DNA from: a virus | Taxonomy: Duplodnaviria; Caudoviricetes | Reading direction: 5' to 3' (one strand) | Length of the DNA stretch: 51,993 nucleotides | IMG/VR virus record: IMGVR_UViG_3300024265_000007 | Span: 1 to 51,993 of that record | Part shown: positions 1-51,993 of the stretch, one piece after another | How the letters are laid out: every line of letters starts with the position of its first letter | Position numbering within the stretch: the stretch's first letter is position 1 | Made by a program: the position numbers and the translations under genes | The notes under the pieces: generated by a model | What the model was told of the DNA's origin: nothing | Seen by the model: the letters and a program-made list of their open reading frames with translations, nothing else | Databases searched by the model: none

Positions 1-127
1 AATCTACTTGGATGCTTTTGCCATCGACCAATTCATAACAAGCGCCCAAATCATCATCCAATTGCCAATAATAATTTAGATTATTCCACCTACCGTAATC
101 CAAGATATATTGACGAGCGTAAGAGAT
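1..127. repeat. End overlap, copy 1 (identical to 51867-51993); circular-assembly overlap
   Basis: Bases 1-127 (aatctacttgg...cgtaagagat) match the last 127 bases, and one reading frame runs through the junction. Confidence 0.97.
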
Positions 128-1648
128 TCCTTGCCCCGATAACGGTAAACTTAATATTTCGGCTTCTGGGTATTCTAATCTATATTCATCAATTTCATCT
201 GGTTCCACTACTAAAGTATAACCAATGCCTTGTTTATCCAGGCGTGATGGTGTTGTGGCTATACCGGCCCGTCCTTTTGATAATATGAATATTGTATATT
301 GTATTGTTTTTGATGGTTCTTGGTGTCCTGTAATCAATTCGGCAACACTCTCAATATGCCGTCCCTCTTCAACAAACGGCTTATTATAAGCATATATCAC
401 ATTCCCATCACCATCTAATCGCAAAGGCACTAGCACACCCCCAAAGTACCGGGACGGGCTTGCCCATGATTTTGTGTTATTCCAAGTGTCAAGCAAGAAA
501 TCATACATACTTTGGTATTGCCGTTTGGCACGTTCTCTAGTTGTGCCAGAATTAAATCCTATTGCTTTTTTGAACCCCAATTCTTTTGACCATGCCGCCT
601 TATCTGCAATATCATCCCATGACACCACACCGTTGCGCTTGGCTATCAAAATCGCCTCTGCAAAATGCCCGCGTACATAATTACCCAACACGCCATCGCT
701 CGGCAAGCCACAACAGCCAGCATCGCAACTCTTTTCTTTGTGGTGGGCATCACTCACAAATAACTTCAGGTTATACCGCTCGACAAGCTCCTGCATGTGT
801 TCAACATAGGGACGTTTCAAATCATAATTAAGTCGCATATAGCCGGGTGTTTTGGAGTGCCGCCTATAGTATTGGAATAGATTGTAACCGCACTGCCCAC
901 TAATTGCATCATACCTGATGTGGTGGTTTGGTGTGGTGCGTTTTTCTATACAAAGAAACTCCAAGCTCACAGAAAAAGCGCCGTTATCTGCCGCCTGTTG
1001 GAATAACTCATCTACACACAAATCAGACACCCCAATAATGTAAGGCCTCAATCGTAATGTAACACGATTAGCGCCCAATAACTCCGATGCCTTCCGCATG
1101 GCTTCAAAACGTTCTGACGGCGTTGCACAACCCGCCTCCAATACACTTGCCTTCTGCTCATCCGTCGTAATGATAGTGAATTTGATATGCACATTATCAG
1201 CACCGCGCAACACATCAATATATTCAGGGTCATCTAGCCACCACGCACCTTTAGTGCTGATAGAAATAGGATAATTGATCTCGCAGAAAAACCTTAGTAA
1301 TTCCAATGATTTACGAAATCGCTGCTCATACCAGTCGAAAGCATCGGACAAACCACCCCACTGCATCACATAACGCTTTTTAACATATGGGAAAAATTGT
1401 TCGTAGGCAGTACCCACTAGACTTTCGTCCATTGTGAATATTTTTTTAACTTTTTCAACATCAACCGACTTTACCTTGTGGTGCAAATAATCTTTTGCGC
1501 TTTTGCCTACTGCCCGTTGGAAAAACGAAAAACAATACAGGCATTGATGGGCGCAATTAGAGTATGTATCAAATGACAGCGGCATGGAACAATCGGTAAT
1601 CTCTGTTGACCATCTAGGCGATTGGTAATAACCTTTATCCAAATCCAT
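1..1648 (-). CDS. Radical-SAM (SPL-like) / GREB1-TAGT-like glycosyltransferase fusion, 5' part; continues across the junction to the stop at 51397 (705 aa total)
   Basis: Manual translation from ATG 1648 is open to base 1: MDLDKGYYQSPRWSTEITDCSMPLSFDTYSNCAHQCLYCFS (CxxxCxxC at 1532-1555), QWGGLSDAFD, ISTKG, LEAGCATPSERF, LRLRPYI, then YTIFILSKGR...VVEPDEIDEY...GISYARQYI...WQLDDDL. In frame with track ORF 51397..51969 after removing the 127-bp overlap. Confidence 0.9.
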   Translation of the reverse strand, partial: MDLDKGYYQSPRWSTEITDCSMPLSFDTYSNCAHQCLYCFSFFQRAVGKSAKDYLHHKVKSVDVEKVKKIFTMDESLVGTAYEQFFPYVKKRYVMQWGGLSDAFDWYEQRFRKSLELLRFFCEINYPISISTKGAWWLDDPEYIDVLRGADNVHIKFTIITTDEQKASVLEAGCATPSERFEAMRKASELLGANRVTLRLRPYIIGVSDLCVDELFQQAADNGAFSVSLEFLCIEKRTTPNHHIRYDAISGQCGYNLFQYYRRHSKTPGYMRLNYDLKRPYVEHMQELVERYNLKLFVSDAHHKEKSCDAGCCGLPSDGVLGNYVRGHFAEAILIAKRNGVVSWDDIADKAAWSKELGFKKAIGFNSGTTRERAKRQYQSMYDFLLDTWNNTKSWASPSRYFGGVLVPLRLDGDGNVIYAYNKPFVEEGRHIESVAELITGHQEPSKTIQYTIFILSKGRAGIATTPSRLDKQGIGYTLVVEPDEIDEYRLEYPEAEILSLPLSGQGISYARQYILDYGRWNNLNYYWQLDDDLGACYELVDGKSIQVD

Positions 1649-2327
1649 TATCCCACCTATCTATAAACTTGTCGCCGTCAATTTGCGACTTGCGTGCCCC
1701 TTCATGGGCAATGAAGCCATTGCGTTCACCATAAGTCAATATCTTGAGTGCGCGACTTAAATCGTCTCGTGTCTTGAATGTCACATATAGTAAGTGGGCA
1801 TCATTCAGATCGCCTTCCGGTATATCAGGCAATTGATTAGTGTCAAACACCCTATCACCCAAATCAGCCAACAACTCATCCAAATCATCAGCATTAAACG
1901 AACTCGATCCAATCGCAATCTCATCACTATTGGCAAACTCCTGTAATAGTTCCGCCAGGGCAACCGGGTCATCTATACCACTGCGCTGAATATGGTTAAT
2001 TGCCAATCCAAACGCATCAGATTGTAAATCATCCATTTCTGATATATCCAACATGGCCACCTGCCATGTGCCATTCTCCACACGTAGACAACCGGAAGGT
2101 ATCTTGCACTTATCAGGATGCCAACCATCGGCGCGTAAGTTAGTGAGCGCCATGATTGAATGGTTGCCCGCCTTGACAATACCGCGCCATAGGTGACAGG
2201 TGTCATTGAACCCGTGCGTAGAAATACTGTGCATTATTTTCCCGATGTCGCCTTCGTTTGGGTTGCGTTCCCACAACTTGAGGGTTTTAATATCCACCCA
2301 TTTTGTTGGGCTACCATCATGTTCCAT
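1635..2327 (-). CDS. ParB/Srx-like N-terminal domain protein (type found in phage DNA-modification operons)
   Basis: LKLWERNPN...IMHSISTHGF...IVKAGNHSIMAL...AINHI pattern with an acidic tail (F..DDLDELL); overlaps the rSAM-GT start by 14 nt. Confidence 0.75.
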   Translation of the reverse strand: MEHDGSPTKWVDIKTLKLWERNPNEGDIGKIMHSISTHGFNDTCHLWRGIVKAGNHSIMALTNLRADGWHPDKCKIPSGCLRVENGTWQVAMLDISEMDDLQSDAFGLAINHIQRSGIDDPVALAELLQEFANSDEIAIGSSSFNADDLDELLADLGDRVFDTNQLPDIPEGDLNDAHLLYVTFKTRDDLSRALKILTYGERNGFIAHEGARKSQIDGDKFIDRWDNGFG

Positions 2328-2412
2328 GTGTATACTCCATTTAATGCCCTATCATACCACAGGTGCTATAATGGATAAAATCATATCCATCCAAAACGAA
2401 AGGAACAATCAA

Positions 2413-2502
2413 GTGACCGACGAACAGAGTAAGCGAATCAACATCGCCATTACCATCATAATCATTATCATCCTGGCTGCGGGTTGCGGGACGATTGTGT
2501 GA
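2413..2502 (+). CDS. Small single-TM peptide (29 aa), possible lipobox
   Basis: GTG after AAGGA RBS; MTDEQSKRINIAITIIIIIILAAGCGTIV; TGCTATAAT extended -10 at 2364-2372. Confidence 0.4.
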   Translation: MTDEQSKRINIAITIIIIIILAAGCGTIV

Positions 2503-2505
2503 CAT

Positions 2506-2534
2506 TTGCACCCTGACAGATAATACGATACAAT
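2506..2534 (+). promoter_or_regulatory. Sigma70-type promoter
   Basis: TTGCAC-17 nt-TACAAT. Confidence 0.55.
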
Positions 2535-2540
2535 ACAAAC

Positions 2541-2626
2541 ATACCAACGCGGCGTACTAAACGCACATCATCCTACACCCAATAAGCGCCCGTTGCCGAC
2601 CCGACATAATGACATGTCGGGTTTTT
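2541..2626 (+). ncRNA. Putative ~85-nt small RNA
   Basis: ORF-free stretch between a promoter and an intrinsic terminator; stem CAACG-GGCG/CGCC-CGTTG with a C-rich loop. Confidence 0.4.
2599..2626 (+). terminator. Intrinsic terminator
   Basis: ACCCGACAT-AATGAC-ATGTCGGGT followed by TTTT. Confidence 0.7.
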
Positions 2627-2658
2627 GGTTTATTAATGTGGCTCTAATGTATATACCA

Positions 2659-2687
2659 TTGACAAACATCTATACATTTGATATACT
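2659..2687 (+). promoter_or_regulatory. Near-consensus sigma70 early promoter
   Basis: TTGACA-17 nt-TATACT with TG extension. Confidence 0.8.
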
Positions 2688-2724
2688 ATCTATATTGAAC
2701 GCACACAAACACGGAGATGAAACG

Positions 2725-3231
2725 ATGACTAAGCAAGAGCAAATCCAACAAGCAGTAGACACAGCAATCGCAAGTGTACCATTTCAGTATCGCCAGCGTG
2801 ATACCAAGACAACGAAAAAAGCCCTTCGCGAAATCGAAGAACTTGGTTTGACCGAATATCTACCAGTAAATATGCGCGAACATGGCGGCAAATACGCATC
2901 ATCAGTGGCAGCAGTTATCAGAGCGGCAACCTTTGCCGGTAGCTCCAAAATTGCCGGTAGCATGGGTGAAGACGGTAGCAGTTGGGTTGAGACAGATAAG
3001 GCACATGAACTTTACAATCTGTTGAACATGCACGAAGAAGAAGGTAAAGTCATCGTAAGCGCATTCAGCGGACGGCAAATTCCAATCTCACAAGAGACCA
3101 TTGATTATATCGCAAAAGAAGGGCATCTCTCAACCGCAAATTATCGGGAAGGGATTGTCAATAATACACTGGTGGATATGCCGGTAACAAGAGTTACCGT
3201 TGGTCCAAATGTGAACTCAAACCAAATCTAA
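2725..3231 (+). CDS. Hypothetical early protein
   Basis: Start moved to ATG 2725 (after GGAG RBS, downstream of the promoter). Confidence 0.7.
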   Translation: MTKQEQIQQAVDTAIASVPFQYRQRDTKTTKKALREIEELGLTEYLPVNMREHGGKYASSVAAVIRAATFAGSSKIAGSMGEDGSSWVETDKAHELYNLLNMHEEEGKVIVSAFSGRQIPISQETIDYIAKEGHLSTANYREGIVNNTLVDMPVTRVTVGPNVNSNQI

Positions 3232-3306
3232 CCAACGCACCACCACCTCAATCCCGGCAATCATCACACCGGGCTTTTGGCAGTATAAGACGAAAAGGAA
3301 TCAACT

Positions 3307-3897
3307 ATGCGTAAGCCAAAGGTATTAAAAACCGATGAGGCATTAGCATATATAGCTAAGCGGATAGGTTCAAACAAAAGATATAATTTCCACCACATGG
3401 ATACTTGGCGGCGACATGGGCGTATTAAACCATATGAAAGAGTCCTATATGTTGGAAACGTTTACACTATAAGAAGCCTGAACGCATTGGCCGATACGCT
3501 TCCGAAACCATCGCCCAACCCCGAATTGGAGAGTGCAACCCGCGCAGAGCTTATAAGCATATTGCCCAATACCTTGACCGATGCCGAATGGCAAAATGCT
3601 CTCAATTACTTTAATGGCTGCTGTGCTGTATGCGGTAGGCAGTTGAACGATATGTTTGGGCAATTTAGAGCGGCAAAAGATCATTGGATACCATTACAGC
3701 ATGGCAAGGACAACCCCGGCACGGTTGTAAAGAACATTGTTCCATTATGTCATGGTGTTGGAGGATGTAATAACCGTAAATATATTTCAATGCCTAACGA
3801 ATGGTTAAAGCGCAAATTTGGAAGGCGCAAGGCGAAACAGATAGCAGCACGAGTGCAAGCATATTTCGATAGTTTAGTACAGGAGAAACAAACATGA
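3307..3897 (+). CDS. HNH endonuclease with N-terminal HTH-like region
   Basis: CCAVCG...DHWIPL...NIVPLCH...CNNRK; AAGGA RBS. Confidence 0.85.
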   Translation: MRKPKVLKTDEALAYIAKRIGSNKRYNFHHMDTWRRHGRIKPYERVLYVGNVYTIRSLNALADTLPKPSPNPELESATRAELISILPNTLTDAEWQNALNYFNGCCAVCGRQLNDMFGQFRAAKDHWIPLQHGKDNPGTVVKNIVPLCHGVGGCNNRKYISMPNEWLKRKFGRRKAKQIAARVQAYFDSLVQEKQT

Positions 3898-4097
3898 AGC
3901 TACTAACAATCAAGCTGACAGAAATCCAATTCAATGCCCTATATCGGCTTGAGGAAGCCACCGGAAAAAACAAGTCGGAAATAGTGCGCGGACATTTGGC
4001 TGATAATTGCGCGGAACACGGGATTGATTTCCCTGATGATGTCGCAAAGCGTGGTAATCCAACATGGCACAAGTCGCAAATATTAGAGGGAGATTAG
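3894..4097 (+). CDS. Ribbon-helix-helix (CopG/Arc-like) DNA-binding protein
   Basis: LLTIKLTE...LEEATGKNKSEIVR fits the RHH pattern; ATGA overlap. Confidence 0.65.
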   Translation: MKLLTIKLTEIQFNALYRLEEATGKNKSEIVRGHLADNCAEHGIDFPDDVAKRGNPTWHKSQILEGD

Positions 4098-4112
4098 TAA
4101 TTGTCTATACTA

Positions 4113-4141
4113 TTGACAATAGTCCTCTTATCGTCTATACT
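4113..4141 (+). promoter_or_regulatory. Near-consensus sigma70 early promoter with overlapping palindrome
   Basis: TTGACA-17 nt-TATACT; TCTATA-C-TATAGA palindrome at 4134-4146. Confidence 0.8.
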
Positions 4142-4193
4142 ATAGATAGTAAAACAAAAACAAACCGCACACACAAACACGGAGATGAACACG

Positions 4194-4454
4194 ATGAAAG
4201 TTTACACACATGATGGACACACCACATTTATTTTTGGCAATGGCGCTGCACAGATCAATATATTTAACGACTACTATCACGGGCCATCATGGGAATATTG
4301 GCACGCAAACCGCAAGATGAAATCAGGGCGTTGTTTGACAATTGCGACAGCCATTAAAAAAGCTGTCAAAGCGAAGCGGTTGTATAAAGCGACTTATAGC
4401 GGGACATTCCCCGAAATGAGAAAAGCCTCAAAGGTGTGGAATAGTTTCCACTAA
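4194..4454 (+). CDS. Hypothetical protein
   Basis: GGAG RBS; start is 4185 or 4194. Confidence 0.6.
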   Translation: MKVYTHDGHTTFIFGNGAAQINIFNDYYHGPSWEYWHANRKMKSGRCLTIATAIKKAVKAKRLYKATYSGTFPEMRKASKVWNSFH

Positions 4455-4542
4455 CCACCCGCCGCCCCAACCCCAAGCTCGGCACGAGCAGCAACGCCGG
4501 GTTACAGCCAATAAACGGCAAGATCATATATGGGAGAATATC

Positions 4543-5004
4543 ATGAAGAAACAATGTAGCGGTTGCGGAATTAATATCGATGACAATGGCGACAAATATC
4601 AATATTGTGACAAGTGTGAGATAGAGCGTCTTGACCCTAACATTAAGCCCCGTGCGGTTGAATACATCGGCGGCGTTATAGGTTGTTTGCCAAATTACCG
4701 AGGCACTACCGAGTTCCATTTGAAACGGAACGATTGGCAATATGTACAGCATATGGGCAGCGTGCCTGTTTACACCCGTACAGTTGAACCACGTGACCCT
4801 AGTGGCAACATAGCCTTGATAACACTGGATGATTGCATCGTAATTGTGAATGGTAAATTTGAATTGGAAAGCCTATTGACCGACCATCAAACATTTATCG
4901 ATGAGCCTATATTGAGGAACTTACCGGGGCGCATATCATCGTTAACACCGGAGCATCATGACATTATGTTGGATGCAAAGCGTAAAGCAGGATTGATAGA
5001 CTAA
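4543..5004 (+). CDS. Hypothetical protein with N-terminal CxxC-CxxC zinc ribbon
   Basis: CSGC...CDKC; GGAG RBS. Confidence 0.65.
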   Translation: MKKQCSGCGINIDDNGDKYQYCDKCEIERLDPNIKPRAVEYIGGVIGCLPNYRGTTEFHLKRNDWQYVQHMGSVPVYTRTVEPRDPSGNIALITLDDCIVIVNGKFELESLLTDHQTFIDEPILRNLPGRISSLTPEHHDIMLDAKRKAGLID

Positions 5005-5092
5005 CCAACCACCACATAGAACGCCGCAAGCCCGGAAACGGGTTTTTGGCAGTAAACCGGGAATGTTCTCGGAGAATGTAAAGGATGATGTG

Positions 5093-5326
5093 ATGAATCC
5101 ATTAGCATATTTAATAGGCATACCATTGGGATTGTGGGCTTCGGATAATTTACATAAAGTGCCGAAGATAATTGCACGCGAAAAAGAACGCCATGCCGAA
5201 ACAATGGAAACACGCTTTGGCGCAGATCAACAACAGGTAGTAGCACGCCGGGCGTATGAAACAATACGCAGAATTAAAGGGCGCAAAGCACGCGCTGGCT
5301 TCCAATCTCAACGGAGGGAAAAGTGA
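5093..5326 (+). CDS. Hypothetical protein with N-terminal hydrophobic segment
   Basis: AAGGA RBS before ATG 5093; coupled to the next gene. Confidence 0.55.
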   Translation: MNPLAYLIGIPLGLWASDNLHKVPKIIAREKERHAETMETRFGADQQQVVARRAYETIRRIKGRKARAGFQSQRREK

Positions 5327-5508
5327 TGAACGAAACAACACCACCAATTGCGCTAGTGGTCACAATAAGTTTGTTAGGTATAGCGATATTGATAAATTGG
5401 GTCATATTGCTGACAGAATCGAATGGAGGGTTTATTATTTTAGCTATAATAATCTCTGCGCTATTCGGTGCTGCCATTGGCAATTGCCTACATAGGAGGG
5501 CAAAGTGA
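5323..5508 (+). CDS. Small two-TM membrane protein
   Basis: Two hydrophobic helices; GGAGG RBS. Confidence 0.65.
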   Translation: MMNETTPPIALVVTISLLGIAILINWVILLTESNGGFIILAIIISALFGAAIGNCLHRRAK

Positions 5509-5732
5509 TGGCAACAATTCCACAACGAATAAATAAAGGCAACTGTCCGCAGCGAGAGTTAGACAAGGTGCTGGCCCAATTGGTGGCATATTTTGAGAAC
5601 GCAATAAAGTTAGATGAAGATCAACCTTCATGTTGCGGCGAAACCACAAAACTGCGAAGCGGCTATGCCGGTGGTGAGTTGATTTGGTTGTGCAAACGAT
5701 GTGCAAGTGAGGCATTAGACCCGAAGAGGTAA
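5505..5732 (+). CDS. Small zinc-ribbon protein
   Basis: SCCG...CKRC; AGGAGG RBS. Confidence 0.6.
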   Translation: MMATIPQRINKGNCPQRELDKVLAQLVAYFENAIKLDEDQPSCCGETTKLRSGYAGGELIWLCKRCASEALDPKR

Positions 5733-5735
5733 GCC

Positions 5736-5945
5736 ATGAAGCTACGAGACGAATCGCAATTCTGCCCACACTGCGGCCAACATTGGGCGCTATGCCAACC
5801 CTACGACCCGGACGCAACCGGGCCACCGACGAAATGGATATGTACCGCTACACGAGACGAACGAGAACGCCCCGACAAGCCCGGTAATTATGACTTGCAA
5901 CGTCCGGCGGGCAACTTTTACGAATGGCTGAACGAGCAGCTTTAG
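5736..5945 (+). CDS. Small Cys-containing hypothetical protein
   Basis: CPHC; GAGG RBS. Confidence 0.55.
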   Translation: MKLRDESQFCPHCGQHWALCQPYDPDATGPPTKWICTATRDERERPDKPGNYDLQRPAGNFYEWLNEQL

Positions 5946-5958
5946 AGGAGTGTAGACG

Positions 5959-6705
5959 ATGAATACATATCTTGCATATAGCGGTGGCAAGGACAGTACC
6001 GCTATGGCGTTGTTAATGCCCGATGCGATTCCGGTGTTTACTGATACAGGCTGGGAATTTGATGAAATCTATAACCAGATGGATAAATTCGAGGAAGTAA
6101 CCGGACGGGAAATAATACGCATTGTTCCAGATGAAACTTTACCGGAATATATCAGACGTTCAAAATTTTTGCCAGGGCATCGGGCACGATTCTGTACACG
6201 AATTTTTAAGATAGAACAGTATAATACCTGGATTGCTTTACAAGCTGCGAAAAACAAACATGTGGATATGTGTATTGGGCTGAGGGCTGATGAAGATAAA
6301 AGAGTTGGTAATATATCGGAAATTGAAGGTGTGAATATCCGTTATCCGTTACAAGAAAAGGGGGTCGATAAATTTGAAGTTATTAGAACATGCTTGGATT
6401 ATAACCTTTTACCTCGCTATCCTGTTTATATGGCTCGTGGTGGGTGTAAGGGATGTTACTACAAGCGCAAGGCAGAAGTTAAGGCGATGGTGCAATTATG
6501 TCCCGATGTGTTGGATGGATTACAGGACATAGAGGAAGAAGTCCAAGACGAACGCGGGCGATTTGCATTCATGTTTCCCAATATCAACATGAGTATTCGA
6601 GATTTGCGGCGGCAACCAGCGTTATTCGATATGACAGAAGTTTATCAGAGCGCCTCGCAACGTGCCGATTACGGGCGCAATTGCGGCGCATTTTGCGGAA
6701 GGTAA
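5959..6705 (+). CDS. PAPS-reductase-family (PP-loop, DndC-like) protein
   Basis: YSGGKDSTAM PP-loop, DTGWE, RFCTRIFK, GLRADE, RGGCKGC. Confidence 0.88.
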   Translation: MNTYLAYSGGKDSTAMALLMPDAIPVFTDTGWEFDEIYNQMDKFEEVTGREIIRIVPDETLPEYIRRSKFLPGHRARFCTRIFKIEQYNTWIALQAAKNKHVDMCIGLRADEDKRVGNISEIEGVNIRYPLQEKGVDKFEVIRTCLDYNLLPRYPVYMARGGCKGCYYKRKAEVKAMVQLCPDVLDGLQDIEEEVQDERGRFAFMFPNINMSIRDLRRQPALFDMTEVYQSASQRADYGRNCGAFCGR

Positions 6706-6717
6706 GGCACACAACCA

Positions 6718-6939
6718 ATGGGCGAAATGTGGAAAGTTAGAAGCGGGCAGCGTGTGGCTTGCTTGGATTGCAGGCACGAGAAACCACTTGAAAGTTTCTA
6801 TTTTTGCGGGTTGCGTTATCCGATATGTGGTGTGTGCAATATGAAAACGCACGCGCCAGTCAGACAACCGGTGCAAAGTGACGTGCATTCGTTCAGGCGC
6901 AAGTTCAGTGAATTGGGATTAGTGAAGGGTAGGGAGTGA
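6718..6939 (+). CDS. Small zinc-ribbon protein
   Basis: CLDC...CGVC. Confidence 0.5.
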   Translation: MGEMWKVRSGQRVACLDCRHEKPLESFYFCGLRYPICGVCNMKTHAPVRQPVQSDVHSFRRKFSELGLVKGRE

Positions 6940-7235
6940 TGAATTTTATGGAGCATATAAAACGATGGGCTGTATCATATACGTTCCCGGTAGGCGATGA
7001 ATTTGCACAATGGGTGGAATCTATCACCCCCAACGTGCGGGTATGGTTGTTGGCGGAAACCGATAGCACATGGGTTCAAGGCTTTATAATTGTTGACCCT
7101 GACGAATGGTTTGGTAATTGGATGGTCGATTACGAAAAGGGAACGTTCGCATATCAACAGCCCCATCCTGATTTATTGTTTTTGCCGCAACCGTTGGGCA
7201 TATTCAAAATCAGTTATTACACAGGAGGGGAATAA
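6936..7235 (+). CDS. Hypothetical protein
   Basis: ORF coupled to the upstream gene by a GTGA overlap. Confidence 0.55.
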   Translation: MMNFMEHIKRWAVSYTFPVGDEFAQWVESITPNVRVWLLAETDSTWVQGFIIVDPDEWFGNWMVDYEKGTFAYQQPHPDLLFLPQPLGIFKISYYTGGE

Positions 7236-7239
7236 CGTC

Positions 7240-7449
7240 ATGACAGATGAAGCACGTAGTTGGAACGAATTGCAGCAAGAGAACGCCCGGCTAAGAAATG
7301 ACAATGCTTCACTTTTGACGCAAGTTGCCCAGATGAGACAGACCATCGCCAACTATGAGCAGGCTATGAAAGTGTCCGGGCAAGTGGATGGTAGTCCGCA
7401 TTTGAAGAGTGTTGGTTTGCGAACACGGGCCTACCAACGCAAGCCATAA
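7240..7449 (+). CDS. Small coiled-coil protein
   Basis: AGGAGG RBS before ATG 7240; ELQQENARLRNDNASL heptads. Confidence 0.6.
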   Translation: MTDEARSWNELQQENARLRNDNASLLTQVAQMRQTIANYEQAMKVSGQVDGSPHLKSVGLRTRAYQRKP

Positions 7450-7620
7450 TCCACCTCCCCCACTGCCACCGGGCAAGCGCAGAAACGCACGCTAGGCGCT
7501 GTGAGAGACGATTAGGGCGACGCAACGGGGTAATTGTGTACAAAGTGGTGTGTGTGGGATATACGTGGTTTAAAACAGATGATGATAATGATGTGTAAGT
7601 AATCACGAAATGGAGACGAA

Positions 7621-7986
7621 ATGAAACGTAAACGCAAGAATGGTGAGCAGGCTTTTAGTGGTTGGGTAAAAGATGGGATATATGATAGGTACAAAAAAGA
7701 ACAAAAGATATTCAGCGATGGGTTCGAGGCGACAAGCACAGACGAAAAGGTGCGAGGTTGCGCTGCTATATTTGGGGGACTCACAGGCGCATTTATTATG
7801 CTATGGGTATGTTGTGGGCTTACATTTAGTATGATGTTTGGTTTCAGCAGTTGGATACCAACCATGTTATATTGTGGTGCTTACGTATTAGTATGTACCT
7901 ATGTCGTCAGGCTCTTTATTGGTTGGCTGTACGGGCGATATATTGATGCAATTGATGATACCGAAACCGGCGAAAGCGTGATATAA
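7621..7986 (+). CDS. Membrane protein with basic N-terminus
   Basis: MKRKRKN plus two TM helices; GGAG RBS. Confidence 0.65.
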   Translation: MKRKRKNGEQAFSGWVKDGIYDRYKKEQKIFSDGFEATSTDEKVRGCAAIFGGLTGAFIMLWVCCGLTFSMMFGFSSWIPTMLYCGAYVLVCTYVVRLFIGWLYGRYIDAIDDTETGESVI

Positions 7987-8105
7987 TCAGGGTAGGTTCA
8001 ACAATACAAAAAGCGGCAACCGCGAAGTTGCCGCTTAGGAGGATGTGATGTTTTACCTGTTACTGATAACATAATAGCATAGATTGTGCAGGGAAGGAAT
8101 GTATT

Positions 8106-8351
8106 ATGTCAAAAGATAGACCACTATACGAAATGTTCGCAGCCGCGCTGGATTCGATTCATGTAGATAGGCCGGGTGTGTGTAGCACTTGCCAATCCAA
8201 GTTAGATGAAAACGGTGATTGCAAACGGCATTTTTGCCAAGACTCTGATTACTCTTGGCAAAAATGCTCACAATGCGGTTTTGATGAATGGTTGAATATT
8301 TATCGTGATGACATGTGCAAAAGATGCCGCAATAGATTAGGGAAGGAATGA
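8106..8351 (+). CDS. Cys-rich hypothetical protein
   Basis: Several CxxC pairs; AAGGA RBS. Confidence 0.6.
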   Translation: MSKDRPLYEMFAAALDSIHVDRPGVCSTCQSKLDENGDCKRHFCQDSDYSWQKCSQCGFDEWLNIYRDDMCKRCRNRLGKE

Positions 8352-8354
8352 GTA

Positions 8355-8909
8355 ATGGATGACAAGATACTTTACATCTATATGCTGGTTGATCCACGTA
8401 ATGATTTGCCGTTTTACGTTGGGAGGCCGGTTGACCCAAAGCGGAGACGTAAGGAACATATACAGGATGGTAAGCAGAAGAATACTACACATCGCAAATT
8501 GGAGCAGGGGAGTAAGTGCTGTTTTATTTCTTCTATATTATCCGATGGGTTACAGCCCGAAATAGTTATTTTGGATTCGTGCCAGATCAATGATAGTATG
8601 CGTTCTAATTTCAAGGCGATGAATTTCTGGGAACACTTGTGGGCTTCTCTGGTATTAAGTCCCAGGACTGATGTCTTTAGTATTTATTCTATCCCTATCA
8701 TCCCGGAGAAAACTATAAAGTCGTATATAGCCAATGTTAAACATGCTCTTGAAATCGGTGGTTATGCAAGATACATCAGCCTGGCCCCTAGAAAAAAGGG
8801 GCGTATGTGTTCTAGGGATATAACCAAAGCCGAGAGGAAGCGCCTGGATAAACAAATGAAAGAATTCGCAGAACTAATAGGGATTGGATGGCTTATAAAT
8901 GACCTATAA
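8355..8909 (+). CDS. GIY-YIG-like nuclease domain protein
   Basis: YIYMLVDPR...FYVG...PKRRRKEH N-terminal signature. Confidence 0.7.
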   Translation: MDDKILYIYMLVDPRNDLPFYVGRPVDPKRRRKEHIQDGKQKNTTHRKLEQGSKCCFISSILSDGLQPEIVILDSCQINDSMRSNFKAMNFWEHLWASLVLSPRTDVFSIYSIPIIPEKTIKSYIANVKHALEIGGYARYISLAPRKKGRMCSRDITKAERKRLDKQMKEFAELIGIGWLINDL

Positions 8910-9558
8910 CCCGCTCACACGGATACCAGTAATCACCAAGGCAATATTGGATGCACAGCCCTTAGACAAACATGTTGAACAACTTAACCATCTGGAAGGG
9001 TTGACTTTTATGGCCCAGAAAATCGGTGCAACGCTAGAAGCCAAGAATGATATTGGCGACGCATTGGTTCGTATCTGCCGTAATGCCGGGCAACGGTTCA
9101 TTATTGACTTTCCACGCGGAGGGGATGGCAGTAATCAGTATACCAAAAAAGAGCAATCCATATCCAAAAAACGATTAGCTAAATGCGGGTTCAACGATTG
9201 GCGGGCCAACGTCTGTCGGAAGATTGCAGCGTTGCCGGAAGACATATTCGAGGACTTGATATTGAATATCAGGTTGGGTGAACACAAAGAATATACTGAA
9301 ATCAATATGAGCAACTTCAGAAAAGCCGGAGAACTCCACATCATGCGAATGGCAGGCATCAACACAGACCGGCCAGTACCGCAAAGCAAGGAAGTCGATA
9401 TTGATATTGAACTTGCGCGGCATATGTATTTGGCAGGGTTGGGCGTTAGTATCGCCGAGTACCAGTCGCAGCACTCATGGGAAATTGACGCAACTGAGCA
9501 GGAGATACAAGACGCAATCGAAGAATACAAAGCAACCAAACGGGAGAAAAGCAAATGA
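8899..9558 (+). CDS. Hypothetical protein (possible DNA-binding, RGGDGSNQY motif)
   Basis: Long ORF overlapping both neighbours. Confidence 0.65.
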   Translation: MTYNPLTRIPVITKAILDAQPLDKHVEQLNHLEGLTFMAQKIGATLEAKNDIGDALVRICRNAGQRFIIDFPRGGDGSNQYTKKEQSISKKRLAKCGFNDWRANVCRKIAALPEDIFEDLILNIRLGEHKEYTEINMSNFRKAGELHIMRMAGINTDRPVPQSKEVDIDIELARHMYLAGLGVSIAEYQSQHSWEIDATEQEIQDAIEEYKATKREKSK

Positions 9559-9734
9559 CTGAATCAGAAAAGATGTTGGCAAAACTAGTACATGAAGCAA
9601 CTTGTGACGTGCTGATGGCATATATCCCCGCTACGGTATATCACCAAATCGTAGAGGCTGATTTGTTACGGCAAGCGGTGATAGAAGCAATCGAAGAATA
9701 CAAAGCGCAGCAAGCGCGGAAGGGTAATGAGTGA
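9555..9734 (+). CDS. Small hypothetical protein (59 aa, below the track cutoff)
   Basis: MTESEKMLAK...AIEEYKAQQARKGNE; ATGA overlap upstream; GGAG RBS. Confidence 0.55.
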   Translation: MTESEKMLAKLVHEATCDVLMAYIPATVYHQIVEADLLRQAVIEAIEEYKAQQARKGNE

Positions 9735-10072
9735 TGAGAACTATAATAACGTTATCGGAATTGGAAGAGTGGTATCCACATATTGACACAGCCATTGTAT
9801 CTCATTGGCTTCCTGCCGAATCCGATCATGAAGATTTGAAATATCGCAGCGTCAAGACTATCTTCATAAACTGTAAGACAATACCAAGCCCTATGGTATT
9901 ATGCGAGTCCCTATCCCGCCCCACCTACCATAACAACAATGGTAGCAATGAGCTATATGAATACTTCAGTGTTAATGCCCCCGTAATAGTGCTGTTCAGT
10001 AACTACAGTACGACAATCAACAGGTTACTAATGGAGCGAACAATGAAAAAAATAAAGGACACCGCCCCATGA
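9731..10072 (+). CDS. Hypothetical protein
   Basis: Coupled ORF. Confidence 0.5.
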   Translation: MMRTIITLSELEEWYPHIDTAIVSHWLPAESDHEDLKYRSVKTIFINCKTIPSPMVLCESLSRPTYHNNNGSNELYEYFSVNAPVIVLFSNYSTTINRLLMERTMKKIKDTAP

Positions 10073-10241
10073 CCGACCATCAAATCAAAAGGTGGTATCA
10101 TGACCACATGCAATCGTTTTCATTGCCTCGAGGCGGAATACGAACCGTCACATTAAAATCAATGTGGTCTAAGTTGTGTGATGAACGGATAGCCATACTG
10201 ACGCGCTACCACGAACTCACAGAACAGGAGCAAGAACAATC

Positions 10242-10433
10242 ATGAACGTGTATGGCATCTGTGATATTTGCAAAATGGAATTGAATAGCCGTGATGAAAA
10301 AACCGCGCCGCCAGGAATATGCGAGGGTTGCTTCATACTTGAAATGAATGAAGACTACGGCAGGCATCCAGACGATTACAAACATATGACCATACGCGAA
10401 TTGTGGTTAAGAGAAAAGGACACAACATCATGA
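10242..10433 (+). CDS. Small zinc-ribbon protein
   Basis: CDIC...CEGC; AGGAG RBS. Confidence 0.55.
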   Translation: MNVYGICDICKMELNSRDEKTAPPGICEGCFILEMNEDYGRHPDDYKHMTIRELWLREKDTTS

Positions 10434-10449
10434 GCGACAACATTGCCTA

Positions 10450-10616
10450 TTTACATCTCAGGCGGTGTGGGTTATAATCAAGACAGACTAACAAATGCGG
10501 ACTTACAGCCGCTAATAACCGACACAGTACCAAACCCTTTTCCGGGGTGGCTATAGTGGGCACAATTGTGTCTGCCGCCTGTAAGCGCTATAGCCTCACC
10601 GGAAGTGGGTTTTTTT
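10450..10616 (+). promoter_or_regulatory. Promoter plus structured attenuator-like leader of the replication operon
   Basis: TTTACA-17-TATAAT (10450-10478); long hairpin 10532-10556/10588-10612 followed by a T run; alternative pairings 10502-10508/10579-10585 and 10521-10528/10565-10572. Confidence 0.6.
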
Positions 10617-10633
10617 GTTATCTAGGAGGATAT

Positions 10634-10987
10634 ATGTATAAGCGCAACGACAATCTTTACATAATGTTAAAAGAATACAGATGGGACAAAGAACCGCATA
10701 GGCGTTATCATGAACCTAAGTGCTTTACTGAGTCGGCGCGGTGGCTAATATTAGGCTATTATAAAGCCAATGAACAAGTCTATTATGCTCCTCACAAGTG
10801 GTTTTTCCATCAGCACAATTCAGGGTTGTATTCTGTTGTGTTCGCCGATGATGTAATGAACATTAGGGTATCCGTAAAACGAGCAACCGTAAAACAAGCC
10901 TACATCGAATTGAATAGCCTTGTTAGACGTGTCTATAGACGAGCAGGGGAAAGTAAAGACAGTGAACGAAAGGGTACAAGATCATGA
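10634..10987 (+). CDS. Hypothetical protein
   Basis: AGGAGG RBS before ATG 10634. Confidence 0.6.
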   Translation: MYKRNDNLYIMLKEYRWDKEPHRRYHEPKCFTESARWLILGYYKANEQVYYAPHKWFFHQHNSGLYSVVFADDVMNIRVSVKRATVKQAYIELNSLVRRVYRRAGESKDSERKGTRS

Positions 10988-13212
10988 CCATCACGACAAT
11001 CAATTGGAATTTTCGCAATGATCTACACTTGGTAAAGGGCGCTGCACTCCATGTCCTACTATCACTTATCACACATGCTAACGGCAATATGCGAGCATGG
11101 CCAAGCATCAAAAAACTAGTACGTGAAACAGGCTATAGCAATAAGCCAATTGTCGAAGGGATACAACAGCTAGAAAGAATATCAGCCATTGTGAAAGTGC
11201 CATATAATAAACGCATGGAATTGGAGAAGCCGCTCCACAAACGTAAGGCAGTATATCAGTTGACCGGGATGTACTCTTTTGGTGACGTAAAAGGCGAATA
11301 TCTATTGCTCGATGCGCTGCCACCGGAGTCAATCGAAAGCCTATTGTCCACATTGAAATCACTCTCTTTTAATCCACCAAGCGGTAAAAGTGTAGTATGT
11401 GAAATTTTACAATCTAAAATTTTAGAATCTACACACGAAGGTAGTACAGTAGTTAAAGGTGGTACAAAAAAGAAAAGTATTTTTACCGACAACCAAAAAG
11501 CAGTTGTCGGTAACACGCCCGGTGATGAACAAGTTATCCATACCGATTGCGTCCATTATGATGATGGATGCAAATGCACTCAGACAGGGTTTGATTTTCT
11601 CGGCGACTGCAATGGATGTAACGGATATCACAAAACGCCCGGTGATGATGTGGATGGCCGCAGAGTCTATTGCTTACATCATGGTCGTCAGGACAATACC
11701 TGTATATTGGGGAAACCTAGCAAAGCGTATTGTTCTGATTGCCCTGGCTACGAACCATTGGCCAATGGCAACGAAGACCATGATAGAAGTCATTGGCAGC
11801 AATACACACACACACCGACTATGGGAGAATTGTATTGCAGTAAATGCCAATCCTTAATCGGTGATATGAGAACGTCAGGGACATATTATCAAGAGAATGA
11901 GATATCTATGTTCCGTCTTTGCCCCGGTTGCTGGGTTGACACTGGCGGCGAATTACCCAAACGGACTACGTTGGGAGCTGAAATCGACATGGACAGCCCG
12001 CTAACCGCCGACGAATTGCAGCACGCGGCGGACTTGAGTTTCGAGTACGGCAATGTCATCGACAATATAAAAGTACCTACTATCATGATTGATAATGGCA
12101 TCAAGTACATGGCAGACCGAACACAGCATGGCGATATTATGCAGTTGATGATTATCTGCGGTTGTGACTGTGGATTGCTCAAAGAACATGACGTTCACAC
12201 ATTGTATTCTATTGATGGCAAAGGCAGCACTGAGAATATCATGGTGTGCCTGTCGTGCGGACACATCACCTATGGACGTGAGCATAGCAGTATGGAAAAA
12301 GAGCAACAGTTGACATCGAAGCAGGCGGCGGTGTTGGAATACATGAGATTAGTGGCCCGAAAATCTGATGACACCTTTTTCGATGCGTATAAAAACGAAT
12401 GGTACGATTTAGAACGCACTTTTGAATATGTGGAATATAGCGCAACAGGTGGGAGCCGTAGGTTGACAACTACTGGCCGCGCCGCCCTGCAAAAGTATCA
12501 GGATGCACAAGTGAAGCCCCCGTGCCCGAAGTGCTCATGTATTGGTGACTTGGTTGTGACGTGTTGTGACGAATGTTTCGACTCGAAACAAACGAAAAGT
12601 TCCGAGCCGGAACAATTGGAGCATGTGGGCGCATTGTGCGAAGTAGTAGACGATAGCCCATTACATAACGTGTCGAAACATTTGCCCAAAGCCAAAGCGA
12701 AGAAACCGCGCAAGGCGAAAGCGAAGCCAAAATGTACCAAGTGTGACAAGCCTCGCAAGATTGTAGAAAACGGCATGTGCTGGGAATGCAACGGCTATCC
12801 TGACCGGGCGGCGATGATTGACATTATCTATTATAGGATTGGATGGCCGCAAACCAAAACCATGTACAAGGCGGTCAACATGAAAGTCGCAACCGCCCTG
12901 GCCGAATGGGGCGTAACACTCAAGAACCTAGACCGCTATGTCGATGAGATGGTAGTTGTATCGAAGGCACAAGGGTGGTCACTGACCATGAACGCGCTAT
13001 CCAATGAGAGCAGATTCTTGAACTGGCTTGTTGAAGACAAACAAATGAATTGGGGTGATGATACTCCGCCTTGCACCGAACCTCTGCCTGAAGTGCCAGG
13101 TTCTTTATCTGGCACTCAGATCGTGAAATTAAGCGAAAAAGAGTTGTCCGAATTAGAAGAATTAGAAGAGCGTGCGCGTAAGCATCTTACTGAACTTCCA
13201 AAGGTAGAATGA
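10984..13212 (+). CDS. Replication initiator-like protein (N-terminal winged HTH, many Cys-rich modules)
   Basis: AWPSIKKLVRETGYS...IQQLE HTH; directly upstream of DnaB; internal AT-rich tandem repeats. Confidence 0.75.
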   Translation: MTITTINWNFRNDLHLVKGAALHVLLSLITHANGNMRAWPSIKKLVRETGYSNKPIVEGIQQLERISAIVKVPYNKRMELEKPLHKRKAVYQLTGMYSFGDVKGEYLLLDALPPESIESLLSTLKSLSFNPPSGKSVVCEILQSKILESTHEGSTVVKGGTKKKSIFTDNQKAVVGNTPGDEQVIHTDCVHYDDGCKCTQTGFDFLGDCNGCNGYHKTPGDDVDGRRVYCLHHGRQDNTCILGKPSKAYCSDCPGYEPLANGNEDHDRSHWQQYTHTPTMGELYCSKCQSLIGDMRTSGTYYQENEISMFRLCPGCWVDTGGELPKRTTLGAEIDMDSPLTADELQHAADLSFEYGNVIDNIKVPTIMIDNGIKYMADRTQHGDIMQLMIICGCDCGLLKEHDVHTLYSIDGKGSTENIMVCLSCGHITYGREHSSMEKEQQLTSKQAAVLEYMRLVARKSDDTFFDAYKNEWYDLERTFEYVEYSATGGSRRLTTTGRAALQKYQDAQVKPPCPKCSCIGDLVVTCCDECFDSKQTKSSEPEQLEHVGALCEVVDDSPLHNVSKHLPKAKAKKPRKAKAKPKCTKCDKPRKIVENGMCWECNGYPDRAAMIDIIYYRIGWPQTKTMYKAVNMKVATALAEWGVTLKNLDRYVDEMVVVSKAQGWSLTMNALSNESRFLNWLVEDKQMNWGDDTPPCTEPLPEVPGSLSGTQIVKLSEKELSELEELEERARKHLTELPKVE
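11402..11466. repeat. Iteron-like repeats (candidate origin) inside the initiator gene
   Basis: AAATTTTACAATCTA/AAATTTTAGAATCTA tandem (11402-11431); AAGGTAGTACA/AAGGTGGTACA (11438-11448, 11456-11466). Confidence 0.45.
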
Positions 13213-14573
13213 TGACTAACCAACCAAAGCAATGCCAAAAGCAGAAGCCCAGCCAAAGCAATATCACATTGTTGGAGATGCCCTCCGATAATCTTTGGAG
13301 CGAAGAAGTGGAACAGGCTTGTATCGGGTCTGTGCTGATAGGCCCGGAATCTTATTACATGGTAGCACGGTTGGTTGCCGACGGACAGGCATTCTATCTT
13401 TTGCGTCACCAATGGATATGGAAAGCGATTAAACATCTTGTTGGCAACGAGATGGCAGTTGATATGGTGACTATCTCGCATCAACTAGAGTCCACAGGGC
13501 AACTTGGAGACATTGGCGGGCCGCTATACCTTACACAACTTTCCACCAACACCCCGACATCAGTCCACGCCGAAACTTACGCCCGGATGGTACAGCGCCT
13601 TTACACCAAACGCCAGATGATTGCACTGGGTAACGATATAAAAGGCGCTATGGATACTGAGGATAGTATGGAACGCATCTTGGCACGGGTGCAGAGTAAG
13701 ATTGACAACACAATGGACATCCTCAGCCAACAGGTCATAATGACAATGGCCGATCATAACCATGACCATTTTGACGCTTCTGAAAAAGCCCGCGAGAAGG
13801 GCGAAATACTGCGCGGTGTTCCGACAGGTATCCCGGCAATAACTGAACTGATAGAAGCCCTTTTCCCGGCGACTTATGTTGTGGGTGCGCGGGTGCATGA
13901 GGGTAAAACCATCACATTAACAACCATGGCCTTGAATGCAGTGTTGGAAGACTTTAGCGTGGCGTTTTTCAACTGCGCCGATGGCGACTTGCAGACCGTC
14001 CTCAATACATTTTACGGCATGGAAAGCGGATTGCCGCCAGCAATGATAGAGCGCCGTACCTGGAACGATGCTCAGTATCAAAAGTATATGGATTGCCTGG
14101 GACGCATGAACAAGTTGAAATTATTCATTACCCATAAGAACGGAATCACGCCGCGTGATATTTGGGCGCAAGCGCAGATTATCCAGAGGTCACATGGATT
14201 GGATATGATAATTATTGATTACATCCAAGAAATGGGTATTGACCCCGATGTGCGTGTTCGCAATGAACGTGAGAAGTTGATGTATATCTCAAAAGCATTG
14301 AAGGACATTCGTAAAAAGTTCAATATCCCGGTAGTCTACGGGGCACAGATAAGATTGGACGGCAACGATGATAAGCCACCTCGAATTGAGAACGCTCAGG
14401 AATCGCGCAACATTATCCAGAATGCTGATGTGGGTATTGCTCTATGGCACAAGATCAAACACATGCCAGAATTGGTGATTAGTGTGCAGAAGAATAAAAA
14501 AGGCAATCATATGAAGGGACAGCGCAAGGTCGGCTTTAGCAGTGTCACCGGACGGCTTAATTCAAAATTGTAA
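13209..14573 (+). CDS. dnaB: DnaB-like replicative helicase
   Basis: N-domain EEVEQACIGSVL...IGGPLYLTQL; GVPTG; Walker A GARVHEGKT; IIIDYIQ; ESRNIIQNAD. Confidence 0.9.
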   Translation: MMTNQPKQCQKQKPSQSNITLLEMPSDNLWSEEVEQACIGSVLIGPESYYMVARLVADGQAFYLLRHQWIWKAIKHLVGNEMAVDMVTISHQLESTGQLGDIGGPLYLTQLSTNTPTSVHAETYARMVQRLYTKRQMIALGNDIKGAMDTEDSMERILARVQSKIDNTMDILSQQVIMTMADHNHDHFDASEKAREKGEILRGVPTGIPAITELIEALFPATYVVGARVHEGKTITLTTMALNAVLEDFSVAFFNCADGDLQTVLNTFYGMESGLPPAMIERRTWNDAQYQKYMDCLGRMNKLKLFITHKNGITPRDIWAQAQIIQRSHGLDMIIIDYIQEMGIDPDVRVRNEREKLMYISKALKDIRKKFNIPVVYGAQIRLDGNDDKPPRIENAQESRNIIQNADVGIALWHKIKHMPELVISVQKNKKGNHMKGQRKVGFSSVTGRLNSKL

Positions 14574-14597
14574 ATTTAGCATGGGGAGAATAAACCA

Positions 14598-14825
14598 ATG
14601 ACAACAAACGAAACACTACGGGAATATATCGGTTACTTGGAAACGGTAATCGGAATGCAAAAAGAGGAGTTAGCGCAAGTGTATGAATTTTGCGATGACT
14701 GGATAGACGACGGGCAAGCGGAGACATTGGGCGATATTTGTACTCGTCACGATACCTATAAATTAGATGAACATTTCGCGGAGGTAATCGCAGAAGTGGC
14801 AAAAATGAAGGACGGTGCAAAATGA
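14598..14825 (+). CDS. Small hypothetical protein (MTTNETL family)
   Basis: GGAG RBS; same N-terminus as the next gene. Confidence 0.65.
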   Translation: MTTNETLREYIGYLETVIGMQKEELAQVYEFCDDWIDDGQAETLGDICTRHDTYKLDEHFAEVIAEVAKMKDGAK

Positions 14826-15097
14826 CAACAAACGAAACACTACAAGAATTGAACGCAACGCAGAACGCAGTGGAAGATTTGCTCAAAGAACTGGCGGCAG
14901 AACGCAAGTTCCGTGATGAGTTTGAGGCATGGCTTGATGACGATTATAAAGGGACTTCAGATTGCCCCGATACATACCCCGGCAGTTATGGCGGCGGTAT
15001 GCTAAGTCAAGCAAGAAGCACTATCCATAAATATAACGAACTCAAAGCGCAAATTTTAGGCAAGTCAGAGAGGGCAGCCAATGAGTTATCCGAATAG
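14822..15097 (+). CDS. Small hypothetical protein (MTTNETL family)
   Basis: ATGA overlap; C-terminus resembles the next gene. Confidence 0.65.
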   Translation: MTTNETLQELNATQNAVEDLLKELAAERKFRDEFEAWLDDDYKGTSDCPDTYPGSYGGGMLSQARSTIHKYNELKAQILGKSERAANELSE

Positions 15098-15368
15098 CAT
15101 AGCAGGCATAACGCCAGGTGATTACTACGACCCAGGAGGAAAGATGTTGGAAGAAATGGAACGCCTACAAGCAGAAAACGAAAAACAAGCCGCCTTCATA
15201 GCAGCGTTTGAGGAGCATTTAGAAACTGAGAAAAGCGCTGCCAAAGCATACGCACGCAGGAACAAGCACGAGATAGGCAGTGCAGACGAGTGGCACGTTA
15301 TGACCAATCTCAGCATAAAACACAACGAACTCAAAGCCGAACACCTGGAAGCGAAGGTGGCGAAATGA
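15081..15368 (+). CDS. Small coiled-coil hypothetical protein
   Basis: Overlapping ORF; KHNELKA motif. Confidence 0.6.
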   Translation: MSYPNSIAGITPGDYYDPGGKMLEEMERLQAENEKQAAFIAAFEEHLETEKSAAKAYARRNKHEIGSADEWHVMTNLSIKHNELKAEHLEAKVAK

Positions 15369-15586
15369 CAACAATTGAAGCACGCGACGAATATCAACAG
15401 CAGCAAATCAGCGAAAAGACGGCGGAGGTATCACGGTTGCAAGGTGTGGTACATGGAATGGTATTAGAGCGCGGGCAGCTATTGGGTGATACGAATCTAC
15501 TACGTGGGCAGATTGCTGACATGAATGTTAAGATTAGCGAGCTACAGGCGCGGTGTGGTAGTTGTGGGGTAAGAAGCCATGAATGA
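15365..15586 (+). CDS. Small coiled-coil hypothetical protein
   Basis: ATGA overlap at 15365. Confidence 0.55.
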   Translation: MTTIEARDEYQQQQISEKTAEVSRLQGVVHGMVLERGQLLGDTNLLRGQIADMNVKISELQARCGSCGVRSHE

Positions 15587-15797
15587 TGACAGAATAGACG
15601 TGACCCCAAAGCGGTGTTGTTATCTGTGTTGGCATTTAGTTGATAATGATGCTTCACAGTCTGAACAATGCCTCCGTGATTATGACGAGACCGAATTGGC
15701 TACCTATGATTACGAATGGGACAATCCTGACGATATGTTTGATTTAATTCGCAAATCATGTCCACGTTGGAAAACCAAAGAAGGGGCTGAGAAATGA
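15579..15797 (+). CDS. Small Cys-rich hypothetical protein
   Basis: CCYLCWH...CPRW. Confidence 0.55.
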   Translation: MNDDRIDVTPKRCCYLCWHLVDNDASQSEQCLRDYDETELATYDYEWDNPDDMFDLIRKSCPRWKTKEGAEK

Positions 15798-16030
15798 ATG
15801 ATAAATGTATTGATTGCGGCGCGGCTGAAGGTGCAACCCTGACATTCGATAATAATAGGCAGGTTCGTGTCAAGTTCGCAAAATCACGTTATGGGTTACT
15901 ATGCCAACGTTGCATACGAAATGCCTATGCACGCAAGACAACGAAAACCAAAGCGCAACGTCGCAAAATAGCAGAACATAAGCGCATGATTGAAGATACC
16001 GGGCAGATGAGCATGTTTGGTGATGAATGA
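15794..16030 (+). CDS. Small zinc-ribbon protein ending in a beta-clamp-like motif (GQMSMF)
   Basis: CIDC...CQRC; C-terminal QMSMF. Confidence 0.55.
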   Translation: MNDKCIDCGAAEGATLTFDNNRQVRVKFAKSRYGLLCQRCIRNAYARKTTKTKAQRRKIAEHKRMIEDTGQMSMFGDE

Positions 16031-16039
16031 TATTGGGGG

Positions 16040-16068
16040 TTGCAAATATTAAACCGCTATGATACAAT
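16040..16068 (+). promoter_or_regulatory. Sigma70-type promoter of the recombination operon
   Basis: TTGCAA-17-TACAAT with TG extension. Confidence 0.65.
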
Positions 16069-16097
16069 TCAAGTAGTGATATAAACAAGGATATGAT

Positions 16098-16310
16098 ATG
16101 GAAATAGACAAAAAGCAAACAATATTCACCGCACGACAGGTGGCAGAATTGGCGGGTGTATCTGTGCAAGCCATATACAAGGCATGGCACGCGGGCAAGT
16201 TCCCCACATCGGCCAAGTTTGATAAAACGTATATGTTGCGCCGTGCTGATGTATTGGCGTATTTGGAAGCTAGAAAACGAAACAGGAGACACAGTGATGA
16301 GATTTCGTAA
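16098..16310 (+). CDS. Excisionase/MerR-like helix-turn-helix protein
   Basis: FTARQVAELAGVSVQAIYK...GKFP..KF...YMLRRADV. Confidence 0.8.
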   Translation: MEIDKKQTIFTARQVAELAGVSVQAIYKAWHAGKFPTSAKFDKTYMLRRADVLAYLEARKRNRRHSDEIS

Positions 16311-16521
16311 TGTTACATTAACGGTAGTGGAGTGCAAGCAGGTTATAGATTTAGTCGATAACCAGTTGTCGCAATTGCAAGACGATTTGCGGCGCTACGA
16401 ACTTAGCCCGGCAGTTGATACCCCAGATTACTTGCAGCCTCGTATCGTTGCAATGCAGGCGATACAAATTAAGATGCGAGATGCAATCGAAGCCGCGACA
16501 ATTAGCATAGAGGTGGAGTGA
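16297..16521 (+). CDS. Hypothetical protein
   Basis: AGGAG RBS before MRFRNV. Confidence 0.55.
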   Translation: MRFRNVTLTVVECKQVIDLVDNQLSQLQDDLRRYELSPAVDTPDYLQPRIVAMQAIQIKMRDAIEAATISIEVE

Positions 16522-17366
16522 TGGACAATAACAAGACAGTATCAGAAATGGAAACCAGAGCAAAATTTTTTTCTAAGATGAGTCGTATCACCGGCAAGAT
16601 ACTCAATCTCAAGAAAGATGCGACTAACAAGTTTCACAAGTATGATTATGTCAGTGCTGACAATGTGCTGCAAGCCCTTGCGCCATTAATAGCAGAAGAG
16701 AACATCGCGTTAATATCCGAGACACTAGAGGTCATGATAGATGACAAAGTGTATATGCCGAAATACCGCTTTACATTCGTCTGCGGTGATACTGGCTACA
16801 TGCTGCCCTGTGATTGGTATGGCGAAACTGTTCATACCTCCAACAAAGGAACACGCGACGATAAGGCGCTCAATAAGTCGGCCACAATATCGCAAAAATA
16901 TTTCCTGCTAAAAACCTTCCTGATTGCTACCGGTGATGACCCGGACGGCGATAGTGGTGATACAGGGAAAAAGTCACAGAAGAAGCAAAGCAAGCCCAAA
17001 TCCAAACCGAAAACCAAAGCATGGAATGAAGACCCCGCTCAGGTGGAAAAATTTGCAGGTTGGTGTAAAGATGTGATGAGAGACTATCGCCCAGAATATA
17101 TGATTGATGCGCTTAATCAAGCGTTGGTTACACCACTCGCAGAATTCAGCAAAATGAAACAATACCCCGGCGATAAGACGCACGCAATGGATGCGATTAT
17201 CGCTTATGAATGCGGATATGATAACACTGCGATTTTGGCTGCAATTGAAAGCGTTTTACCTGATGCGACTTTTGAACAAATGGAACTACATACTGATGCG
17301 GTTGAACTTATCAATGGCCGTGTCAACACCCGCCAACTACAAGCAGATAAGGAGATAAAATACTAA
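16518..17366 (+). CDS. erf: ERF-family single-strand annealing protein
   Basis: KKDATNKFHKYDYVS...DKALNKSATISQKYFLLKTFLIATGDDPD. Confidence 0.85.
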   Translation: MMDNNKTVSEMETRAKFFSKMSRITGKILNLKKDATNKFHKYDYVSADNVLQALAPLIAEENIALISETLEVMIDDKVYMPKYRFTFVCGDTGYMLPCDWYGETVHTSNKGTRDDKALNKSATISQKYFLLKTFLIATGDDPDGDSGDTGKKSQKKQSKPKSKPKTKAWNEDPAQVEKFAGWCKDVMRDYRPEYMIDALNQALVTPLAEFSKMKQYPGDKTHAMDAIIAYECGYDNTAILAAIESVLPDATFEQMELHTDAVELINGRVNTRQLQADKEIKY

Positions 17367-18010
17367 TGGCAACAACAAGACTAAAGCCAGGAACGGCAGA
17401 ATATCATGCCCAGAAGGTTATTGATAGCAAGCTATGGATGCGAGATTTGGCCACTCAGGATTTTGTAATCATAGATTTCGAGACGACGGGTTTGGAGGGT
17501 GAGCCTATGCAGGTTGCCGTTATTGATAATCAAGAGCGGACATTGATTTCCACACTGGTCAAGCCTTTGAAGTTTGAGATTGACCCTGGCGCAGTTGCTA
17601 TCCACAAGATAACCGCAGAGATGGTCGAGGACGCGCCAACATTCCCCGAAATCTATGAACAATTAAGGGGAGCGTTGGAGGGTAAGGTAGTCGTAGCCTA
17701 TAACGCAAAATTCGACAAGGAAGTTTTGGCACGTACCTGCGAAGCCTACGGTCTCGAAATGCCGAAGTCGATTCCTGATACGTGGGCCGATCCAATGTTC
17801 ATCTATGCAGCATATAGAGGCGATTGGAATGATTATTTCAAATCTTATAAATGGCCAAAACTGACAGACGCATTGAAGGATTTTGCTATCGAGCTTGACG
17901 GTGAAGCACATGACGCTTTAGTCGATGTGCGGATTACCTATCATCTCATCCATGCGATAGCCAAAGAAGACCGAGACCACCCAGACCATCCAGACTACGT
18001 TCCATTCTGA
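17366..18010 (+). CDS. DEDDh 3'-5' exonuclease (DnaQ-like)
   Basis: IDFETTG, IHKIT, AYNAKFD, HDALVD. Confidence 0.92.
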   Translation: MATTRLKPGTAEYHAQKVIDSKLWMRDLATQDFVIIDFETTGLEGEPMQVAVIDNQERTLISTLVKPLKFEIDPGAVAIHKITAEMVEDAPTFPEIYEQLRGALEGKVVVAYNAKFDKEVLARTCEAYGLEMPKSIPDTWADPMFIYAAYRGDWNDYFKSYKWPKLTDALKDFAIELDGEAHDALVDVRITYHLIHAIAKEDRDHPDHPDYVPF

Positions 18011-18021
18011 GATTAGTTCAC

Positions 18022-18076
18022 ACCGGGCGTGGGCAAAGTCCGAGCGGGAATTCGGCAACGCCCGCGCCCGGTTTTA
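18022..18076 (+). terminator. GC-rich stem-loop, terminator-like
   Basis: ACCGGGCGTGGGC/GCCCGCGCCCGGT with an inner hairpin, followed by a short T run. Confidence 0.5.
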
Positions 18077-18093
18077 TAATTCGATAGGGAGAT

Positions 18094-18666
18094 GTGACGA
18101 TGAAACAATTGAAACAGTTTGAACAGCAATTGATTGACAAGGCACAGCTACAGAGGATTGCTAACGATGTCGCCAAAGCCGCCAATATCAAATACGAAGC
18201 GGCGATTGAGAAGGCGATGAAAGCCGACCCAGAACTACGCGCATTACAAACCAGCAACCTGGACGCGCAGGAAGCGTACAAGACGGCTAGGTCTGATTAT
18301 GCCGCAACCAAAGCAAACACTATAGATGCGCTTTTGGCATTTACCGACCCGGAAGACATAAAGGATATTGACGCTTTCAGTTATCGGCGTTCAGTAGAGC
18401 CTGCATACGAAGATGAATATGAATTCGTCAAGGCGGTTGCGGAATCTGGTTTTTTGTTTTTACTCAAGCCAGATGAATCCGCAATAAAAGCCTTTGTGTC
18501 CGGTATGGCATATGAACACAAGGAGCTTAAAACGTATTTCATGCCCGATAAGATTTTTGGTTGCTTGCCAGCACTAGGCGTTAAGGTTGTCATCAATCCG
18601 ACCATCAGCGACCCGAAGATTTCAAAACTGGCGACGGCGAAAACGGAAGGCGAATGTGATGAGTGA
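18094..18666 (+). CDS. Hypothetical helical protein
   Basis: GGGAG RBS; 190-aa ORF. Confidence 0.65.
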   Translation: MTMKQLKQFEQQLIDKAQLQRIANDVAKAANIKYEAAIEKAMKADPELRALQTSNLDAQEAYKTARSDYAATKANTIDALLAFTDPEDIKDIDAFSYRRSVEPAYEDEYEFVKAVAESGFLFLLKPDESAIKAFVSGMAYEHKELKTYFMPDKIFGCLPALGVKVVINPTISDPKISKLATAKTEGECDE

Positions 18667-19000
18667 ATACGGATTAGATTACGCAATGCACAGACATGAT
18701 ATTGAGCGGCTCGAAAAAGTCCCATTTTATGGACGTGGGCCAGACCACAACCCAAAGCATAATGAACTAGCATATATCAATATGGTGAATTATCGACTCG
18801 CCGAAGGCTGGAAAGTATTAGGGTTAGGCACTGATGCAGATTCCGAACCATTTGCCTTTATGGGTGTTCCGCGCCCGAAAGAATGCGGCGGGCTTCCTAA
18901 ACATGACGGACTGAAGGTTTATTCTCTTCGTGATGATAAATGGCATTGTCCGAAGTGTTTGGCAGAGTGGGAAACAAGGAACACACCAGAAGCCTTTTAA
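18659..19000 (+). CDS. Hypothetical protein
   Basis: Likely start MSEYG, overlapping the upstream stop. Confidence 0.55.
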   Translation: MSEYGLDYAMHRHDIERLEKVPFYGRGPDHNPKHNELAYINMVNYRLAEGWKVLGLGTDADSEPFAFMGVPRPKECGGLPKHDGLKVYSLRDDKWHCPKCLAEWETRNTPEAF

Positions 19001-19060
19001 CAGCAAGCAAAGCGCCCGGTGCAATTCCGCGCCGGGTAGTAGTGATGGGAGAATGGAGCG

Positions 19061-19438
19061 ATGAAGCCAGTAATGCAAACTATATTCGGCGATGGTTCAA
19101 ATGGAGACACACCTGGCAATTGCCTTCAGGCAGCATTAGCAACAATATTTAGAATCGACCTGGATACCGTACCACATTTTATGGAATTCGGGGTTGATTG
19201 GTTTGAGCAACTACAATCGTGGCTACGTGAAAGTTTTGATATGTACGCTTTAAGTTTTGAATACGATGACAGGTTGCACGTCGAGGGATATTATCTGCTC
19301 ACCGGAAAAACCGAGAGAGGGTTGATGCACACTGTTGTCTATAAGGATGGTAAACTGATGCACGATCCACACCCTGACAGTAATGGATTAATCGCACCTG
19401 AATCGTGTTGTGTGTTTGTAAGCAGATTGATCGACTAA
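19061..19438 (+). CDS. Hypothetical phage protein with possible Cys/His (papain-like) motifs
   Basis: GNCLQAALA...HTVV...HDPHP. Confidence 0.6.
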   Translation: MKPVMQTIFGDGSNGDTPGNCLQAALATIFRIDLDTVPHFMEFGVDWFEQLQSWLRESFDMYALSFEYDDRLHVEGYYLLTGKTERGLMHTVVYKDGKLMHDPHPDSNGLIAPESCCVFVSRLID

Positions 19439-19484
19439 TCGTAGAAAATAGCTTATGCGCTTTGAGCGCACGAAAAGGAATTGA

Positions 19485-19739
19485 ATGATGAGTTTTTATC
19501 CAACATTAGCAGAAGACAGAAGAGACGAAATTATGACAGGCATCGTCAATGAACACATCGGCTACAACAATGAGATTGTAATCAGGCGTAGTGCAGATGG
19601 CGGCTTTGCGGTGTGCATCGACATGACAAACAAGCGTGCATTGTTTTCGTCAGGGGCAACTTGCAATGGATTAATTGGCTATACTATCGAGCAGGATTTC
19701 GGCAGATGGTGTGATGAGCACAGTATTATAGCGTTCTAG
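19485..19739 (+). CDS. Hypothetical protein
   Basis: AAGGA RBS. Confidence 0.5.
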   Translation: MMSFYPTLAEDRRDEIMTGIVNEHIGYNNEIVIRRSADGGFAVCIDMTNKRALFSSGATCNGLIGYTIEQDFGRWCDEHSIIAF

Positions 19740-19755
19740 GATTGGAGAGTGGCTG

Positions 19756-20196
19756 ATGGTAAAGTTTGCCGAAGATGTCAACTATTGGAAATCTGGGAAG
19801 TCTGCGCCGGATAGTTGGTTAGACAAGGCTGAAAATCAGATAATTAAAGTCGGTGGTTTGATGTTGGGACGCGCCTCAGCTTTCGATAATATTACCGGTG
19901 TAGAGGCTTATATGTTGTCGTTTGAAATCGGGGACGATAGGTTCAAAATTGTTTGGCCAGTGCTGAAATGCAAAGATGAAAATAAGCCTGGTAACAAAAT
20001 GGCCGCCCGTCGCCAAGCTGCAACCATGCTGTATCATGACGTGAAAGCAAAGTGCATGATTGCCCAGATATTCGGGATGCGAAAAGCGTTTATTCCATAC
20101 CTTGTATTGGAATCCGGCGGTACTGTAGTAGATATGTCAACTTACGAATTGTCGATTTCAATACCGCAATTAGTTAGTAATGTGGAGAGTGGTTGA
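19756..20196 (+). CDS. Hypothetical protein
   Basis: GGAG RBS; 146 aa. Confidence 0.65.
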   Translation: MVKFAEDVNYWKSGKSAPDSWLDKAENQIIKVGGLMLGRASAFDNITGVEAYMLSFEIGDDRFKIVWPVLKCKDENKPGNKMAARRQAATMLYHDVKAKCMIAQIFGMRKAFIPYLVLESGGTVVDMSTYELSISIPQLVSNVESG

Positions 20197-20417
20197 TGCC
20201 AGAATACGACCATGAAAATATGAGCCTCTGTATGCACGGTTGCGGTTGGGTTGAAAAGTGCCAACACAGCAAGCCTACACCGAACGCGGCTGAAACCGAG
20301 CTACGGATATGCCATGAGTTGCTGAACGAGACAGGTATTCCATACTTGGATAGCTTGCATTACAGGTTGGTGATATTATTGGCGCTGCTCCGTGATGCGA
20401 TTACGGAGGTGGAATGA
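20193..20417 (+). CDS. Small hypothetical protein
   Basis: Coupled ORF. Confidence 0.5.
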   Translation: MMPEYDHENMSLCMHGCGWVEKCQHSKPTPNAAETELRICHELLNETGIPYLDSLHYRLVILLALLRDAITEVE

Positions 20418-20647
20418 TGGGGGAAAAGGCACGAAAAGGCAAATGTGATTGTGGTGTCTGTATTCACAACAAACTCGTATATGATGATTCGGGGGGATGC
20501 TCTTTGATATGTGGACATCCAGAAATAAAGACAGTGGTAATGGAATGGGAAATTGTTGAGCATGAAACTGTACCCCATTTTTCAAAAGTGCTTTGGGATT
20601 GCAAATGGTATCAGAGAAGGACTGAAGTTATGGAAGACGGTGAATGA
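20414..20647 (+). CDS. Small Cys-rich hypothetical protein
   Basis: GGAGG RBS; CDCGVC. Confidence 0.55.
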   Translation: MMGEKARKGKCDCGVCIHNKLVYDDSGGCSLICGHPEIKTVVMEWEIVEHETVPHFSKVLWDCKWYQRRTEVMEDGE

Positions 20648-21119
20648 TATGTTTCTATGGTGGCTGATAAAACGGACGGCGAAACCGGTGATTGAATTGT
20701 GGAATACAGATTTCATGCCCGCCATACCCCGTTTGTGTATTGTGGCATCGTCCTTCATATTGACGTTGATTATAGATGCTATCCTTATCGCACTGTTTGA
20801 TAACAAGCCTAATGATGGACACCTGTGGTTTGTGGCATCGTTTCTATTGTTGGTATTGTGGTCATGTTTTGGAGCATGGCATATGGCAGGTTATCTCATC
20901 CGGTTGCACACCCAATACCGCGCCGAGCAACCGGAAAAGCCGAAGCGCAAACGAAGTGATGGGGTTGGCTATGATAGCTCACTTGCTGAGAAAACATTAT
21001 CACAATTCGATAGTGATGGTGGATGGATGGGTGCTAACCCACATGGCATGGAGGCATATTTCAAAAGGCTTCATTCAGATCATGGTGATGATTACTTTGA
21101 AGACGAAGACGGCGAATGA
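20640..21119 (+). CDS. Membrane protein with KPKRKR motif (start uncertain)
   Basis: Two to three TM helices; basic motif and acidic tail. Confidence 0.6.
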   Translation: MNDMFLWWLIKRTAKPVIELWNTDFMPAIPRLCIVASSFILTLIIDAILIALFDNKPNDGHLWFVASFLLLVLWSCFGAWHMAGYLIRLHTQYRAEQPEKPKRKRSDGVGYDSSLAEKTLSQFDSDGGWMGANPHGMEAYFKRLHSDHGDDYFEDEDGE

Positions 21120-21120
21120 T

Positions 21121-21354
21121 ATGGCAGACGATAAAATCATAGCCATTTGCAAAAGCAAGAAATACAACGTTACTCGCATCTTTGAGGCTGTCGGGCAATA
21201 CACAATCTATGTCGATAGTCGCAAAGGTGTGACCGATACCACTCTATTCAAACGGTTTGAAGACACCCCGATTCGAGTCGTCGGGTTTGGTTGGCAGGCA
21301 GGTGAGCATTATATTTTGGCGCGTGTGGAAGTGATTATTGAAGAGGCTACATGA
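21121..21354 (+). CDS. Hypothetical protein
   Basis: MADDKII...; 3' part of track ORF 20776..21354. Confidence 0.5.
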   Translation: MADDKIIAICKSKKYNVTRIFEAVGQYTIYVDSRKGVTDTTLFKRFEDTPIRVVGFGWQAGEHYILARVEVIIEEAT

Positions 21355-21545
21355 TGGGAACCATCATAATAAGCATAACAATTCTATTCTTGGTGTACGT
21401 TGTCAATGAGATCGCAATACGGCGATATAGAGCAAAGAACGAAAAGCGTAGAGCGGACGTTGTAGCATGGCTTGATGAAATGAAAGCGGAGATTAGAATC
21501 GAAATGGAGCAATCAGACAGCCCAGGAAAAGGAGAGAAACGATGA
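21351..21545 (+). CDS. Small single-TM protein
   Basis: Hydrophobic N-terminus; ATGA overlaps. Confidence 0.55.
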   Translation: MMGTIIISITILFLVYVVNEIAIRRYRAKNEKRRADVVAWLDEMKAEIRIEMEQSDSPGKGEKR

Positions 21546-21979
21546 CTAGGATACTCGAAAGCGGCAAAGTTAGTGGGTATGCTATTGTTTGGGGAAGCCA
21601 TGATAACCCAGACTTACAAGGCGAATATTTCACGCCAGAAACGGAGTTGAATATCCCAGATGAATTGGCATTGTATATAGGCGAGCCTTTGCCAGAGAAC
21701 CGAATCGGCACAGCTAAAATACAGCCTGATGGACACGGCGTTTATGTCTCTGGACAAATTGAGCCTCATATAAATAAGTTCGGTGTCAATATTCCTGTAG
21801 GGTATTATCATGCTCTCCAAGACATTTTACATCTCGCTTCTATTGGTTCAAAAAGCGAAGTAAGTGATAACGGGCGGATAAACAAATTCCCAATAATGGG
21901 CATTGTACTTACAGCTACGCCAGTCCAACCACCACAAGGTGATGAGATCAATGATAAGGAGATAATCGACAATGAGTAA
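21542..21979 (+). CDS. Stand-alone prohead-protease-like domain (probably inactive)
   Basis: GYAIVWG..DLQGEYF..ET, DGHGVYVSGQI, ASIGS, NGRI...IVLTATPVQP parallel the protease part of 40891..43215. Confidence 0.6.
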   Translation: MTRILESGKVSGYAIVWGSHDNPDLQGEYFTPETELNIPDELALYIGEPLPENRIGTAKIQPDGHGVYVSGQIEPHINKFGVNIPVGYYHALQDILHLASIGSKSEVSDNGRINKFPIMGIVLTATPVQPPQGDEINDKEIIDNE

Positions 21980-22337
21980 GTCACGTCGAGGCACAGGAAC
22001 AAATCGTCGAGGAAGAAGACCGATTGGGACGCTGCGGCCATATAAGCCGATTCCGGTTATCACCGAATATCTTCGGAGCAAAACGTTGGTCGATGTCAAG
22101 TCTAAGCGAACACTGGTAGAACGTCTCAAAGAATGGGGTGGCAGAATTCGCCGCTTGTTCAGCCGCAAGAAAAAGCGTCGCATCACGACCAAGACCATCA
22201 AGTCGAAGTGGAAGACGGAAGACCGTCCGCAATGGGCTATTGATCTAGGTCGCCACAAAGCAAATCAGAAGGCACGGAATCGCCGTAACCGTAAACAAAC
22301 ACTCGCCTTGCACCAGATGCAATGGAAGAGGGCGTAG
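21972..22337 (+). CDS. Very basic Arg/Lys-rich protein
   Basis: AAGGAG RBS; RRGRR, SRKKKRR, RNRRNRK. Confidence 0.55.
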   Translation: MSKSRRGTGTNRRGRRPIGTLRPYKPIPVITEYLRSKTLVDVKSKRTLVERLKEWGGRIRRLFSRKKKRRITTKTIKSKWKTEDRPQWAIDLGRHKANQKARNRRNRKQTLALHQMQWKRA

Positions 22338-22347
22338 AAGGGATTGT

Positions 22348-22659
22348 GTGATGAATTCTGAAGAGCAAAAGAAAATGGAAAAACTAAAATGTGATGTTGT
22401 AGCAATCGACCAAGAGCATGGGATACCTTTTGGTTATTGGGGTCGAATTGACTTTAAGACGGTAAGGGTTGAGCAATTTTATAACAATCTTAGAGTAAAT
22501 GTCATTTTCTGGCAGAAAATAAAAGAAGGGGATGATCTTTATTGCGTGGACATGACAGGCGAGAAGGAAATGGGCGGGCTATCTGTCGTTGTTCCACCTG
22601 ATTACGATCTTGAATGGTTACGTGAGGAGTTTGCAAGGGCTTGTATTAATAGAAGATAG
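22348..22659 (+). CDS. Hypothetical protein
   Basis: Last early-strand ORF before the RNA cluster. Confidence 0.55.
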   Translation: MMNSEEQKKMEKLKCDVVAIDQEHGIPFGYWGRIDFKTVRVEQFYNNLRVNVIFWQKIKEGDDLYCVDMTGEKEMGGLSVVVPPDYDLEWLREEFARACINRR

Positions 22660-22668
22660 TGGTAGAAT
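22641..22668 (+). promoter_or_regulatory. Promoter of the tRNA/ncRNA cluster
   Basis: TTGTAT-16-TAGAAT with TG extension, 8 nt upstream of the tRNA. Confidence 0.55.
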
Positions 22669-22676
22669 GATTATAT

Positions 22677-22750
22677 TACGGGATGGAACAGGTGGTCAGT
22701 TCGTCGGTCTCATAATCCGAAGGTCGTAGGTTCGAATCCTACTCCCGTGA
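22677..22750 (+). tRNA. tRNA-Met(CAT), initiator-like; CCA not encoded
   Basis: Acceptor TACGGGA/TCCCGTG, D stem GAAC/GTTC (A11:U24), anticodon arm TCGGT-CTCATAA-TCCGA, T arm GTAGG-TTCGAAT-CCTAC. Confidence 0.9.
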
Positions 22751-22752
22751 CA

Positions 22753-22846
22753 TGGAGAGCAGCACGCCGATAGGTTCAATCCCTATGATACAGTCTGGCG
22801 ATGAGTGACGGGACTTGGTGTGTAGGTTCAATTCCTACCCTCTCCA
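22753..22846 (+). ncRNA. tRNA-like RNA with two T-loop hairpins
   Basis: TGGAGAG/CTCTCCA closing stem; T arm GTAGG-TTCAATT-CCTAC; second ATAGG-TTCAATC-CCTAT where the D arm would be. Confidence 0.6.
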
Positions 22847-22901
22847 CAAAGAGGACTGATTGACCGGATAGATAACAAGTGACTGGCGCAGGACTCTTTC
22901 C

Positions 22902-23010
22902 TGGGGACGTAGTTTAATCGGTAAAACAACCCGTGGCAGAAGTTGGGCGAGTGTACAGTAACCCAGTCGGAAACACAGGAAGATGGTTGTTCGCAGCAAC
23001 CCGATCTCCA
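22902..23010 (+). ncRNA. tRNA-like RNA with greatly extended anticodon arm
   Basis: GGGGACG/CG(A)TCTCC acceptor, TA, D arm GTTT-AATCGGTA-AAAC, ~48-nt extended arm, T arm GGTTG-TTCGCAG-CAACC. Confidence 0.65.
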
Positions 23011-23051
23011 CATGCCCTTTAGAGAGGACGCTCTCACATAGATGAAAAAGG

Positions 23052-23094
23052 AAACACCCCGTTCGGCAGATCACCGGGCGGGGTGTTTTTGTTT
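23052..23094. terminator. Terminator at the early/late convergence (possibly bidirectional)
   Basis: AAACACCCCGTTCGG/CCGGGCGGGGTGTTT with a T-rich 3' side and A-rich 5' side. Confidence 0.75.
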
Positions 23095-23205
23095 CTAAGC
23101 CGACTCCCCTGCTCACGCAACACAATACCCCTGATTAGCGCCAAAATCTCTACAATCGGCGCACAGGGGCAGCAACTATACTTTATGTTATCGAACTACT
23201 GAGGG

Positions 23206-23646
23206 CTAAACCACTTCTGTCTCGTTCGGAGCAAGTCGTACCAACGAAAAGCGCATAACGCTCTCGACTGCATCTACCAGGAAATGCGTGCCCTTGCTAC
23301 CTAACCCAATGGCCGCGCCAGTGGTGACTATGTTGAAAATTTCCTGAATGGTTGTTTCTGCTGTTTGCCCGAAGACATCGAAAAATGACATATCAACACC
23401 AACGCCCCAGACATATAGAATGCCCATTACAACTGAAGCAACCCGGAATGTGCTATGTAGCCGTTTGGTATAGAGTTCGTCTTGCGCCTCTATCGCATCA
23501 TCTCCAACTGGCTCTTTTGCGAACTTTTGCCGATAGCGTTGCAACGCGGTTTTCATCGCGGGCTTGAGAATTGCTTCCATCAAGATATAAAACATCCCCG
23601 CAAATGCTGCTAATGCTGTGAGTGCTTCCTGGTTAATTTCGATCAT
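23206..23646 (-). CDS. Holin-like membrane protein
   Basis: About three TM helices; TGAAIGLGSKGTH motif; last gene of the late operon. Confidence 0.55.
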   Translation of the reverse strand: MIEINQEALTALAAFAGMFYILMEAILKPAMKTALQRYRQKFAKEPVGDDAIEAQDELYTKRLHSTFRVASVVMGILYVWGVGVDMSFFDVFGQTAETTIQEIFNIVTTGAAIGLGSKGTHFLVDAVESVMRFSLVRLAPNETEVV

Positions 23647-23676
23647 TTTTGTTTCCTTTTCTGGCGGGATGACCGC

Positions 23677-23973
23677 CTATCCATCATTAATACCTTTGAT
23701 TGTTTCGACAATTGAAGCTAAAAATAAAAGGCGGTTTACAGGGTCTTGCATTACATTTTGAGCAGCCTGTATTGCCTCCGCACTGGTATCACGTGGGTCA
23801 AACTTTTTGAATGTTTCGCAGCGATGGTGCATACCAGCGTCCTGCCCCGGCAATGACCAATATAATGCTAATGCTGGCATGGTTTCTGTTTCTTCATCTC
23901 CCGATACATCCTCCGCATGGGGAAGAACCCATAGACGATAGGCTAATTTTTGATCTGGGATTTCCATGCTCAT
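23677..23973 (-). CDS. Hypothetical protein
   Basis: Coupled ORF. Confidence 0.55.
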   Translation of the reverse strand: MSMEIPDQKLAYRLWVLPHAEDVSGDEETETMPALALYWSLPGQDAGMHHRCETFKKFDPRDTSAEAIQAAQNVMQDPVNRLLFLASIVETIKGINDG

Positions 23974-24626
23974 GATTTTGACTCCTCTTTGTCGTCCCTG
24001 GTATCGGGCACGATTAAATCCGGCTTATCCGGTTTCGGTATTGGGTGTAATACTGTTGGCGTTTCCTGCGTGCTACGGATTGCATCTTGCAGACATTGTT
24101 TCACAATGGGTTCAAAACTATCAGTGACCGCTTTCACTATTTCGAGTTTAGATTGCTCTGATATTTCCAATGTTCTGCCTTCGCTTGCTTGCATTTTAGC
24201 GATCATTTCACGAATAGCTTTTTCCAAATTGTCAACTGTGATTTGCATGGTATTTACACTTCCATCCAACTTATCAATACTGGCGATACCTGTTTCAATG
24301 GTTTCATTTTTTTGTGCAAGCCCCTGCTCTTGGACTTCTATCAATTTTCCTAGTAGCGTCTTTATATCGATTACGTCTTCAGAATTACGTTGTGCAGCCA
24401 CTCTATTCAAGTCATTCTGGGTAATCAATTTGTCTTGCTGGTTTGATTCCTGTCCCATTTGTTTCAGCATTTTACCGGTTTGGCGTTGCATCATGAACAT
24501 CAAACCCATCATGCCAAAAATTACGATTGAAAAAATGACCATCGCAAACACGGCAACGCCCTGGTCTATTATGAAGCTATTGGAAGCATCTAATACATCC
24601 GGTATATCTTGAAATGCTAAATTCAT
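23970..24626 (-). CDS. Membrane-anchored coiled-coil protein (lysis region)
   Basis: One N-terminal TM helix plus a coiled coil. Confidence 0.6.
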   Translation of the reverse strand: MNLAFQDIPDVLDASNSFIIDQGVAVFAMVIFSIVIFGMMGLMFMMQRQTGKMLKQMGQESNQQDKLITQNDLNRVAAQRNSEDVIDIKTLLGKLIEVQEQGLAQKNETIETGIASIDKLDGSVNTMQITVDNLEKAIREMIAKMQASEGRTLEISEQSKLEIVKAVTDSFEPIVKQCLQDAIRSTQETPTVLHPIPKPDKPDLIVPDTRDDKEESKS

Positions 24627-24669
24627 ATTATCTCCGCGCCCTCTGCGCTGCGAATATTATATCACACAA

Positions 24670-25227
24670 TTAATCCGCGTCGATCAAAAGCCCTTGAGCC
24701 ACTAAACGGTCTTCGAGGTTTTTGATCCTGACAGCGTTGTTTACAATCACAGATAATACGGTCAGTCCTTCATCTAATGTGGTAAATCCAAAACCGGGGT
24801 TTGTTAAGTCAGCAATCACATAATCAGGCGATCCAGGAGCACTGTGAGTAAGTGCTGTTAGTTCGTCTGTGATTTCCGCGCCCGGTGTGAATACCTTTAG
24901 ATTGCGCCAGTTCGTGCCGTCGTAGAACAATAACAACCATTGCCCGGCAGTCAATGTCAAGTCAATCCCGGCCACCAATTCGATATTACCGGTGCTGTGT
25001 TTCACCGTGATTGTGTCGCCAGTGTCGGCAGTAATCATCAACAATGGGCGATAAGTGTTCCCGGCGACTATTGTGTCAATATACCCGTCGGTGATTGTAT
25101 CCAGATCGTCCGTCGTTCCTGTTTGCGCGGCAACAATATGCAACCCTTGCACGGCAGTGATTACGCCAGATGCAATGGTCAATATTGTTGCGGCTTTTTG
25201 TTGTATCGTAGTTGTGTTTAGTGGCAT
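24670..25227 (-). CDS. Putative tail fibre-associated structural protein
   Basis: Thr/Gly-rich; LFYDGTNW motif; follows the tail genes. Confidence 0.55.
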   Translation of the reverse strand: MPLNTTTIQQKAATILTIASGVITAVQGLHIVAAQTGTTDDLDTITDGYIDTIVAGNTYRPLLMITADTGDTITVKHSTGNIELVAGIDLTLTAGQWLLLFYDGTNWRNLKVFTPGAEITDELTALTHSAPGSPDYVIADLTNPGFGFTTLDEGLTVLSVIVNNAVRIKNLEDRLVAQGLLIDAD

Positions 25228-26744
25228 TATTTTGTATTCTCCGTTCTGCTTCCGCCGGTATTTCTTTTAACATGGAAATCGAGTGCTGCAAGATAAATGT
25301 CATCCCCGTAAGTATCTCCCCCTATTGTACCTTCACGTTCTAAAGAACACAAGAGAATGCTACTAATCGTCTTACCAGTTCCAGTTATTGGCTCTGCAAT
25401 TTCTGCCATCTGATTCAAGTCTGCTACTTCTGGAGCGGCAATAGTTGGGCTGACTGTTGTTTCACCGGGGAACGCCTCTCCAATATTGGCCCACGAGTGC
25501 GTAAAGTTCCAGACACTATCCCCAGCAGTACCGTCAGGGTGAATAATATGAATGTGGAATTCAATATCGCTGCCTTCCTCGTAGCTATGCGGAAGTTGGG
25601 CAGTAAAATAAATGAGGTTGTCTTGAGTGTCTGAAAACGCTAAAACTTGCGACCCTTTGTAGTTTGTCCATGTCGGGGCATTGGCTGCCGGTAATCTGAC
25701 AGAAGACAAGTTAACCTGCAAATCATCCCAAAAAGTAGCATTACCCTTTGCGACTAGTGTTCCGTCAGCTTCAAACTCGGAGTAATCTCCACCAGCAATG
25801 TCTCCAAACTTTCCGGTTGCGCCTTGTATCTCGATTGTTCCCGGTGCATCGTAACCATCGTCTACTGTGAGAGTGCCATCTACTGTCAAAGTGCCTTCTA
25901 CGGTCAATGAATGTGTGAATATTGAATGTGTCGATCTGATATAAATGGCTTTATCACTGGTAATCGGTGTCGGAAACCCATAAATGCGCGGGGTCGGAAA
26001 CCATGTTCGCAAATCTTCAATGACATCAGATGGTTTTATCTCAGTTGCTCCGTTGGCCAGAAGAATAGCTACAAGGGGTTTGAATTCGTTGTGTGTTAGT
26101 TGGGCAAAGCATTCGTCGTAATCGGTTGAATCAAGAGCGGAGGTCATCAACTGTGTCGTACTGGTCGTGACCAAATATGTGTTATTGAGAAAATCAAAGA
26201 ACACGATTGCAAGTCGATGACTATCAGCAACCGGAATCAGACTCAATAGGTCTGGCTGCTGATTCGGCTTCGTGTTGCTGAAAGTTGACCAATCGCCAGC
26301 ATCATCAACATGGAATGGGTTTTCGCGGATTGTGACTTGCGCTGTTTCGTTTCCAACTGGCCGAGAAATTAACCTGACCAAGTTTTTGGAATCCCACCAC
26401 ATTGATATTGCATCGGACGCATTCAAGTTTCTGCTGTCAAGTGCGACTGTCTCGTCTGTTGTGTAACCGGGGTCAATTCTGGTAATGGTTTCGACATCAT
26501 CAAACGGGTCAATTCTGACAAGAATCTCGACACCTTCCCGTCCGGGGAAATCACCCTGACCGGCATATCTGATCGGTCTGGCAGACGTATATTTGATTAA
26601 GCCGTCAGCATTTACTCCAATAGGAAACCGCACCCAATAATGCGAATTACCAGCGTAGGGGTTGCCAGACCCATTACCCAATACGCCTGGGCGTTCATCA
26701 TATTGTTTGACAGATTGTCGAGCGGTAGTTATTGTCTTCAGCAT
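25227..26744 (-). CDS. Putative tail fibre / receptor-binding protein
   Basis: LTVEGTLTVDGTLTV beta repeats; position after the large tail protein. Confidence 0.6.
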   Translation of the reverse strand: MLKTITTARQSVKQYDERPGVLGNGSGNPYAGNSHYWVRFPIGVNADGLIKYTSARPIRYAGQGDFPGREGVEILVRIDPFDDVETITRIDPGYTTDETVALDSRNLNASDAISMWWDSKNLVRLISRPVGNETAQVTIRENPFHVDDAGDWSTFSNTKPNQQPDLLSLIPVADSHRLAIVFFDFLNNTYLVTTSTTQLMTSALDSTDYDECFAQLTHNEFKPLVAILLANGATEIKPSDVIEDLRTWFPTPRIYGFPTPITSDKAIYIRSTHSIFTHSLTVEGTLTVDGTLTVDDGYDAPGTIEIQGATGKFGDIAGGDYSEFEADGTLVAKGNATFWDDLQVNLSSVRLPAANAPTWTNYKGSQVLAFSDTQDNLIYFTAQLPHSYEEGSDIEFHIHIIHPDGTAGDSVWNFTHSWANIGEAFPGETTVSPTIAAPEVADLNQMAEIAEPITGTGKTISSILLCSLEREGTIGGDTYGDDIYLAALDFHVKRNTGGSRTENTK

Positions 26745-26753
26745 GATGCACCT

Positions 26754-29700
26754 TTATATTTGCGTTAATGCCATGTTCGGACCGCAGACTGAGACAACCA
26801 GATTCACGTTGTCGATGTCAAGCGGCGAAACCGACTGGTTATACTTAAATGTTATAGGAAAACCGTCTCCGGTGAAAGCGAAGACATATTTGTGATTTGA
26901 TGAATAGATCGGAATATTGCCGGGCTTCGCGCCATTGACGACTAATCCGAATATCCCGGCATACAAAACGGCGGTATTTTCGTCATCATAATCCTGATAA
27001 AAAGCATCACCACGTTTTGAATCTTGAGTGCGGAGCGTAATATTGAATGTGGTTATTCTGGCATCCCCGACAGCCCTATCCATAGAGGCGTGCAGATAAA
27101 TTTTAGATACCACTAAATCCACAGGATAGTTCACTCCCTCATTCGCAATGCCCGTGCCTGATCCTGCACTATTTGTGTAGTTACCTGACGGATAAGTAGA
27201 GCCGCCAATGAGTAAGCTATCAAAATAATATCTACAGTGTTTATCACTTCCCGTAACAAAGCTCCCCGACCTATCGCCATGTACTAGCACTTTTATTTGT
27301 TTGATAAAAGCACCGGGGTGCAAGGTCGCAAAATCGTATTCGATATTATTTATGCGCCATGTATTTAAGACAGAATTGTAATAATCACCACCACTATTAT
27401 AAACGCCCGCACCGACTTTTGCTGTGTCTGGCAACCCTAAACTCTGCGAAGTTGGAAGGCTATTCCCTTGCCCGTTGCCGTTCAACATTTCAAGAAGAAA
27501 ATCTGTCTCACCAATCACACCGTCACCCTGTACGGTTATGGTGTAAGTCTCTCCATTGACCGTATTGTTTGCGGTTTCTACCGTGACTGAAGAGCGCATA
27601 TTGACATTTAGAGTATCGCAGCCTGACTGGTTGTCGCTCTGCACACCTGGCCCTTGCTGATCGGCCCCAAGTCCCGGAAGATAATCATCGCCGAAATTAG
27701 CATAATTAGCGGACATATCATTAAGTGCTAATCCGGCCCCAACCGGTGGAAGGTCTGGCCAGAACAGATCAGCCACATCTACAATCTCGGTGACAACAAT
27801 CCCGTAATTGCCGCCGGATGTTACCAGTTCAAATGTTCCACTGACAGCATAAGCGCCCAACGCGGCATCATGAGAATATGACATATCAACACAAATCCAT
27901 TTGTCGGATGTTGTGAACGCTCTCCCGGCGGTGTTATCATTGGCTGCGATTGTAAATGTATAAAGTTGATGATAAGTAGGCACAATCCAATAGTAGCCTG
28001 TAGGCAATGTGACGGTTATTCGTGGTTTCGGATTGATAAATTCAAGATGACTTGCGACTCTGTTTCCAGCTTCAACTCTGGCCTGGGCATCAGTCAAGTC
28101 AGATTTCATCAATTGCCCGTTAAGTATAGACTGCTCCCAACCGGGCCCAAATATCTTGGCTGGCGCTCGGCCTTTATATTTGAATGTGCGGTCAAGAGTG
28201 GTGTTGTAAGATGCTGCTCCGGCGATGGTAGAAGAAGTTGTCGGAATATATTCCATGTCGATGGTAATATCCAACACATCGCTTTCGCCAGAATCATCGA
28301 CAACGAAATCCATTATAGTGTCAAGCCCTCCAACACCGGCATAGCTGGCATGGCGCTCAGTAAAGCATTCTCCGGTTGGGGCAAAGATCATAAAAGAATT
28401 GATGTCGTCAATTATAGAATCGAGCCATTTTCTCAATGCCTGCGGTTGGACTGTATAGCTGGGCCATTCATAATCGTTAATGTCACTTGGCAAGGTGAAA
28501 CTACAGACATTCAAAAAGGTAGAATACCATTGCAGCATGTAGACAGCCATCCGCCCGATAGTCAGAGTTTTGATCTGCCCCCACTCATTGGACGTGGCCG
28601 AATTGATGACATATAAACCAGCGCCGCGCATACTGGATAGCTGTGCTGCGAATCCTTCGATTTTGATTACACTGTCCTTTATTTGTGAAAACTCAATGTC
28701 ACCTCTTGTGTTGTCCGTTTCTCGGATGATACGGCCAATCATGGAGATTCTTGTATTGAGTGGCGGATTGACACTGTTGACGGCGATTGTGGCCACATTA
28801 GAACTGGCACCGACATTCAAGTTTTCAGCCTCGAACACTCCGCGTTGCTGTTTTATCCAAAGAGTTCCGGCTGCATCCCCTCCGGCCCACGTGCCACTAT
28901 CAAGCACAACATCTATGACCAGGGCAGTCGCTCCGCTTGTGGCTCCGCTTATGGTGTCGTCATCAACAATTTCAGTAGTGCCGCCGGAAGTGTATGTGAG
29001 AGATCGCACACCGTCGTAATCATCAACAGAGAAAATAGTGCAACGAGTTCGGTCAAGAACTGAAGAAAATTCATCGACAAATCTGGCATCTGCAATACTG
29101 CCTTCTCCGGCTGAATTAGTGATGTTGACATTATTGGTATCCAATTTTATGACACTCGACGTGTCTTCGGCAAGGTCTACAGTGTAAACCTCAAAGGCGA
29201 AATATTGGATAACTCCATTGCTGTCCGTGGCCTGGAAATATACCCACCTATGCTCGTTCGTAACCGCTCCTGGAAACTGAATTGTCACGTCTTTGTCGGC
29301 GGCTGTTCCGACAGTTATTGTGCCGTCCCCTATATCGAGCCAATTATATGTGGAAATGGTTGCACTAAGCTCGAACGGGGTCACTGTCGGTGCGAAACTT
29401 ATTTCAATTGTTGCATCACCGGAGACATCAAGATAAACAGATTGAAGATTACTTATGACAGGCGGAAGGGTGCTGTAGCTTTTGTCCCAATCTATAAATT
29501 TCTGTCCGAGCGGTGTTCTGTTCTCTTGCTTTTCGTGAATGTCAAAATCGTGGATGACGGTGACGTAATCTGTAACTGCAAGATTGACACTGGTTTCGTC
29601 AATGAAAAATGTTGTCGTACTCGGCACAATCCTGATCCGGCCACGGTAAATTTGGGTGTCTCTGTATTCGGTAGTGGTGCTGATAATAACGGTCATCCCT

Positions 29701-29900
29701 TGCAGTACATCTGCTCTATTGCCCTGATCTGTGCCAGACCACACAAATTCTGCATATGGTATCGAACCATCAATAACGTCATTTGGCTGAGTCTGCCAGA
29801 CGACATCGTTTGGACATAATAGAGCATATTGAGCAACAGCAACGTCAAGTTGTCGCTGTTGCGTTTTTTGCTGTGTTGATAGGATGGCCGGTAAGCTCAT
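26754..29900 (-). CDS. Large minor tail / tail-tip protein
   Basis: 1048 aa, beta-rich, downstream of the tape measure and distal tail genes. Confidence 0.65.
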   Translation of the reverse strand: MSLPAILSTQQKTQQRQLDVAVAQYALLCPNDVVWQTQPNDVIDGSIPYAEFVWSGTDQGNRADVLQGMTVIISTTTEYRDTQIYRGRIRIVPSTTTFFIDETSVNLAVTDYVTVIHDFDIHEKQENRTPLGQKFIDWDKSYSTLPPVISNLQSVYLDVSGDATIEISFAPTVTPFELSATISTYNWLDIGDGTITVGTAADKDVTIQFPGAVTNEHRWVYFQATDSNGVIQYFAFEVYTVDLAEDTSSVIKLDTNNVNITNSAGEGSIADARFVDEFSSVLDRTRCTIFSVDDYDGVRSLTYTSGGTTEIVDDDTISGATSGATALVIDVVLDSGTWAGGDAAGTLWIKQQRGVFEAENLNVGASSNVATIAVNSVNPPLNTRISMIGRIIRETDNTRGDIEFSQIKDSVIKIEGFAAQLSSMRGAGLYVINSATSNEWGQIKTLTIGRMAVYMLQWYSTFLNVCSFTLPSDINDYEWPSYTVQPQALRKWLDSIIDDINSFMIFAPTGECFTERHASYAGVGGLDTIMDFVVDDSGESDVLDITIDMEYIPTTSSTIAGAASYNTTLDRTFKYKGRAPAKIFGPGWEQSILNGQLMKSDLTDAQARVEAGNRVASHLEFINPKPRITVTLPTGYYWIVPTYHQLYTFTIAANDNTAGRAFTTSDKWICVDMSYSHDAALGAYAVSGTFELVTSGGNYGIVVTEIVDVADLFWPDLPPVGAGLALNDMSANYANFGDDYLPGLGADQQGPGVQSDNQSGCDTLNVNMRSSVTVETANNTVNGETYTITVQGDGVIGETDFLLEMLNGNGQGNSLPTSQSLGLPDTAKVGAGVYNSGGDYYNSVLNTWRINNIEYDFATLHPGAFIKQIKVLVHGDRSGSFVTGSDKHCRYYFDSLLIGGSTYPSGNYTNSAGSGTGIANEGVNYPVDLVVSKIYLHASMDRAVGDARITTFNITLRTQDSKRGDAFYQDYDDENTAVLYAGIFGLVVNGAKPGNIPIYSSNHKYVFAFTGDGFPITFKYNQSVSPLDIDNVNLVVSVCGPNMALTQI

Positions 29901-30154
29901 TCTATGCCCACCTCAATACGCCTTTCAGCCTCACCAAGCCTTTCATCTACTGCGGCGGCAGCGTCTTTATTAACCTCAATAAAGTGGCTCATCGTAAGAG
30001 CCATCATTACTACAGCAATGGCAAGAATAATCGCGCAGCCTATATCCGATTTACGGCGACGACTGGTTTGACCTTTGGCTGAACCAATTATATTTTTGAT
30101 AATGATTGCCGATACTGCTATAATCAAAAAGCTGATTAGGATGTTTTCGTCCAT
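29897..30154 (-). CDS. Small two-TM protein inserted in the tail operon
   Basis: AGGAGG RBS before MDENIL; ATGA overlap with 29900. Confidence 0.55.
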   Translation of the reverse strand: MDENILISFLIIAVSAIIIKNIIGSAKGQTSRRRKSDIGCAIILAIAVVMMALTMSHFIEVNKDAAAAVDERLGEAERRIEVGIE

Positions 30155-30167
30155 AGTTTTGTACCTC

Positions 30168-30599
30168 CTATATGGCTGAAAGCCTGGATAATGTCCATTC
30201 GACTCCCTTGAAGCCTGGGCCAGTAAAACCACCATCTTCACTCCCGCCAGCAAAGTTAACACGTTCCATTTCGGCTGGGTCTGGTAAAGATAAAATGGCG
30301 TTATAATTTGACCATGTAGCGGCATCAATTGGAATCTTGGCAGTGATAAATCCTTCAAAATTATCAACTAAATACCAATATTGAGAAACCAGCATATGCG
30401 ATATTAATTTCGTCGCTTGGAAACCAGACCGTCCGACAATACCATTGCCCCTGATTTCTCGCTTGCCGCGCCGTTGAAAATACAAGCCGGTAGGTTCAAG
30501 AAAGTTATTACTTCCGTCGGTCAAGGAAGTGATGAGCGCAAGCCCGCCAGCATTGTTATAGCCGCTAGATATTTGATAGTTCGTTACGACACATGCCAT
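30168..30599 (-). CDS. Putative distal tail protein
   Basis: Immediately after the tape measure gene. Confidence 0.5.
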   Translation of the reverse strand: MACVVTNYQISSGYNNAGGLALITSLTDGSNNFLEPTGLYFQRRGKREIRGNGIVGRSGFQATKLISHMLVSQYWYLVDNFEGFITAKIPIDAATWSNYNAILSLPDPAEMERVNFAGGSEDGGFTGPGFKGVEWTLSRLSAI

Positions 30600-32293
30600 T
30601 ATTGCACTAGTCCAATCTGCCCAAGTACGGACAATATTTGATCCCGTTGCTGTTGCGGAGACAGGTTCGATCCATTAATGCCTATAGTGGTGTTGATAGT
30701 AGAATTATTGGCAATGTTGGTTAATCCTGCTCCGAACTGGCTCAACCCTAATTGGCTTAATGCAGATTGGAAATTTCCGAGACTGGCGGCAAAATAATCG
30801 TTTTCCATTCCCAACTTCTGTTGCAATGCGCTGGATGTTAGTTCCAACTCCGCTTCGAGTGCGGACTTTAAGTCATTTAGCTTTTGTTGGCCGGCCTCTC
30901 TGATACTGGAAATCTCATCTGCTAAACTACTTCCAAGTTCGGAGAGCCTTTGCTTTGATGCTTTTTTGCGTTCTTTAGATTCCCTCTGTTGGTCGAGTTT
31001 CATGTCCTCAAGTTGCTGGTCAAATGCAATAAGCCGTTCTTCTCTCTCGCGTTCGGCATTGATGCCAACGTCTTCAAGCCCCTCTTGTGCTATTTTGTTC
31101 GCTTTGTCGATGCCTAAGAAATCACGTTCGGATAATAGCTCATCCTGTGTGCGTGTTCCTTCTCTGATAATGTCCTGGATAGATCGCACATTATCCCGAT
31201 GGTCTTTTTCGCTTTCCCGAAAAAAGTCTTTGTCCGCTTCGGCGATTGCATCGTTGTAATCTTCCTGTGCCTTCCGCCCGTCTTCGGCATTTTGGGCGGC
31301 AGCTTTGAGAAACGCGCCGCGATTTTTGGCATTAGCGGCGGCAATCGAACTTGCTATATCATTCTGAGTGGTTACAATATCGTCGGCAATTTGTTTCTGA
31401 ATGGCGGCAGACTTAGCGGCTGCGGCTTCTTCAGCCTGGGCCTGATCTTCAAGCGCCTTTTTCCGGTCTTCGATAGCTTGTGTAGATTCTTCCTCGGCGG
31501 CTGTGATTTCGGCGGCTGCTTCTTTGGCAGCAGAGCCAGCCCCCTCAAGTGCTGGCCCAAACTCGTCTTCGAGTTGGCTAATAAGTTGGTTATTGGCGTT
31601 GATAGTCGCTTGTGAGGCAGCAACTACGTCTTGCGCGGTTTCTTCTGCGGTCTTCACAAGATTGAACGGGTCAAGACCAGATGCTATTCCTCCGCCCGAA
31701 GCTAATTGTGCGTTTGCGTCTATTACTGCTTGCTCATTTATGTTGTCTTGTCTAGCCTGAGCGATTCTATCGGCGGCTGCATCCGCCCCTTGAGCAGTTA
31801 TACTGGATACTTCCCTGGTAACATCTGCCGAACGTAGAATCGCATCATTAGTTTTATCTAATTCTTTTTGAAATAATCCAAGACCAATGGTGACTGCGGT
31901 CAAAGCAATACCCGCCGCGCCCAGCGCCATTGTACCCTTCGAGGATGCCCCGTCTAATGATTGCACCTGCTTTCCTAGCTCACCGGCCTGAGAGATTGCG
32001 CCGCCAAGATCACCACCTAATGCGCGGCCCGCTTTACCTAATGCTCCCATAGCGGAGACACCTTTGCCGACACCACCCTTACCGCCATCATCAGGCGGTG
32101 GTGGTGGTTGTTTTCTCATAGCCTCAAATGCGTCTTCGGTTTGTTGCTCGAGTCTCTTAAAGGTGTCGGTTAAAGAAGCAACCGAATCCTCAGCTTGATT
32201 GATACCTTTATCAAACTGCTGAACTTTTCTGATTGTCTTGTCGGTACTGCCATCGTCGACAATACCGAATTTAGATTGCATGTCGTTAGTCAT
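30599..32293 (-). CDS. Tape measure protein (short, 564 aa)
   Basis: Ala/Gly-rich helical protein with a TM-like segment; follows the chaperone pair. Confidence 0.7.
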   Translation of the reverse strand: MTNDMQSKFGIVDDGSTDKTIRKVQQFDKGINQAEDSVASLTDTFKRLEQQTEDAFEAMRKQPPPPPDDGGKGGVGKGVSAMGALGKAGRALGGDLGGAISQAGELGKQVQSLDGASSKGTMALGAAGIALTAVTIGLGLFQKELDKTNDAILRSADVTREVSSITAQGADAAADRIAQARQDNINEQAVIDANAQLASGGGIASGLDPFNLVKTAEETAQDVVAASQATINANNQLISQLEDEFGPALEGAGSAAKEAAAEITAAEEESTQAIEDRKKALEDQAQAEEAAAAKSAAIQKQIADDIVTTQNDIASSIAAANAKNRGAFLKAAAQNAEDGRKAQEDYNDAIAEADKDFFRESEKDHRDNVRSIQDIIREGTRTQDELLSERDFLGIDKANKIAQEGLEDVGINAEREREERLIAFDQQLEDMKLDQQRESKERKKASKQRLSELGSSLADEISSIREAGQQKLNDLKSALEAELELTSSALQQKLGMENDYFAASLGNFQSALSQLGLSQFGAGLTNIANNSTINTTIGINGSNLSPQQQRDQILSVLGQIGLVQ

Positions 32294-32735
32294 CTTTGAG
32301 CCAAATCTTATCGTCTTCAGGAATGAGCATCTTCATTGCCTGCATCATTGTTACCTGTTCGTGTTTCAGATAGCACCACGATTCGAGATCATTGAAACCA
32401 TCCAAGTCATGCGAGAACCAATCCGGTTGCGCCAATAGGCTACCAGGATAAGGCATGGATACCCGGTTGCTGATGTAGTAATCGCGCCAGCAACGATAGC
32501 CCATTTCACCGCCATGAGGTATCCAGAGTGGTTTGGCACGTCTTGACGCGATGGCAGTCAGGTCTTCGATTATTATTGCCATCCGTTTTAACATCATAAC
32601 CCTATCCGGCACGCTGCCACCATTCGGCAGTCGGATTTGCGGGATATGAATATGTGGACGAGTTGTTATTACCCGGTGACGAATGACATCTAGGTACTCG
32701 TCGTGGAGCTTTCGTCGCCGGGCAATGCTTCCGGG
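32286..32735 (-). CDS. Tail assembly chaperone, -1 frameshift extension (gpGT-like)
   Basis: The -1 frame opens at CCCGGAA (32735-32729) and runs to 32286; MPYPGSLLAQPDWF motif. Confidence 0.5.
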   Translation of the reverse strand, partial: PGSIARRRKLHDEYLDVIRHRVITTRPHIHIPQIRLPNGGSVPDRVMMLKRMAIIIEDLTAIASRRAKPLWIPHGGEMGYRCWRDYYISNRVSMPYPGSLLAQPDWFSHDLDGFNDLESWCYLKHEQVTMMQAMKMLIPEDDKIWLKDD

Positions 32736-33160
32736 TCAGGTTCGACTTTGTTGACTGCCGTTAACGCATTGTCCCATGCTTCCATCAGACCCCCATCTAT
32801 GTATAAGAATGTCCAATAGGCTTCTGCCCAACTTTCTTCGTCTTCTGGGTCAGGTAGTTTGAACTCTGTCGGCTTGCCTTGAACATCAACCATCAATTTT
32901 CCTTTGATGGCCACTGTTCTAAATATAAATGTTACAGCATTGCTGATCCTGTTCCAGTGAAGATCACCGATTCTTTCTCTTTTAGGCTCTTTCTTTTGCA
33001 ATTCCTCAAGAACAGCGTTCTTCAAGTAGCCCGTGAAAATATGTCTATCTATCTTGCCGAGGCCTATGCTTTCACGAACGGTTATTTTCACGCCGTTGTG
33101 TGAGAACGTTTGTGTCCGGGCATTGTCGTATAGTGCTTTCATTCGGTCAGTCATTAGCAA
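32690..33160 (-). CDS. Tail assembly chaperone (gpG-like)
   Basis: Between the major tail and tape measure genes. Confidence 0.6.
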   Translation of the reverse strand: MLMTDRMKALYDNARTQTFSHNGVKITVRESIGLGKIDRHIFTGYLKNAVLEELQKKEPKRERIGDLHWNRISNAVTFIFRTVAIKGKLMVDVQGKPTEFKLPDPEDEESWAEAYWTFLYIDGGLMEAWDNALTAVNKVEPDPEALPGDESSTTST

Positions 33161-34020
33161 GCCTTATCATAGAGAACTTTGAATACAGCCTTCACACCAG
33201 CAGCAGGGGCGGCGACCATCGTCACAACTCCCGTAGCGGCAACAACTGTATAATCGGTGGTATAGTCCCATTTCACGCCAGCTTCCCACGCTTGCAGGCT
33301 GTCAACATCTGCGCTGTGAGGTAGTTCGTCCAGGGTAAATTCCACTACAATGCCATCGCCAACAAACGTATGGTAAAAGATGGGCTTCTCTGACCAGTAC
33401 GGCTTCAACCCCCACAGTCGGGTAACACCGAAATCAACAGCCGCGATAGTTTCACCCCAAATAGTTTGCCCTACATGATTAAAAACCAGTTCGACAATCT
33501 GCTGACCTTGTACACCGCGCCCAACTTGATTAAACTGCTTTACATCTGCCAGGGAATTCCAAATCTCAGTTACTTCCCAACCAAGTTGTCCAAAGTTCGC
33601 ACCGGAATCACGAATTGCGCCGGGACGATTAATGACAAAACACATAGGATTATGGGTCAAGCAAATCTGCGAGCCACCGATATAATCGTGTGGTCCCTCT
33701 TCCTTGATGAGCAAGTTAGAAGCGGCGGCTGCAATGATCTGGTCAACCACCCCACCTGTGATAACTGCTGACGGTGGCGCGTCCGGTTGCCCTTTTACCG
33801 CGCCATCAATACCGCCGTCACTATCAAGGTTGACGTTTGGCAATGACGGTATTGTTGTAGCAATGTCCGAGGCCGCCTGGAAGCGTCCCATGCCACTGTC
33901 ACCACCATTGGCGATTGCGCCGCTTGTGCCTTCGACAACCCCGGCGTTTATCAGCCCCCAGAATACGTCGCCGACATCGGACGCGGAACTGGCATTAATG
34001 TTTTTCAGTGTGATTGTCAT
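33154..34020 (-). CDS. Major tail protein (putative)
   Basis: 288 aa; position; C-terminal accessory domain (DYTVVAATGVVTMVAAPA). Confidence 0.6.
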   Translation of the reverse strand: MTITLKNINASSASDVGDVFWGLINAGVVEGTSGAIANGGDSGMGRFQAASDIATTIPSLPNVNLDSDGGIDGAVKGQPDAPPSAVITGGVVDQIIAAAASNLLIKEEGPHDYIGGSQICLTHNPMCFVINRPGAIRDSGANFGQLGWEVTEIWNSLADVKQFNQVGRGVQGQQIVELVFNHVGQTIWGETIAAVDFGVTRLWGLKPYWSEKPIFYHTFVGDGIVVEFTLDELPHSADVDSLQAWEAGVKWDYTTDYTVVAATGVVTMVAAPAAGVKAVFKVLYDKAC

Positions 34021-34022
34021 GA

Positions 34023-34289
34023 TTATGACTCCTCTACTTTCTTCATTGGCAAAACCTTTGCGCTACGCTTTGCGGCGGGAACTAACTTCCGACACTCATC
34101 GCGCACGAACTTAATGTCATCAGCCGTCATTCCCATAGCTGCCTTTTCCAAGATGGCGATATAATAGCCGTCACCAATTGCATAATGGGATGAATGTCGC
34201 CCGGCGCATGGCTGTAATCTGACAGCGCAAACTTTCGGCTCAAAGCCATCCCCATGTTTGTCTACATGTTTCCCGATTCTACTGTCCAT
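34023..34289 (-). CDS. Hypothetical protein
   Basis: Coupled ORF. Confidence 0.55.
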   Translation of the reverse strand: MDSRIGKHVDKHGDGFEPKVCAVRLQPCAGRHSSHYAIGDGYYIAILEKAAMGMTADDIKFVRDECRKLVPAAKRSAKVLPMKKVEES

Positions 34290-34864
34290 TACTTTCTCCG
34301 TTTCTTTGGCAGGCGTGGTGTTATACCGCGCTGTCTAAATGCTGGCGTACCCAACTCGCCGATCAGGGTATTCATGTTGACCTGGAATCGTTCTTGATAC
34401 AAACCAAACCACTTTATGACAATTGGGGCGACGGGCTTCCAGCCGGTGATAGCGTGGAATTTCTGTTGAAACCGTATAGCCCTGGCCACATTTGAAATTG
34501 CCATTGAACCATATACAAACCGCGCTGCTCTTGCTGGGTTGAGCACAACGATAATCCATGCGCCCCCGACCAGCTTGCCAATGATTTTCCAACCCGCCGC
34601 TAGTTTTCCTGTGCGCTTGAACGGTATTCCTGCCCCGAAGCCATTGCTGGCAAAATATGCTACCTGTTGTAGACGGCTTGTCCAATTAGGTTTTACACCA
34701 GTCGATTTCCTCGGTTCTTCCTGAAGTTCTCGCAGAAATTCCTCTTCGATATCGGACAATGCCTCGTCTCCGGCAATTGCGATAAATTCCGGCAAGTCTT
34801 GCATCACCACAATCGCGTCATTTAACCAGTCTAGGTTGCTTGTCATCTCCGCTCTAACAGCCAT
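34289..34864 (-). CDS. Tail completion / neck protein (HK97 gp10-like)
   Basis: KRTGKLAAGW...NPARAARFVYG motif. Confidence 0.6.
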   Translation of the reverse strand: MAVRAEMTSNLDWLNDAIVVMQDLPEFIAIAGDEALSDIEEEFLRELQEEPRKSTGVKPNWTSRLQQVAYFASNGFGAGIPFKRTGKLAAGWKIIGKLVGGAWIIVVLNPARAARFVYGSMAISNVARAIRFQQKFHAITGWKPVAPIVIKWFGLYQERFQVNMNTLIGELGTPAFRQRGITPRLPKKRRK

Positions 34865-34873
34865 AACAGCCCC

Positions 34874-35401
34874 CTACGCGCTTTTAGACGGACATGTCCA
34901 TAGGTAGGACACATTCACGTTGGCAGAGAAGTGATAGCGAATATCATCCGCCGCCGCCACATTCCCCGGCGTGCCTGGGTACTGTTCTTTAATGACTGTG
35001 CCCCCGGTGATGATAATTGGAGTTGTTGCGTCCAGAAATCTAAGCGGAACACCGCTTGAATCTTGCAGTAACAGTCGTTCGTTAAATTCATCAACAATAG
35101 CATCCGCTACCGTGAGTATACCTGTATACATCCGCACATCATAGTCTATCTTAAAAGGCTGTCCGAACACGTCAATCGGATAAGACAACGCCACAATCTT
35201 CTCATTCGGCTCGCCGTTCGGTTTCCGTGTTTGGTTAAATGTGGTCGGACGCATTCCGATTGCACCGACAAACTTCTCAAACTCTTGTGCCCCACGCGGA
35301 GGGGCTTCTGCCAGTGTCAAAATGAGAGCGCCGTCTGCCAGCAGGGTAGCCTGGGCGATCTCCATTATTTCTTTAATACGTTCCAGCACTTCATTCAGCA
35401 T
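34874..35401 (-). CDS. Putative tail terminator / neck protein
   Basis: Position and size. Confidence 0.5.
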   Translation of the reverse strand: MLNEVLERIKEIMEIAQATLLADGALILTLAEAPPRGAQEFEKFVGAIGMRPTTFNQTRKPNGEPNEKIVALSYPIDVFGQPFKIDYDVRMYTGILTVADAIVDEFNERLLLQDSSGVPLRFLDATTPIIITGGTVIKEQYPGTPGNVAAADDIRYHFSANVNVSYLWTCPSKSA

Positions 35402-35676
35402 TATTTCCTCTTTACCAACTCAATGGCGTTGCCGAGCCACTCAAGAGTGTTTGATGGTTTTTCTTGCGCGGTTTGTAGTAACAGAGCAATCTTTTCTGCT
35501 ACAGCACTGGGGATTTCATATTCCAAAACACTATAAAGTAATTCGCGTAATTCCACAATATAGCGCTCGGCACATTCATCGCAAGGAATACTGTCGTACC
35601 AACAATAGCCGTTCTCGTATTCCCCGTCCCCTTCGCATTTCTTACAATCAGAGTAAATTTTGTAATCGGACATCAT
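35401..35676 (-). CDS. Small DnaJ-type zinc-finger protein
   Basis: CKKCEGDG...CDEC; GGAGG RBS. Confidence 0.6.
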   Translation of the reverse strand: MMSDYKIYSDCKKCEGDGEYENGYCWYDSIPCDECAERYIVELRELLYSVLEYEIPSAVAEKIALLLQTAQEKPSNTLEWLGNAIELVKRK

Positions 35677-35875
35677 TTTCCTCCGTTTCACGTACCCAAA
35701 TATCATAAAGCTCTTTGTACATTTCTGCGATGTGACGCTCAATACAGGCAATGCAAGCTATCCACTCAAGCCCCCAGTCGGTTACACCTTCATATGTTCC
35801 CGTCCCGGCGCATAATTCACAATCATCATATATCTTAAGAGGTAATACCATTATATCATCCCCGCTATCTGCCAT
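35648..35875 (-). CDS. Small DnaJ-type zinc-finger protein (paralog)
   Basis: CELCAGTG...CIAC. Confidence 0.55.
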   Translation of the reverse strand: MADSGDDIMVLPLKIYDDCELCAGTGTYEGVTDWGLEWIACIACIERHIAEMYKELYDIWVRETEENDVRLQNLL

Positions 35876-36738
35876 TCGGCAATAGTTGCATACCGATCAA
35901 TAATCTTCTGGTAACGTGGTGGCAAATCATCAAGTTTAACCAACGTGTTTCTGTTTTCATAAGCCTGGGCCGCGAAGTAGACCACCAGCGATTGAATGTC
36001 GCGCGGCGGTTTGACAATGGTAATCGGTTTGGCCGCATGGGCTGCTGCTGTCGTGCCGTTTGCCCCGCGTTCTACTGTTAATGTGGACGGGGCGGTTCTG
36101 GCGCTAATCAGCATGATCTCATCTTCAATGCGGATGTACTGCCAGGTCTCATAAGCGGTGATGGCGGCAACCGTTACCGACGTGGTTGTCGTATTAGCAA
36201 TGGTAATTGTAGTATCGGCAGTGGCCACATAGAGTTGTGACGGATCGGTATGATAACCCCAGAAGCCATTAACCGTTATTCGTTGTGGGTTGCTTGTAAT
36301 AGTAAGGTTGATCGCATTCAACCGGACATCAATTTTCGAGTAGGGAAAATCCCGACGCGGTTGCAAAATATAATTACCAGTCTGGTCATCAAAATCAAAC
36401 TCAGTCAACGTTTCTCCGAAGAATAAAAACTCATCTAACTCTAATAAAAAGTCCTGAAAGTATAACCGCGATCCGCCCGAAACACCAATAAAGAAGCTCG
36501 ATTCGATCAAGTCTGTAGTTATCCATTCCTTCGTGTCCAGATAAGGGATGAACGTCAAACCACCGCAAAGCTGGGCCACCTCTTCGGAGATCGTTGGCAG
36601 AAACTCATCCATAAACGCGAAGTAGTCATTGAATTGCGCCTGCCCTTCGGTTGGAACAGAATCAAAAAAAGCGGCTTTCAGATGAAATACCCCGACCTGT
36701 TGCGGTGTAACTAGAATGCTCTGGGTTCGTTTGCTCAT
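35851..36738 (-). CDS. Head-tail adaptor (gp6/gp15-like) with inserted beta domain
   Basis: ITVNGFWGY...PRDIQ...AAQAYENR...LPP..QKIIDRY; insert VERGANGTTAAAH. Confidence 0.7.
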   Translation of the reverse strand: MSKRTQSILVTPQQVGVFHLKAAFFDSVPTEGQAQFNDYFAFMDEFLPTISEEVAQLCGGLTFIPYLDTKEWITTDLIESSFFIGVSGGSRLYFQDFLLELDEFLFFGETLTEFDFDDQTGNYILQPRRDFPYSKIDVRLNAINLTITSNPQRITVNGFWGYHTDPSQLYVATADTTITIANTTTTSVTVAAITAYETWQYIRIEDEIMLISARTAPSTLTVERGANGTTAAAHAAKPITIVKPPRDIQSLVVYFAAQAYENRNTLVKLDDLPPRYQKIIDRYATIAEWQIAGMI

Positions 36739-37238
36739 TATTCGCCTTCCCCCCAATACGCTTTATTCGCTGCAATCACAGCCAAGCATTCCTGGCGGCT
36801 TTCCTCAGTTGTACACAGCGCATCATCAGCCGCGCAACCAAGTAGTTCCACCGTTATCCTCGGTTGATTATTAAGCTCATACGTCGCCGTCACCGATGGT
36901 CGATACCTGCGTGTTTCGGTGCTGGTCGTGTAAGTCACTTTATGTTCAGGCACATCGAACAAATTCACCAGCCGATTTTGGAACTTTGCAAAACTGACAG
37001 CGCCAACATTGAAATTAGCGACATAGATATAAGCGTTTGAATACCATAATGGCGCTTCCTCACTGCCATGATTGAACCTATCCATATTGCCGCGTGGCGT
37101 TTTTGTGTTGCCGCGCTCACGACACTTATTGCCAACACCAACTATCTGATTAAGTTCATCAATCAAAAGCGCCCAATTATCATCGTTGATATTGGCGGTC
37201 ACTCTTGTGACTATGAAGTAGCCTAGCCACGTATCCAT
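36738..37238 (-). CDS. Hypothetical structural-region protein
   Basis: Coupled ORF. Confidence 0.55.
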   Translation of the reverse strand: MDTWLGYFIVTRVTANINDDNWALLIDELNQIVGVGNKCRERGNTKTPRGNMDRFNHGSEEAPLWYSNAYIYVANFNVGAVSFAKFQNRLVNLFDVPEHKVTYTTSTETRRYRPSVTATYELNNQPRITVELLGCAADDALCTTEESRQECLAVIAANKAYWGEGE

Positions 37239-38827
37239 TAGCGCACCCCCTGGTTATAGATTGACAATACTTCAGCGTCGGATATGTCTGCATAACCCAG
37301 CATGGCGCGTGTTCTTGCTTCATCCCATACGTCGGTAGGGGCTTCTGAAGCTGCGCCAAATGTGGCAATAGTTAGATTGCCAATCATTTGATTAGCGATT
37401 GCTTGTGGTGTGCCACTTGGAACGCCCTGGTAATATGCAGAGACATTACCGGGGTATGCCCATTTTACGAGCAGATGAAACCGACCACTCGGAGAGCCAC
37501 TTGCAATAGTTATTTGTTCGTCAACACCATTTGATCTAAATGTTGGAATTAAATCAGTGCCACTTCTGGCCAGATATATTTGATAATTTGCATCTATAGC
37601 CAGCATACAAAGGAAAGCTGTGCCCGCCGCCCATGTGTCACTCTTGCCCCACATGCTAATAAAGCCCAAATCAGGATTCCATTTACCATTAACTTCAGCA
37701 CTTAGGAACGTGCTGTAACTAGTCGCGCCATCGTCCACGACCGACAGCCCCAAAGAGCCGAAGTTGGTCGGAACGCCGACAGTCGCGGCAACGGTTGTGC
37801 CGTCCATTGGGTTCATCTTATTAACAGTTATATTTGTGATGCTCCAACTACTGCCAGAGTTGGTGTGTCCAAACACCGCAAATGTGGTTTCGTCAGATGG
37901 TATTGCATCGCTCAGAATATCATGGTGTCCATTTGCGTAATTTGCAAAACCTTTGTAAACGACAGCGCCGGAGGAATCTAGGAACGCCAGATTTGCTGAC
38001 CCCGCCGACACGTCTGCAATATCAAAACTGATTAAATATTGTGACCCGGCATCCAGTCCATCTATCGTTAATGTTTGGCTAATTTGTAAAATTGCTAAAT
38101 CGTCATATGTCGCCTTATTATTTGCGATTGACCAATTTGGTGATAGTGTCCATACACCAGGATCATTCGGAAAATTGCCCTCAGTGATTAGCTGTTGTTC
38201 TGGAAAATTGGATGATGGCAAGATGTCCAATTGCCGCATTGTCACATCGTCAAATCGTGCTTTTTCTCCCGCGCCTGTTGCTGTGGGGGCTAATCTAACA
38301 ACTGTAGGATTCGATATTGCCACGAAATCGGCTGAATCTAAAACCCAGCTTGTCGTTGCATTAACAATAGTTCCGGCGGCAACAACACCATCAGTTGTGT
38401 ATACCGTACCGTTTGTAGCGTCAACATTTTTAATCCACGCACTTAATCTGAAAGTTTTACCAATTTCAGTCGGAAAATTTTGAAACCCAAAATCAGATTG
38501 TCCCGCGCCGTTAACCGCCACCTCTAATGATTGAGAACCTGTACCGCCCGTGCGTTCATCTGCCACGCCGTCAAGCGTGCTGTCAAATGCTGTCCAAGCA
38601 GTCGGGGGGTCGCCTACTTCCATCGCACCGTCAACGGACATATCCCGCCCCAACGCCAGCGCGGTATTGTACGCTTCCAGCACGGAGCTACCCGACAAGT
38701 CTTGGTGATCCCACCTGTCGGCGTCGGGGAAATTATCAGTTAGCCACTGGGAATATGGGATTTTACCAACAGGCCCTATTCTTTGTATATGATGTCGCCC
38801 AACATTAATTCTATGACGTAGCATCAA
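37238..38827 (-). CDS. Putative head-associated protein with carbohydrate-binding-like and LamG-like modules
   Basis: GTGSQSL...GKTFRLSAWIK...RFDDVT (CBM-like); C-terminal ISDAEVLSIY (LamG-like). Confidence 0.55.
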   Translation of the reverse strand: MMLRHRINVGRHHIQRIGPVGKIPYSQWLTDNFPDADRWDHQDLSGSSVLEAYNTALALGRDMSVDGAMEVGDPPTAWTAFDSTLDGVADERTGGTGSQSLEVAVNGAGQSDFGFQNFPTEIGKTFRLSAWIKNVDATNGTVYTTDGVVAAGTIVNATTSWVLDSADFVAISNPTVVRLAPTATGAGEKARFDDVTMRQLDILPSSNFPEQQLITEGNFPNDPGVWTLSPNWSIANNKATYDDLAILQISQTLTIDGLDAGSQYLISFDIADVSAGSANLAFLDSSGAVVYKGFANYANGHHDILSDAIPSDETTFAVFGHTNSGSSWSITNITVNKMNPMDGTTVAATVGVPTNFGSLGLSVVDDGATSYSTFLSAEVNGKWNPDLGFISMWGKSDTWAAGTAFLCMLAIDANYQIYLARSGTDLIPTFRSNGVDEQITIASGSPSGRFHLLVKWAYPGNVSAYYQGVPSGTPQAIANQMIGNLTIATFGAASEAPTDVWDEARTRAMLGYADISDAEVLSIYNQGVR

Positions 38828-38830
38828 CCG

Positions 38831-39136
38831 TTATCCCTCCAAAGTTACGAACACTTCGGCATCGTCACTGCCATCACGAATAATCTCAAAGAGTGCCAGT
38901 ATGTCACTGCCAGGCAACAGAATGTCATTACCAGCAGTCAAACGATGACCGACTGATACTGTCGGGGCAGTGCCATCATAACGGATACGCACTGCATTGG
39001 TGTTGACCGTCAACCAAAGGCGGCTTGATGCGGCGACCTGAGCCGCCGAAATTCCGGTGAACTCTGCCAACGTTTTTCCTGCACTGCTGATTGTCTCCTG
39101 GTCGGAAACGATTACTTCTGGTACATTGAAATCCAT
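38831..39136 (-). CDS. Small structural-region protein
   Basis: VRIRYDGTAPT..VGH motif; AGGAG RBS. Confidence 0.6.
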   Translation of the reverse strand: MDFNVPEVIVSDQETISSAGKTLAEFTGISAAQVAASSRLWLTVNTNAVRIRYDGTAPTVSVGHRLTAGNDILLPGSDILALFEIIRDGSDDAEVFVTLEG

Positions 39137-39195
39137 GTGTCATCTCTCCTGCAAACAGGGGCGGCGATTAAACCGCCCCATAGTCCAACTCGTGA

Positions 39196-39489
39196 TTATT
39201 GTTCGTCTTCGTCATCCGTCATTCGGTGTGCAGGTGGTGGCGCATCGGGATCAGCGTCCCAAGTCACTCCATCTGTTCGCTCGATGACACCTTTTTGATG
39301 CAGCGCGGCAACTATGTCCGGTTCAATATCGCCGTCATAGATTAGTTCGTCCGGCTGCAATACATATCGCCCCACATAAACTTCTCTCGTGCCTTCCATG
39401 TGGGACACATATTCGCCAGCATACTTTGGGTTTTCCCAATCTGCATCCTGTGGCAATACGTGATCTTTAACTACTCGGTACTCAAGCAT
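39196..39489 (-). CDS. Hypothetical protein
   Basis: AGGAG RBS; followed by a hairpin at 39158-39179. Confidence 0.55.
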   Translation of the reverse strand: MLEYRVVKDHVLPQDADWENPKYAGEYVSHMEGTREVYVGRYVLQPDELIYDGDIEPDIVAALHQKGVIERTDGVTWDADPDAPPPAHRMTDDEDEQ

Positions 39490-39498
39490 TGTTGTCTC

Positions 39499-40479
39499 CT
39501 AATCCTTTAACTCGACCATGCTACCGGACAAATCTGCCCCGGTAACAGCGTTCATGTCTCCGAACACCGCCGCCTGGTCACTGTCATCCCACTTACCCGC
39601 TCCGACCTTGACACAATTTTTAAGCAAGAAGCGCTTGTTATTTGTGTCAAAACCAGCCGCAACGACAAACGCTGTCGTCATAGCTGTTGGGGCTAGATTC
39701 GTGAACCAACAGTTATCAAACATCTGGTAACGGTCAATTCCGCCATTGCCCAGCAACTCGACGAACGCGGCATTCTGATTTCCGGCATGCATCGTGAATA
39801 GGCAATTCTTGAACTTGTTCCGCGGCCCGCCGCCACTGGCTGGATAGAGTAATCCCATCATGCCGGTCGCCGCCGAAATTGTATCGACACCGATAGTACA
39901 TTCTTCAAAGAGATTCTCCGCTCCGCCGTTGAGGTAGAGGGACGCTCCACCATTGATGGCCTGTGTAGCATGGCCGCCACCGGCAAAGTGCATCCGGTAG
40001 AAGGTATTGCGGTCACCAGTGATTGACCAGTTGATTAAACTGCCCGTATCATCCACACCTTGAAAAGTGTAAATGTTGGCAAACTTATTGCCATTTCCAG
40101 ACACCGTAAACAACGGTGATAAATCCACAGCCGCCGCCGCCTGGAAGATACGCGCCCGTTGTGCAACGTAAGTTGCCGCCGCGATACCGACTAAATGCGT
40201 GTAGCTTTTAGCCCAGTCTACGGCTGCCGAAAGATTGATACTCGACGTTCCAGAACGGTAATACAACACATTATGCAGGTTGCCCGGAGTATCTGCGTAG
40301 GCAGTTGGGAACGTGATATACGCATTATCAGGTGTATGCCCGGTATTGCCGTCACTCCCATTGGTTGGATCGAGATAGGTCGGCTCACCAACGAATGCTG
40401 GATTAAGTAGAAAGTCCAGCAAGTCGGGTGCGCCTACAACAGTATCCAATGATTGGCGATTTATGTTATCAGAACTCAT
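39499..40479 (-). CDS. Right-handed beta-helix (pectin-lyase-like) protein
   Basis: YLDPTNGSDGNTG...AYITF..A; repeated N.F.NC.F motifs. Confidence 0.6.
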   Translation of the reverse strand: MSSDNINRQSLDTVVGAPDLLDFLLNPAFVGEPTYLDPTNGSDGNTGHTPDNAYITFPTAYADTPGNLHNVLYYRSGTSSINLSAAVDWAKSYTHLVGIAAATYVAQRARIFQAAAAVDLSPLFTVSGNGNKFANIYTFQGVDDTGSLINWSITGDRNTFYRMHFAGGGHATQAINGGASLYLNGGAENLFEECTIGVDTISAATGMMGLLYPASGGGPRNKFKNCLFTMHAGNQNAAFVELLGNGGIDRYQMFDNCWFTNLAPTAMTTAFVVAAGFDTNNKRFLLKNCVKVGAGKWDDSDQAAVFGDMNAVTGADLSGSMVELKD

Positions 40480-40489
40480 GAGCCACCCC

Positions 40490-40891
40490 CTACTGCTCAG
40501 TATAGCCAGGCTGTGCGCCTGCTACTACGGAAACGGTGTGGTCAAAGTTCGCTGCGTCATCAATTTGAACGCGAACAAATCGCTTCAATTGCTGGCGGTT
40601 CAAGTACAGAGTTTCGTCGCTGGCAGTTGCGCCAAGATCGGTGAAAGTGTCTGCTTCCCCAGTGCTGGGATTAAACAGGGCAGCAGCCGGAACAGCAGCA
40701 AACGTGCCGCCTGATGTCAGCGAGTGCTCTACGGTGACGGCGAGTGTATCAGAGCCACCAGCGTTTTGAGCAACGTTAAGGAAGATATTCCCAACATACT
40801 TGGAAACATCCAATTCGGCGGATGGTTCTGGATCAGTGTTCACCAGCCCCACAAACAGATTGTCTAGGTCTACTCTAAAGCTAAGAGCCAT
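40490..40891 (-). CDS. Putative capsid decoration protein
   Basis: 133 aa directly after the MCP; LKRFVRV motif. Confidence 0.55.
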   Translation of the reverse strand: MALSFRVDLDNLFVGLVNTDPEPSAELDVSKYVGNIFLNVAQNAGGSDTLAVTVEHSLTSGGTFAAVPAAALFNPSTGEADTFTDLGATASDETLYLNRQQLKRFVRVQIDDAANFDHTVSVVAGAQPGYTEQ

Positions 40892-43215
40892 TAGCGCACC
40901 CCTTTCATGAGATAGAATGCCTCGGGATAGTGGATGAGAATGTCGCTGTAGGTGTAAATGATGATCCGAGCCATTAGTTGATTGGCCAGTGTTACACGGT
41001 CAACAATGATTTCCAAAGCGTCCTGCATGACATATTCAATATAGCGCCATGCTCCGTAGTATATTTCTGATGTGTCGGAACTTGTCCCGGTTGTGTCAGT
41101 TATCGAAAGCTGGTTTGCGATGTGGACTGGATAGCCCAGTAAATCAGGATATGGTTCAACCCCGTAGTTATCACGGTACAGAGGCTCACCAGTTGTCGTT
41201 ATCAAGTTACGATAACGCCCCTGGCTGCGGGTGTGCATGATAAAAGCCTTTGGCTCAGTAGCAGGTATGTTGCTAGTACCAATGCGAACTTCGGCATCAA
41301 CAGCATCGGAGAACTTGGGAGTTCGCCCGTTTGTTGCCAGTGTCTTGATATGAGTTGTTGCTAACGTGGCATCACCCTCAAGCACAGTCTTAACGCCTTT
41401 GATTTCAGCACCGGTATTTGAACCGGTGACAGTGCCCGTGCCAACCAAGATTTCTTTGTCGATTAGAAGCGCGATACTACGAATTGCTTCTTCGCGGATA
41501 GTCTTCTCGACTGACATTGGCGATTGATTCAAAAGCTGAAACGGGATGTGTACCTTGGCCGCAATTGGGCGCAAGAATGCCGTTATGGTGTCAAACTTTC
41601 CTTCATCTTCGACAATATCCACATTAATGCCAGGCCGATACGCTGTCGGAGCGGTTGTCATTTTTGCCTGAACAACCGTAGCAACGCCTTGTGGGACATT
41701 ATTTTGCTGCACGCCAGCCTCAAATGCTACCACATTTTCTCGAAGCGGTGGCAAAATGGTTTCGCGCAATTCCTGCCCTAACAAGTCACCACCCATTGTC
41801 CCGATATACGGGTTTTGGGCCTTGCCATAGAAATCATTGAAATCTCGGCTGAGAGATGACTTGACAAAATCTGCCATTCCTGGTTTTCGTGCCTTGCCGC
41901 CTTGACTTGGAGCTTTGGCCGGATTATTACCCGTGCCATATGCCCCGGCGCGACTTCGCTTGCTTTGTGGTGTGCTGGTTGGCAAAGCGGACTTGAAGGC
42001 GGAATTCACATTCGACCTTTTCTTTTCGATACTGGCGAGGGCGCGGGTAAAGATTTCCCCTGCACTCTTCTCCAACCATGTCTCGGTGCGTCGCCGCGCT
42101 GATTTGGCGGCCTCTTCTTTGTCTTCTTCGTCAGCCGCTTTTACGGCCTCTTCGTCTTCGTCCATCGCTTTGGTTGCTTCTTTGTCTTCTTCGAGCAACT
42201 CTTCGGCAGCCTTCGTCGCCTCTTCTTCGAGTTCCTCTTCGTCAACTGCCTTACCCTCAAGCCCTTCTTCCATCATGCCTTGATCGAGCATAGACAACAG
42301 GCCAGCGACGGCTTCACGGAACACTTGCATGTCCATCTGCTTTACTCCTGATTTATTATGCGAATTTTTAGTTGCATCAATTCCAGGGGCACTACCAGTC
42401 ACGGGGGACTCTGTGGCTGCCGCAGTTAGATCAAATGCTTCAAATAATGATTTCTGATATATTCGTGCTTCTGTACCGTTCGGCTCTGCTGGCATAACCG
42501 TCAGGCTTCCCTCCACTATACCACACTGGTCAATATGTCCGTTGAGCGACACTTCCACAGTGGGAACATATGCGCCTAATGACCATTGATGCTTCACATT
42601 TTCGAGTACAGAATCAACCGCTATCACTGCCAGCGTCGCCTTCTGGGTGATAACTTCCGGCGACAAATTCAAAGACTTGCGTTTGGCAATTTCTTTTAAC
42701 ATGCGTTCGTAATCTTCGCGCTCGTATAACTTGGAGCGTACAAAGATGCCTATATCGTCTTCGTCTACAAACTCAAACACTCCGATTCCAATTGCACCGA
42801 AATCAGTTTTCCCATGTTCATACAGGGAAGGGCCACCCTTAATCGGGAATCCGGCTTCACGCATAAAATTGGTACGCTTACTAAAATGCTGGCTCTCTAT
42901 GTCCTGATCGTCAATTGTCCCATATCGCACTAAATGCCCCTCGGCATATCGAGCGCCACCCACCGACTTGATCGCTATCATTCCGCCGCGATAATGTTTC
43001 ATAGACTTGCCTGGTTGGGGAGACCATTGGTTACTGAGTCCGGTAGCCACAATTTCATCCGGCGAACCCTGCACGATCTGGCAACGGTCTGTTTTTTCGG
43101 CTGACTCGGTGAACCAGCGACAGTTGCCGCAAGTATGCTTGGGGTCGGTGCTTTCGCCGTACTCCGCTTCCTCTTGGGCGAACTTGGAAGACTTATCTTG
43201 GTTTTTTACTTTCAT
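40891..43215 (-). CDS. Polyprotein: HiPIP-like N-domain, prohead protease, acidic scaffold, HK97-fold major capsid protein
   Basis: LYEHG/WSLG/EGSLTVMPAEP protease; KA-DEE acidic repeats; IDKEILVGTG, FIMH, LLGYPV, IYYGAW, PEAF capsid motifs. Confidence 0.88.
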   Translation of the reverse strand: MKVKNQDKSSKFAQEEAEYGESTDPKHTCGNCRWFTESAEKTDRCQIVQGSPDEIVATGLSNQWSPQPGKSMKHYRGGMIAIKSVGGARYAEGHLVRYGTIDDQDIESQHFSKRTNFMREAGFPIKGGPSLYEHGKTDFGAIGIGVFEFVDEDDIGIFVRSKLYEREDYERMLKEIAKRKSLNLSPEVITQKATLAVIAVDSVLENVKHQWSLGAYVPTVEVSLNGHIDQCGIVEGSLTVMPAEPNGTEARIYQKSLFEAFDLTAAATESPVTGSAPGIDATKNSHNKSGVKQMDMQVFREAVAGLLSMLDQGMMEEGLEGKAVDEEELEEEATKAAEELLEEDKEATKAMDEDEEAVKAADEEDKEEAAKSARRRTETWLEKSAGEIFTRALASIEKKRSNVNSAFKSALPTSTPQSKRSRAGAYGTGNNPAKAPSQGGKARKPGMADFVKSSLSRDFNDFYGKAQNPYIGTMGGDLLGQELRETILPPLRENVVAFEAGVQQNNVPQGVATVVQAKMTTAPTAYRPGINVDIVEDEGKFDTITAFLRPIAAKVHIPFQLLNQSPMSVEKTIREEAIRSIALLIDKEILVGTGTVTGSNTGAEIKGVKTVLEGDATLATTHIKTLATNGRTPKFSDAVDAEVRIGTSNIPATEPKAFIMHTRSQGRYRNLITTTGEPLYRDNYGVEPYPDLLGYPVHIANQLSITDTTGTSSDTSEIYYGAWRYIEYVMQDALEIIVDRVTLANQLMARIIIYTYSDILIHYPEAFYLMKGVR

Positions 43216-43311
43216 ACTTCGCTACCTTATTCTTTTGCCGCACGGGAATACGATCTTAGACTACTTCGTTCTTGACTTAACTATAAACAGCATAGCACAT
43301 CTCATCAAAAG

Positions 43312-43320
43312 ATGCTATAA
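43312..43320 (+). promoter_or_regulatory. Extended -10 promoter for the HNH cassette (divergent from the capsid gene)
   Basis: ATGCTATAAT; inverted ATAGCA at about 43292 suggests an overlapping divergent promoter. Confidence 0.55.
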
Positions 43321-43327
43321 TAGCAAT

Positions 43328-43461
43328 GTCACGAGGATTAGAGTTCGAATCTCTTGCCGCCCGAAAAGCGGTTGCAAACGGAGCGCCTCGGCGACAAACA
43401 AAGCAAAAACCCGGTCTGCGAGACCGGGCATTCGTGAGGCGTTTCGTAGTTATTGTGTGAC
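43328..43461 (+). ncRNA. Structured multi-stem RNA with T-loop, leader of the HNH gene
   Basis: GTCAC/GTGAC closing stem; AGAG-TTCGAAT-CTCT; CCGC/GCGG; 12-bp stem 43378-43389/43436-43447; CCCGGTCT/AGACCGGG. Confidence 0.65.
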
Positions 43462-43477
43462 TTGAGGATATTCTATC

Positions 43478-44098
43478 ATGAGTGAAGATAAAAAACAATG
43501 TGTCAAATGCAATGAGTGGAAAGCCATTGATGCGTTTTATGTGCAAAGGCGTTGGTGTAAGCAATGTGTTATTGCTAAAAACACAGCCAAGAAAAAAACA
43601 TGGGCAGCACGCGCTGAAAATAAGGAACGTAGAAAAGCGTATGACCGGGATTATCGCAATCAACCAAAGAATAAAAAACAAAAACGGCTACTTGCAAAAA
43701 AGCGGGGCCCTGCACCATACGATAAGTTACAAAACATAATAAAACGACATAATTACCAGGCCAGAAAAGCTGGATTGCCATATACATTAACAACCGAACA
43801 ATGGCAACATGCTTTGAATTATTTCAATGGGTGTTGTGCTGTTTGTGAGCGTCAACTAAATGACATGTTTGGGGAGTTTACAAAAAGTGCCGATCACTGG
43901 ATACCGCTCAGTTATGAAGGTGGCGATAATCCCGGTACAGTTGCGGAGAATATCATACCGCTTTGTCATGGTGTTGATGGGTGTAATAATTCCAAAGGCG
44001 CAACTCTGCCGATGGAATGGTTACAACAAAAGTTTAGCAGATACAAATCTAAGAAGATAATAGATAAAATACAAAAATATTTCGATAGCCTGAGTTAG
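43478..44098 (+). CDS. HNH endonuclease with N-terminal zinc finger, antisense to the late operon
   Basis: CVKC...CKQC; CCAVCE...DHWIPL...NIIPLCH...CNNSK. Confidence 0.87.
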   Translation: MSEDKKQCVKCNEWKAIDAFYVQRRWCKQCVIAKNTAKKKTWAARAENKERRKAYDRDYRNQPKNKKQKRLLAKKRGPAPYDKLQNIIKRHNYQARKAGLPYTLTTEQWQHALNYFNGCCAVCERQLNDMFGEFTKSADHWIPLSYEGGDNPGTVAENIIPLCHGVDGCNNSKGATLPMEWLQQKFSRYKSKKIIDKIQKYFDSLS

Positions 44099-44155
44099 TC
44101 TATCGAAATATTAAGCGGGAATCCGGTAATATACTTAAACGGGTTGATTATTCGG

Positions 44156-44536
44156 TTATTGGCTATTCATAAAAGTACCAACGCGGCTATCAACATATGC
44201 ACGTCTCATCTTTTTGATTTTATCCATATGATACCCGGCGCTGACACTATCACTATCCAGTGGTGATAGTGATATGTACCATCGCTCATTTGAATACGAA
44301 ACGGCGCTAATACGCTTTATTGTTCCATCTGGTTCGTATTTATTGTCACTATCAACAACCATCACATGCGTCCCGTGTTCCCCTACATCATAGCCGAATT
44401 CTCTTGTAAATCGTTGCCGGACTGGGATTGACTTCCTATCAGCAATTACTCCTTCCATCCTACGCCATGCCACGTTTAGACGGGTGGCTTCTTTCTCTAA
44501 TTGTTCTAGTGTCCAGTATTTATAGTCACTCATCAT
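44156..44536 (-). CDS. Hypothetical protein
   Basis: AGGAG RBS. Confidence 0.6.
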   Translation of the reverse strand: MMSDYKYWTLEQLEKEATRLNVAWRRMEGVIADRKSIPVRQRFTREFGYDVGEHGTHVMVVDSDNKYEPDGTIKRISAVSYSNERWYISLSPLDSDSVSAGYHMDKIKKMRRAYVDSRVGTFMNSQ

Positions 44537-44647
44537 TTACGACTCCTTTGATTGTTATCAATATAAGCTGTGCAATTAGTATCCATCTCTGTACCTTTCG
44601 CTTGATGTTGGTTTAGTCTACTACGTCTATTATACACCATTATACTT

Positions 44648-44902
44648 TTACCAATCTATTGCACGTCCATCTTTTGACTTGTGATATTCAACCGATACGA
44701 CAACGCCATCTCTTTTGTACTGCTCAGTCATGAATAACAGGGAGGGGACTGAGTAGTATGGATACACATACTTGCGTTGCACAAGCATATAATCGTTAGC
44801 TATCTGCGATAGCGGCTCTTCGTTTCGCACATCATTATGGCTATCGCCATAAGCTACTACATCGCCATCAATTACAGCTACCCACTTACCTAATATCATC
44901 AT
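44648..44902 (-). CDS. Small hypothetical protein
   Basis: GKWVAVIDGDVVAYG motif. Confidence 0.55.
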   Translation of the reverse strand: MMILGKWVAVIDGDVVAYGDSHNDVRNEEPLSQIANDYMLVQRKYVYPYYSVPSLLFMTEQYKRDGVVVSVEYHKSKDGRAIDW

Positions 44903-45216
44903 GCCTGCTTTCTCTTCTCTGGATCAATGCGCCGCAAGGTCGCTGGCTTGCCATTGCTACTGGGTTTCACTTTCGCTTTGCGTCTATCCTCTTGCTCCAT
45001 TGCGATAACGGCACTGGCCCGGACTGAAACGGCAATGTCGATTAGAATCAACAACGCGCCACCGGCAGCATACCACACTATGAAGCTGACTAGCCCGATG
45101 AACACAAACCGAATGTCCGGGGACGAAGCCAATAACAATAAGAAGATGGTCAATGTGGCTAAGCCTATAGCCTGAAGTGCATACGCAACAGTTTTGAGAT
45201 TGTTGTATCTATTCAT
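44899..45216 (-). CDS. Two-TM membrane protein
   Basis: Likely start MNRYNN; LLILIDIAVSVR motif. Confidence 0.6.
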   Translation of the reverse strand: MNRYNNLKTVAYALQAIGLATLTIFLLLLASSPDIRFVFIGLVSFIVWYAAGGALLILIDIAVSVRASAVIAMEQEDRRKAKVKPSSNGKPATLRRIDPEKRKQA

Positions 45217-45220
45217 TGGT

Positions 45221-45496
45221 TTATTTCCTTCTCCAAACAACGGTAGATATATGCTTTGTTTCGTCACTTCTATCGTTTTCTAAGACGATGCCGTAGCCTA
45301 TCACCGTATATCCTAGCGACGACTTGTGAGACAGAGACGAAAAGCACCTATTTTTATTCGTCGAGCTTAACGCCGTTTTCTCGCTGTTACCCGGTTGCTC
45401 CATAACTAAAACGGCTTCATTCTCATATGGCGCACCGTCCATGACTTCAACTTTCCAATCTTCTGTACTTCTCATAGGCTGTCCGTTTACTGCCAT
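45221..45496 (-). CDS. Hypothetical protein
   Basis: GAGGAG RBS. Confidence 0.45.
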   Translation of the reverse strand: MAVNGQPMRSTEDWKVEVMDGAPYENEAVLVMEQPGNSEKTALSSTNKNRCFSSLSHKSSLGYTVIGYGIVLENDRSDETKHISTVVWRRK

Positions 45497-45499
45497 CGT

Positions 45500-45730
45500 T
45501 TACTCCTCGTCCCTCTCGCATTCTGTGTTGTGTTTCATTTCTGACGGGAGCATTCGTCCATGCTTGGCAAGATAGTCTTCGCACATAAAACGAATGTCTG
45601 CCACTATATAGTGGCTATCCCATTCATTACCTATGCGATGTAGAATAGCCCCGATCAATTTAAGGTGCTTAGTTGCGGCGCTATCGTTGTCGTTGTGTAT
45701 TATCAATCGCTCATAGTCAAACTTTGCCAT
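45500..45730 (-). CDS. Hypothetical protein
   Basis: GAGGAG RBS. Confidence 0.55.
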   Translation of the reverse strand: MAKFDYERLIIHNDNDSAATKHLKLIGAILHRIGNEWDSHYIVADIRFMCEDYLAKHGRMLPSEMKHNTECERDEE

Positions 45731-45733
45731 CGT

Positions 45734-46108
45734 TTACTCCTCAAACAATTCTGTCAATGGACGGGATATATCATCCGGCTTTGATTCTTGTGCTTTCAAC
45801 AATTTCATATTCTTTGCAAACCTAGCTTTGTAGACTTCAACCATCCGCAAATCAGAAGCTATAGTGTCTTTAATTTCAGCTATTGAATCTTCGTGTGTGT
45901 TGAGTCTTATCTTTTCTTTACTATACCAAGGGTCACTCTCTACATCCTCATATTTATAAAGATGTGAGTTATCGTTTAACTCTTTTCTGATTAGCGAACA
46001 GAGTTCCCCGCTATCATATTCATCGTTTACTTCAACATGTTCTCCAGCGTCATCTATCCAGATAAGCATTACTTCGTTATCTACAAAATATTGACTTGTT
46101 ATTTTCAT
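45734..46108 (-). CDS. Hypothetical protein
   Basis: ATGA overlap with the portal stop. Confidence 0.55.
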   Translation of the reverse strand: MKITSQYFVDNEVMLIWIDDAGEHVEVNDEYDSGELCSLIRKELNDNSHLYKYEDVESDPWYSKEKIRLNTHEDSIAEIKDTIASDLRMVEVYKARFAKNMKLLKAQESKPDDISRPLTELFEE

Positions 46109-48978
46109 TTTGTACCCCCTGCAATTAACTCTTTCATCAATTCCATAATGCTCTTTGTGATGAGCTTCAACTTGCCGCGTGCCTTCGCTTTCACCGGCAC
46201 TAGGTTGCAGTCGCAATTGTCGCCATGACAGGCCAGTGTATCGCTCTGCGGCATTGCGCCTATTTTTACCCAATGCTTGAAGCGGTGGCGTTGGCCGTTG
46301 TAGCCCGAACAGCTTTTACAATGAATCTCGGTTTTTCCAAGGACCCATTCGGACATCTTGTTGCCACCGGCACTGGCGAATCCCGCATCATACATTGGCT
46401 TGACACTCTTATTGTACCATTGAGCGCCTTTACCTTGCGAACTTGTCAGCTTTTCTGATTTTACCGTTCCCAGCAAACTAGTCACGAATTGCGATTGTTC
46501 GGAGATAAACTGGTTTATCTCTACTTGTTCGGCATCGGTTGGCTCTTCGCCCAGAGCGCCGCCGTCGGTTAATCCGTCCCGATATACCTTGTTATTGGCT
46601 TTGCGAATGATACTCCGCAGCGTGGAACTAGCTTGTCGCCGTGTTGTCTTGCCGTCAATGTGGACTTGCAGCGTGTCCTCGAAGTCATCCTCGAAATCAA
46701 TTCGGGTTGCCTGAACGGACTTGATCGCTACCCAGTCCTTAACCATCCCAAAGATAGACTTGACTGTCAGCCCAGATTCTGTCTTGTTGTAACCTTTGAA
46801 CGATTCAATTACTGTGTCTGCAATATCACCGCGAGTGTAATTCGGCTCAAACTTTGGCAGGGACTTTAGTCCGTTTGCACCGCGCCGTTTGATAAACGTA
46901 TACCAAGCATCAAGTTCTTTTTGCGCCTTCTCTACCGACCAGTCCCAATTATCGACAGTCGATTGCGAACGCGCCATAACTGCCTTGACGCAAACCAGAT
47001 TTGACTTTTGGCCAACAACATGAAACTCATCATAATATTCCCGTCCGTAAACAACCCGATCAATCCCCAGAACAAACGGTTCAATCTCAATATCGGGAAT
47101 AGTGACCTCGTTCGGAATATAGGCCATTGTGATGTGAGGATGATAATCGTTCGGGTTGCTATGTTCAGATAATTCCATTCCCTTAAACTTGTCAAATATC
47201 TGGGACTGCAATCTGTCTAATGCAACCGAATTATTGACCACTAAATGGAGGGCTTGCCCATTATCAGTATCGAATATTCCCACTTCTTTAATCTCAAGTG
47301 GATTATCATCCAGCTTAAATTCGTCTATTGAATTGATCGTGCGTGCATCTAATTCCCGATCTGATATGTCCGGGGCATAGACCAATGTTACATGAAAGGT
47401 GTCCGGTTCTTGCCATTCAATATCGGCGGATTCCCCAATGATGCCTTTGATCTTGCGTTGGATTGCCAATAGTTCGTCCCGCTCTGCTAAGTCGATATAG
47501 ACGTATGCTGACTTGTCCTGCGCCTTCGCTTTCAGTGACTCAGGCTCAGTTGGCGAAAAAGGGGGCGGATCATTACCTTCCGGTGGTAAGTCTGGCAAAT
47601 CGCCACCTTCAACATCAGAAGTCTGTGCGACTACCGCCGCTTCTTCTGGCGTTCCACCGGCAACAAAACCGGACTTCAGGTCTTCAGGTGAAACAAAGAC
47701 CATGCCCGGTTGCACCATTAACAGATTGCCACGCTCCTCTTCAAATGGCTCTAATTTTTGCCGCTTCCTTGCTTCATTGATTGTGATGATTGTATTCTGT
47801 AAATTCCTCCCGGCAATCTCCGCTTCGCGGAGGTCATTCTCACTCACCCGGTCAAACTCAGAGCGGTCTACTACTAACCTATCCAGATGATATTCGGGAG
47901 GTAGTAGCGGAATAATACGACGATTGAAAAATGCGATAATGTCATCGGCGCGCGGGATAATATTGCTAGTATAGAAGCGGTAGGTTGTCTCGTCACCTTG
48001 CTTGTATCCTGCTATATCGCTATTACCCAGCATTGTTTCCGGTACGCCAAACTGATTTAATATTCGCTCACCTGTCTTTTGCGAATAGGAGGTGATTGCG
48101 CTATAATCAGGATAATCTAATTTTGTAACCTCAACATCGCCCGGCCAAAATATAAGGCCACCAACGTTTTCGGGTCCGCGTGACCTCTTTTTTGCATCTT
48201 CCAGCCCTTCGCGTGTCGCCTGTAAATTACTAAACGAGCCACCTTTTGACGAGACGACTCCCATGCCCTGAATGCCGTTTTGGAAATGAGATACAACTGA
48301 TGTCTGGATAGCGAAATCAATTTCCAGACTTTCCAGGACGGCCAGCACATCAGGGTAGCCGCGTAAATCATCTTGAGGATTGTAGCCATGCTTATAGGCA
48401 ATCTCGAACGGTTTATACGTCTCTGGACTGCCAGTGTCAAACGGTGAATAGAAATACTGATTGACTTTCCCATTGGACGCATTAAGAGACACCCCCAGTG
48501 GATTCAGCCAGTCAAGGGCGAGCAGGGGATTATATTTACTGACTGGATAATCATCACGCTTGCGAACGAGTTCAATATACAATTCGTCAAATAGTGTGAG
48601 GGAGGCCGCCACACGGAACAGGAGCGACATATGTTGATGGTCTTCATAGGCATGGAACAGTTGGAAGAGGGGATGCTGGGGAATAGGATCGTCACTTCTA
48701 GCAACTTCTGTGCCCTCCCATTTATCATTAGCTCCGGTCATGCCCCGTTCAAATCGTTTGATTGAATAGGGCAGGGTGTTTATGCCGGACGCGATTAGCT
48801 CCACACATTTTTCCACATAGCCGATCACGATATATGCTTGGGCCGCACCCCATTTTGTACGCGATAATTGATCCCCTCTATTAGCAGCGTTTACCCAGGG
48901 AGCAAGGGGCGACCAGGTGCCCAGGTCGATTGATTTCTGCACGGTGCTTGGCCGCTTTGTTTTAGTATTCCATTTCAT
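46105..48978 (-). CDS. Portal protein fused to a 2H phosphoesterase and a MuF-like head morphogenesis domain
   Basis: Portal: VEKCVELIASGI, LDWLNP, FGVPETMLG, ITINEAR. 2H: FHVTL and YHPHITMAY. MuF-like: EWVLG..EIHCKSC...CHGDNCDC. Confidence 0.87.
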   Translation of the reverse strand: MKWNTKTKRPSTVQKSIDLGTWSPLAPWVNAANRGDQLSRTKWGAAQAYIVIGYVEKCVELIASGINTLPYSIKRFERGMTGANDKWEGTEVARSDDPIPQHPLFQLFHAYEDHQHMSLLFRVAASLTLFDELYIELVRKRDDYPVSKYNPLLALDWLNPLGVSLNASNGKVNQYFYSPFDTGSPETYKPFEIAYKHGYNPQDDLRGYPDVLAVLESLEIDFAIQTSVVSHFQNGIQGMGVVSSKGGSFSNLQATREGLEDAKKRSRGPENVGGLIFWPGDVEVTKLDYPDYSAITSYSQKTGERILNQFGVPETMLGNSDIAGYKQGDETTYRFYTSNIIPRADDIIAFFNRRIIPLLPPEYHLDRLVVDRSEFDRVSENDLREAEIAGRNLQNTIITINEARKRQKLEPFEEERGNLLMVQPGMVFVSPEDLKSGFVAGGTPEEAAVVAQTSDVEGGDLPDLPPEGNDPPPFSPTEPESLKAKAQDKSAYVYIDLAERDELLAIQRKIKGIIGESADIEWQEPDTFHVTLVYAPDISDRELDARTINSIDEFKLDDNPLEIKEVGIFDTDNGQALHLVVNNSVALDRLQSQIFDKFKGMELSEHSNPNDYHPHITMAYIPNEVTIPDIEIEPFVLGIDRVVYGREYYDEFHVVGQKSNLVCVKAVMARSQSTVDNWDWSVEKAQKELDAWYTFIKRRGANGLKSLPKFEPNYTRGDIADTVIESFKGYNKTESGLTVKSIFGMVKDWVAIKSVQATRIDFEDDFEDTLQVHIDGKTTRRQASSTLRSIIRKANNKVYRDGLTDGGALGEEPTDAEQVEINQFISEQSQFVTSLLGTVKSEKLTSSQGKGAQWYNKSVKPMYDAGFASAGGNKMSEWVLGKTEIHCKSCSGYNGQRHRFKHWVKIGAMPQSDTLACHGDNCDCNLVPVKAKARGKLKLITKSIMELMKELIAGGTK

Positions 48979-49026
48979 TACTTCAATGCCTTATTGTAAC
49001 AACAGGATAGCGCCTATCAATAATGT

Positions 49027-49221
49027 CTATTCGTCAGCCTCATACATCGGTGTCGGGTCGCCGGGCTTGCGCGTATGCGTAAACACAATCGGCTCTTCAC
49101 ATTGACATTGCCGGTGGTTGCGTTTCATGCCACCACATTTGATACACTTTACCAACCCTGTACGGACTGCACAATTCCCTTTACAATCTGGACACGCACA
49201 TTTATCGTTTGTCATTTCCAA
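49027..49221 (-). CDS. Small zinc-finger protein
   Basis: CPDCKG...CIKCGG; AGGAG RBS. Confidence 0.5.
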   Translation of the reverse strand: MEMTNDKCACPDCKGNCAVRTGLVKCIKCGGMKRNHRQCQCEEPIVFTHTRKPGDPTPMYEADE

Positions 49222-49229
49222 CCCTGCTC

Positions 49230-50777
49230 CTATTCAAAACTCACCATTGCGATATAGGCCAGTGCCCCGCCGATTACAGTATCATCATGTCCACCGCTCG
49301 GCGCTGAATAGCTGTACATGCCTGTAGTTGTGCGTTTGGTTTCGTAGGTCACATGTTCTCGCTTCTGTGTATCATCGTCAAGTAACGCATAGCCGTGGTC
49401 TTCCAACCCGGTGCGATAGAAGGTAATTAACTCGTGTTTGTTGACAGCCCCCATAGTGAATGGTTTTAACTCACAATACCAAACACCAAAATCAGGGCGA
49501 TACACTATGCACTCATCTGATAGTATATCATAAGTATCTACCAAGTGGCGAATGTACCAATTCATGATATTGCTGATAGGGATAGGGCTGCCCCCACTAA
49601 ACCGTATTTCATACCCATCATCGCCCAGGGTGATTACATTATCAGGTTCTATCAATTGCCCCCACTGCTCTTTTTTGAAAGCAGACACCACGGCCAATTC
49701 AGCCACAAGTTGTTCAATGCTATCCCAAAGACTTTCGATCTGACTACTGCCCATTGAGTTTTTCTCAGGCACAACACAGCGTATCCGGTAACGCAATAGC
49801 TGTTTCAGCATTTCGTCGCGCATAATTGACCAACGTTGTTTGCGCCAGCGACCTAAGAACACTTGACGGTTAGCGATTCTGTCTGGAATTGACAAGACGC
49901 TAAAGTCATTGTCCTGCCCCCAGTCGATGCCGGCGGCATAGATATGTTCCGGGTCGTATTCCGGCCAGTCGTCAAGGAAGGTTATACGGCGTGCATCAAA
50001 TACCCCACCACTATCGGAAATGAACTGCGCTTCAATCTCTTCAGTGTAATCGTCTGGGGTCATATCCTTTATGAGTAATCGCAATGCCCCTTCGGATAAA
50101 TGCGGGTTGGAAAGCGTGCTGAAATTCCAAGTCTTCCAATCCTCGTTATCATCCTCACTGGCGTAATTGAATAACTCGAAAAACCAATTGAAACCTTTCG
50201 GTGTGCTGTAAAACTCTGCTACACCATTACGGGCTACCAACATCGGCATTCCAACCTTTTTCCATGCCTTCGAGTCAAGGTAGGCACATTCATCTAAAAT
50301 CAACTTATCGACGTTGCCACCGCGCAAAGCGTCAGGGTTCTTGCCGGTCTTCACTCGTATTCGCCCGCCACGATATTTGATAATACGCCGACCTTCATTC
50401 TTATAGAAGCCGGGTGTATCGTATAGGGGCGCAAGCCAGTCAGTGATGTAATCCCAAAACAAGTCAGATTGATCTTGGGTCGTACTTGAGATGTGAACAT
50501 GAGCGCCGTCTAACAATCCACGCCCACCGTACTGTTCGCCACCGATAGCCGACATGGAGGCCATCATCGTCTTGCCCACCTGTCTGCCCGCGGCCACGAC
50601 TTTACGCATAGCAGGCGACAACAATATATCGCTCTGTTTCTCATGTGGTGTTGGCAGATTAGGAAGCAATGACACTGTGTCACTTTCACTCCCATCTAAC
50701 CTATCATTGAACGCCTGAAGATATGAGGACATCAATCCCGCTTGAGATTTTCGCTCTGATTTTATTATCTGTAACAT
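49230..50777 (-). CDS. terL: Terminase large subunit
   Basis: AGRQVGKT Walker A, LILDECAY Walker B, STPKG, GIDWG, HDDTV; true start may be a downstream Met. Confidence 0.93.
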   Translation of the reverse strand: MLQIIKSERKSQAGLMSSYLQAFNDRLDGSESDTVSLLPNLPTPHEKQSDILLSPAMRKVVAAGRQVGKTMMASMSAIGGEQYGGRGLLDGAHVHISSTTQDQSDLFWDYITDWLAPLYDTPGFYKNEGRRIIKYRGGRIRVKTGKNPDALRGGNVDKLILDECAYLDSKAWKKVGMPMLVARNGVAEFYSTPKGFNWFFELFNYASEDDNEDWKTWNFSTLSNPHLSEGALRLLIKDMTPDDYTEEIEAQFISDSGGVFDARRITFLDDWPEYDPEHIYAAGIDWGQDNDFSVLSIPDRIANRQVFLGRWRKQRWSIMRDEMLKQLLRYRIRCVVPEKNSMGSSQIESLWDSIEQLVAELAVVSAFKKEQWGQLIEPDNVITLGDDGYEIRFSGGSPIPISNIMNWYIRHLVDTYDILSDECIVYRPDFGVWYCELKPFTMGAVNKHELITFYRTGLEDHGYALLDDDTQKREHVTYETKRTTTGMYSYSAPSGGHDDTVIGGALAYIAMVSFE

Positions 50778-51360
50778 TTTCCATTACCACATTCGCTATA
50801 GCAGCCACTAATAACATGACCTGCTCTGATGCCACCTTCAAATCGGCATCATTCAGTATTTTATTTTCCATCGAAACCAACCGGGCCCGTTCCTGTAATA
50901 ACCCGCGTATTTCATCCCAATTGATATAATCCATAAAGCCACGCTTTGTAATCTCATCAAGCGCTTGTGTTGCCTTGATTGTCTCCATAGCATCACCGGC
51001 GCTCATTGCTTTTTGTTGGTCTAAGTACGTACTGCGAACCATACCCCATAATTTGCCGATAGGGCCGGTATCAATATTTTCTATCGTCTCCGCAATCCGT
51101 GTGTCCAACAAAGCAATGTCAGATCGAAGGCTCAATAATTCCGGGTTGCTAATCGCCTCCTGATACTTATCTGCTAATCGTGTTGGTAAGTTGCGGCTAT
51201 GCCCTTTGCCTTTGTAATGCACACTTGCCTTGCCGGTTGGCGTTGCGCCGCCATGCACCCAACAAACATCCTTGCCTGTAATGCGATCCCGGCGACAAGG
51301 CTTTCCTGTGCTTTTTGTTTTCTGCACTTTGCATTTAGCCACTATGAGGTATCTCCCCAC
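50704..51360 (-). CDS. Terminase small subunit-like protein (HGGxSTG-type N-terminus)
   Basis: KC...STGKPC...CWVHGGATP; directly upstream of terL. Confidence 0.7.
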   Translation of the reverse strand: MGRYLIVAKCKVQKTKSTGKPCRRDRITGKDVCWVHGGATPTGKASVHYKGKGHSRNLPTRLADKYQEAISNPELLSLRSDIALLDTRIAETIENIDTGPIGKLWGMVRSTYLDQQKAMSAGDAMETIKATQALDEITKRGFMDYINWDEIRGLLQERARLVSMENKILNDADLKVASEQVMLLVAAIANVVMENVTDNKIRAKISSGIDVLISSGVQ

Positions 51361-51396
51361 TTTGAGGTCTATTGCCTAATTTATCCCATGCTGCGT

Positions 51397-51993
51397 TCAT
51401 TCGCTGCGCTCCGGCTTCTTAATTTCAGGTATCGCCTTAAATTGCTTCCAGTCAATAACCACATCAACTCGCCCATATTTATTAACAATTTTACAAATCT
51501 CTTCACCCCATTCGTTTACAAATTTATGGGATATATCAACATCAATGCTATCCTCATACAATGGGGTTAAGCCTCCAGGTTGCCGACTTTTAATATGGCG
51601 ATAATTAATTGCATATTTCTGAACACAAACAATATGCTCGCCTGTTGTCAAAATTTGTAGGCAAAAATCAATATCCTCTTTAGTATCAAATTCTGCCCTA
51701 TAATTACATTGATGCCGCGTAGATGTTAGAACACAACTGTATACTCTGGTGTTGAAACGATATGGCTTTTGATGCTCATCTCGCAAAAATGATTTTGCTT
51801 CTATGCCGGCCAATGCTACATCATATTTACTTGTTAATGTTTCTGTGTATCCTAGCACAATACTGAAATCTACTTGGATGCTTTTGCCATCGACCAATTC
51901 ATAACAAGCGCCCAAATCATCATCCAATTGCCAATAATAATTTAGATTATTCCACCTACCGTAATCCAAGATATATTGACGAGCGTAAGAGAT
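51397..51993 (-). CDS. 3' part (glycosyltransferase domain) of the rSAM-GT fusion starting at 1648
   Basis: WQLDDDL, RVYSCVL, KEDIDFCLQILTTG, PGG, GRVDVVIDWK. Confidence 0.88.
   Translation of the reverse strand: MSYARQYILDYGRWNNLNYYWQLDDDLGACYELVDGKSIQVDFSIVLGYTETLTSKYDVALAGIEAKSFLRDEHQKPYRFNTRVYSCVLTSTRHQCNYRAEFDTKEDIDFCLQILTTGEHIVCVQKYAINYRHIKSRQPGGLTPLYEDSIDVDISHKFVNEWGEEICKIVNKYGRVDVVIDWKQFKAIPEIKKPERSE
51867..51993. repeat. End overlap, copy 2
   Basis: Identical to 1-127. Confidence 0.97.

What the first reader, a model, noticed from the sequence alone, without database searches (positions are those of the whole stretch)
1..1648. Hidden junction-spanning radical-SAM / TAGT-glycosyltransferase fusion: candidate oxygen-independent DNA hypermodification enzyme
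Seen: a minus-strand frame is open from ATG 1648 through base 1 and, on the circle, to the stop at 51397 (2118 nt, 705 aa). The track shows only its last 190 aa. About the first 440 aa carry a CxxxCxxC triad (CAHQCLYC) and SPL/Rv2578c-like motifs (FDTYSNC, GGLSDAFD, ISTKG, E.G..TPSERF, LRPYI). About the last 255 aa carry the GREB1/TET-associated glycosyltransferase signature (ILSKGR, VVEPDE..EY, GISYARQ, WQLDDD, KEDIDF.LQ). Established: TAGT-type enzymes glycosylate hydroxymethyl-pyrimidines normally made by O2-dependent TET/JBP dioxygenases, and spore photoproduct lyase is a radical-SAM enzyme acting on thymine photoproducts in DNA. I recognised no TET/JBP, C5-methyltransferase or dNMP hydroxymethylase in the genome. 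Inference: the rSAM domain activates a base (e.g. the thymine methyl) without oxygen and the fused GT adds a sugar, giving a one-protein anaerobic route to a base-J-like or glycosyl base.
Basis: partly seen in the sequence, partly recalled or inferred. Interest (0 to 1): 0.92.

Follow-up and report, generated by a model that had tools for sequence, protein, structure and literature searches.

The report
Radical-SAM sugar-transferase fusion for phage DNA
A phage gene fuses an iron-sulfur "radical SAM" enzyme to a DNA-base sugar-transferase, and this enzyme family sits where oxygen-dependent thymine hydroxylases sit in other phages, so it probably lets phages of oxygen-free habitats decorate their DNA without oxygen; this has not been tested at the bench.

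Summary
The window is a complete 51,866-bp phage genome written with a 127-nt end overlap. A 705-aa minus-strand gene runs across the junction, and the whole protein is already on record from another assembly.

Its first ~445 aa form a radical SAM domain. The nearest solved fold is spore photoproduct lyase (SPL; Z 19.7), but it is not a sequence-level member of that family. Its last ~255 aa are a TAGT (TET-associated glycosyltransferase) of GT-A fold with a DDD motif. A ParB-like gene overlaps its start, and terminase genes follow.

The radical SAM family is large (263 50%-identity clusters at E<=1e-30). In hundreds of phage contigs it follows ParB and variable transferases: 5hmU-type kinase, amino-acid:DNA transferase, GNAT acetyltransferase, and TAGT (fused in either order or separate).

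None of 28 such records has a TET/JBP or thymidylate-synthase homolog; positive controls passed. Cultured actinophages carry the same cassette with a Tet-like JBP in that place.

Best reading (about 0.6): with ParB, it is an oxygen-independent stand-in for the thymine dioxygenase. It would make the hydroxyl acceptor (5hmU) that the fused transferase glycosylates. The chemistry is untested.

The scan noted the same idea before on other DNA (e1-6083815). I found no paper describing it.

The parts
1..1648 (-). First 549 codons (plus one base of codon 550) of the 705-aa radical SAM-TAGT gene. The start is ATG at 1646-1648.
   Evidence: ORF list; start region with AGGTGG just upstream; whole protein P0001 on record.
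51397..51866 (-). Remainder of the same gene after the circular junction (C-terminal part of the TAGT domain). The stop is TGA at 51397-51399.
   Evidence: Pfam TAGT on this piece: E 1.6e-14, 54.7 bits against a cut-off of 27.5, profile positions 64-204.
51867..51993 (.). 127-nt copy of bases 1-127. This is the end overlap of a circular or terminally redundant assembly, not extra genome.
   Evidence: the repeat finder: 2 copies, 100% identical, spacing 51,866. The record is classed 'direct terminal repeats' and 100% complete.
314..1648 (-). Radical SAM domain, aa 1-445. It has an SPL-like partial barrel (aa 1-300) plus a family-specific C-terminal extension (aa 300-445).
   Evidence: AlphaFold model: pLDDT 93.9, pTM 0.93. 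Foldseek top six hits are all SPL. VIA: SPL Z 19.7, rmsd 2.8 A, 263 residues, model 1-300. Weak Pfam and NCBIfam radical SAM matches.
1532..1555 (-). CAHQCLYC, the CxxxCxxC triad (C32, C36, C39) that would hold the SAM-cleaving [4Fe-4S] cluster.
   Evidence: Coordinates. The three Cys are present in 178 of 178 full-length family members.
707..754 (-). Family-specific motifs SDAHHK (aa 299-304) and CCG (aa 312-314), in the part not covered by SPL. These are candidate catalytic residues.
   Evidence: Coordinates. C312 and C313 are each present in 174 of 178 members, D300 in 174, K304 in 159. They lie outside the SPL-aligned range 1-300.
1..299 (-). N-terminal part of the TAGT glycosyltransferase domain (aa ~450-549), including the DDD metal/sugar-nucleotide motif at 50-58 (aa 531-533).
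   Evidence: Pfam TAGT: E 1.1e-13, 52 bits against 27.5, aa 451-538. PHROG 842. D invariant in 59 fused homologs. GT-A matches of the whole-protein model.
1635..2327 (-). ParB-like gene (230 aa). Its stop overlaps the radical SAM start by 14 nt. It is the likely activator or DNA-loading partner.
   Evidence: PHROG 723 'ParB-like partition protein' E 1.9e-15; overlap. hhalign to the ParB that precedes the Tet-like JBP of Gordonia phage Wooper: probability 95.5%, E 1.5e-8.
49230..51360 (-). Packaging genes directly downstream on the same strand: a 218-aa ORF of unknown family in the small-terminase position (50704-51360) and the large terminase (49230-50777). These are context, not part of the enzyme.
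   Evidence: PHROG 2 and Pfam Terminase_6N for 49230-50777. Related loci show the same order: radical SAM, then TerS-like, then TerL, then portal.

Best explanation
The gene encodes a two-domain DNA hypermodification enzyme of a phage that copies its DNA with ordinary nucleotides.

Inferred first step: the N-terminal radical SAM domain, helped by the co-translated ParB-like protein, acts on thymine in finished DNA. Reductive cleavage of SAM gives a 5'-deoxyadenosyl radical, which takes a hydrogen from the thymine C5-methyl group. This is the same thymine-methyl radical that SPL and M6 gp53 handle. The radical is then oxidised and captured by water, perhaps via the conserved Cys20 and Cys312-Cys313, to give 5-hydroxymethyluracil or an equivalent activated methylene. 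No O2 is needed.

Inferred second step: the fused TAGT GT-A domain transfers a sugar from a nucleotide-sugar to that hydroxyl, giving a base-J-like glycosyl-hmU before the neighbouring terminase packages the DNA.

The radical SAM enzyme would thus be a non-orthologous, oxygen-independent replacement for the ParB-dependent TET/JBP-type thymine dioxygenase (5mYOX).

Shown here: domain identities, gene order, co-occurrence and absences. Inferred: substrate, product and every chemical step.
For: (1) Domains.
- TAGT scores above Pfam's cut-off on both pieces.
- The C-terminal half has GT-A fold matches, and DDD is conserved.
- The radical SAM triad is present in 178 of 178 members.
- SPL is the closest solved fold, Z 19.7 against 16.1 for the next family.

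(2) Fusions.
- Of the 120 best homologs, 79 have TAGT after the radical SAM domain, 2 have it before, 24 have no partner and 15 have another C-extension.
- P0132 and P0144 also have TAGT first.
- One member carries an FkbM-type methyltransferase instead (P0034). Three carry a weak P-loop kinase-like N-domain (P0044, P0084, P0099; below cut-off).
- Partners swap among close relatives.

(3) Gene context.
- 356 viral contigs encode relatives.
- In the 76 loci analysed the usual order is ParB, then amino-acid:DNA transferase, kinase and GNAT (or TAGT) in varying combinations, then radical SAM, then terminase.
- ParB lies upstream on the same strand in 44 of 51 loci that have at least 4 kb of upstream sequence.
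- Starting instead from ParB, 69 of 69 loci with at least 2 kb downstream hold the radical SAM gene.

(4) No known 5hmU source.
- Tet_JBP and Thymidylat_synt were found in 0 of 1 (own genome) and 0 of 27 related records, 18 of them at least 90% complete.
- The same searches find the thymidylate-synthase homolog of phage M6 and the Tet-like JBPs of phages Tonitrus and Wooper.
- C5-methyltransferase occurs in only 4 of 28 records and not in this genome.

(5) Same cassette with a dioxygenase.
- Tonitrus and Wooper carry ParB, Tet-like JBP, aGPT-Pplase2, 5hmU DNA kinase, a hypothetical gene, then terminase (PMC11955845 passages).
- The window's ParB resembles Wooper's ParB.
- PMC13229309 (abstract and sections 12 and 13 read) shows that ParB activates phage thymine dioxygenases on double-stranded DNA. 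It lists glycosyltransferases, ParB, terminases, endonucleases, O-methyltransferases and kinases as their neighbours.

(6) Habitat.
- By record title, 49 of 59 genome-bin loci come from anaerobe lineages.
- The actinophage-type cassette turned up only in phages of Gordonia, Mycobacterium, Microbacterium, Rhodococcus and Lysinibacillus.

(7) The phage has no DNA polymerase catalytic subunit of its own, which fits modification after replication.
Against: - Nothing here shows chemistry. I know of no precedent for a radical SAM enzyme hydroxylating thymine in DNA. Such a reaction needs an electron acceptor, and the family shows no auxiliary-cluster motif, only three extra conserved Cys (C20, C312, C313; C233 in 119 of 178).
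- The one characterised phage radical SAM enzyme of DNA hypermodification, M6 gp53, is a downstream tailoring isomerase (PMC8989533 passages). It is a remote relative (hhalign probability 94.9%, core only).
- GNAT acetyltransferases, frequent neighbours here, are also known tailoring enzymes.
- Most ORFs of this phage match no family, so an unrecognised hydroxylase cannot be excluded. PMC13229309 notes that Pfam's Tet_JBP model misses some phage 5mYOXs (section 12). In my controls it scored the two actinophage enzymes below its own cut-off.
- The kinase assignment of neighbours rests on weak matches (AAA_18 26.1 bits, below cut-off).
- The window's ParB is not matched by the ParB profile of most other radical SAM loci.
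- The sugar, the acceptor atom and the target base are unknown.
- Host physiology was judged from record titles and my own recall.
Confidence: 0.6

Rival explanations
1. The radical SAM domain is a tailoring enzyme that acts after group transfer. It would be either an isomerase in the manner of M6 gp53 or a sugar-reworking enzyme acting on the glycosylated base. The hydroxyl acceptor would then be made by an unrecognised phage or host enzyme.
For: - M6 gp53 is an SPL-like radical SAM isomerase in a kinase plus amino-acid:DNA transferase cluster (PMC8989533; PMC5889632).
- It is a remote homolog of this family (hhalign probability 94.9%, E 4.3e-8) and hits the same NCBIfam models.
- Many relatives sit last in operons with ADDT, kinase and GNAT.
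- Earlier scan notes on other phages read radical SAM plus TAGT pairs as sugar tailoring (e1-6125319, e1-5947603).
Against: - The similarity to gp53 covers only the common core (aa 11-232) and not the family-specific C-terminal half.
- tblastn of the domain finds nothing in 50,697 phage records, M6 included.
- In 45 of 76 loci no amino-acid:DNA transferase was found in the fetched stretch (some stretches are cut short). The partner set varies while the radical SAM gene and ParB stay.
- M6 has the thymidylate-synthase-type 5hmdUMP source. None of the 28 records here has it or a Tet_JBP.
- The window has only ParB plus the fusion, so a tailoring enzyme would have no substrate unless an unknown gene supplies it.
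Confidence: 0.2
2. The pair modifies DNA, but not through thymine C5-methyl hydroxylation. The radical SAM domain might create a different acceptor on another base or position, or a non-hydroxyl intermediate such as a thiol or adenosyl adduct. Or the TAGT domain might glycosylate a canonical base atom while the radical SAM domain does something unrelated on the same DNA.
For: - The target is not shown by any search.
- TAGT family members act on more than one hydroxymethyl-pyrimidine (PHROG 842 is named for a glucosyl-HMC enzyme).
- New acceptor chemistries keep appearing, for example 5-hydroxycytosine made by thymidylate-synthase homologs (PMC13326640 abstract).
- The conserved CC pair suggests covalent chemistry.
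Against: - The co-occurring enzymes are the ones known for 5hmU (amino-acid:DNA transferase PF18724 above cut-off, kinase). They stand in the same order as in the 5mYOX cassettes of Tonitrus and Wooper.
- The two nearest characterised relatives by fold or profile, SPL and gp53, both work through a thymine-methyl radical.
- C5-methyltransferases are mostly absent, so 5mC is not available.
Confidence: 0.12
3. The radical SAM domain is a DNA-repair lyase like SPL (the sources' own label is 'DNA repair photolyase'), and the fusion with a glycosyltransferase is incidental.
For: JGI names many members 'DNA repair photolyase'. SPL is the closest solved fold.
Against: - There is no sequence-level match to SPL.
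- Scores to PA0069 and Rv2578c are far under cut-off.
- Repeated fusions in both orders to TAGT, and to a methyltransferase, together with strict linkage to ParB and DNA-modifying transferases next to terminase, do not fit a repair role.
- Spore photoproduct is a lesion of dehydrated spore DNA (recalled), not expected in phages of gut anaerobes.
Confidence: 0.03

Closest known systems
ParB-dependent phage thymine dioxygenase (5mYOX, TET/JBP-type) hypermodification cassettes (O'Toole et al., PNAS 2026, PMC13229309; cassettes of Rhodococcus phage Tonitrus and Gordonia phage Wooper)
   Same: - A ParB-like gene comes first.
- Group-transfer enzymes for 5hmU follow (glycosyltransferase, 5hmU kinase, amino-acid:DNA transferase, O-methyltransferase).
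- The cassette sits directly before the terminase and acts after replication.
- The window's ParB aligns with Wooper's ParB.
   Different: - The Fe/2OG dioxygenase is absent and a radical SAM enzyme stands in its place.
- O2 would not be a substrate.
- Genome-bin hosts are anaerobe lineages, not aerobic actinobacteria.
- Here the putative first enzyme and the glycosyltransferase are one polypeptide.
Spore photoproduct lyase (SPL; PDB 4fhc, 4fhe, 4fhf)
   Same: Radical SAM enzyme acting on thymine in DNA through a thymine-methyl radical. It is the closest solved fold: Z 19.7, rmsd 2.8 A over 263 residues; Foldseek E 2.4e-7.
   Different: - Identity is 13-14%, and a family profile finds no SPL chain.
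- The Cys triad sits at residue 32 rather than about 90.
- There is an extra, conserved 145-aa C-terminal extension with SDAHHK and CCG motifs.
- It is fused to a glycosyltransferase and linked to ParB.
- SPL repairs damage and regenerates SAM (recalled); this enzyme is proposed to modify DNA.
Pseudomonas phage M6 gp53, the radical SAM isomerase of thymidine hypermodification (Lee et al., NAR 2021/22, PMC8989533)
   Same: Phage-encoded, SPL-like, works on hypermodified thymine in DNA via a 5-thymidyl radical. Remote homolog: hhalign probability 94.9%. It hits the same weak NCBIfam models.
   Different: - Only the core aligns (21% identity, aa 11-232).
- gp53 acts after the kinase and transferase steps on N-alpha-glycinylthymidine and is paired with a PLP enzyme.
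- M6 makes 5hmdUMP with a thymidylate-synthase homolog.
- The present family occurs without any of these.
Base J pathway of kinetoplastids (JBP1/2 hydroxylase plus the J-glucosyltransferase from which TAGT takes its name; recalled, and introduction of PMC13229309)
   Same: Two steps on thymine in DNA, hydroxylation then glycosylation by a TAGT-type GT-A enzyme. The predicted product here is base-J-like.
   Different: - The hydroxylase there is an O2- and 2OG-dependent dioxygenase and a separate protein.
- Here it would be a radical SAM domain fused to the transferase.
- The sugar here is unknown.
Human lysyl hydroxylase LH3 (PDB 6fxr and others). An architectural analogy only.
   Same: One polypeptide joins a hydroxylase to GT-A glycosyltransferase activity that decorates the new hydroxyl. 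Its GT-A part is among the best Foldseek matches of the C-terminal half (E 1.2e-5 to 2e-5).
   Different: The substrate is protein, not DNA, and the hydroxylase is Fe/2OG. No homology of the hydroxylating domains is implied.

Membership tests
Radical SAM superfamily | CxxxCxxC triad for the SAM-binding [4Fe-4S] cluster, with an aromatic residue before the third Cys | tested here: met
   CAHQCLYC at aa 32-39. C32, C36 and C39 are present in 178 of 178 family members.
Radical SAM superfamily | Partial TIM-barrel radical SAM fold | tested here: met
   Model pLDDT 93.9. 48 PDB matches at E<=0.001; those listed are radical SAM enzymes. 225 chains at Z>=8.
Radical SAM superfamily | Pfam PF04055 above its gathering score | tested here: inconclusive
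   The window protein scores 23.6 bits against a cut-off of 29.5. Many close homologs pass, for example P0048 at 45.8 bits.
Spore photoproduct lyase / PA0069 / Rv2578c (COG1533-type) families | Sequence-level membership (family model above cut-off) | tested here: not met
   rSAM_PA0069 scores 62.1 bits against a cut-off of 360; rSAM_Rv2578c scores 40 against 430. The family profile finds no SPL chain in PDB sequences at E<=1.
Spore photoproduct lyase / PA0069 / Rv2578c (COG1533-type) families | SPL-type fold as the nearest structural neighbour | tested here: met
   SPL: Z 19.5-19.7, rmsd 2.8-2.9 A, 259-265 residues. The next family (SuiB) has Z 16.1.
Spore photoproduct lyase / PA0069 / Rv2578c (COG1533-type) families | SPL catalytic residues (H-donor Cys140 and Tyr98 of the Geobacillus enzyme) | not testable with these tools
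   The tools give aligned ranges, not residue pairs, and model coordinates are not readable. The residues are known to me only from PDB entry titles and recall.
TAGT, TET-associated glycosyltransferase (PF20691) | Family model above gathering score | tested here: met
   52.0 bits (aa 451-538, profile 1-93) and 54.7 bits (profile 64-204) against a cut-off of 27.5 on the two pieces. PHROG 842: E 1.9e-16 and 4.8e-19.
TAGT, TET-associated glycosyltransferase (PF20691) | GT-A fold with a DxD-type motif | tested here: met
   The whole-protein model matches GT-A enzymes ColGalT1, LH3, B4GALNT1, AvpGT, SunS, TarP and TarS (E about 1e-5 to 1e-4). DDD lies at aa 531-533. The first D is invariant and the second is at least 90% conserved in 59 sequences.
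TAGT, TET-associated glycosyltransferase (PF20691) | Association with a TET/JBP dioxygenase | tested here: not met
   Tet_JBP is absent from this genome and from 27 of 27 related records. The control found it in 2 of 2 actinophages.
ParB-dependent 5mYOX thymidine hypermodification cassette | ParB-like gene coupled to the base-activating enzyme | tested here: met
   14-nt overlap of the ParB stop and the radical SAM start. ParB upstream in 44 of 51 loci. Radical SAM gene in 69 of 69 ParB loci. hhalign to Wooper ParB: 95.5%.
ParB-dependent 5mYOX thymidine hypermodification cassette | A 5mYOX (Fe/2OG, Tet_JBP) enzyme | tested here: not met
   with the positive control.
ParB-dependent 5mYOX thymidine hypermodification cassette | Group-transfer enzymes for the hydroxymethyl base, located beside the terminase | tested here: met
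   TAGT is fused here. Relatives carry ADDT (PF18724, 28 bits against 26.2), kinase-like, GNAT and TAGT genes. Terminase lies directly downstream.
M6 gp53-type radical SAM isomerase | Orthology to gp53 and presence of its substrate-making partners (5-HMUDK, amino-acid:DNA transferase, PLP enzyme, dUMP hydroxymethylase) | tested here: not met
   There is only core-level similarity and no tblastn match to any phage record. The window has none of the partners.

The most novel reading that the evidence does not exclude
This radical SAM family, working with a dedicated ParB-like protein, is the anaerobic counterpart of TET/JBP. It would be a post-replicative, oxygen-independent thymine C5-methyl hydroxylase that writes 5hmU into duplex DNA using SAM and water. 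In this phage it is fused to the glycosyltransferase that turns 5hmU into a base-J-like nucleotide. That would be a new reaction class for radical SAM enzymes, and a new, O2-free way to make hydroxymethyl-pyrimidines in DNA.
Probability: 0.5. Interest if true: 0.92.

Novelty: new variant of a known kind. Interest (0 to 1): 0.8.

Why it matters
Every known route to hydroxymethyl-pyrimidines in DNA uses one of two things: a thymidylate-synthase homolog acting on free nucleotides, which needs a polymerase that accepts the product, or an O2-dependent TET/JBP dioxygenase acting on DNA. Phages of strict anaerobes that rely on host polymerases have neither option.

Yet hundreds of them carry the transferases that need 5hmU. 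If the radical SAM enzyme fills that gap, several things follow:
- It explains how gut and rumen phages hypermodify DNA.
- It adds a new reaction to radical SAM chemistry on nucleic acids.
- It extends the newly found role of ParB as an activator of base-modifying enzymes to a second, unrelated enzyme class.
- It offers an oxygen-free enzymatic tool for writing 5hmU and glycosyl-hmU into DNA.

It also matters for phage therapy and for metagenomic sequencing of gut viromes, because such DNA would resist restriction enzymes and could bias sequencing.

Tried and rejected
- **Complex prediction, ParB (A3) with the radical SAM domain (A2).** The job never ran, so nothing is known about binding.
- **blastp of the window's own neighbours against locus ORFs.** Too insensitive (ParB found in 4 loci, TAGT in 3). 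Replaced by clustering plus profiles.
- **ParB profile of the common loci.** It does not match the window's ParB at E<=1e-4, and hhalign of A3 against A6 gives only 32.6%. The window's ParB is therefore a different ParB subgroup.
- **ParB alignment A5.** Too diverse for a contig scan. The narrower A6 was used.
- **Family profile against PDB sequences.** No radical SAM hit. The ParB profile finds no ParB chain in the PDB.
- **tblastn of the radical SAM domain against 50,697 phage records.** No match.
- **Protein Atlas on the unknown C-extension of P0110.** No usable hit.
- **The search of earlier findings by sequence.** Nothing.
- **Tree labels.** My 'TAGT_N' label was wrong for several rows. 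Only P0117, P0120, P0132 and P0144 have TAGT first by Pfam. Corrected counts are; I did not recount label changes on the tree.
- **Auxiliary [4Fe-4S] cluster.** Considered and dropped, because C233 is present in only 119 of 178 members.
- **Iyer et al. 2013 (NAR 41:7635), the paper that defined TAGT.** Not held. I could not check whether it mentions radical SAM fusions.
- **Literature searches for radical SAM with TAGT, 5mYOX, 5hmU, ParB, SPL plus glycosyltransferase, or oxygen-independent routes.** No paper describing this family was found. Supplements of the 5mYOX papers (for example Dataset S10 of PMC13229309) were not read and could list radical SAM neighbours.


Full report
**The observation**

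The window's first 127 bases are repeated exactly at its end, so it is a 51,866-bp circle or terminally redundant genome. The record is classed as having direct terminal repeats and as 100% complete.

On the minus strand an ORF starts at ATG 1648 and runs off base 1 (549 aa). A second ORF runs in from base 51993 to a TGA at 51397 (198 aa). The two share 42 identical residues from the repeat and join to 705 aa. A 703-aa protein, 100% identical and started two codons later, is on record from a 52,010-nt contig (P0001). 58 full-length homologs align across the junction. I did not lay reads.

**What the two halves are**

*C-terminal half.* Pfam's TAGT model scores 52.0 and 54.7 bits (cut-off 27.5) on the two pieces, covering profile positions 1-93 and 64-204. 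PHROG 842, named for a glucosyl-HMC glucosyltransferase, agrees.

A model of the whole protein has pLDDT 84.9 and pTM 0.80. It matches GT-A glycosyltransferases (ColGalT1, LH3, B4GALNT1, AvpGT, SunS, TarP/TarS) with its C-terminal half. The DDD motif (aa 531-533) is conserved.

*N-terminal half.* It has the CxxxCxxC triad but only weak family matches:
- Radical_SAM scores 23.6 bits, under the cut-off.
- rSAM_PA0069 scores 62 bits against a cut-off of 360.
- rSAM_Rv2578c scores 40 bits against a cut-off of 430.

A confident model (pLDDT 93.9) has SPL as its six best Foldseek matches. By VIA-align, SPL scores Z 19.7 (rmsd 2.8 A, 263 residues, model residues 1-300) against Z 16.1 for the next family. 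A family profile finds no SPL sequence in the PDB.

So the domain is SPL-like in fold and is a family of its own. It also has a conserved 145-aa C-terminal extension. In 178 full-length members the following are kept:
- C32, C36, C39 and K133 in all 178;
- C312 and C313 in 174;
- C20 in 171;
- C233 in only 119.

**The family**

The word-indexed search gave 1158 proteins at E<=1e-3 among 7999 scored candidates. The exhaustive profile search gave 263, 988 and 2847 cluster representatives at E<=1e-30, 1e-10 and 1e-3.

Architectures of the 120 best hits:

| Architecture | Count |
|---|---|
| TAGT after the radical SAM domain | 79 |
| TAGT before it | 2 |
| Radical SAM alone | 24 |
| Another C-terminal extension | 15 |

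- Pfam confirms TAGT-first proteins: P0117, P0120, P0132 and P0144.
- P0034 carries an FkbM-type methyltransferase domain in TAGT's place.
- P0044, P0084 and P0099 carry weak, sub-threshold P-loop nucleotide-kinase-like N-domains.
- Several members are interrupted by inteins.

The radical SAM core is 45-60% identical among these proteins, while TAGT is 24-40% identical.

A FastTree tree used 113 of the 120 rows; 7 fragmentary or intein-split rows were left out. The supported clade of 24 rows that holds the window mixes 14 TAGT fusions, 6 other extensions, 3 stand-alone proteins and the FkbM fusion. The nearest relative (P0002, 83% identical) has no TAGT. The partner therefore changes while the radical SAM core stays.

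**Gene context**

356 IMG/VR contigs encode relatives, and 80 loci were fetched. 76 of these had a called radical SAM ORF. I clustered their neighbours, named the clusters (Pfam, PHROG) and searched with profiles. This gives a recurring co-directional operon:

1. Holliday-junction resolvase
2. ParB (ParB_N, 36.7 bits against 26.3)
3. amino-acid:DNA transferase (PF18724, 28 bits against 26.2)
4. P-loop kinase (weak AAA_18 and dNK matches)
5. GNAT acetyltransferase
6. radical SAM
7. small-terminase-like gene
8. large terminase
9. portal

A variant runs ParB, a sugar-phosphate-enzyme-like gene, TAGT, then radical SAM.

ParB lies upstream on the same strand within 6 kb in 44 of the 51 loci that have at least 4 kb upstream.

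Transferase sets across the 76 loci:

| Transferases present | Loci |
|---|---|
| kinase + transferase | 14 |
| kinase + transferase + GNAT | 10 |
| GNAT only | 10 |
| TAGT only | 9 |
| kinase only | 8 |
| kinase + GNAT | 7 |
| none | 10 |
| other combinations | 8 |

Starting instead from ParB, 73 loci were found, partly on the same contigs. All 69 loci with at least 2 kb downstream hold the radical SAM gene.

In species-representative genomes, 59 loci were found. 54 had a called radical SAM ORF, and ParB was present in 47 of those.

The window is the minimal version. ParB's stop overlaps the fusion's ATG by 14 nt, and the terminase genes follow.

**The missing first enzyme**

Kinase, amino-acid:DNA transferase and TAGT all act on a hydroxymethyl-pyrimidine in the characterised systems (PMC8989533 and PMC5889632, passages; PMC13229309, sections 12 and 13).

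Six-frame searches for Tet_JBP and Thymidylat_synt found nothing in this genome at E<=1. They also found nothing in 27 related records at E<=0.1, 18 of which are at least 90% complete.

The same searches do find:
- the thymidylate-synthase homolog of phage M6 (E 5.5e-20);
- the annotated Tet-like JBPs of Rhodococcus phage Tonitrus (7.7e-10) and Gordonia phage Wooper (6.1e-6), both under Pfam's own cut-off.

C5-methyltransferases occur in 4 of 28 records and not in this genome, so 5mC is not generally available.

The phage has a DnaB-type helicase, a replication initiator, Erf and a DnaQ-like exonuclease. No polymerase catalytic subunit matched any family. This fits modification of finished DNA.

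**The same cassette with a dioxygenase**

Wooper and Tonitrus begin with ParB, Tet-like JBP, aGPT-Pplase2, 5hmU DNA kinase and a hypothetical gene, followed by the terminase (directly in Wooper, after a few small genes in Tonitrus) (PMC11955845 passages).

O'Toole et al. (PMC13229309) show that such ParB proteins activate their cognate thymine dioxygenase on double-stranded DNA. Across 5mYOX neighbourhoods they report glycosyltransferases (31%), ParB (27%), terminases (19%) and endonucleases (17%) as the commonest partners, along with O-methyltransferases and kinases.

The radical SAM loci have this syntax with the dioxygenase replaced. The window's ParB profile aligns with Wooper's ParB (probability 95.5%, E 1.5e-8, 158 columns, shared AGNH motif). 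It finds no ParB among PDB sequences, and it aligns poorly with the ParB of most other radical SAM loci (32.6%).

**Habitat**

Of the 59 genome-bin loci, I count 49 record titles naming gut, rumen or sediment anaerobe lineages. These include Prevotella and other Bacteroidales, Lachnospiraceae and other Clostridia, Selenomonadaceae (among them the isolate Selenomonas ruminantium S137), Victivallales, methanogen bins, Treponema and Thermotogota. Two titles name typically aerobic or facultative lineages, and 8 are unclear. The physiology is from my own knowledge.

The amino-acid:DNA transferase of these loci finds relatives in 17 deposited phage records, all from Gordonia, Mycobacterium, Microbacterium, Rhodococcus or Lysinibacillus hosts. 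The radical SAM domain finds none among 50,697 records.

**Reading**

The simplest account is non-orthologous displacement. Where O2 is lacking, a radical SAM enzyme takes the dioxygenase's job of making the acceptor on thymine. ParB is kept as helper, and the usual transferases, here a fused TAGT, finish the base.

The nearest characterised relatives support thymine-methyl radical chemistry:
- SPL;
- M6 gp53, described as working through a 5-thymidyl-DNA radical. It is a remote homolog over the core only (hhalign 94.9%, 21% identity, aa 11-232).

How a radical would become a hydroxyl is inference. One-electron oxidation followed by water capture, possibly with the conserved Cys residues, is a possibility. 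No auxiliary cluster motif is evident.

LH3, a hydroxylase and glycosyltransferase in one chain, is an architectural analogy that surfaced.

**Rivals**

- *Tailoring role after group transfer, in the manner of gp53 (0.2).* This fits the operon position and the GNAT neighbours. It leaves the acceptor without a source. It also does not explain why the radical SAM gene and ParB persist while the transferases vary, or why the window has only ParB plus the fusion.
- *A different acceptor or base (0.12).* Not excluded.
- *Repair (0.03).* Does not fit the fusions and linkage.

**Novelty**

Nine full-text searches found no paper on this family. Published radical SAM roles in phage DNA modification are tailoring isomerases.

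Iyer et al. 2013 and the supplements of the 5mYOX papers could not be checked.

This scan's earlier AI notes reached the same idea on other DNA (e1-6083815) and noted kindred loci (e1-5947603, e1-6050521). No look-alike stretch was on record by sequence. I had stated my reading before opening them.

I class it as a new variant of a known kind of system, with a possibly new enzyme reaction at its root.

Noticed in passing
window 46105-48978 (-): The portal protein (PF04860, aa 55-406) carries a C-terminal 2H-phosphoesterase / LigT-like domain (aa ~500-650; PF13563 E 2.2e-10, weak Acb1 match 1.7e-4). It could be a virion-borne cyclic-nucleotide phosphodiesterase of the anti-CBASS kind.
   Followed up: no
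window 5959-6705 (+): A PAPS-reductase-like gene (PF01507 E 6.1e-10; PHROG 424 E 1.9e-34) lies 3.6 kb from the ParB gene on the other strand. It was not seen in the related loci by blastp. Any role in DNA modification is unknown.
   Followed up: partly
P0081, P0129, P0134, P0170, P0211, P0213, P0218, P0221 (homologs, not the window): Many members of the radical SAM family are interrupted by inteins (Intein_splicing, Hint, LAGLIDADG). Inteins usually sit in conserved sites of genes a phage cannot do without.
   Followed up: partly
L129:4258-7275 (Selenomonas ruminantium S137, contig NZ_FNJQ01000002.1): A cultured strict anaerobe holds a prophage copy of the cassette: ParB, ParB, kinase-like gene, radical SAM (431 aa), then TerS-like, TerL and portal. 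This is a ready experimental system.
   Followed up: partly
window 3307-3897 (+), 8355-8909 (+), 43478-44098 (+): Two HNH/endonuclease VII-like genes and a GIY-YIG-like gene. The one at 43478-44098 lies on the opposite strand to the head genes around it, like a homing endonuclease insertion.
   Followed up: no
window 40891-43215 (-): The major capsid protein is 774 aa. The Phage_capsid domain covers only aa 475-771, so a long N-terminal extension of unknown nature precedes it.
   Followed up: no
L023, L029, L032, L033, L075, L077 and others: Where TAGT is a separate gene before the radical SAM gene, a ~357-aa protein usually lies between ParB and TAGT. Its N-terminal match is to phosphoheptose isomerase / polynucleotide-kinase-like families (PHROG 1238 E 3.5e-20). 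It may supply or trim the sugar.
   Followed up: partly

Follow-up and report, generated by a model that had tools for sequence, protein, structure and literature searches.

The phage genome analyzed here, a complete record of 51,993 nt that was examined over its full length (the window), carries next to its only tRNA gene a 93-base element, G22754 to A22846, here called mimic 1, which is a real, non-random, tRNA-derived feature. It keeps the part of a tRNA that is read by processing enzymes, namely, a 7-position acceptor, a 5-bp T stem, a T loop, U-1, and A73, and the D, anticodon, and variable arms are replaced by a 61-nt body with a second canonical T-arm hairpin. We put the chances at about even that a non-decoding "top-half" RNA, derived from a tRNA and cut out by RNase P, is encoded here. 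The original prediction, which described a tRNA mimic with an intact acceptor and T arm and a second T-loop domain at the place of the D arm, is right in outline and wrong in the details of the body.

The genome has direct terminal repeats at its ends and encodes a DnaB-like helicase, an ERF recombinase, an RNase T-like exonuclease, an HK97-type capsid, a portal, and a large terminase. INPHARED contains no near relative of this uncultured 52-kb phage, and the terminase shares no more than about 30% identity with those of the cultured phages there. ORFs cover about 92% of the genome. With two ORFs set aside (22835 to 23125 and 22828 to 23037, both on the minus strand), the largest noncoding stretch is the 546-nt gap from 22660 to 23205, between the last plus-strand gene, which ends at 22659, and the minus-strand genes, which start at 23206. 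The sole tRNA gene, tRNA-Met(CAU), lies between converging gene sets, in a block of RNA features with the order promoter-like site, tRNA-Met, mimic 1, hairpin, mimic 2 (alanine type), and terminator:

22641 to 22668, plus strand: promoter-like site, TTGTAT, a 16-nt spacer, and TGGTAGAAT (extended -10, 22660 to 22668), read from the sequence
22677 to 22750, plus strand: tRNA-Met (CAU), called by ARAGORN and by RF00005 (59.1 bits)
22753, plus strand: U(-1) of mimic 1, just before the predicted RNase P cut; the viral tRNA L027 and bacterial tRNA-Tyr with this acceptor likewise have U(-1) and A73
22754 to 22760, plus strand: 5' acceptor strand GGAGAGC of mimic 1, pairing with 22839 to 22845
22764 to 22769, plus strand: 5' strand ACGCCG of body stem S2, pairing with 22816 to 22821 (TGGTGT) in the MFE and constrained MFE structures
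22770 to 22786, plus strand: inner T-arm hairpin T1, ATAGG-TTCAATC-CCTAT, ensemble probability 0.75
22792 to 22815, plus strand: weak hairpin AGTCT/GGACT with a 14-nt, GG-containing loop, from the constrained MFE structure
22822 to 22838, plus strand: outer T arm T2, GTAGG-TTCAATT-CCTAC, within a 25-mer identical to L027
22839 to 22846, plus strand: 3' acceptor strand CCTCTCC and A73, read from the sequence; CAA follows, and there is no CCA
22847 to 22902, plus strand: structured spacer, an AAAGAG...CTCTTT hairpin (fold z of -1.96)
22903 to 23010, plus strand: mimic 2, acceptor GGGGACG/CG(A)TCTCC with G3-U70 and A73, a canonical D arm, and T arm GGTTG-TTCGCAG-CAACC
23050 to 23095, both directions: bidirectional intrinsic terminator, a 17-bp hairpin (-30.5 kcal/mol, z of -4.28) with an A-run before and a U-run after

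The promoter-like site overlaps the stop of the upstream ORF, and its predicted start lies 1 to 3 nt before tRNA-Met. Going by its sequence, it may act as a plus-strand promoter; a consensus promoter scan, which needs four of six matches in the -35 hexamer, did not report it. The terminator ends the RNA operon as well as the minus-strand genes that converge on it, and a terminator scan with a loop limit of 8 missed its hairpin. Neither of the two ORFs overlapping the RNA block belongs to a PHROG family, and the one at 22835 to 23125 passes through the terminator hairpin. No Pfam or PHROG family bearing on RNA was found in the neighboring proteins, and in a search for an antisense target, the longest complementarity of 22753 to 23049 to the rest of the phage was 13 nt, which is the chance level.

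The body of mimic 2 is 56 nt long and loosely folded (z of +1.0), with the acceptor, D, and T arms recovered in the MFE structure. ARAGORN calls mimic 2 only when introns are allowed and the threshold is set to 80%, as a tRNA-Phe with a 33-nt "intron"; there is no Rfam match. Its D-arm similarity to tRNAs was equaled by 1 of 60 shuffles.

The tRNA-Met ends at 22750 according to Rfam or 22751 according to ARAGORN, which bears out the predicted start of mimic 1 2 nt after the tRNA, at 2 to 3 nt. It has no encoded CCA, A73 being followed by CA. A metagenome contig from sequencing run X2 contains an 80-nt block identical to 22673 to 22752 in another context and with no mimic behind it, and it diverges from the phage exactly at the start of mimic 1. 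Because of this divergence, 22753 is a real boundary, and tRNA-Met and mimic 1 are separable modules; since the block occurs without the mimic, mimic 1 is not an obligatory partner of tRNA-Met. The X2 run also contains T-arm-like fragments. The 3' 22-mer of tRNA-Met has no match in viral contigs.

The 7-bp stem originally drawn for mimic 1, TGGAGAG (22753 to 22759) with CTCTCCA (22840 to 22846), is indeed complementary, but that register leaves C22839 unpaired. In the preferred register, which is that of the tRNAs sharing the 3' end of mimic 1 (L027 and bacterial tRNA-Tyr), G22754 through C22760 pair with C22839 through C22845 in six Watson-Crick pairs and a C7-C66 mismatch, which counts against the top-half reading; U-1 is then 22753 and A73 is 22846. 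The chance that the 7 nt after the T arm find a partner with six of seven Watson-Crick pairs within a few nucleotides of the end of the preceding tRNA is below 1%, as estimated from base frequencies. The T arm (22822 to 22838) was correctly called canonical: its stem has five Watson-Crick pairs, with G-C as the closing pair, and its loop fits TTCRANN. Among the traits by which tRNA membership is judged, mimic 1 has the acceptor and, stacked with it, the 5-bp T stem and its T loop. The second T-loop domain (22770 to 22786) is likewise a canonical T-arm hairpin. There are only five strict T-arm hairpins on both strands of the window, and three of them lie within 22726 to 22838 on the plus strand, a span of 113 nt; in 200 mononucleotide shuffles of the window, the average was 0.23 and no shuffle had more than 2.

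The interior of the element folds differently from what had been proposed. The CGCC (22765 to 22768)/GGCG (22797 to 22800) stem and the anticodon-like TGAGT-GACGGG-ACTTG (22802 to 22817), which has a 6-nt loop, can be drawn, but their ensemble probabilities are 0.03 and 0.005, respectively, compared with 0.75 for the inner T hairpin and 0.54 for the acceptor. The MFE is -28.5 kcal/mol, against -27.7 kcal/mol with the acceptor and T arm forced and -22.4 kcal/mol for the structure first proposed. In the favored model of the body, a 6-bp stem (22764 to 22769/22816 to 22821) would bear T1 and a second hairpin (22792 to 22796/22811 to 22815) whose GG-containing loop is possibly D-loop-like; the best tRNA-body match of this hairpin is a D-arm region, at chance level only. 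Neither T loop of mimic 1 has a clear D-loop partner. Compared with shuffles, mimic 1 is not unusually stable (z of -0.63, with 48 of 200 shuffles equally good), and since the genuine tRNA-Met also scores a z of only -0.46, the folding-energy test has little power.

A T hairpin followed by a GG-loop hairpin on one stem is the order of YrlA RNAs, the bodies of which run T then D according to PMC4201824, and the predicted fold is what speaks for a YrlA- or Y-RNA-like molecule that tethers Ro60. The Y-RNA-like proposal of the original prediction is scarcely credible on the other evidence: a search for TROVE/Ro60 (PF05731) gave no match in the complete 51,993-nt genome, with a control search positive in 2 of 14 genomes, mimic 1 has no match to YrlA (RF02553) at an E value of ≤10, and its terminal helix is that of a tRNA acceptor instead of one that would bind Ro.

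It was also claimed that mimic 1 cannot decode as a normal tRNA, and we agree. It lacks a D arm, position 8 being A and the 9 nt after the acceptor running straight into S2 and T1, and it lacks an anticodon arm at the standard place; the only hairpin of 5 bp and seven loop nucleotides reads as a T loop, U occupying position 37. ARAGORN made no call with default, intron, or mitochondrial settings and reported a "tRNA-???" only at a 70% threshold, and the Rfam search that had been suggested gave no match of mimic 1 to RF00005 (membership cutoff of 29 bits) at an E value of ≤10. An unusual working decoder could still be imagined in which the inner hairpin is the anticodon arm (UUCAAUC, with CAA reading the Leu codon UUG), followed by a 35-nt variable region and A73, with no D arm. 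The inner hairpin does have 5 bp, a 7-nt loop, and a U at the U33 position, A73 fits leucine identity, and the top half is that of a class II tRNA. Against this, the loop is a T-loop consensus with U instead of a purine at 37, and U8 and G18G19 are missing as well as the D arm; D-arm-less tRNAs are not known to function on bacterial ribosomes. Together with the silence of ARAGORN and RF00005, this makes a decoder very unlikely.

Several other candidates were rejected. A tRNA-like domain of a tmRNA does not fit, because pair 3-70 is A-U, there is no GGAUUCGAC-type D-loop analogue, and there is no GGAC before the T arm; RF00023 has no match in mimic 1. A permuted two-piece tmRNA was suggested by ARAGORN at a 70% threshold and by a weak match at 22822 to 22911 to tmRNA_permuted (18.1 bits, cutoff of 47, E value of 0.14), and it was rejected since both tmRNA calls are far under threshold; moreover, CCTCTCC has no pairing partner in GGGGACG, the 5' strand of mimic 2. 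Over the same stretch, beta_tmRNA reaches 12.7 bits (cutoff of 84). As the 3' 25-mer is the end of real tRNAs, we also considered an attP site or scar copying a host tRNA 3' end. The matching 5' acceptor strand is present at the exact tRNA spacing, the genome has direct terminal repeats, and a search for tyrosine integrases (PF00589) gave no match in the genome. Either origin, attP or piece of a permuted tmRNA, is thus extremely improbable.

The last 25 nt of mimic 1 recur exactly in one other viral contig (L027), where they close a clean class II phage tRNA (RF00005, 46.4 bits; fold z of -3.44). In a scan of bacterial genomes for the 24-nt end, with the T loop relaxed and A73 dropped, at least 120 stretches were found, and among the matches listed, 52 were tRNA-Tyr, 35 tRNA-Sec, and 8 tRNA-Ser, with no ARAGORN call for 17. 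The T arm and acceptor strand of mimic 1 are thus found in tRNA-Tyr, -Sec, and -Ser of many bacterial phyla, and one tRNA-Tyr-like gene is identical in 25 of 25 nt, including the TTCAATT loop (both among the matches listed). Because the same end closes L027 and these bacterial tRNAs, the top half of mimic 1 is that of a working class II tRNA. Metagenome-assembled genomes (MAGs) with the 25-mer or a close variant have a tRNA-Met only 82 to 86% identical to that of the phage, and for this reason no host was assigned.

T1 and T2 are identical in 14 of 17 nt; the first pair differs on both sides (G-C to A-T), so that the helix is kept, and the similarity stops at the 17 nt, which points to a local duplication of the T-arm hairpin rather than a fusion of two tRNAs. 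The T arm of tRNA-Met has the same stem, and the three neighboring T arms are nearly identical. This fits a recent local duplication, in which case the intact helices may mean only youth. A point-decayed tRNA pseudogene was rejected because the helices are intact and the similarity of the body to tRNAs is at shuffle level: against 972 distinct tRNA bodies, a set composed only of the tRNAs gathered in this analysis, its best local score was 23, with shuffles at 21.4 ± 1.6 and 16 of 60 equally good. The earlier argument against simple decay therefore holds, with three helices perfect or nearly so and a body without residual tRNA similarity.

Homologs with covariation were among the support that the original prediction looked for, and exact-word and BLAST-level searches found no homolog of the 61-nt body; covariation and conservation support is therefore absent for mimic 1. 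A 20-mer and a 22-mer of the inner hairpin had no exact match in viral and metagenome contigs. In INPHARED, blastn matched tRNA-Met only among the 40 matches listed from 92 records, and at most 37 nt of the T arm and acceptor in eight of nine records, the ninth matching 21 nt of the spacer that precedes mimic 2. A metagenome pattern anchored on the ends gave 10 loci, none of which resembles the body of mimic 1 (7 tRNA-Sec-like genes, 2 interrupted phage tRNA-like genes, and 1 ordinary tRNA-Tyr). Searches by neighboring genes gave no relatives of the 146-amino-acid downstream protein, no close relatives of DnaB, 13 loci for the 145-amino-acid upstream protein (24 to 50% identity, none with a tRNA), and 6 loci for the 505-amino-acid tail protein, with no tRNA inside any. 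Among sequencing runs, the mimic 1 stretch was found only in X1, the probable source, and no RNA run was listed with it. The absence of body homologs appears to weigh against a conserved function.

These results bear on what we regard as the strongest rival explanation, a young relic: a class II-type tRNA of a small phage tRNA cluster, wrecked by rearrangement, with the T-arm hairpin duplicated and the D and anticodon arms lost, which is not under selection and has not yet decayed. We hold this with less than even confidence, as a real possibility. It would account for an orphan without conservation, for T1 and T2 being so alike and both like the T arm of tRNA-Met, for the lack of a thermodynamic signal and the C7-C66 mismatch, and for the same tRNA-Met existing without mimic 1; the essentially unfolded body of mimic 2 is also as junk would be. 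What a relic leaves unexplained is that two adjoining look-alikes both keep the acceptor and T arm and both lose the decoding parts, that 470 nt of noncoding, non-tRNA DNA is retained in a genome so densely covered by ORFs, that both bases of the first T1 pair changed, and that conserved two-T-arm families occur in other phages. A young relic could still be transcribed and cut.

The wider occurrence of this design was investigated in IMG/VR with a pattern of two AGG-type T-arm hairpins 25 to 55 nt apart, which forces both hairpins. The pattern was found at at least 120 loci, compared with a chance expectation of about 1 by a rough estimate. At this distance, the hairpins are too close for two whole tRNAs. 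Among the matches listed, a 7-bp helix (G-U allowed) encloses both hairpins in 38 of 109 distinct cases, and because shifted controls are also high (11 to 25 of 108 to 109, or 10 to 23%), only part of the 38 is signal. Also among the matches listed, the first hairpin has no acceptor of its own in 31 of the 38 enclosed cases, as in mimic 1, a tRNA or look-alike is followed by a short extra T arm in 50 of the 109, and ARAGORN spans both T arms in none. RF00005 reports at least six enclosed elements (L160, L167, L186, L178, L245, and L158) as over-long tRNAs of 98 to 146 nt with 32.5 to 45.6 bits and misses others, including L175, L202, and L239, which like mimic 1 have a short linker before the first hairpin. 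One family (A2) comprises seven distinct sequences with invariant T hairpins and two conserved UGGUA segments, and 10 of its 25 predicted pairs show a compensatory change, mostly in the acceptor. Judged by such sequence comparisons, phages do have conserved tRNA look-alikes that contain two T-arm hairpins.

Two distant relatives of the phage also have tRNA look-alikes. One (G001), which shares only tail and structural genes with it, encodes the tRNA-like domain of a tag-less tmRNA (RF00023, 62.2 bits). The other (G002), related through tail genes, has a 150-nt two-T-arm structure (z of -2.93) in which a 69-nt tRNA-like unit (42.2 bits) that includes a T arm lies inside an outer acceptor and T arm. 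Mimic 1 itself has the layout of the class, an outer acceptor flush with the T arm and an enclosed T-arm hairpin without its own acceptor. The class is architectural: the set is defined by a forced pattern, and homology with mimic 1 is not implied. Phrase searches of the literature at the level of titles and abstracts returned no description of tRNA look-alikes with two T arms or of phage decoys of this kind.

Mimic 1 might belong to an undescribed phage class of "two-elbow" RNAs, with the top half as an RNase P and CCA handle and stabilizer and a second T-loop module, acting as a sponge for readers of the elbow or CCA end, such as acceptor-end defense toxins, or docking the elbow of a real tRNA with its two T loops. 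The latter has precedents in T-box leaders, RNase P, and the L1 stalk, each of which docks on the tRNA elbow by paired T loops (PMC3664808). We regard this extension to a class with a defined mode of action as unlikely.

The top-half RNA gene that we prefer would work as follows. The tRNA-Met, mimic 1, the hairpin spacer, and mimic 2 would be made as one transcript from the extended -10 at 22660 to 22668. RNase P would cut between 22753 and 22754, 5' of G22754, with the acceptor/T-arm stack as a minimal substrate; this step relies on the rule of a 7-bp acceptor given in PMC4201824, by which YrlA with such an acceptor is cut by RNase P and receives CCA. The cut would leave tRNA-Met with a 2- to 3-nt trailer, the CCA-adding enzyme of the host would extend A22846, and the product would be a stable, CCA-ended look-alike of about 93 to 96 nt. 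Such a molecule could engage readers of the acceptor end or the T-loop elbow and would be excluded from decoding. Our first guess about its use is that it serves as a sponge or stand-in for those host factors that target the acceptor end or the elbow of tRNAs, and the separation of tRNA-Met from the remaining transcript would be a side benefit. The original prediction had offered a processing signal, and such a signal freeing tRNA-Met is plausible. It had also offered a decoy for defense nucleases. Phage tRNA genes have a role in the arms race with tRNA-targeting defenses, and because mimic 1 has no anticodon loop, it could distract only readers of the acceptor/T-arm half.

We counted as evidence for the top-half reading the tRNA-like helices, the L027-type 3' end, the operon position, mimic 2, the undecayed body, the recurring design, and the look-alikes of the relatives. 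Counted against it were the lack of a homolog, the z of -0.63, C7-C66, the similar T arms, the X2 block, and the promoter unsupported by the scan, as well as the forced pattern behind the two-T-arm class, its 10 to 23% controls, and the lack of any sequence relative of mimic 1 among its members. Should mimic 1 be just a relic, it would count as an ordinary result of turnover in tRNA clusters.

Compared with known systems, mimic 1 resembles in its top half class II tRNAs (L027 and bacterial tRNA-Tyr, -Ser, and -Sec), with which it shares the GGAGAG start, GTAGG-TTCRANT-CCTAC, CCTCTCC, U-1, and A73; it differs in having C instead of G at position 7, no D, anticodon, or variable arms, and a second T-arm hairpin. 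With the two-T-arm look-alikes (A2, L175, L202, L239, L160, and L167) it shares the enclosing acceptor and T arm and, often, a place in or beside tRNA arrays, whereas most of these have a normal D arm and none is related to mimic 1 in sequence outside the forced motif. Dozens of two-T-arm look-alikes in phage tRNA arrays, at least one family of which is conserved, escape standard tRNA finders, and this wider result may outweigh the single orphan mimic 1. The tRNA cluster of phage T4 includes the stable RNAs C and D, small non-tRNA RNAs that are made and processed with the tRNAs; they resemble mimic 1, by description only, as small stable RNAs beside phage tRNAs.

The tag-less ("TLD only") tmRNA of mycobacteriophage DS6A is proposed to titrate host SmpB (PMC4131195). 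Like that of G001, it is a phage look-alike reduced to the acceptor/T-arm half, whereas mimic 1 has A3-U70 instead of G3-U70 and lacks the GGAUUCGAC segment and GGAC. YrlA (RF02553) shares with mimic 1 the character of a non-decoding RNA with a T arm and possibly the T-then-D order of the body; mimic 1 differs in having neither a Ro60 gene nor an Rfam match and in that its own ends form a tRNA acceptor. Tag-less tmRNA and YrlA show that, besides tRNA genes, phages have look-alikes of tRNAs with no part in decoding. If functional, mimic 1 would add a further design to these, a tRNA top half with a second elbow hairpin, and would provide a small and easily tested substrate for RNase P, CCA addition, and pull-down experiments.

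The tRNA-Met block of the window, positions 22673 to 22752, matches a 269-nt contig from an unrelated metagenome sequencing run, X2, at all 80 nt (100% identity). The two sequences differ on both flanks of the block, and the identity ends exactly where the first base of mimic 1, the adjoining tRNA look-alike with two T-arm hairpins, begins. GAGAG/CTCTC words are repeated along the RNA block at the following sites:

acceptor of mimic 1
window 22847-22902, spacer hairpin (z -1.96)
window 23019-23037, small hairpin AGAGAG-GACG-CTCTCA, 5' of the terminator

AGAGG at window 22850-22854 is a possible alternative pairing partner for the 3' acceptor strand.

The second look-alike of the block lies at:

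window 22903-23010, + strand, mimic 2

Its acceptor is GGGGACG/CG(A)TCTCC, with G3-U70 and A73, both alanine-type marks, in the register of the minimum free energy (MFE) fold. The D arm is normal, the T-arm loop is TTCGCAG, and the 56-nt body folds loosely. A tRNA-Phe(GAA) call by ARAGORN, which includes a 33-nt "intron", required a lowered threshold, and no Rfam match was found for it.

Pattern scans yielded further tRNA-like genes. Three contigs of bacterial metagenome-assembled genomes (L032, L040, and L052) carry genes resembling tRNA-Tyr(GUA) whose D region is unusual and which ARAGORN did not call. In the L052 gene, the last 25 nt at the 3' end match those of mimic 1 exactly. At the phage loci L151 (4157-4273) and L155 (840-954), and in the flank downstream of each, lie tRNA arrays whose tRNA-shaped genes hold long inserts in the anticodon region. 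L160 (2171-2757) holds, in this order, a GOLLD RNA (253.8 bits), a tRNA look-alike of 113 nt with two T arms (2569-2681), and a normal tRNA; the first two are 6 nt apart. Conserved phage tRNA look-alikes of 116 to 122 nt with two T-arm hairpins form the A2 family, with these members:

L172:1916-2036
L188:8196-8317
L192:5862-5979
L198:2267-2388
L246:3213-3330, - strand
L260:4493-4610, - strand
L267:562-677, - strand

Both UGGUA segments of the family are invariant, the acceptor covaries, often with G3-U70 present, and 10 of the 25 pairs show compensatory change. Neither of the two members scanned, L172 and L198, was reported by RF00005.

The portal protein of the window's phage (957 aa, window 46105-48978, - strand) has a 2H-phosphoesterase domain at its C-terminus. 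It matches LigT/2'-5' RNA ligase-like families, with a weaker match to the anti-CBASS protein Acb1.

Look-alikes were also found in G001 and G002, distant relatives of the window's phage:

L009 about 1448-1597, - strand (G002), 150-nt structure, fold z -2.93
L010 1498-1585, - strand (G001:C1:6638-6725), 88-nt tag-less tmRNA, RF00023 match

In the G002 structure, an outer helix of 8 to 11 bp, together with a hairpin that resembles a T arm and has the loop TTAGAAT, surrounds a 69-nt tRNA-like unit (42.2 bits, RF00005) with a 3-bp anticodon stem and the loop ACGUAAA (GUA, Tyr-like). The G001 element (62.2 bits, E 9e-23), from a 51.5-kb phage with tail genes common to the window, is a tRNA-like domain in which a 16-nt hairpin replaces 300 model positions. 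The "TLD only" tmRNA of mycobacteriophage DS6A (PMC4131195) belongs to this kind as well.

What the first reader, a model, noticed from the sequence alone, without database searches (positions are those of the whole stretch)
22902..23010. tRNA mimic 2: normal D and T arms with a ~48-nt extended anticodon arm
The 5' part GGGGACG-TA-GTTT-AATCGGTA-AAAC and the 3' part AGAT-GGTTG-TTCGCAG-CAACC-CG(A)TCTCC-A are tRNA-like. The anticodon region is instead a two-tier stem (CCCGTG/CACAGG, then TTGGG/CCCAG) with a large internal loop and a 14-nt apical loop. It is too short for a group I intron or tmRNA. Like mimic 1, it ends CTCCA-CA. Inference: a tRNA scaffold displaying an RNA insert (antisense, aptamer or spliced mini-intron).
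Basis: partly seen in the sequence, partly recalled or inferred. Interest (0 to 1): 0.72.

Follow-up and report, generated by a model that had tools for sequence, protein, structure and literature searches.

The report
Disrupted alanine-type tRNA look-alike in phage
A phage tRNA cluster ends with a tRNA-derived gene whose anticodon arm is replaced by about 40 extra bases, so it cannot read codons; it is most likely a disabled tRNA, though an alanine-accepting decoy RNA is not excluded.

Summary
At 22903-23010 (+) there is a tRNA-like sequence with a fully canonical D arm, a 5-bp T arm, and a 7-pair acceptor stem with one bulged A. In place of the anticodon stem-loop it has a weak 50-nt two-tier arm. 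It is not a callable tRNA: Rfam tRNA gives 16 bits against a cut-off of 29, and ARAGORN calls it only at 90% threshold with a non-canonical 33-nt 'intron'. The long arm folds no better than shuffled sequence. The T loop has C where A58 is expected.

New here: the acceptor carries the full alanine identity set (G1-C72, G2-C71, G3.U70, G4-C69, A73).

It lies last in a cluster of tRNA-Met, a second aberrant tRNA-like element, this element and a terminator. This resembles phage T4, where a tRNA is followed by rnaD and rnaC.

No homologue was found in any collection, so conservation cannot be tested. A distant relative carries a tmRNA tRNA-like-domain-only RNA.

Best reading: a tRNA-Ala-type gene disabled by insertion, still co-transcribed and probably processed (0.5). 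The main rival is a functional, possibly alanine-chargeable, tRNA-like decoy or scaffold (0.3). Splicing, tmRNA and attP readings are rejected.

The parts
22677..22750 (+). Intact tRNA-Met (CAU), first member of the cluster. It is followed by CA and has no encoded CCA.
   Evidence: ARAGORN; Rfam tRNA 59.1 bits.
22754..22846 (+). There is no D arm and no anticodon arm. It is followed by CA.
   Evidence: Sequence. Both T arms are near-copies of the tRNA-Met T arm (D1 and D2, 0 of 500 shuffles reach the score). It is not called as a tRNA.
22848..22899 (+). Spacer between the two tRNA-like elements, with a weak hairpin (AAAGAG.../...CUCUUU).
   Evidence: Inverted repeat I6; fold -14.0 kcal/mol, z -1.5.
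22903..23010 (+). The finding: a 108-nt tRNA-like element with an Ala-type acceptor stem, a canonical D arm, an extended arm in place of the anticodon arm, variable loop AAGAU, a T arm, and discriminator A.
   Evidence: ARAGORN at 90% threshold.
22912..22927 (+). D arm, GUUU-AAUCGGUA-AAAC. With U8 and A9 before it, it carries U8, A14, A15, G18, G19 and A21.
   Evidence: Sequence. The 19-mer 22909-22927 is identical in 12 IMG/VR loci, and 6 of those 12 lie inside called tRNAs.
22930..22979 (+). Extended arm replacing the anticodon stem-loop. Tier 1 is CCCGUG/CACAGG with a C.A mismatch, followed by a 7x7 internal loop, tier 2 UUGGG/CCCAG and a 14-nt apical loop.
   Evidence: MFE and pair probabilities. 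There is no canonical 5-bp/7-nt loop with U33. The insert alone gives z +0.41.
22985..23001 (+). T arm GGUUG-UUCGCAG-CAACC. It has G53-C61, U54, U55 and C56, but C instead of A at position 58.
   Evidence: Sequence; pair probabilities 0.95-0.99.
23052..23098 (+). Intrinsic terminator hairpin with a T run. It closes the + strand unit and faces the converging - strand genes.
   Evidence: Inverted repeat I1, 15-nt arms; fold -37.6 kcal/mol, z -4.45.

Best explanation
The element is a tRNA-derived gene of the alanine acceptor type. Its anticodon stem-loop has been disrupted by roughly 33-48 nt of unrelated, poorly structured sequence. It cannot decode, because it has no 7-nt anticodon loop in register.

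It sits last in a three-element cluster (tRNA-Met, mimic 1, mimic 2) at the 3' end of the + strand early/replication unit, just before the terminator. It is therefore co-transcribed with tRNA-Met (inferred from layout).

The acceptor stem, T arm and D arm survive. The precursor is therefore probably still cut by RNase P at G22903 and trimmed at A23010, releasing a ~108-nt RNA (inferred, not shown).

Most likely that RNA is a functionless by-product: a disabled tRNA (pseudo-tRNA) in a small tRNA array that has been scrambled by local duplication and insertion. Mimic 1 next to it shows the same kind of scrambling.
For: tRNA origin:
- The Rfam tRNA model aligns locally, skipping 48 nt.
- The D-arm 19-mer is identical to real phage tRNAs: 6 of 12 IMG/VR matches lie inside called tRNAs.
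- The MFE fold is a cloverleaf.
- The element is adjacent to tRNA-Met.

Disabled:
- It scores below every tRNA threshold: 16 bits against 29, and ARAGORN calls it only between the 90% and 93% thresholds.
- There is no U33 loop in register.
- Tier 1 has a C.A mismatch, the T loop has C58, and the acceptor stem has a bulged A.
- The insert is no more structured than shuffles.

Scrambled neighbourhood:
- Mimic 1 carries two copies of the tRNA-Met T arm (0 of 500 shuffles reach the score).
- Uncalled tRNA fragments with this same D arm occur in other phage arrays: 5 of the 12 loci.

Not coding: the two overlapping - strand ORFs match no Pfam or PHROG family.
Against: - Decay looks selective. Every conserved D-arm and elbow nucleotide and the A15-U48 pair are intact, and all three stems of the scaffold still pair.
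- The acceptor has the complete AlaRS identity set, and alanine identity does not depend on the anticodon. Three further G.U rows were tRNA-Lys calls that appear to be one base out of register.
- Two tRNA-like elements in a row, each keeping its acceptor stem and T arm, mirror T4's stable RNAs rnaD and rnaC.
- One T arm of mimic 1 differs from its paralogue by a compensatory G-C to A-U change (D2).
- Compact phage genomes tend to lose useless DNA.
- No homologue exists to show neutrality.
Confidence: 0.5

Rival explanations
1. It is a functional, non-decoding tRNA-like RNA. The tRNA body gives RNase P and 3' processing, CCA addition and stability. The G3.U70/A73 acceptor allows charging by AlaRS without an anticodon. 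The RNA would then act as a decoy or sink for AlaRS, EF-Tu, SmpB or a tRNA-targeting defence enzyme, or as a scaffold presenting the insert. It would be a tRNA-type analogue of TLD-only tmRNA mimics and of T4 species 1 and 2 RNAs.
For: - The full Ala identity set is present by inspection.
- The elbow nucleotides are intact and the MFE is a cloverleaf.
- Its position is like T4 rnaD/rnaC. The 3' 93 nt of T4 rnaC are themselves tRNA-like.
- A distant relative, G001, encodes an 88-nt TLD-only tmRNA at 62.2 bits.
- Such a molecule is listed for mycobacteriophage DS6A. A similar molecule is reported to inhibit tmRNA (PMC4131195, passages read).
- Engineered tRNA scaffolds with the anticodon arm replaced are an established way to express RNA in E. 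coli (PMC3753655, abstract only).
Against: - C58, the bulged A and the C.A mismatch all weaken the scaffold.
- The insert is not structured beyond chance and has no significant complementarity within the phage genome.
- The element does not match the tmRNA model: only T-arm fragments at 9.4 bits or less.
- G001 shares only tail and portal genes with this phage, and its TLD element is not syntenic.
- It is a singleton with no conservation evidence.
- G3.U70 was noticed post hoc.
Confidence: 0.3
2. It is an intron-containing tRNA (ARAGORN's tRNA-Phe GAA with a 33-nt intron) that is spliced to a working tRNA.
For: ARAGORN calls it at 90% threshold when introns are allowed. Imperfect direct repeats AACCCGU/AACCCAGU flank the predicted intron.
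Against: - Shuffled windows give 1.7 such calls per 52 kb at this threshold.
- The predicted intron is at 32/33 rather than 37/38, and the spliced loop would have G33.
- No bulge-helix-bulge can be drawn: the internal loop is 7x7 without a 4-bp central helix.
- It is far too short for a group I intron, and no intron or ribozyme family matches at E<=10.
- The gene set (DnaB, ERF) and the intrinsic terminator point to a bacterial host. No protein-only tRNA splicing is known in bacteria (recalled).
Confidence: 0.04
3. It is a chance resemblance with no tRNA ancestry, or a phage attachment site carrying part of a host tRNA gene.
For: Every formal score is below threshold. Temperate phages often carry tRNA 3' ends in attP (recalled).
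Against: - The 19-nt D arm is exactly identical to real tRNAs.
- All four tRNA modules are present in the correct order and spacing, next to a real tRNA.
- No integrase was found: no integrase family among the 20 ORFs or the 45. That is 65 of the 85 listed ORFs; the other 20 were not scanned.
- An attP copy would be a contiguous tRNA piece, not both halves with an insert.
Confidence: 0.06

Closest known systems
Phage T4 small stable RNAs, species 1 (rnaC, 139 nt) and species 2 (rnaD, 119 nt)
   Same: Both are encoded directly after the last tRNA at the distal end of a phage tRNA cluster, two in a row and about 100-140 nt each. The 3' 93 nt of rnaC have an 8-bp acceptor-like stem and a canonical T arm around a non-tRNA interior. 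Their function is unknown (recalled).
   Different: There is no sequence similarity. T4 rnaC has no canonical D arm and no G3.U70. The T4 RNAs are annotated as stable RNAs; nothing is known about expression of this element.
TLD-only tmRNA mimics of phages (mycobacteriophage DS6A; the 88-nt element of relative record G001)
   Same: Both have a G3.U70 acceptor, a discriminator A, a T arm, no anticodon, and a helical arm closed by a loop where the anticodon arm would be. Both are phage-encoded.
   Different: The window element has a normal tRNA D stem-loop rather than the tmRNA D-loop string, and it lacks the GGAC junction. It does not match Rfam tmRNA or ARAGORN's tmRNA search. Its arm is weakly paired, whereas G001 has a perfect 8-bp helix.
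tRNA pseudogenes and fragments in phage tRNA arrays
   Same: It is a tRNA-derived, uncallable element embedded in an array. The same D-arm string occurs in uncalled fragments in 5 of 12 IMG/VR loci.
   Different: Here both ends and three of the four arms are retained, and only the anticodon arm is replaced. Most fragments seen were halves.
Engineered tRNA scaffolds for recombinant RNA (Ponchon and Dardel approach)
   Same: The anticodon arm of a tRNA is replaced by a foreign RNA, and the tRNA body is used for processing and stability (PMC3753655, abstract only; details recalled).
   Different: Those are man-made. No natural phage example with a demonstrated cargo is known to me.

Membership tests
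Canonical tRNA (Rfam RF00005 / ARAGORN) | Score at or above the family threshold | tested here: not met
   16 bits against a gathering score of 29. There is no ARAGORN call at default, 97%, 95% or 93% threshold.
Canonical tRNA (Rfam RF00005 / ARAGORN) | 5-bp anticodon stem with a 7-nt loop, U33 and a purine at 37, in register | tested here: not met
   Only two 4-of-5-pair candidates exist in 22925-22990. Neither has U33 and neither is in register.
Canonical tRNA (Rfam RF00005 / ARAGORN) | D arm and elbow nucleotides (U8, A14, R15-Y48, G18, G19, A21, G53-C61, U54, U55, C56, A58) | tested here: inconclusive
   All are present by inspection except A58, which is C.
Intron-containing tRNA (group I or archaeal bulge-helix-bulge) | Group I core, or a bulge-helix-bulge at the exon-intron junctions; the usual site is 37/38 | tested here: not met
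   No intron family matches at E<=10. The insert is 33-48 nt. The internal loop is 7x7 without a 4-bp central helix. ARAGORN places the intron at 32/33.
tmRNA / TLD-only tmRNA | Match to RF00023 (47 bits) or an ARAGORN tmRNA call | tested here: not met
   Only T-arm fragments at 9.4 bits or less, and none at mimic 2. ARAGORN -m at 80% threshold finds 0. Weak permuted-tmRNA hits cover only a T arm plus acceptor strand.
tmRNA / TLD-only tmRNA | G3.U70 with A73 (alanine identity) | tested here: met
   Pairs G1-C72, G2-C71, G3.U70, G4-C69 and A5-U68, with A73, by inspection. The identity rule itself is recalled.
tmRNA / TLD-only tmRNA | D region without a stem, plus a resume codon and tag frame (full tmRNA) | tested here: not met
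   A 4-bp D stem is present. The only frame ending inside the element has no tmRNA-like tag, by inspection.
T4 rnaC/rnaD-type stable RNAs | Position right after a tRNA at the end of a phage tRNA cluster; tRNA-like ends with a non-tRNA interior | tested here: met
   Layouts compared.
T4 rnaC/rnaD-type stable RNAs | Sequence homology; accumulation as a stable RNA in infection | not testable with these tools
   No similarity in the phage collection. No RNA data are available.
tRNA pseudogene | tRNA ancestry with loss of decoding and no purifying selection | tested here: inconclusive
   Ancestry and loss of decoding are met. Selection cannot be tested because no homologue was found.

The most novel reading that the evidence does not exclude
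Mimic 2 is a working, alanine-chargeable tRNA-like decoy. It would be a natural 'tRNA scaffold' that keeps the acceptor stem, D arm and T arm so that it is processed, CCA-tailed and charged by AlaRS independently of any anticodon. Its enlarged arm would keep it out of normal decoding. It would act as TLD-only tmRNA mimics are proposed to act, by titrating a host translation or rescue factor or a tRNA-targeting defence enzyme. Together with mimic 1 it would form a T4 species-1/2-like pair whose function could finally be approached.
Probability: 0.22. Interest if true: 0.7.

Novelty: new member of a known kind. Interest (0 to 1): 0.36.

Why it matters
If it is a relic, it is an ordinary example of how small phage tRNA arrays decay by insertion and local duplication. 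If it is functional, it would be a natural tRNA-bodied carrier or decoy with alanine identity. That would link three poorly understood things: the T4 species 1 and 2 RNAs, which are still unexplained; TLD-only tmRNA mimics of phages; and the growing evidence that phage tRNAs serve counter-defence rather than codon supply. The alanine identity gives a direct test: is it charged or not?

Tried and rejected
Homologue search. All of these led nowhere for the element itself:
- An exact 25-mer of the 5' part in IMG/VR gave 0 matches.
- The T-arm 17-mer in IMG/VR gave 5 loci, and 0 of 5 held any tRNA, so these are unrelated contexts.
- A D-arm-gap-T-arm pattern in JGI metagenomes gave 0 matches.
- blastn of the element against 50,697 phage records gave only 3 records, each matching 21-27 nt of the 5' part at E 0.3-4.
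- Neighbour-protein searches. The 505-aa protein gave 6 IMG/VR loci, and 0 of 6 had a tRNA in the fetched stretch. The 103-aa, 146-aa and 192-aa neighbours gave 0 relatives in IMG/VR. ERF gave 1 marginal locus. The 146-aa protein in metagenomes gave 3 loci, 0 of 3 with a tRNA; two of them are cut before the relevant side, and L025 has only a terminator there. The 505-aa protein in GTDB genomes gave 0.

Sequencing runs. No RNA holder is listed. Run X2 holds diverged copies of flanking genes but has no cover on 22876-23143. Neither result is used as evidence.

Rejected readings:
- tmRNA or permuted tmRNA.
- Group I intron, ribozyme or Y-RNA families: no Rfam match other than tRNA at E<=10.
- Archaeal-type intron: no bulge-helix-bulge.
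- Coding on the - strand.
- attP: no integrase family among the 65 ORFs scanned; 20 short ORFs were not scanned.
- Antisense to the phage's own genome: matches are 11 nt or shorter.
- Paralogy of mimic 1 and mimic 2: 124 of 500 shuffles score as well.
- Tandem duplication of the anticodon arm: 9 of 17 identities at a post-hoc offset. I judged this not significant.

Similarity to Poribacteria tRNAs (L031-L034) beyond the forced pattern is limited to the AA linker, the AAGAU variable loop and the CUCCA end, which is about half of the unforced positions by my hand count. I do not claim specific homology. The match to the tRNA-Ala of Bacillus phage PBC2 (24 of 27 nt, E 4) is only suggestive.

The host is unknown, so the insert was not searched against a host genome. 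Supplementary files of papers were not opened.

Full report
CONTEXT. The window is a complete 51,993-bp virus record with direct terminal repeats, assembled from a subsurface metagenome. The + strand carries early and replication genes: an HTH protein, DnaB at 13209-14573, ERF at 16518-17366 and an RNase T-type exonuclease. The last + strand ORF ends at 22659. The - strand structural genes (tail, capsid, portal, terminase) converge from 23206. The tRNA-like elements therefore sit at the very end of the + strand transcription unit. A TG-extended -10-like string just upstream of tRNA-Met is my reading by eye only; the promoter scan did not list it.

THE OBSERVATION. All quoted strings are present. 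Numbering G22903 as position 1:
- The acceptor stem is G1-C72, G2-C71, G3.U70, G4-C69 and A5-U68, then a bulged A, then C6-G and G7-C. The discriminator is A23010, followed by CA.
- U8, A9 and the D arm GUUU/AAUCGGUA/AAAC carry every conserved D-region nucleotide.
- The variable loop AAGAU keeps G46 and the A15-U48 pair.
- The T arm GGUUG/UUCGCAG/CAACC has G53-C61, U54, U55 and C56, but C instead of A58.
- Between them lies a 50-nt arm at 22930-22979.
Pair probabilities are 0.95-0.99 for the T stem, 0.73-0.93 for tier 2, 0.87-0.88 for three pairs of tier 1, and 0.29 for its two outer pairs, with one C.A mismatch. The acceptor and D stems are at about 0.5. The energy is unremarkable: z +0.98, and 164 of 200 shuffles fold as well. 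The real tRNA-Met also scores only z -0.6, so this measure discriminates poorly. The insert alone is no better than shuffles (z +0.41).

IS IT tRNA-DERIVED?
- It is not a callable tRNA. ARAGORN at default settings and Rfam at gathering scores find only tRNA-Met.
- On the 126-nt stretch alone, the Rfam tRNA model aligns positions 6-65 and skips 48 nt at the anticodon, scoring 16 bits at E 0.45 over 4227 families.
- ARAGORN calls 'tRNA-Phe(gaa) with a 33-nt intron at 32/33' at 90% of its threshold but not at 93%. At 90% the real window gives 5 calls, and 30 dinucleotide shuffles give a mean of 1.7. At 80% the real window gives 86 calls and 10 shuffles give 80-101. The ARAGORN call alone is therefore at noise level.
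- The 19-nt string U8-A26 (with G7) occurs exactly in 12 IMG/VR loci. Six of the 12 lie inside called tRNAs (Ile twice, Trp twice, Thr, Asp). Five lie uncalled inside tRNA arrays. One lies in a locus without tRNAs.
Four tRNA modules in the right order and spacing, 152 nt downstream of a real tRNA on the same strand, make tRNA ancestry the only reasonable reading. I put it near 0.9.

WHAT KIND OF tRNA? The top four acceptor pairs and A73 are the alanine identity set; the G3.U70 rule is recalled from Hou and Schimmel and from Francklyn and Schimmel. The best phage-database match of the 5' part is the tRNA-Ala of Bacillus phage PBC2, at 24 of 27 nt and E 4, which is not significant. Three of these are tRNA-Ala. 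The other three are tRNA-Lys calls of one locus that start one base early and are probably out of register. A degenerate pattern (GGGG, three free positions, then the D arm) found only 4 loci in 185,579 species genomes. All four are Candidatus Poribacteria tRNAs with a G.U at the same place. Beyond the forced pattern they share with mimic 2 only the AA linker, the AAGAU variable loop and the CUCCA end, so I claim no specific homology.

WHAT THE INSERT IS NOT.
- No Rfam family other than tRNA matches at E<=10, which excludes group I introns, ribozymes and Y-RNA-like families.
- No 5-bp/7-nt loop with U33 exists in the arm.
- The internal loop is 7x7 without a central 4-bp helix, so there is no bulge-helix-bulge.
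- The tmRNA models match only T-arm fragments (weak permuted-tmRNA hits). ARAGORN's tmRNA search finds none. The only frame that ends inside the element has no tmRNA-like tag.
- The insert's best matches elsewhere in the phage genome are 11 nt or shorter.
- The overlapping - strand ORFs have no family match.

NEIGHBOUR. Mimic 1 (22754-22846) has a perfect 6-bp acceptor stem enclosing two T-arm hairpins. Both are near-copies of the tRNA-Met T arm (D1 and D2, 0 of 500 shuffles reach the score). One hairpin differs from the other by a compensatory G-C to A-U change. Mimic 1 and mimic 2 as wholes are not similar (124 of 500 shuffles reach the score). The shared TCTCCACA end is exact but short (D6). 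tRNA-Met is also followed by CA.

RELATIVES. No homologue of the element was found in IMG/VR, JGI metagenomes, GTDB genomes or the phage collection. The phage itself has no close relative. The best, record G001, shares only tail and portal genes at 31-54% identity.

Scanning whole relative records for tRNA gave a sub-threshold hit in G001. This turned out to be an 88-nt RNA matching Rfam tmRNA at 62.2 bits (cut-off 47), with the central 300 model positions deleted. It is therefore a tRNA-like-domain-only tmRNA. It has a G3.U70 acceptor, a tmRNA-type D loop, a perfect 8-bp helix closed by a loop, a T arm, and no encoded CCA. It is not syntenic with mimic 2.

Such a molecule is on record for mycobacteriophage DS6A. 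[quoted passage not shown] This shows that phages do encode alanine-type, anticodon-less tRNA look-alikes. It does not show that mimic 2 is one of them.

KNOWN PARALLEL. In T4, tRNA-Arg is followed with 1-nt and 6-nt gaps by rnaD (119 nt) and rnaC (139 nt), both annotated as small stable RNAs. The last 93 nt of rnaC form an 8-bp acceptor-like stem and a canonical T arm around a non-tRNA interior. The layout matches the window, which has a tRNA followed by a 93-nt and a 108-nt tRNA-like element.

WEIGHING.
For a relic:
- Three independent scaffold defects: C58, the bulge and the C.A mismatch.
- An insert without structure or a target.
- A neighbour that is visibly a product of local duplication.
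- The frequency of uncalled tRNA fragments in phage arrays.
For function:
- A selectively intact elbow and intact stems.
- The alanine identity set, which is one of the few that works without an anticodon.
- The T4-like layout.
- The TLD-only precedent.
The alanine argument favours only the 'chargeable decoy' sub-hypothesis, and I noticed it after the fact. My estimates are: disabled tRNA 0.5, functional tRNA-like RNA 0.3 (of which alanine-chargeable decoy about 0.22), spliced tRNA 0.04, and chance or attP 0.06. Co-transcription and processing are inferred from layout and retained modules, not shown.

No RNA run was listed. Supplementary files were not opened.

Noticed in passing
L037:1498-1585 (-), which is G001:C1:6638-6725 (-): The closest relative record, a 51.5-kb DTR phage, encodes an 88-nt tRNA-like-domain-only tmRNA. 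It matches Rfam tmRNA at 62.2 bits with the central 300 model positions deleted. It has G3.U70 and an 8-bp helix closed by a loop, and it starts right at the stop codon of the upstream ORF. Only DS6A is listed as 'TLD only' in the paper I read.
   Followed up: partly
window 46105-48978 (-): The portal protein (Phage_portal, residues 55-406) is fused to a C-terminal 2H phosphoesterase domain (LigT / 2'-5' RNA ligase / Acb1-like, residues ~500-650). This could be a virion-delivered enzyme acting on cyclic-nucleotide signals or on RNA ends.
   Followed up: no
window 22754-22846 (+): Mimic 1 has a perfect 6-bp acceptor stem around two T-arm hairpins copied from the tRNA-Met T arm. One hairpin carries a compensatory G-C to A-U change. 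It has no D arm and no anticodon arm.
   Followed up: partly
L014:12225-12340 (+), L016:6655-6767 (-), L019:1-146 (-): Three IMG/VR tRNA arrays share a conserved uncalled element right after tRNA-Tyr. It consists of a T-arm-like hairpin, the same D arm as mimic 2, a 4-5-bp mini hairpin with a variable loop, and a second T arm. I could find no matching acceptor strand.
   Followed up: no
L031:6864-6939, L032:4539-4614, L033:7104-7179, L034:4893-4968 (all -): Candidatus Poribacteria genomes carry 76-nt tRNAs with a G.U at the third acceptor pair and A73, but with a UGA or GAC anticodon call and C at position 37. The acceptor stems show compensatory changes between genomes. Each is followed by a terminator-like hairpin.
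   Followed up: partly
Rfam tRNA-Sec aligns it at 17.5 bits.
   Followed up: partly
window, one of the 45 ORFs in alignment A1; also 5959-6705 (+): One ORF matches TET-associated glycosyltransferase (TAGT, E 5.5e-13), and 5959-6705 matches a PAPS-reductase domain. This hints at DNA base hypermodification. One ORF matches a GIY-YIG nuclease.
   Followed up: no
L013:2503-2545 (+): A 5' tRNA half (acceptor strand, the same D arm, and the start of an anticodon arm) runs straight into the start of another tRNA-like sequence and is not called. This is an example of a tRNA fragment in a phage array.
   Followed up: no

Follow-up and report, generated by a model that had tools for sequence, protein, structure and literature searches.

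Organization of the locus

The window analysed here is the whole stretch of 51,993 nucleotides, from an uncultured 52-kb phage. On its strand map an HNH endonuclease gene encoding 206 aa (43478 to 44098, plus strand) is the sole plus-strand gene within a minus-strand block. It lies antisense inside the late portal-to-capsid block and adjoins the capsid gene. A structured leader of 134 nt is predicted in front of it (43328 to 43461, plus strand), followed by a GAGGA ribosome-binding site (43464 to 43468) that nine bases separate from the start codon at 43478. An earlier note on this DNA had listed a promoter, an outer stem, hairpins, the ribosome-binding site and the 206-aa open reading frame, and each of them was recovered at the position it had given.

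A unit of about 43251 to 44151, with the HNH gene on its plus strand, is shared with the metagenome contig L008, the only relative found. At the left edge a conserved non-coding block (43251 to 43312) is 65% identical to L008, compared with 33% for the 35 nt at the capsid start. At the right edge 29 of 37 non-coding positions (44115 to 44151) are the same as those 3' of the L008 HNH gene. The neighbouring genes beyond this stretch differ between the two: the left gene of L008 (61 to 396) and its right genes (1716 to 2177 and 2192 to 2464) have no homologue in the window. Since the unit is kept in both phages and the flanks differ, the description of the locus as a self-contained cassette, made in the earlier note, holds; L008 keeps all of it, from the promoter and leader through the HNH gene to about 40 nt beyond. 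A 13-bp inverted repeat spans the HNH stop codon (44076 to 44112) and is followed by a T-rich run on the minus strand; with its 11-nt loop and AT-rich stem it was not called by the terminator scan. An attP core was also considered and rejected: the complete 52-kb genome carries direct terminal repeats, and searching it with profiles returned neither a tyrosine integrase nor a serine resolvase-type recombinase.

Two sets of promoter elements lie back to back at the left end of the cassette. On the plus strand, an extended -10 element, TGcTATAAT (43313 to 43321), is located seven bases 5' of the point at which pairing in the leader begins, and the alignment places its L008 counterpart, TGtTACAAT, at the same 7-nt distance. 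The motif is enriched: TGNTATAAT occurs 7 times in the genome against 2.76 expected, and 7 was reached in one of 100 shuffles. The -35/-10 promoter scan did not call the plus-strand promoter at 43313 to 43321, because it has no usable -35 and consists of the extended -10 only. The scan did report an outward promoter-like site on the minus strand, TTGATG-17-TATAGT (43308->43280). By eye, an extended -10-like TGCTATGCT (43298->43290, minus strand) was picked out of the alignment, its L008 equivalent being TGGTATACT.

Relatives of the cassette

Searches for further copies gave few matches. Nine loci in JGI metagenomes matched, L008 alone being syntenic. The HNH query found two loci in IMG/VR and then two more distant ones; the capsid query, the portal alignment and the back-translated HNH motif found none there. 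A DNA pattern of the conserved block had no match in IMG/VR or in GTDB contigs, nor did the HNH profile in GTDB contigs. GenBank phages gave no DNA match and no capsid protein match, and among phages the HNH protein had a match only in Gordonia phage GAL1, at 33% identity along half of the query. The earlier note had proposed a look for empty sites in related phages: no HNH-less allele was seen in IMG/VR, GenBank phages, GTDB genomes or the probable source DNA run. This run contains one contig identical to the window across 42300 to 45300, and no joint that skips the cassette. Literature searches on permuted tRNAs in phages, and on tRNA-like leaders of phage homing endonucleases, yielded no title or abstract with a tRNA-like HNH leader, and in the excerpts of PMC10690425 used here neither HNH nor T-loop is mentioned.

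The HNH endonuclease

In the protein, a basic linker joins an N-terminal zinc-ribbon-like motif (CxxC...CxxC) to a C-terminal HNH domain with the residues D139 H140 ... N158 ... C163 and C169 N170, all six of which are invariant in an alignment of 20 sequences. The protein matched the HNH/endonuclease VII families PHROG 1035 (E 1.9e-18) and PHROG 8660 (E 3e-9), and the family profile matched the HNH endonuclease of PDB 4h9d (E 4.4e-4). Pfam gave no match for the protein itself even at E <= 10; some of the 221 homologues found carry PF01844, PF14279 or PF13392. The closest, P0002, is 59% identical, other homologues fall in the 45-59% range, and the L008 protein is 57% identical. Profile match and conserved catalytic motif together identify the 206-aa protein as a predicted HNH (beta-beta-alpha-Me) endonuclease. 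Profile searches of the protein returned HNH/endonuclease VII-type families only and no RuvC nuclease family. IscB-type proteins, by comparison, have RuvC plus HNH in about 400-500 aa. The HEARO model of Rfam had no match in the window's leader at E <= 10. The earlier note's statement that this is an HNH nuclease and not IscB is thus borne out by length, by the PHROG and PDB matches and by the HEARO result.

That note had also raised the possibility that the leader is the RNA partner of an HNH ribonucleoprotein, and had suggested testing the regions upstream of HNH homologues for a covarying structure. In favour of a partner or guide RNA of a small ribonucleoprotein, RNA and gene are conserved together in both phages, and the N-terminal half of the protein is very basic. 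Against this, the T-arm leader described below is present at just one of the ten homologue loci that have upstream DNA, the window's own HNH paralogue (3307 to 3897) is without it, no HEARO match was obtained, and the family, with its zinc ribbon and variable DNA-binding-like repeats, resembles ordinary homing HNH enzymes. We regard such a partnership as extremely improbable, and do not take the leader for a guide RNA. The leader element is known from two sequences, a number from which a guide-like variable segment is not definable.

Fold of the leader RNA

The outer stem GTCAC/GTGAC (43328 to 43332 with 43457 to 43461) encloses the 134 nt of the leader. Within it, two domains are predicted 5' of the ribosome-binding site: Domain I (43329 to 43372, plus strand), and Domain II (43378 to 43447, plus strand), a long hairpin. 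The minimum free energy (MFE) fold and the centroid fold each contain the outer stem together with both helices of Domain II, the 12-bp stem and an 8-bp hairpin. Pair probabilities over the full leader were 0.9 for the outer stem; in the two helices of Domain II they were mostly about 1.0, with 0.91 and 0.81 at terminal pairs. The two remaining hairpins listed in the earlier note had only 0.36 (T-arm) and 0.31 (CCGC/GCGG). The fold of 137 nt was more stable than shuffled sequences (z -3.28; 0 of 200 shuffles equally stable), as was that of 159 nt (z -2.22; 4 of 200), compared with a z of -1.23 (23 of 200) for the opposite strand. Moreover, the long stem is a plus-strand feature because its G-U pairs become C-A mismatches on the other strand. 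The stronger plus-strand z-score and the G-U pairs favour, in these models, an RNA of the plus strand. No second copy of the leader was found in the genome of the window.

A second, compact closure is predicted for the nascent RNA only. In it, CGAGG pairs with CCUCG (43332 to 43336 with 43386 to 43390; 43332 to 43390, plus strand) at a probability of 0.97-0.99 in an RNA extended as far as 43400 or 43432, against 0.0 in the full leader. This closure is the counterpart of the L008 closing stem. The isolated 70-nt fold was on par with shuffles (z 0.07).

Two mutually exclusive folds, or an upstream open reading frame, could gate translation of the HNH gene and so restrain the nuclease; a leader that restrains the nuclease had also been considered in the earlier note. 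CCUCG would have CGAGG as its partner in the nascent RNA (P 0.98) and the opposite strand of the 12-bp stem in the full RNA, leader hairpins often restrain homing endonuclease genes of T4 (PMC2988022, in the excerpts used), and a leaderless frame of 44 codons (43326 to 43460, plus strand) ends 4 nt before GAGGA. However, neither predicted state pairs the ribosome-binding site, which lies outside the predicted fold in the window and in L008 alike. The site's free position agrees with the earlier note's observation that the fold ends before it, and speaks against the restraint. The L008 domains are independent, with no switch predicted. The upstream frame was rejected as a conserved gene: L008 lacks the start ATG and an indel shifts the frame. 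We consider a translational or conformational switch very unlikely.

A tRNA-like module in the leader

Domain I reads like tRNA positions 39-73. The tRNA-like stretch itself (43329 to 43365) runs TCACG, AGGAT and then a canonical T-arm, (T)AGAG-TTCGAAT-CTCT(T) (43340 to 43354, plus strand), with a G53-C61 closing pair and the loop TTCGAAT. A CCGC-CCGAAAA-GCGG hairpin (43357 to 43371, plus strand) occupies the place of the acceptor arm. The exact 13-mer GAGTTCGAATCTC has a single occurrence and was contained in 0 of 100 shuffles; once 2 mismatches are allowed it is no longer rare (0.93 expected). The window holds 6 T-arm-like hairpins where 0.675 would be expected, and 6 were reached in 0 of 200 resamples.

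The window's module comprises T-arm, short hairpin and closing stem only. It is without a D-arm, an anticodon loop and a 5' acceptor strand; a D-arm pattern search found none near the locus, and a search of the window for a matching 5' tRNA half (acceptor-strand complement, D-arm pattern) gave nothing convincing. ARAGORN called only a tRNA-Met at 22677 in the window and nothing over the leader, the Rfam tRNA model (RF00005) had no match in 42800 to 44600 at E <= 10, and the YrlA model (RF02553) had none in the window's leader. Elsewhere in the same phage, odd tRNA-like pieces cluster at 22660 to 23095.

At the same position L008 has a complete back-to-front cloverleaf, made of closing stem, T-arm, closed acceptor-like hairpin and D-arm. 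The permuted cloverleaf is its MFE fold. The closing stem is a perfect 7-bp helix, longer than a shared anticodon stem would give, and the module keeps U8, A14, A15 with U48, G18-G19 and the T-loop. When the L008 module was circularly rotated, ARAGORN at a relaxed threshold called a 76-nt tRNA, as it did in 0 of 300 rotated random pieces of the window; at the default threshold the rotated module was not called. Against the Rfam YrlA model L008 scored 19.6 bits (E 0.1), well short of the gathering score of 69 bits, and matches as weak as this occurred in 13 of 14 control genomes. Taken together, the T-loop hairpin is, on these sequence features, a probable tRNA relic or mimic of YrlA-like permuted topology.

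The T-arm could be an inert leftover of one or two tRNA genes, for instance a half-deleted tandem pair, with terminator and promoters making up the remainder of a short, densely packed intergenic space. What the window retains of a tRNA is its 3' half, without D-arm, and no model recognises it as tRNA or YrlA. In addition, adjacent tRNAs can mimic the YrlA pattern, a warning given by Chen et al. 2014 (PMC4201824, in the excerpts used), and the odd tRNA-like cluster in the same phage fits a relic too. The pattern TCACGRG..GAGTTCRAATCTC matched 25 loci in IMG/VR, none of which resembled the window element; an ARAGORN tRNA covered the match in 17, and the other 8 were, by eye, tRNA 3' halves or fragments. 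Conservation argues the other way. The T-arm block (43328 to 43354) is 71% identical to L008, compared with 43% at third codon positions of the HNH gene and 49% at those of conserved residues, and it contains one compensatory change in the T-stem (A-U to G-C). The promoter stands at an equal 7-nt distance in both, and the perfect 7-bp closing stem of L008 exceeds a shared anticodon stem. Sequence 3' of the T-arm is only about 40% identical. A covariation test is almost powerless here because only two sequences carry the leader element. On balance we hold a functionless relic to be unlikely. As the D-arm is unconserved, any part under selection is less than a full tRNA mimic.

The same topology could belong to a small RNA that acts in trans. 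Such an RNA would have its own promoter, be cut off the HNH message and act on host factors, for instance by drawing off nucleases or enzymes directed at tRNA, or together with host Ro60/Rsr; it would be YrlA-like without a phage Ro, and would merely hitchhike with the HNH gene. The YrlA topology of L008 and its retained tRNA positions (U8, A14, A15 with U48, G18-G19, the T-loop) are in its favour, and YrlA RNAs are known in phages (PMC4201824, in the excerpts used). Several results weigh against it. The terminator scan found no plus-strand terminator between the tRNA-like module and the HNH gene. PF05731 (TROVE/Ro60) had 0 matches in the complete phage genome, control genomes matching as expected. 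There is no Ro-binding helix, because the predicted RNA has its 5' end at the closing stem, and the window lacks the D-arm. A trans-acting role appears quite unlikely to us.

A predicted terminator on the late-gene strand

Domain II consists of a 12-bp stem with two G-U pairs (43378 to 43389 with 43436 to 43447, plus strand), an internal loop with an A-rich run (43395 to 43409) and, at its tip, the GC-rich 8-bp hairpin (43410 to 43428). Read on the other strand, that of the late genes, the tip becomes GCCCGGTCTCGCAGACCGGGT followed by TTTTGCTTTG (43400 to 43429, minus strand), which the scan scored as 9 pairs, 6 of them G-C, with a loop of 3 before TTTTGCTTTG. The 8-bp hairpin with its T-run is thus a predicted intrinsic terminator of the minus strand. 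The minus-strand genes upstream of it occupy 44156 to 48978. A partial minus-strand match to the Rfam 'rnk leader' overlaps the same positions, and equivalents are present in the L008 leader (646->623) and in another homologue locus, L011 (1526->1502). The earlier note had overlooked both this reading of the terminal hairpin and the tRNA-derived T-arm.

In L011 and L013 the HNH gene is co-oriented with its neighbours, and the antisense-terminator-like hairpin is still there in L011. A similar series of promoter, A-run, hairpin and ribosome-binding site lies at about 7979 to 8045, inside a plus-strand block. Because of the L011 hairpin and this series, the 8-bp hairpin may have a role on the sense strand instead.

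Discussion

The gene layout of 43251 to 44151 is ordinary, and the tRNA-like leader is its unusual part. Our preferred explanation, to which we give an even chance, is a free-standing HNH gene of the homing type with a cis-acting, tRNA-derived 5' module and a strand insulator. It draws on the sequence elements and their predicted folds, on what L008 conserves of them, and on the identification of the HNH protein. Under this explanation, one of the back-to-back promoter elements at the left end would point outward to the capsid gene, and the other (TGcTATAAT) would fire to start the leader RNA, whose first 134 nt or so would form the two domains 5' of the free ribosome-binding site and the HNH frame. 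In Domain I the closing stem would sit where the anticodon stem is expected and the hairpin would replace the acceptor stem; the window's copy would have lost the D-arm, and L008 would retain the whole mimic. The module would act in cis as a compact 5' end, a handle for stability or processing by enzymes that recognise the tRNA elbow. On the other strand, the GC-rich tip of Domain II would stop late-strand transcription after it has passed antisense through the HNH gene, and the outward promoter would restart it for the capsid gene. We infer that terminator and outward promoter together insulate the cassette.

A related and rather improbable reading is that phages of this lineage have a back-to-front tRNA mimic, Ro-independent, driven by its own promoter and functional by itself, that travels as a unit with a mobile HNH gene and serves as decoy, handle or cofactor. 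If so, it could serve as decoy or handle for host enzymes that recognise tRNA or for anticodon nucleases, or alternatively as a cofactor that ties expression or activity of the HNH protein to the state of the host tRNA machinery; the window would then hold a slimmed-down version, T-arm plus closing stem.

Should the tRNA-derived leader of the preferred explanation be functional, it would add an example of tRNA mimicry that acts in cis on an mRNA of a phage and is linked to a mobile nuclease gene, and the permuted fold of the YrlA type would no longer be confined to partners of Ro60. The layout would offer a compact natural example of a selfish gene that lies in reverse within an essential late operon and still leaves the capsid gene supplied with transcripts, its means of insulation being a terminator on the host strand and a promoter that points outward. 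With a leader that is no more than a relic, the locus would be an ordinary free-standing homing endonuclease gene.

Comparison with known systems

The locus resembles HEARO and the omega-RNA of IscB in that a structured RNA adjoins an HNH-domain open reading frame. Unlike these systems, the protein has 206 aa with HNH only, and the RNA is unconserved across the protein family, being found at one of 10 loci. The likeness to YrlA is one of back-to-front tRNA topology, which L008 shows in full and the window in part (RF02553; PMC4201824, in the excerpts used); unlike YrlA, the element forms the predicted 5' leader of a messenger RNA.

As in the free-standing homing genes of T4-type phages, an endonuclease gene is found between essential genes, and as in T4-type homing cassettes the host gene that follows is provided with a promoter, here a putative one (Edgell et al. 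2010, PMC2988022; this and the following comparisons refer to the excerpts used). By type and layout the present gene is a candidate homing endonuclease gene, and no empty site was found in the databases searched. In T4, segD is placed in antisense orientation between the capsid genes 23 and 24 and has a terminator on either side, and seg43(25) has a very stable hairpin that ends just 5' of a free ribosome-binding site. The present gene is like segD in its antisense position at the capsid genes, and like seg43(25) in having a hairpin before an unsequestered ribosome-binding site. It is unlike segD, a GIY-YIG enzyme, in encoding an HNH enzyme and in having its own predicted extended -10 promoter, segD being a gene for which none was found (PMC2988022). 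Unlike both segD and seg43(25), it carries a tRNA-derived T-arm module in its leader.

Results

Every element that the earlier note had listed for the leader RNA was found at its coordinates in the window sequence. On the + strand, an extended -10 (TGcTATAAT, 43313-43321) precedes a 134-nt stretch closed by GTCAC/GTGAC (43328-43461), which holds a T-arm (AGAG-TTCGAAT-CTCT, 43340-43354), a CCGC/GCGG hairpin (43357-43371), a 12-bp stem with two G-U pairs (43378-43389/43436-43447) and, alongside an A-rich run, an 8-bp hairpin (43410-43428); GAGGA stands nine bases 5' of the HNH ATG. The -35/-10 scan did not call this promoter, an extended -10 only; the motif is enriched genome-wide (7 observed vs. 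2.76 expected). The leader folded more stably than shuffled sequence (137 nt: z = -3.28, 0/200 shuffles equally stable; 159 nt: z = -2.22, 4/200), and the opposite strand folded less stably (z = -1.23, 23/200 as stable). The 12-bp stem and 8-bp hairpin, with pair probabilities mostly near 1.0, supplied most of the stability; in the full leader the T-arm reached only 0.36 and the CCGC/GCGG hairpin only 0.31. The exact T-arm 13-mer occurs once in the window and in 0/100 shuffles, and is not rare when two mismatches are permitted.

The complete uncultured virus genome (51,993 bp) has direct terminal repeats. Its late block, on the minus strand, includes the portal gene (46105-48978), a gene (40891-43215) whose 774-aa product has an HK97-type capsid domain at its C terminus, and several small genes; the only + strand gene within it is the 206-aa ORF (43478-44098). 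No relatives of this lineage were found among GenBank phages, in GTDB contigs, or in IMG/VR searched with capsid, portal and DNA patterns, and by these searches the lineage is rare. One 3.8-kb contig from the JGI metagenomes, L008, is syntenic with the window. Its HNH gene (682-1308) runs against the surrounding genes, and the contig also encodes a homologue of one of the small genes and a portal fragment with 77% identity to the window portal. The portal protein of the window contains an inserted 2H phosphoesterase domain (residues 500-650 approximately, window ~47030-47480) that is LigT / 2'-5' RNA ligase-like, with a weak match to anti-CBASS Acb1. The insert is absent from the L008 portal, where residues 117 and 153 align to window positions 47608 and 47010. 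An enzyme of nucleotide or RNA-end processing that forms part of a portal would enter the virion by packaging.

The two HNH proteins are 57% identical, and their genes share 43% of third codon positions (49% at conserved residues). Identity was 65% in the non-coding block 43251-43312, 71% across the closing strand and T-arm (43328-43354), approximately 40% in the leader 3' of the T-arm, and only 33% over the 35 nt adjoining the capsid start; past the HNH stop, 29 of about 37 positions match. Set against the third codon positions, these identities indicate that the promoter and T-arm portion of the leader is more constrained than neutral sites, as judged from this one relative. The genes bordering the unit differ between window and L008 on both sides, and since ~43251-44151 is conserved internally, it behaves as the self-contained cassette that had been proposed.

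In its minimum free energy fold the L008 leader (517-605) is closed by a stem of 7 perfect base pairs and holds a T-arm (GGAG-UUCAAAU-CUCC), a long closed hairpin and a D-arm (GCUC-AAUCAGGUA-GAGC), a circularly permuted tRNA layout shared with YrlA RNAs. Its sole Rfam match was YrlA, at 19.6 bits (E = 0.1) where the gathering score is 69, far higher. When the module was rotated with its 5' half first, ARAGORN called a 76-nt cloverleaf at a relaxed threshold, not at default, and called none in 300 rotated random pieces. Read by eye, the L008 sequence retains U8, A14, A15 with U48, G18-G19 and the residues of the T-loop. No TROVE/Ro60 gene was found in the phage genome, and a trans-acting tRNA-mimic sRNA, which the YrlA-like layout would suit, is an improbable identity for the module.

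The window leader can be aligned with L008 over the stretch running from the -10 to the T-arm inclusive, and one T-stem pair has changed in compensatory fashion (A-U to G-C). No D-arm was found in it, ARAGORN called no cloverleaf in three rotated versions, and tRNA, YrlA and HEARO models did not match. Nothing D-arm-like comes after the HNH gene of the window either, and in L008 the entire module precedes the gene; a tRNA mimic with the HNH gene inside its acceptor loop was therefore rejected. That the tRNA-derived stretch is an inert tRNA relic is possible, if rather unlikely; its T-arm lies in the constrained portion. In the nascent window RNA a CGAGG/CCUCG closing stem, the counterpart of that in L008, is predicted (probability 0.98) and is predicted to give way to the 12-bp stem after synthesis of the 3' strand; no such switch is predicted for L008. 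A translational switch, or an upstream ORF, is a very unlikely function for the leader. An integration-site reading was rejected, as neither a tyrosine integrase nor a serine resolvase-type recombinase turned up in profile searches.

Elsewhere, a non-coding cluster (22660-23095, +) follows a + strand gene and includes a tRNA-Met (22677-22751), the only tRNA that ARAGORN called there. Beyond it come two more hairpins of T-arm type, at 22771 and 22823, whose stem is the same (TAGG/CCTA). The cluster also has a GGAGAG/CTCTCC closure (22753-22845), a tRNA-5'-half-like stretch from ~22905 and a terminator (~23071-23092). Model matches were weak (YrlA, 16.1 bits, E = 0.037; permuted tmRNA, 18.1 bits, E = 0.14), and the pieces may be non-canonical tRNA-like RNAs.

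Pfam gave no match to the 206-aa protein even at E ≤ 10. PHROGs endonuclease VII/HNH families matched (1.9e-18 and 3e-9), and the family profile matched the solved HNH endonuclease 4h9d (E = 4.4e-4). Homologues numbered 221, and a 20-sequence alignment showed an N-terminal CxxC...CxxC, a basic linker with varying repeat number and an invariant D-H...N...C...C-N core. By sequence this is a free-standing, homing-type HNH enzyme and not IscB. In the family alignment, the segment linking the zinc-ribbon-like motif to the nuclease domain has one to many basic repeats of ~11-13 aa (e.g. REYYKQNKDTI), which may form a modular DNA-binding array whose length varies.

The suggestion that the RNA is the partner of an HNH ribonucleoprotein fared poorly and is now barely credible: of the 10 homologue loci for which 200 nt or more of upstream sequence was available, L008 alone had a T-arm-like hairpin. 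Further, a 196-aa HNH paralogue (3307-3897, +, in an early-looking block), with the nuclease domain in common at the C terminus (66% identity over half of the query) and a different N-terminal half, has no comparable RNA upstream, only a preceding terminator-like hairpin. ARAGORN found no tRNA in 13 homologue loci (L004-L016), Rfam found no tRNA or YrlA match in the 12 other than L008, and blastn with the window leader matched L008 alone. On these comparisons the leader RNA is not tied to the HNH family. Two other lineages (L009-L011, L013) have the extended -10 TGGTATAAT in common, as well as a leader hairpin, and a similar AGGATATT ribosome-binding region occurs in L009-L011. L006, an unrelated IMG/VR contig with an HNH homologue, gave a near-threshold fluoride riboswitch match (5374-5451, minus strand; 31.5 bits vs. 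gathering score 34, E = 5.7e-5).

On the minus strand, the 8-bp hairpin and a T-run (GCCCGGTCTCGCAGACCGGGT TTTTGCTTTG, 43429 to 43400) make up, by sequence, a textbook intrinsic terminator of late-strand transcription, which the earlier note had not listed. The top Rfam match of the region, a partial 'rnk leader' on the same strand, spans the terminator among other sequence. Just past it, the promoter scan placed a promoter-like site directed toward the capsid gene (43308 to 43280). The L011 leader hairpin likewise resembles a minus-strand terminator, in a locus whose HNH gene points the same way as the genes around it. In the window, the HNH leader's order of promoter, A-run, hairpin and RBS recurs at ~7979-8045 inside a + strand gene block (TGATATAAT site, A-run, GC-rich hairpin AGCGGCAAC...GTTGCCGCT, AGGAGG). 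The leader hairpin may therefore act on the sense RNA, additionally or instead. At the far cassette end, a 13-bp inverted repeat (44076-44112) spans the HNH stop codon and has a T-rich run after it on the minus strand; it may serve as another, weak terminator of the late strand.

Discussion

What the earlier note observed stands; of its interpretation, the cassette and an HNH protein other than IscB were upheld, and the ribonucleoprotein partner was not. We give about an even chance to a free-standing homing-type HNH gene driven by its own promoter, with a leader that would open with a compact tRNA-derived domain and so gain, in cis, a structured 5' end. The second leader domain would double as a terminator of late-strand transcription arriving antisense across the HNH gene, and an outward promoter in the conserved block would restart capsid transcription. 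This reading as a whole draws on two sequences, the window and L008.

Bacterial mRNAs are protected by 5'-terminal stem-loops. Together with the action of TruB, DusA and RNase P on YrlA, as described in PMC4201824, this makes a role of the 5' domain in stability or processing plausible. Among the titles and abstracts returned by literature searches, none described an HNH gene with a tRNA-like leader, and a passage search of PMC10690425 gave no mention of HNH or T-loop. The proposed arrangement matches that of T4 segD, which sits antisense, flanked by terminators, between genes 23 and 24, and the layout of seg43(25), in which a stable hairpin ends directly 5' of a free ribosome-binding site (both as given in PMC2988022).
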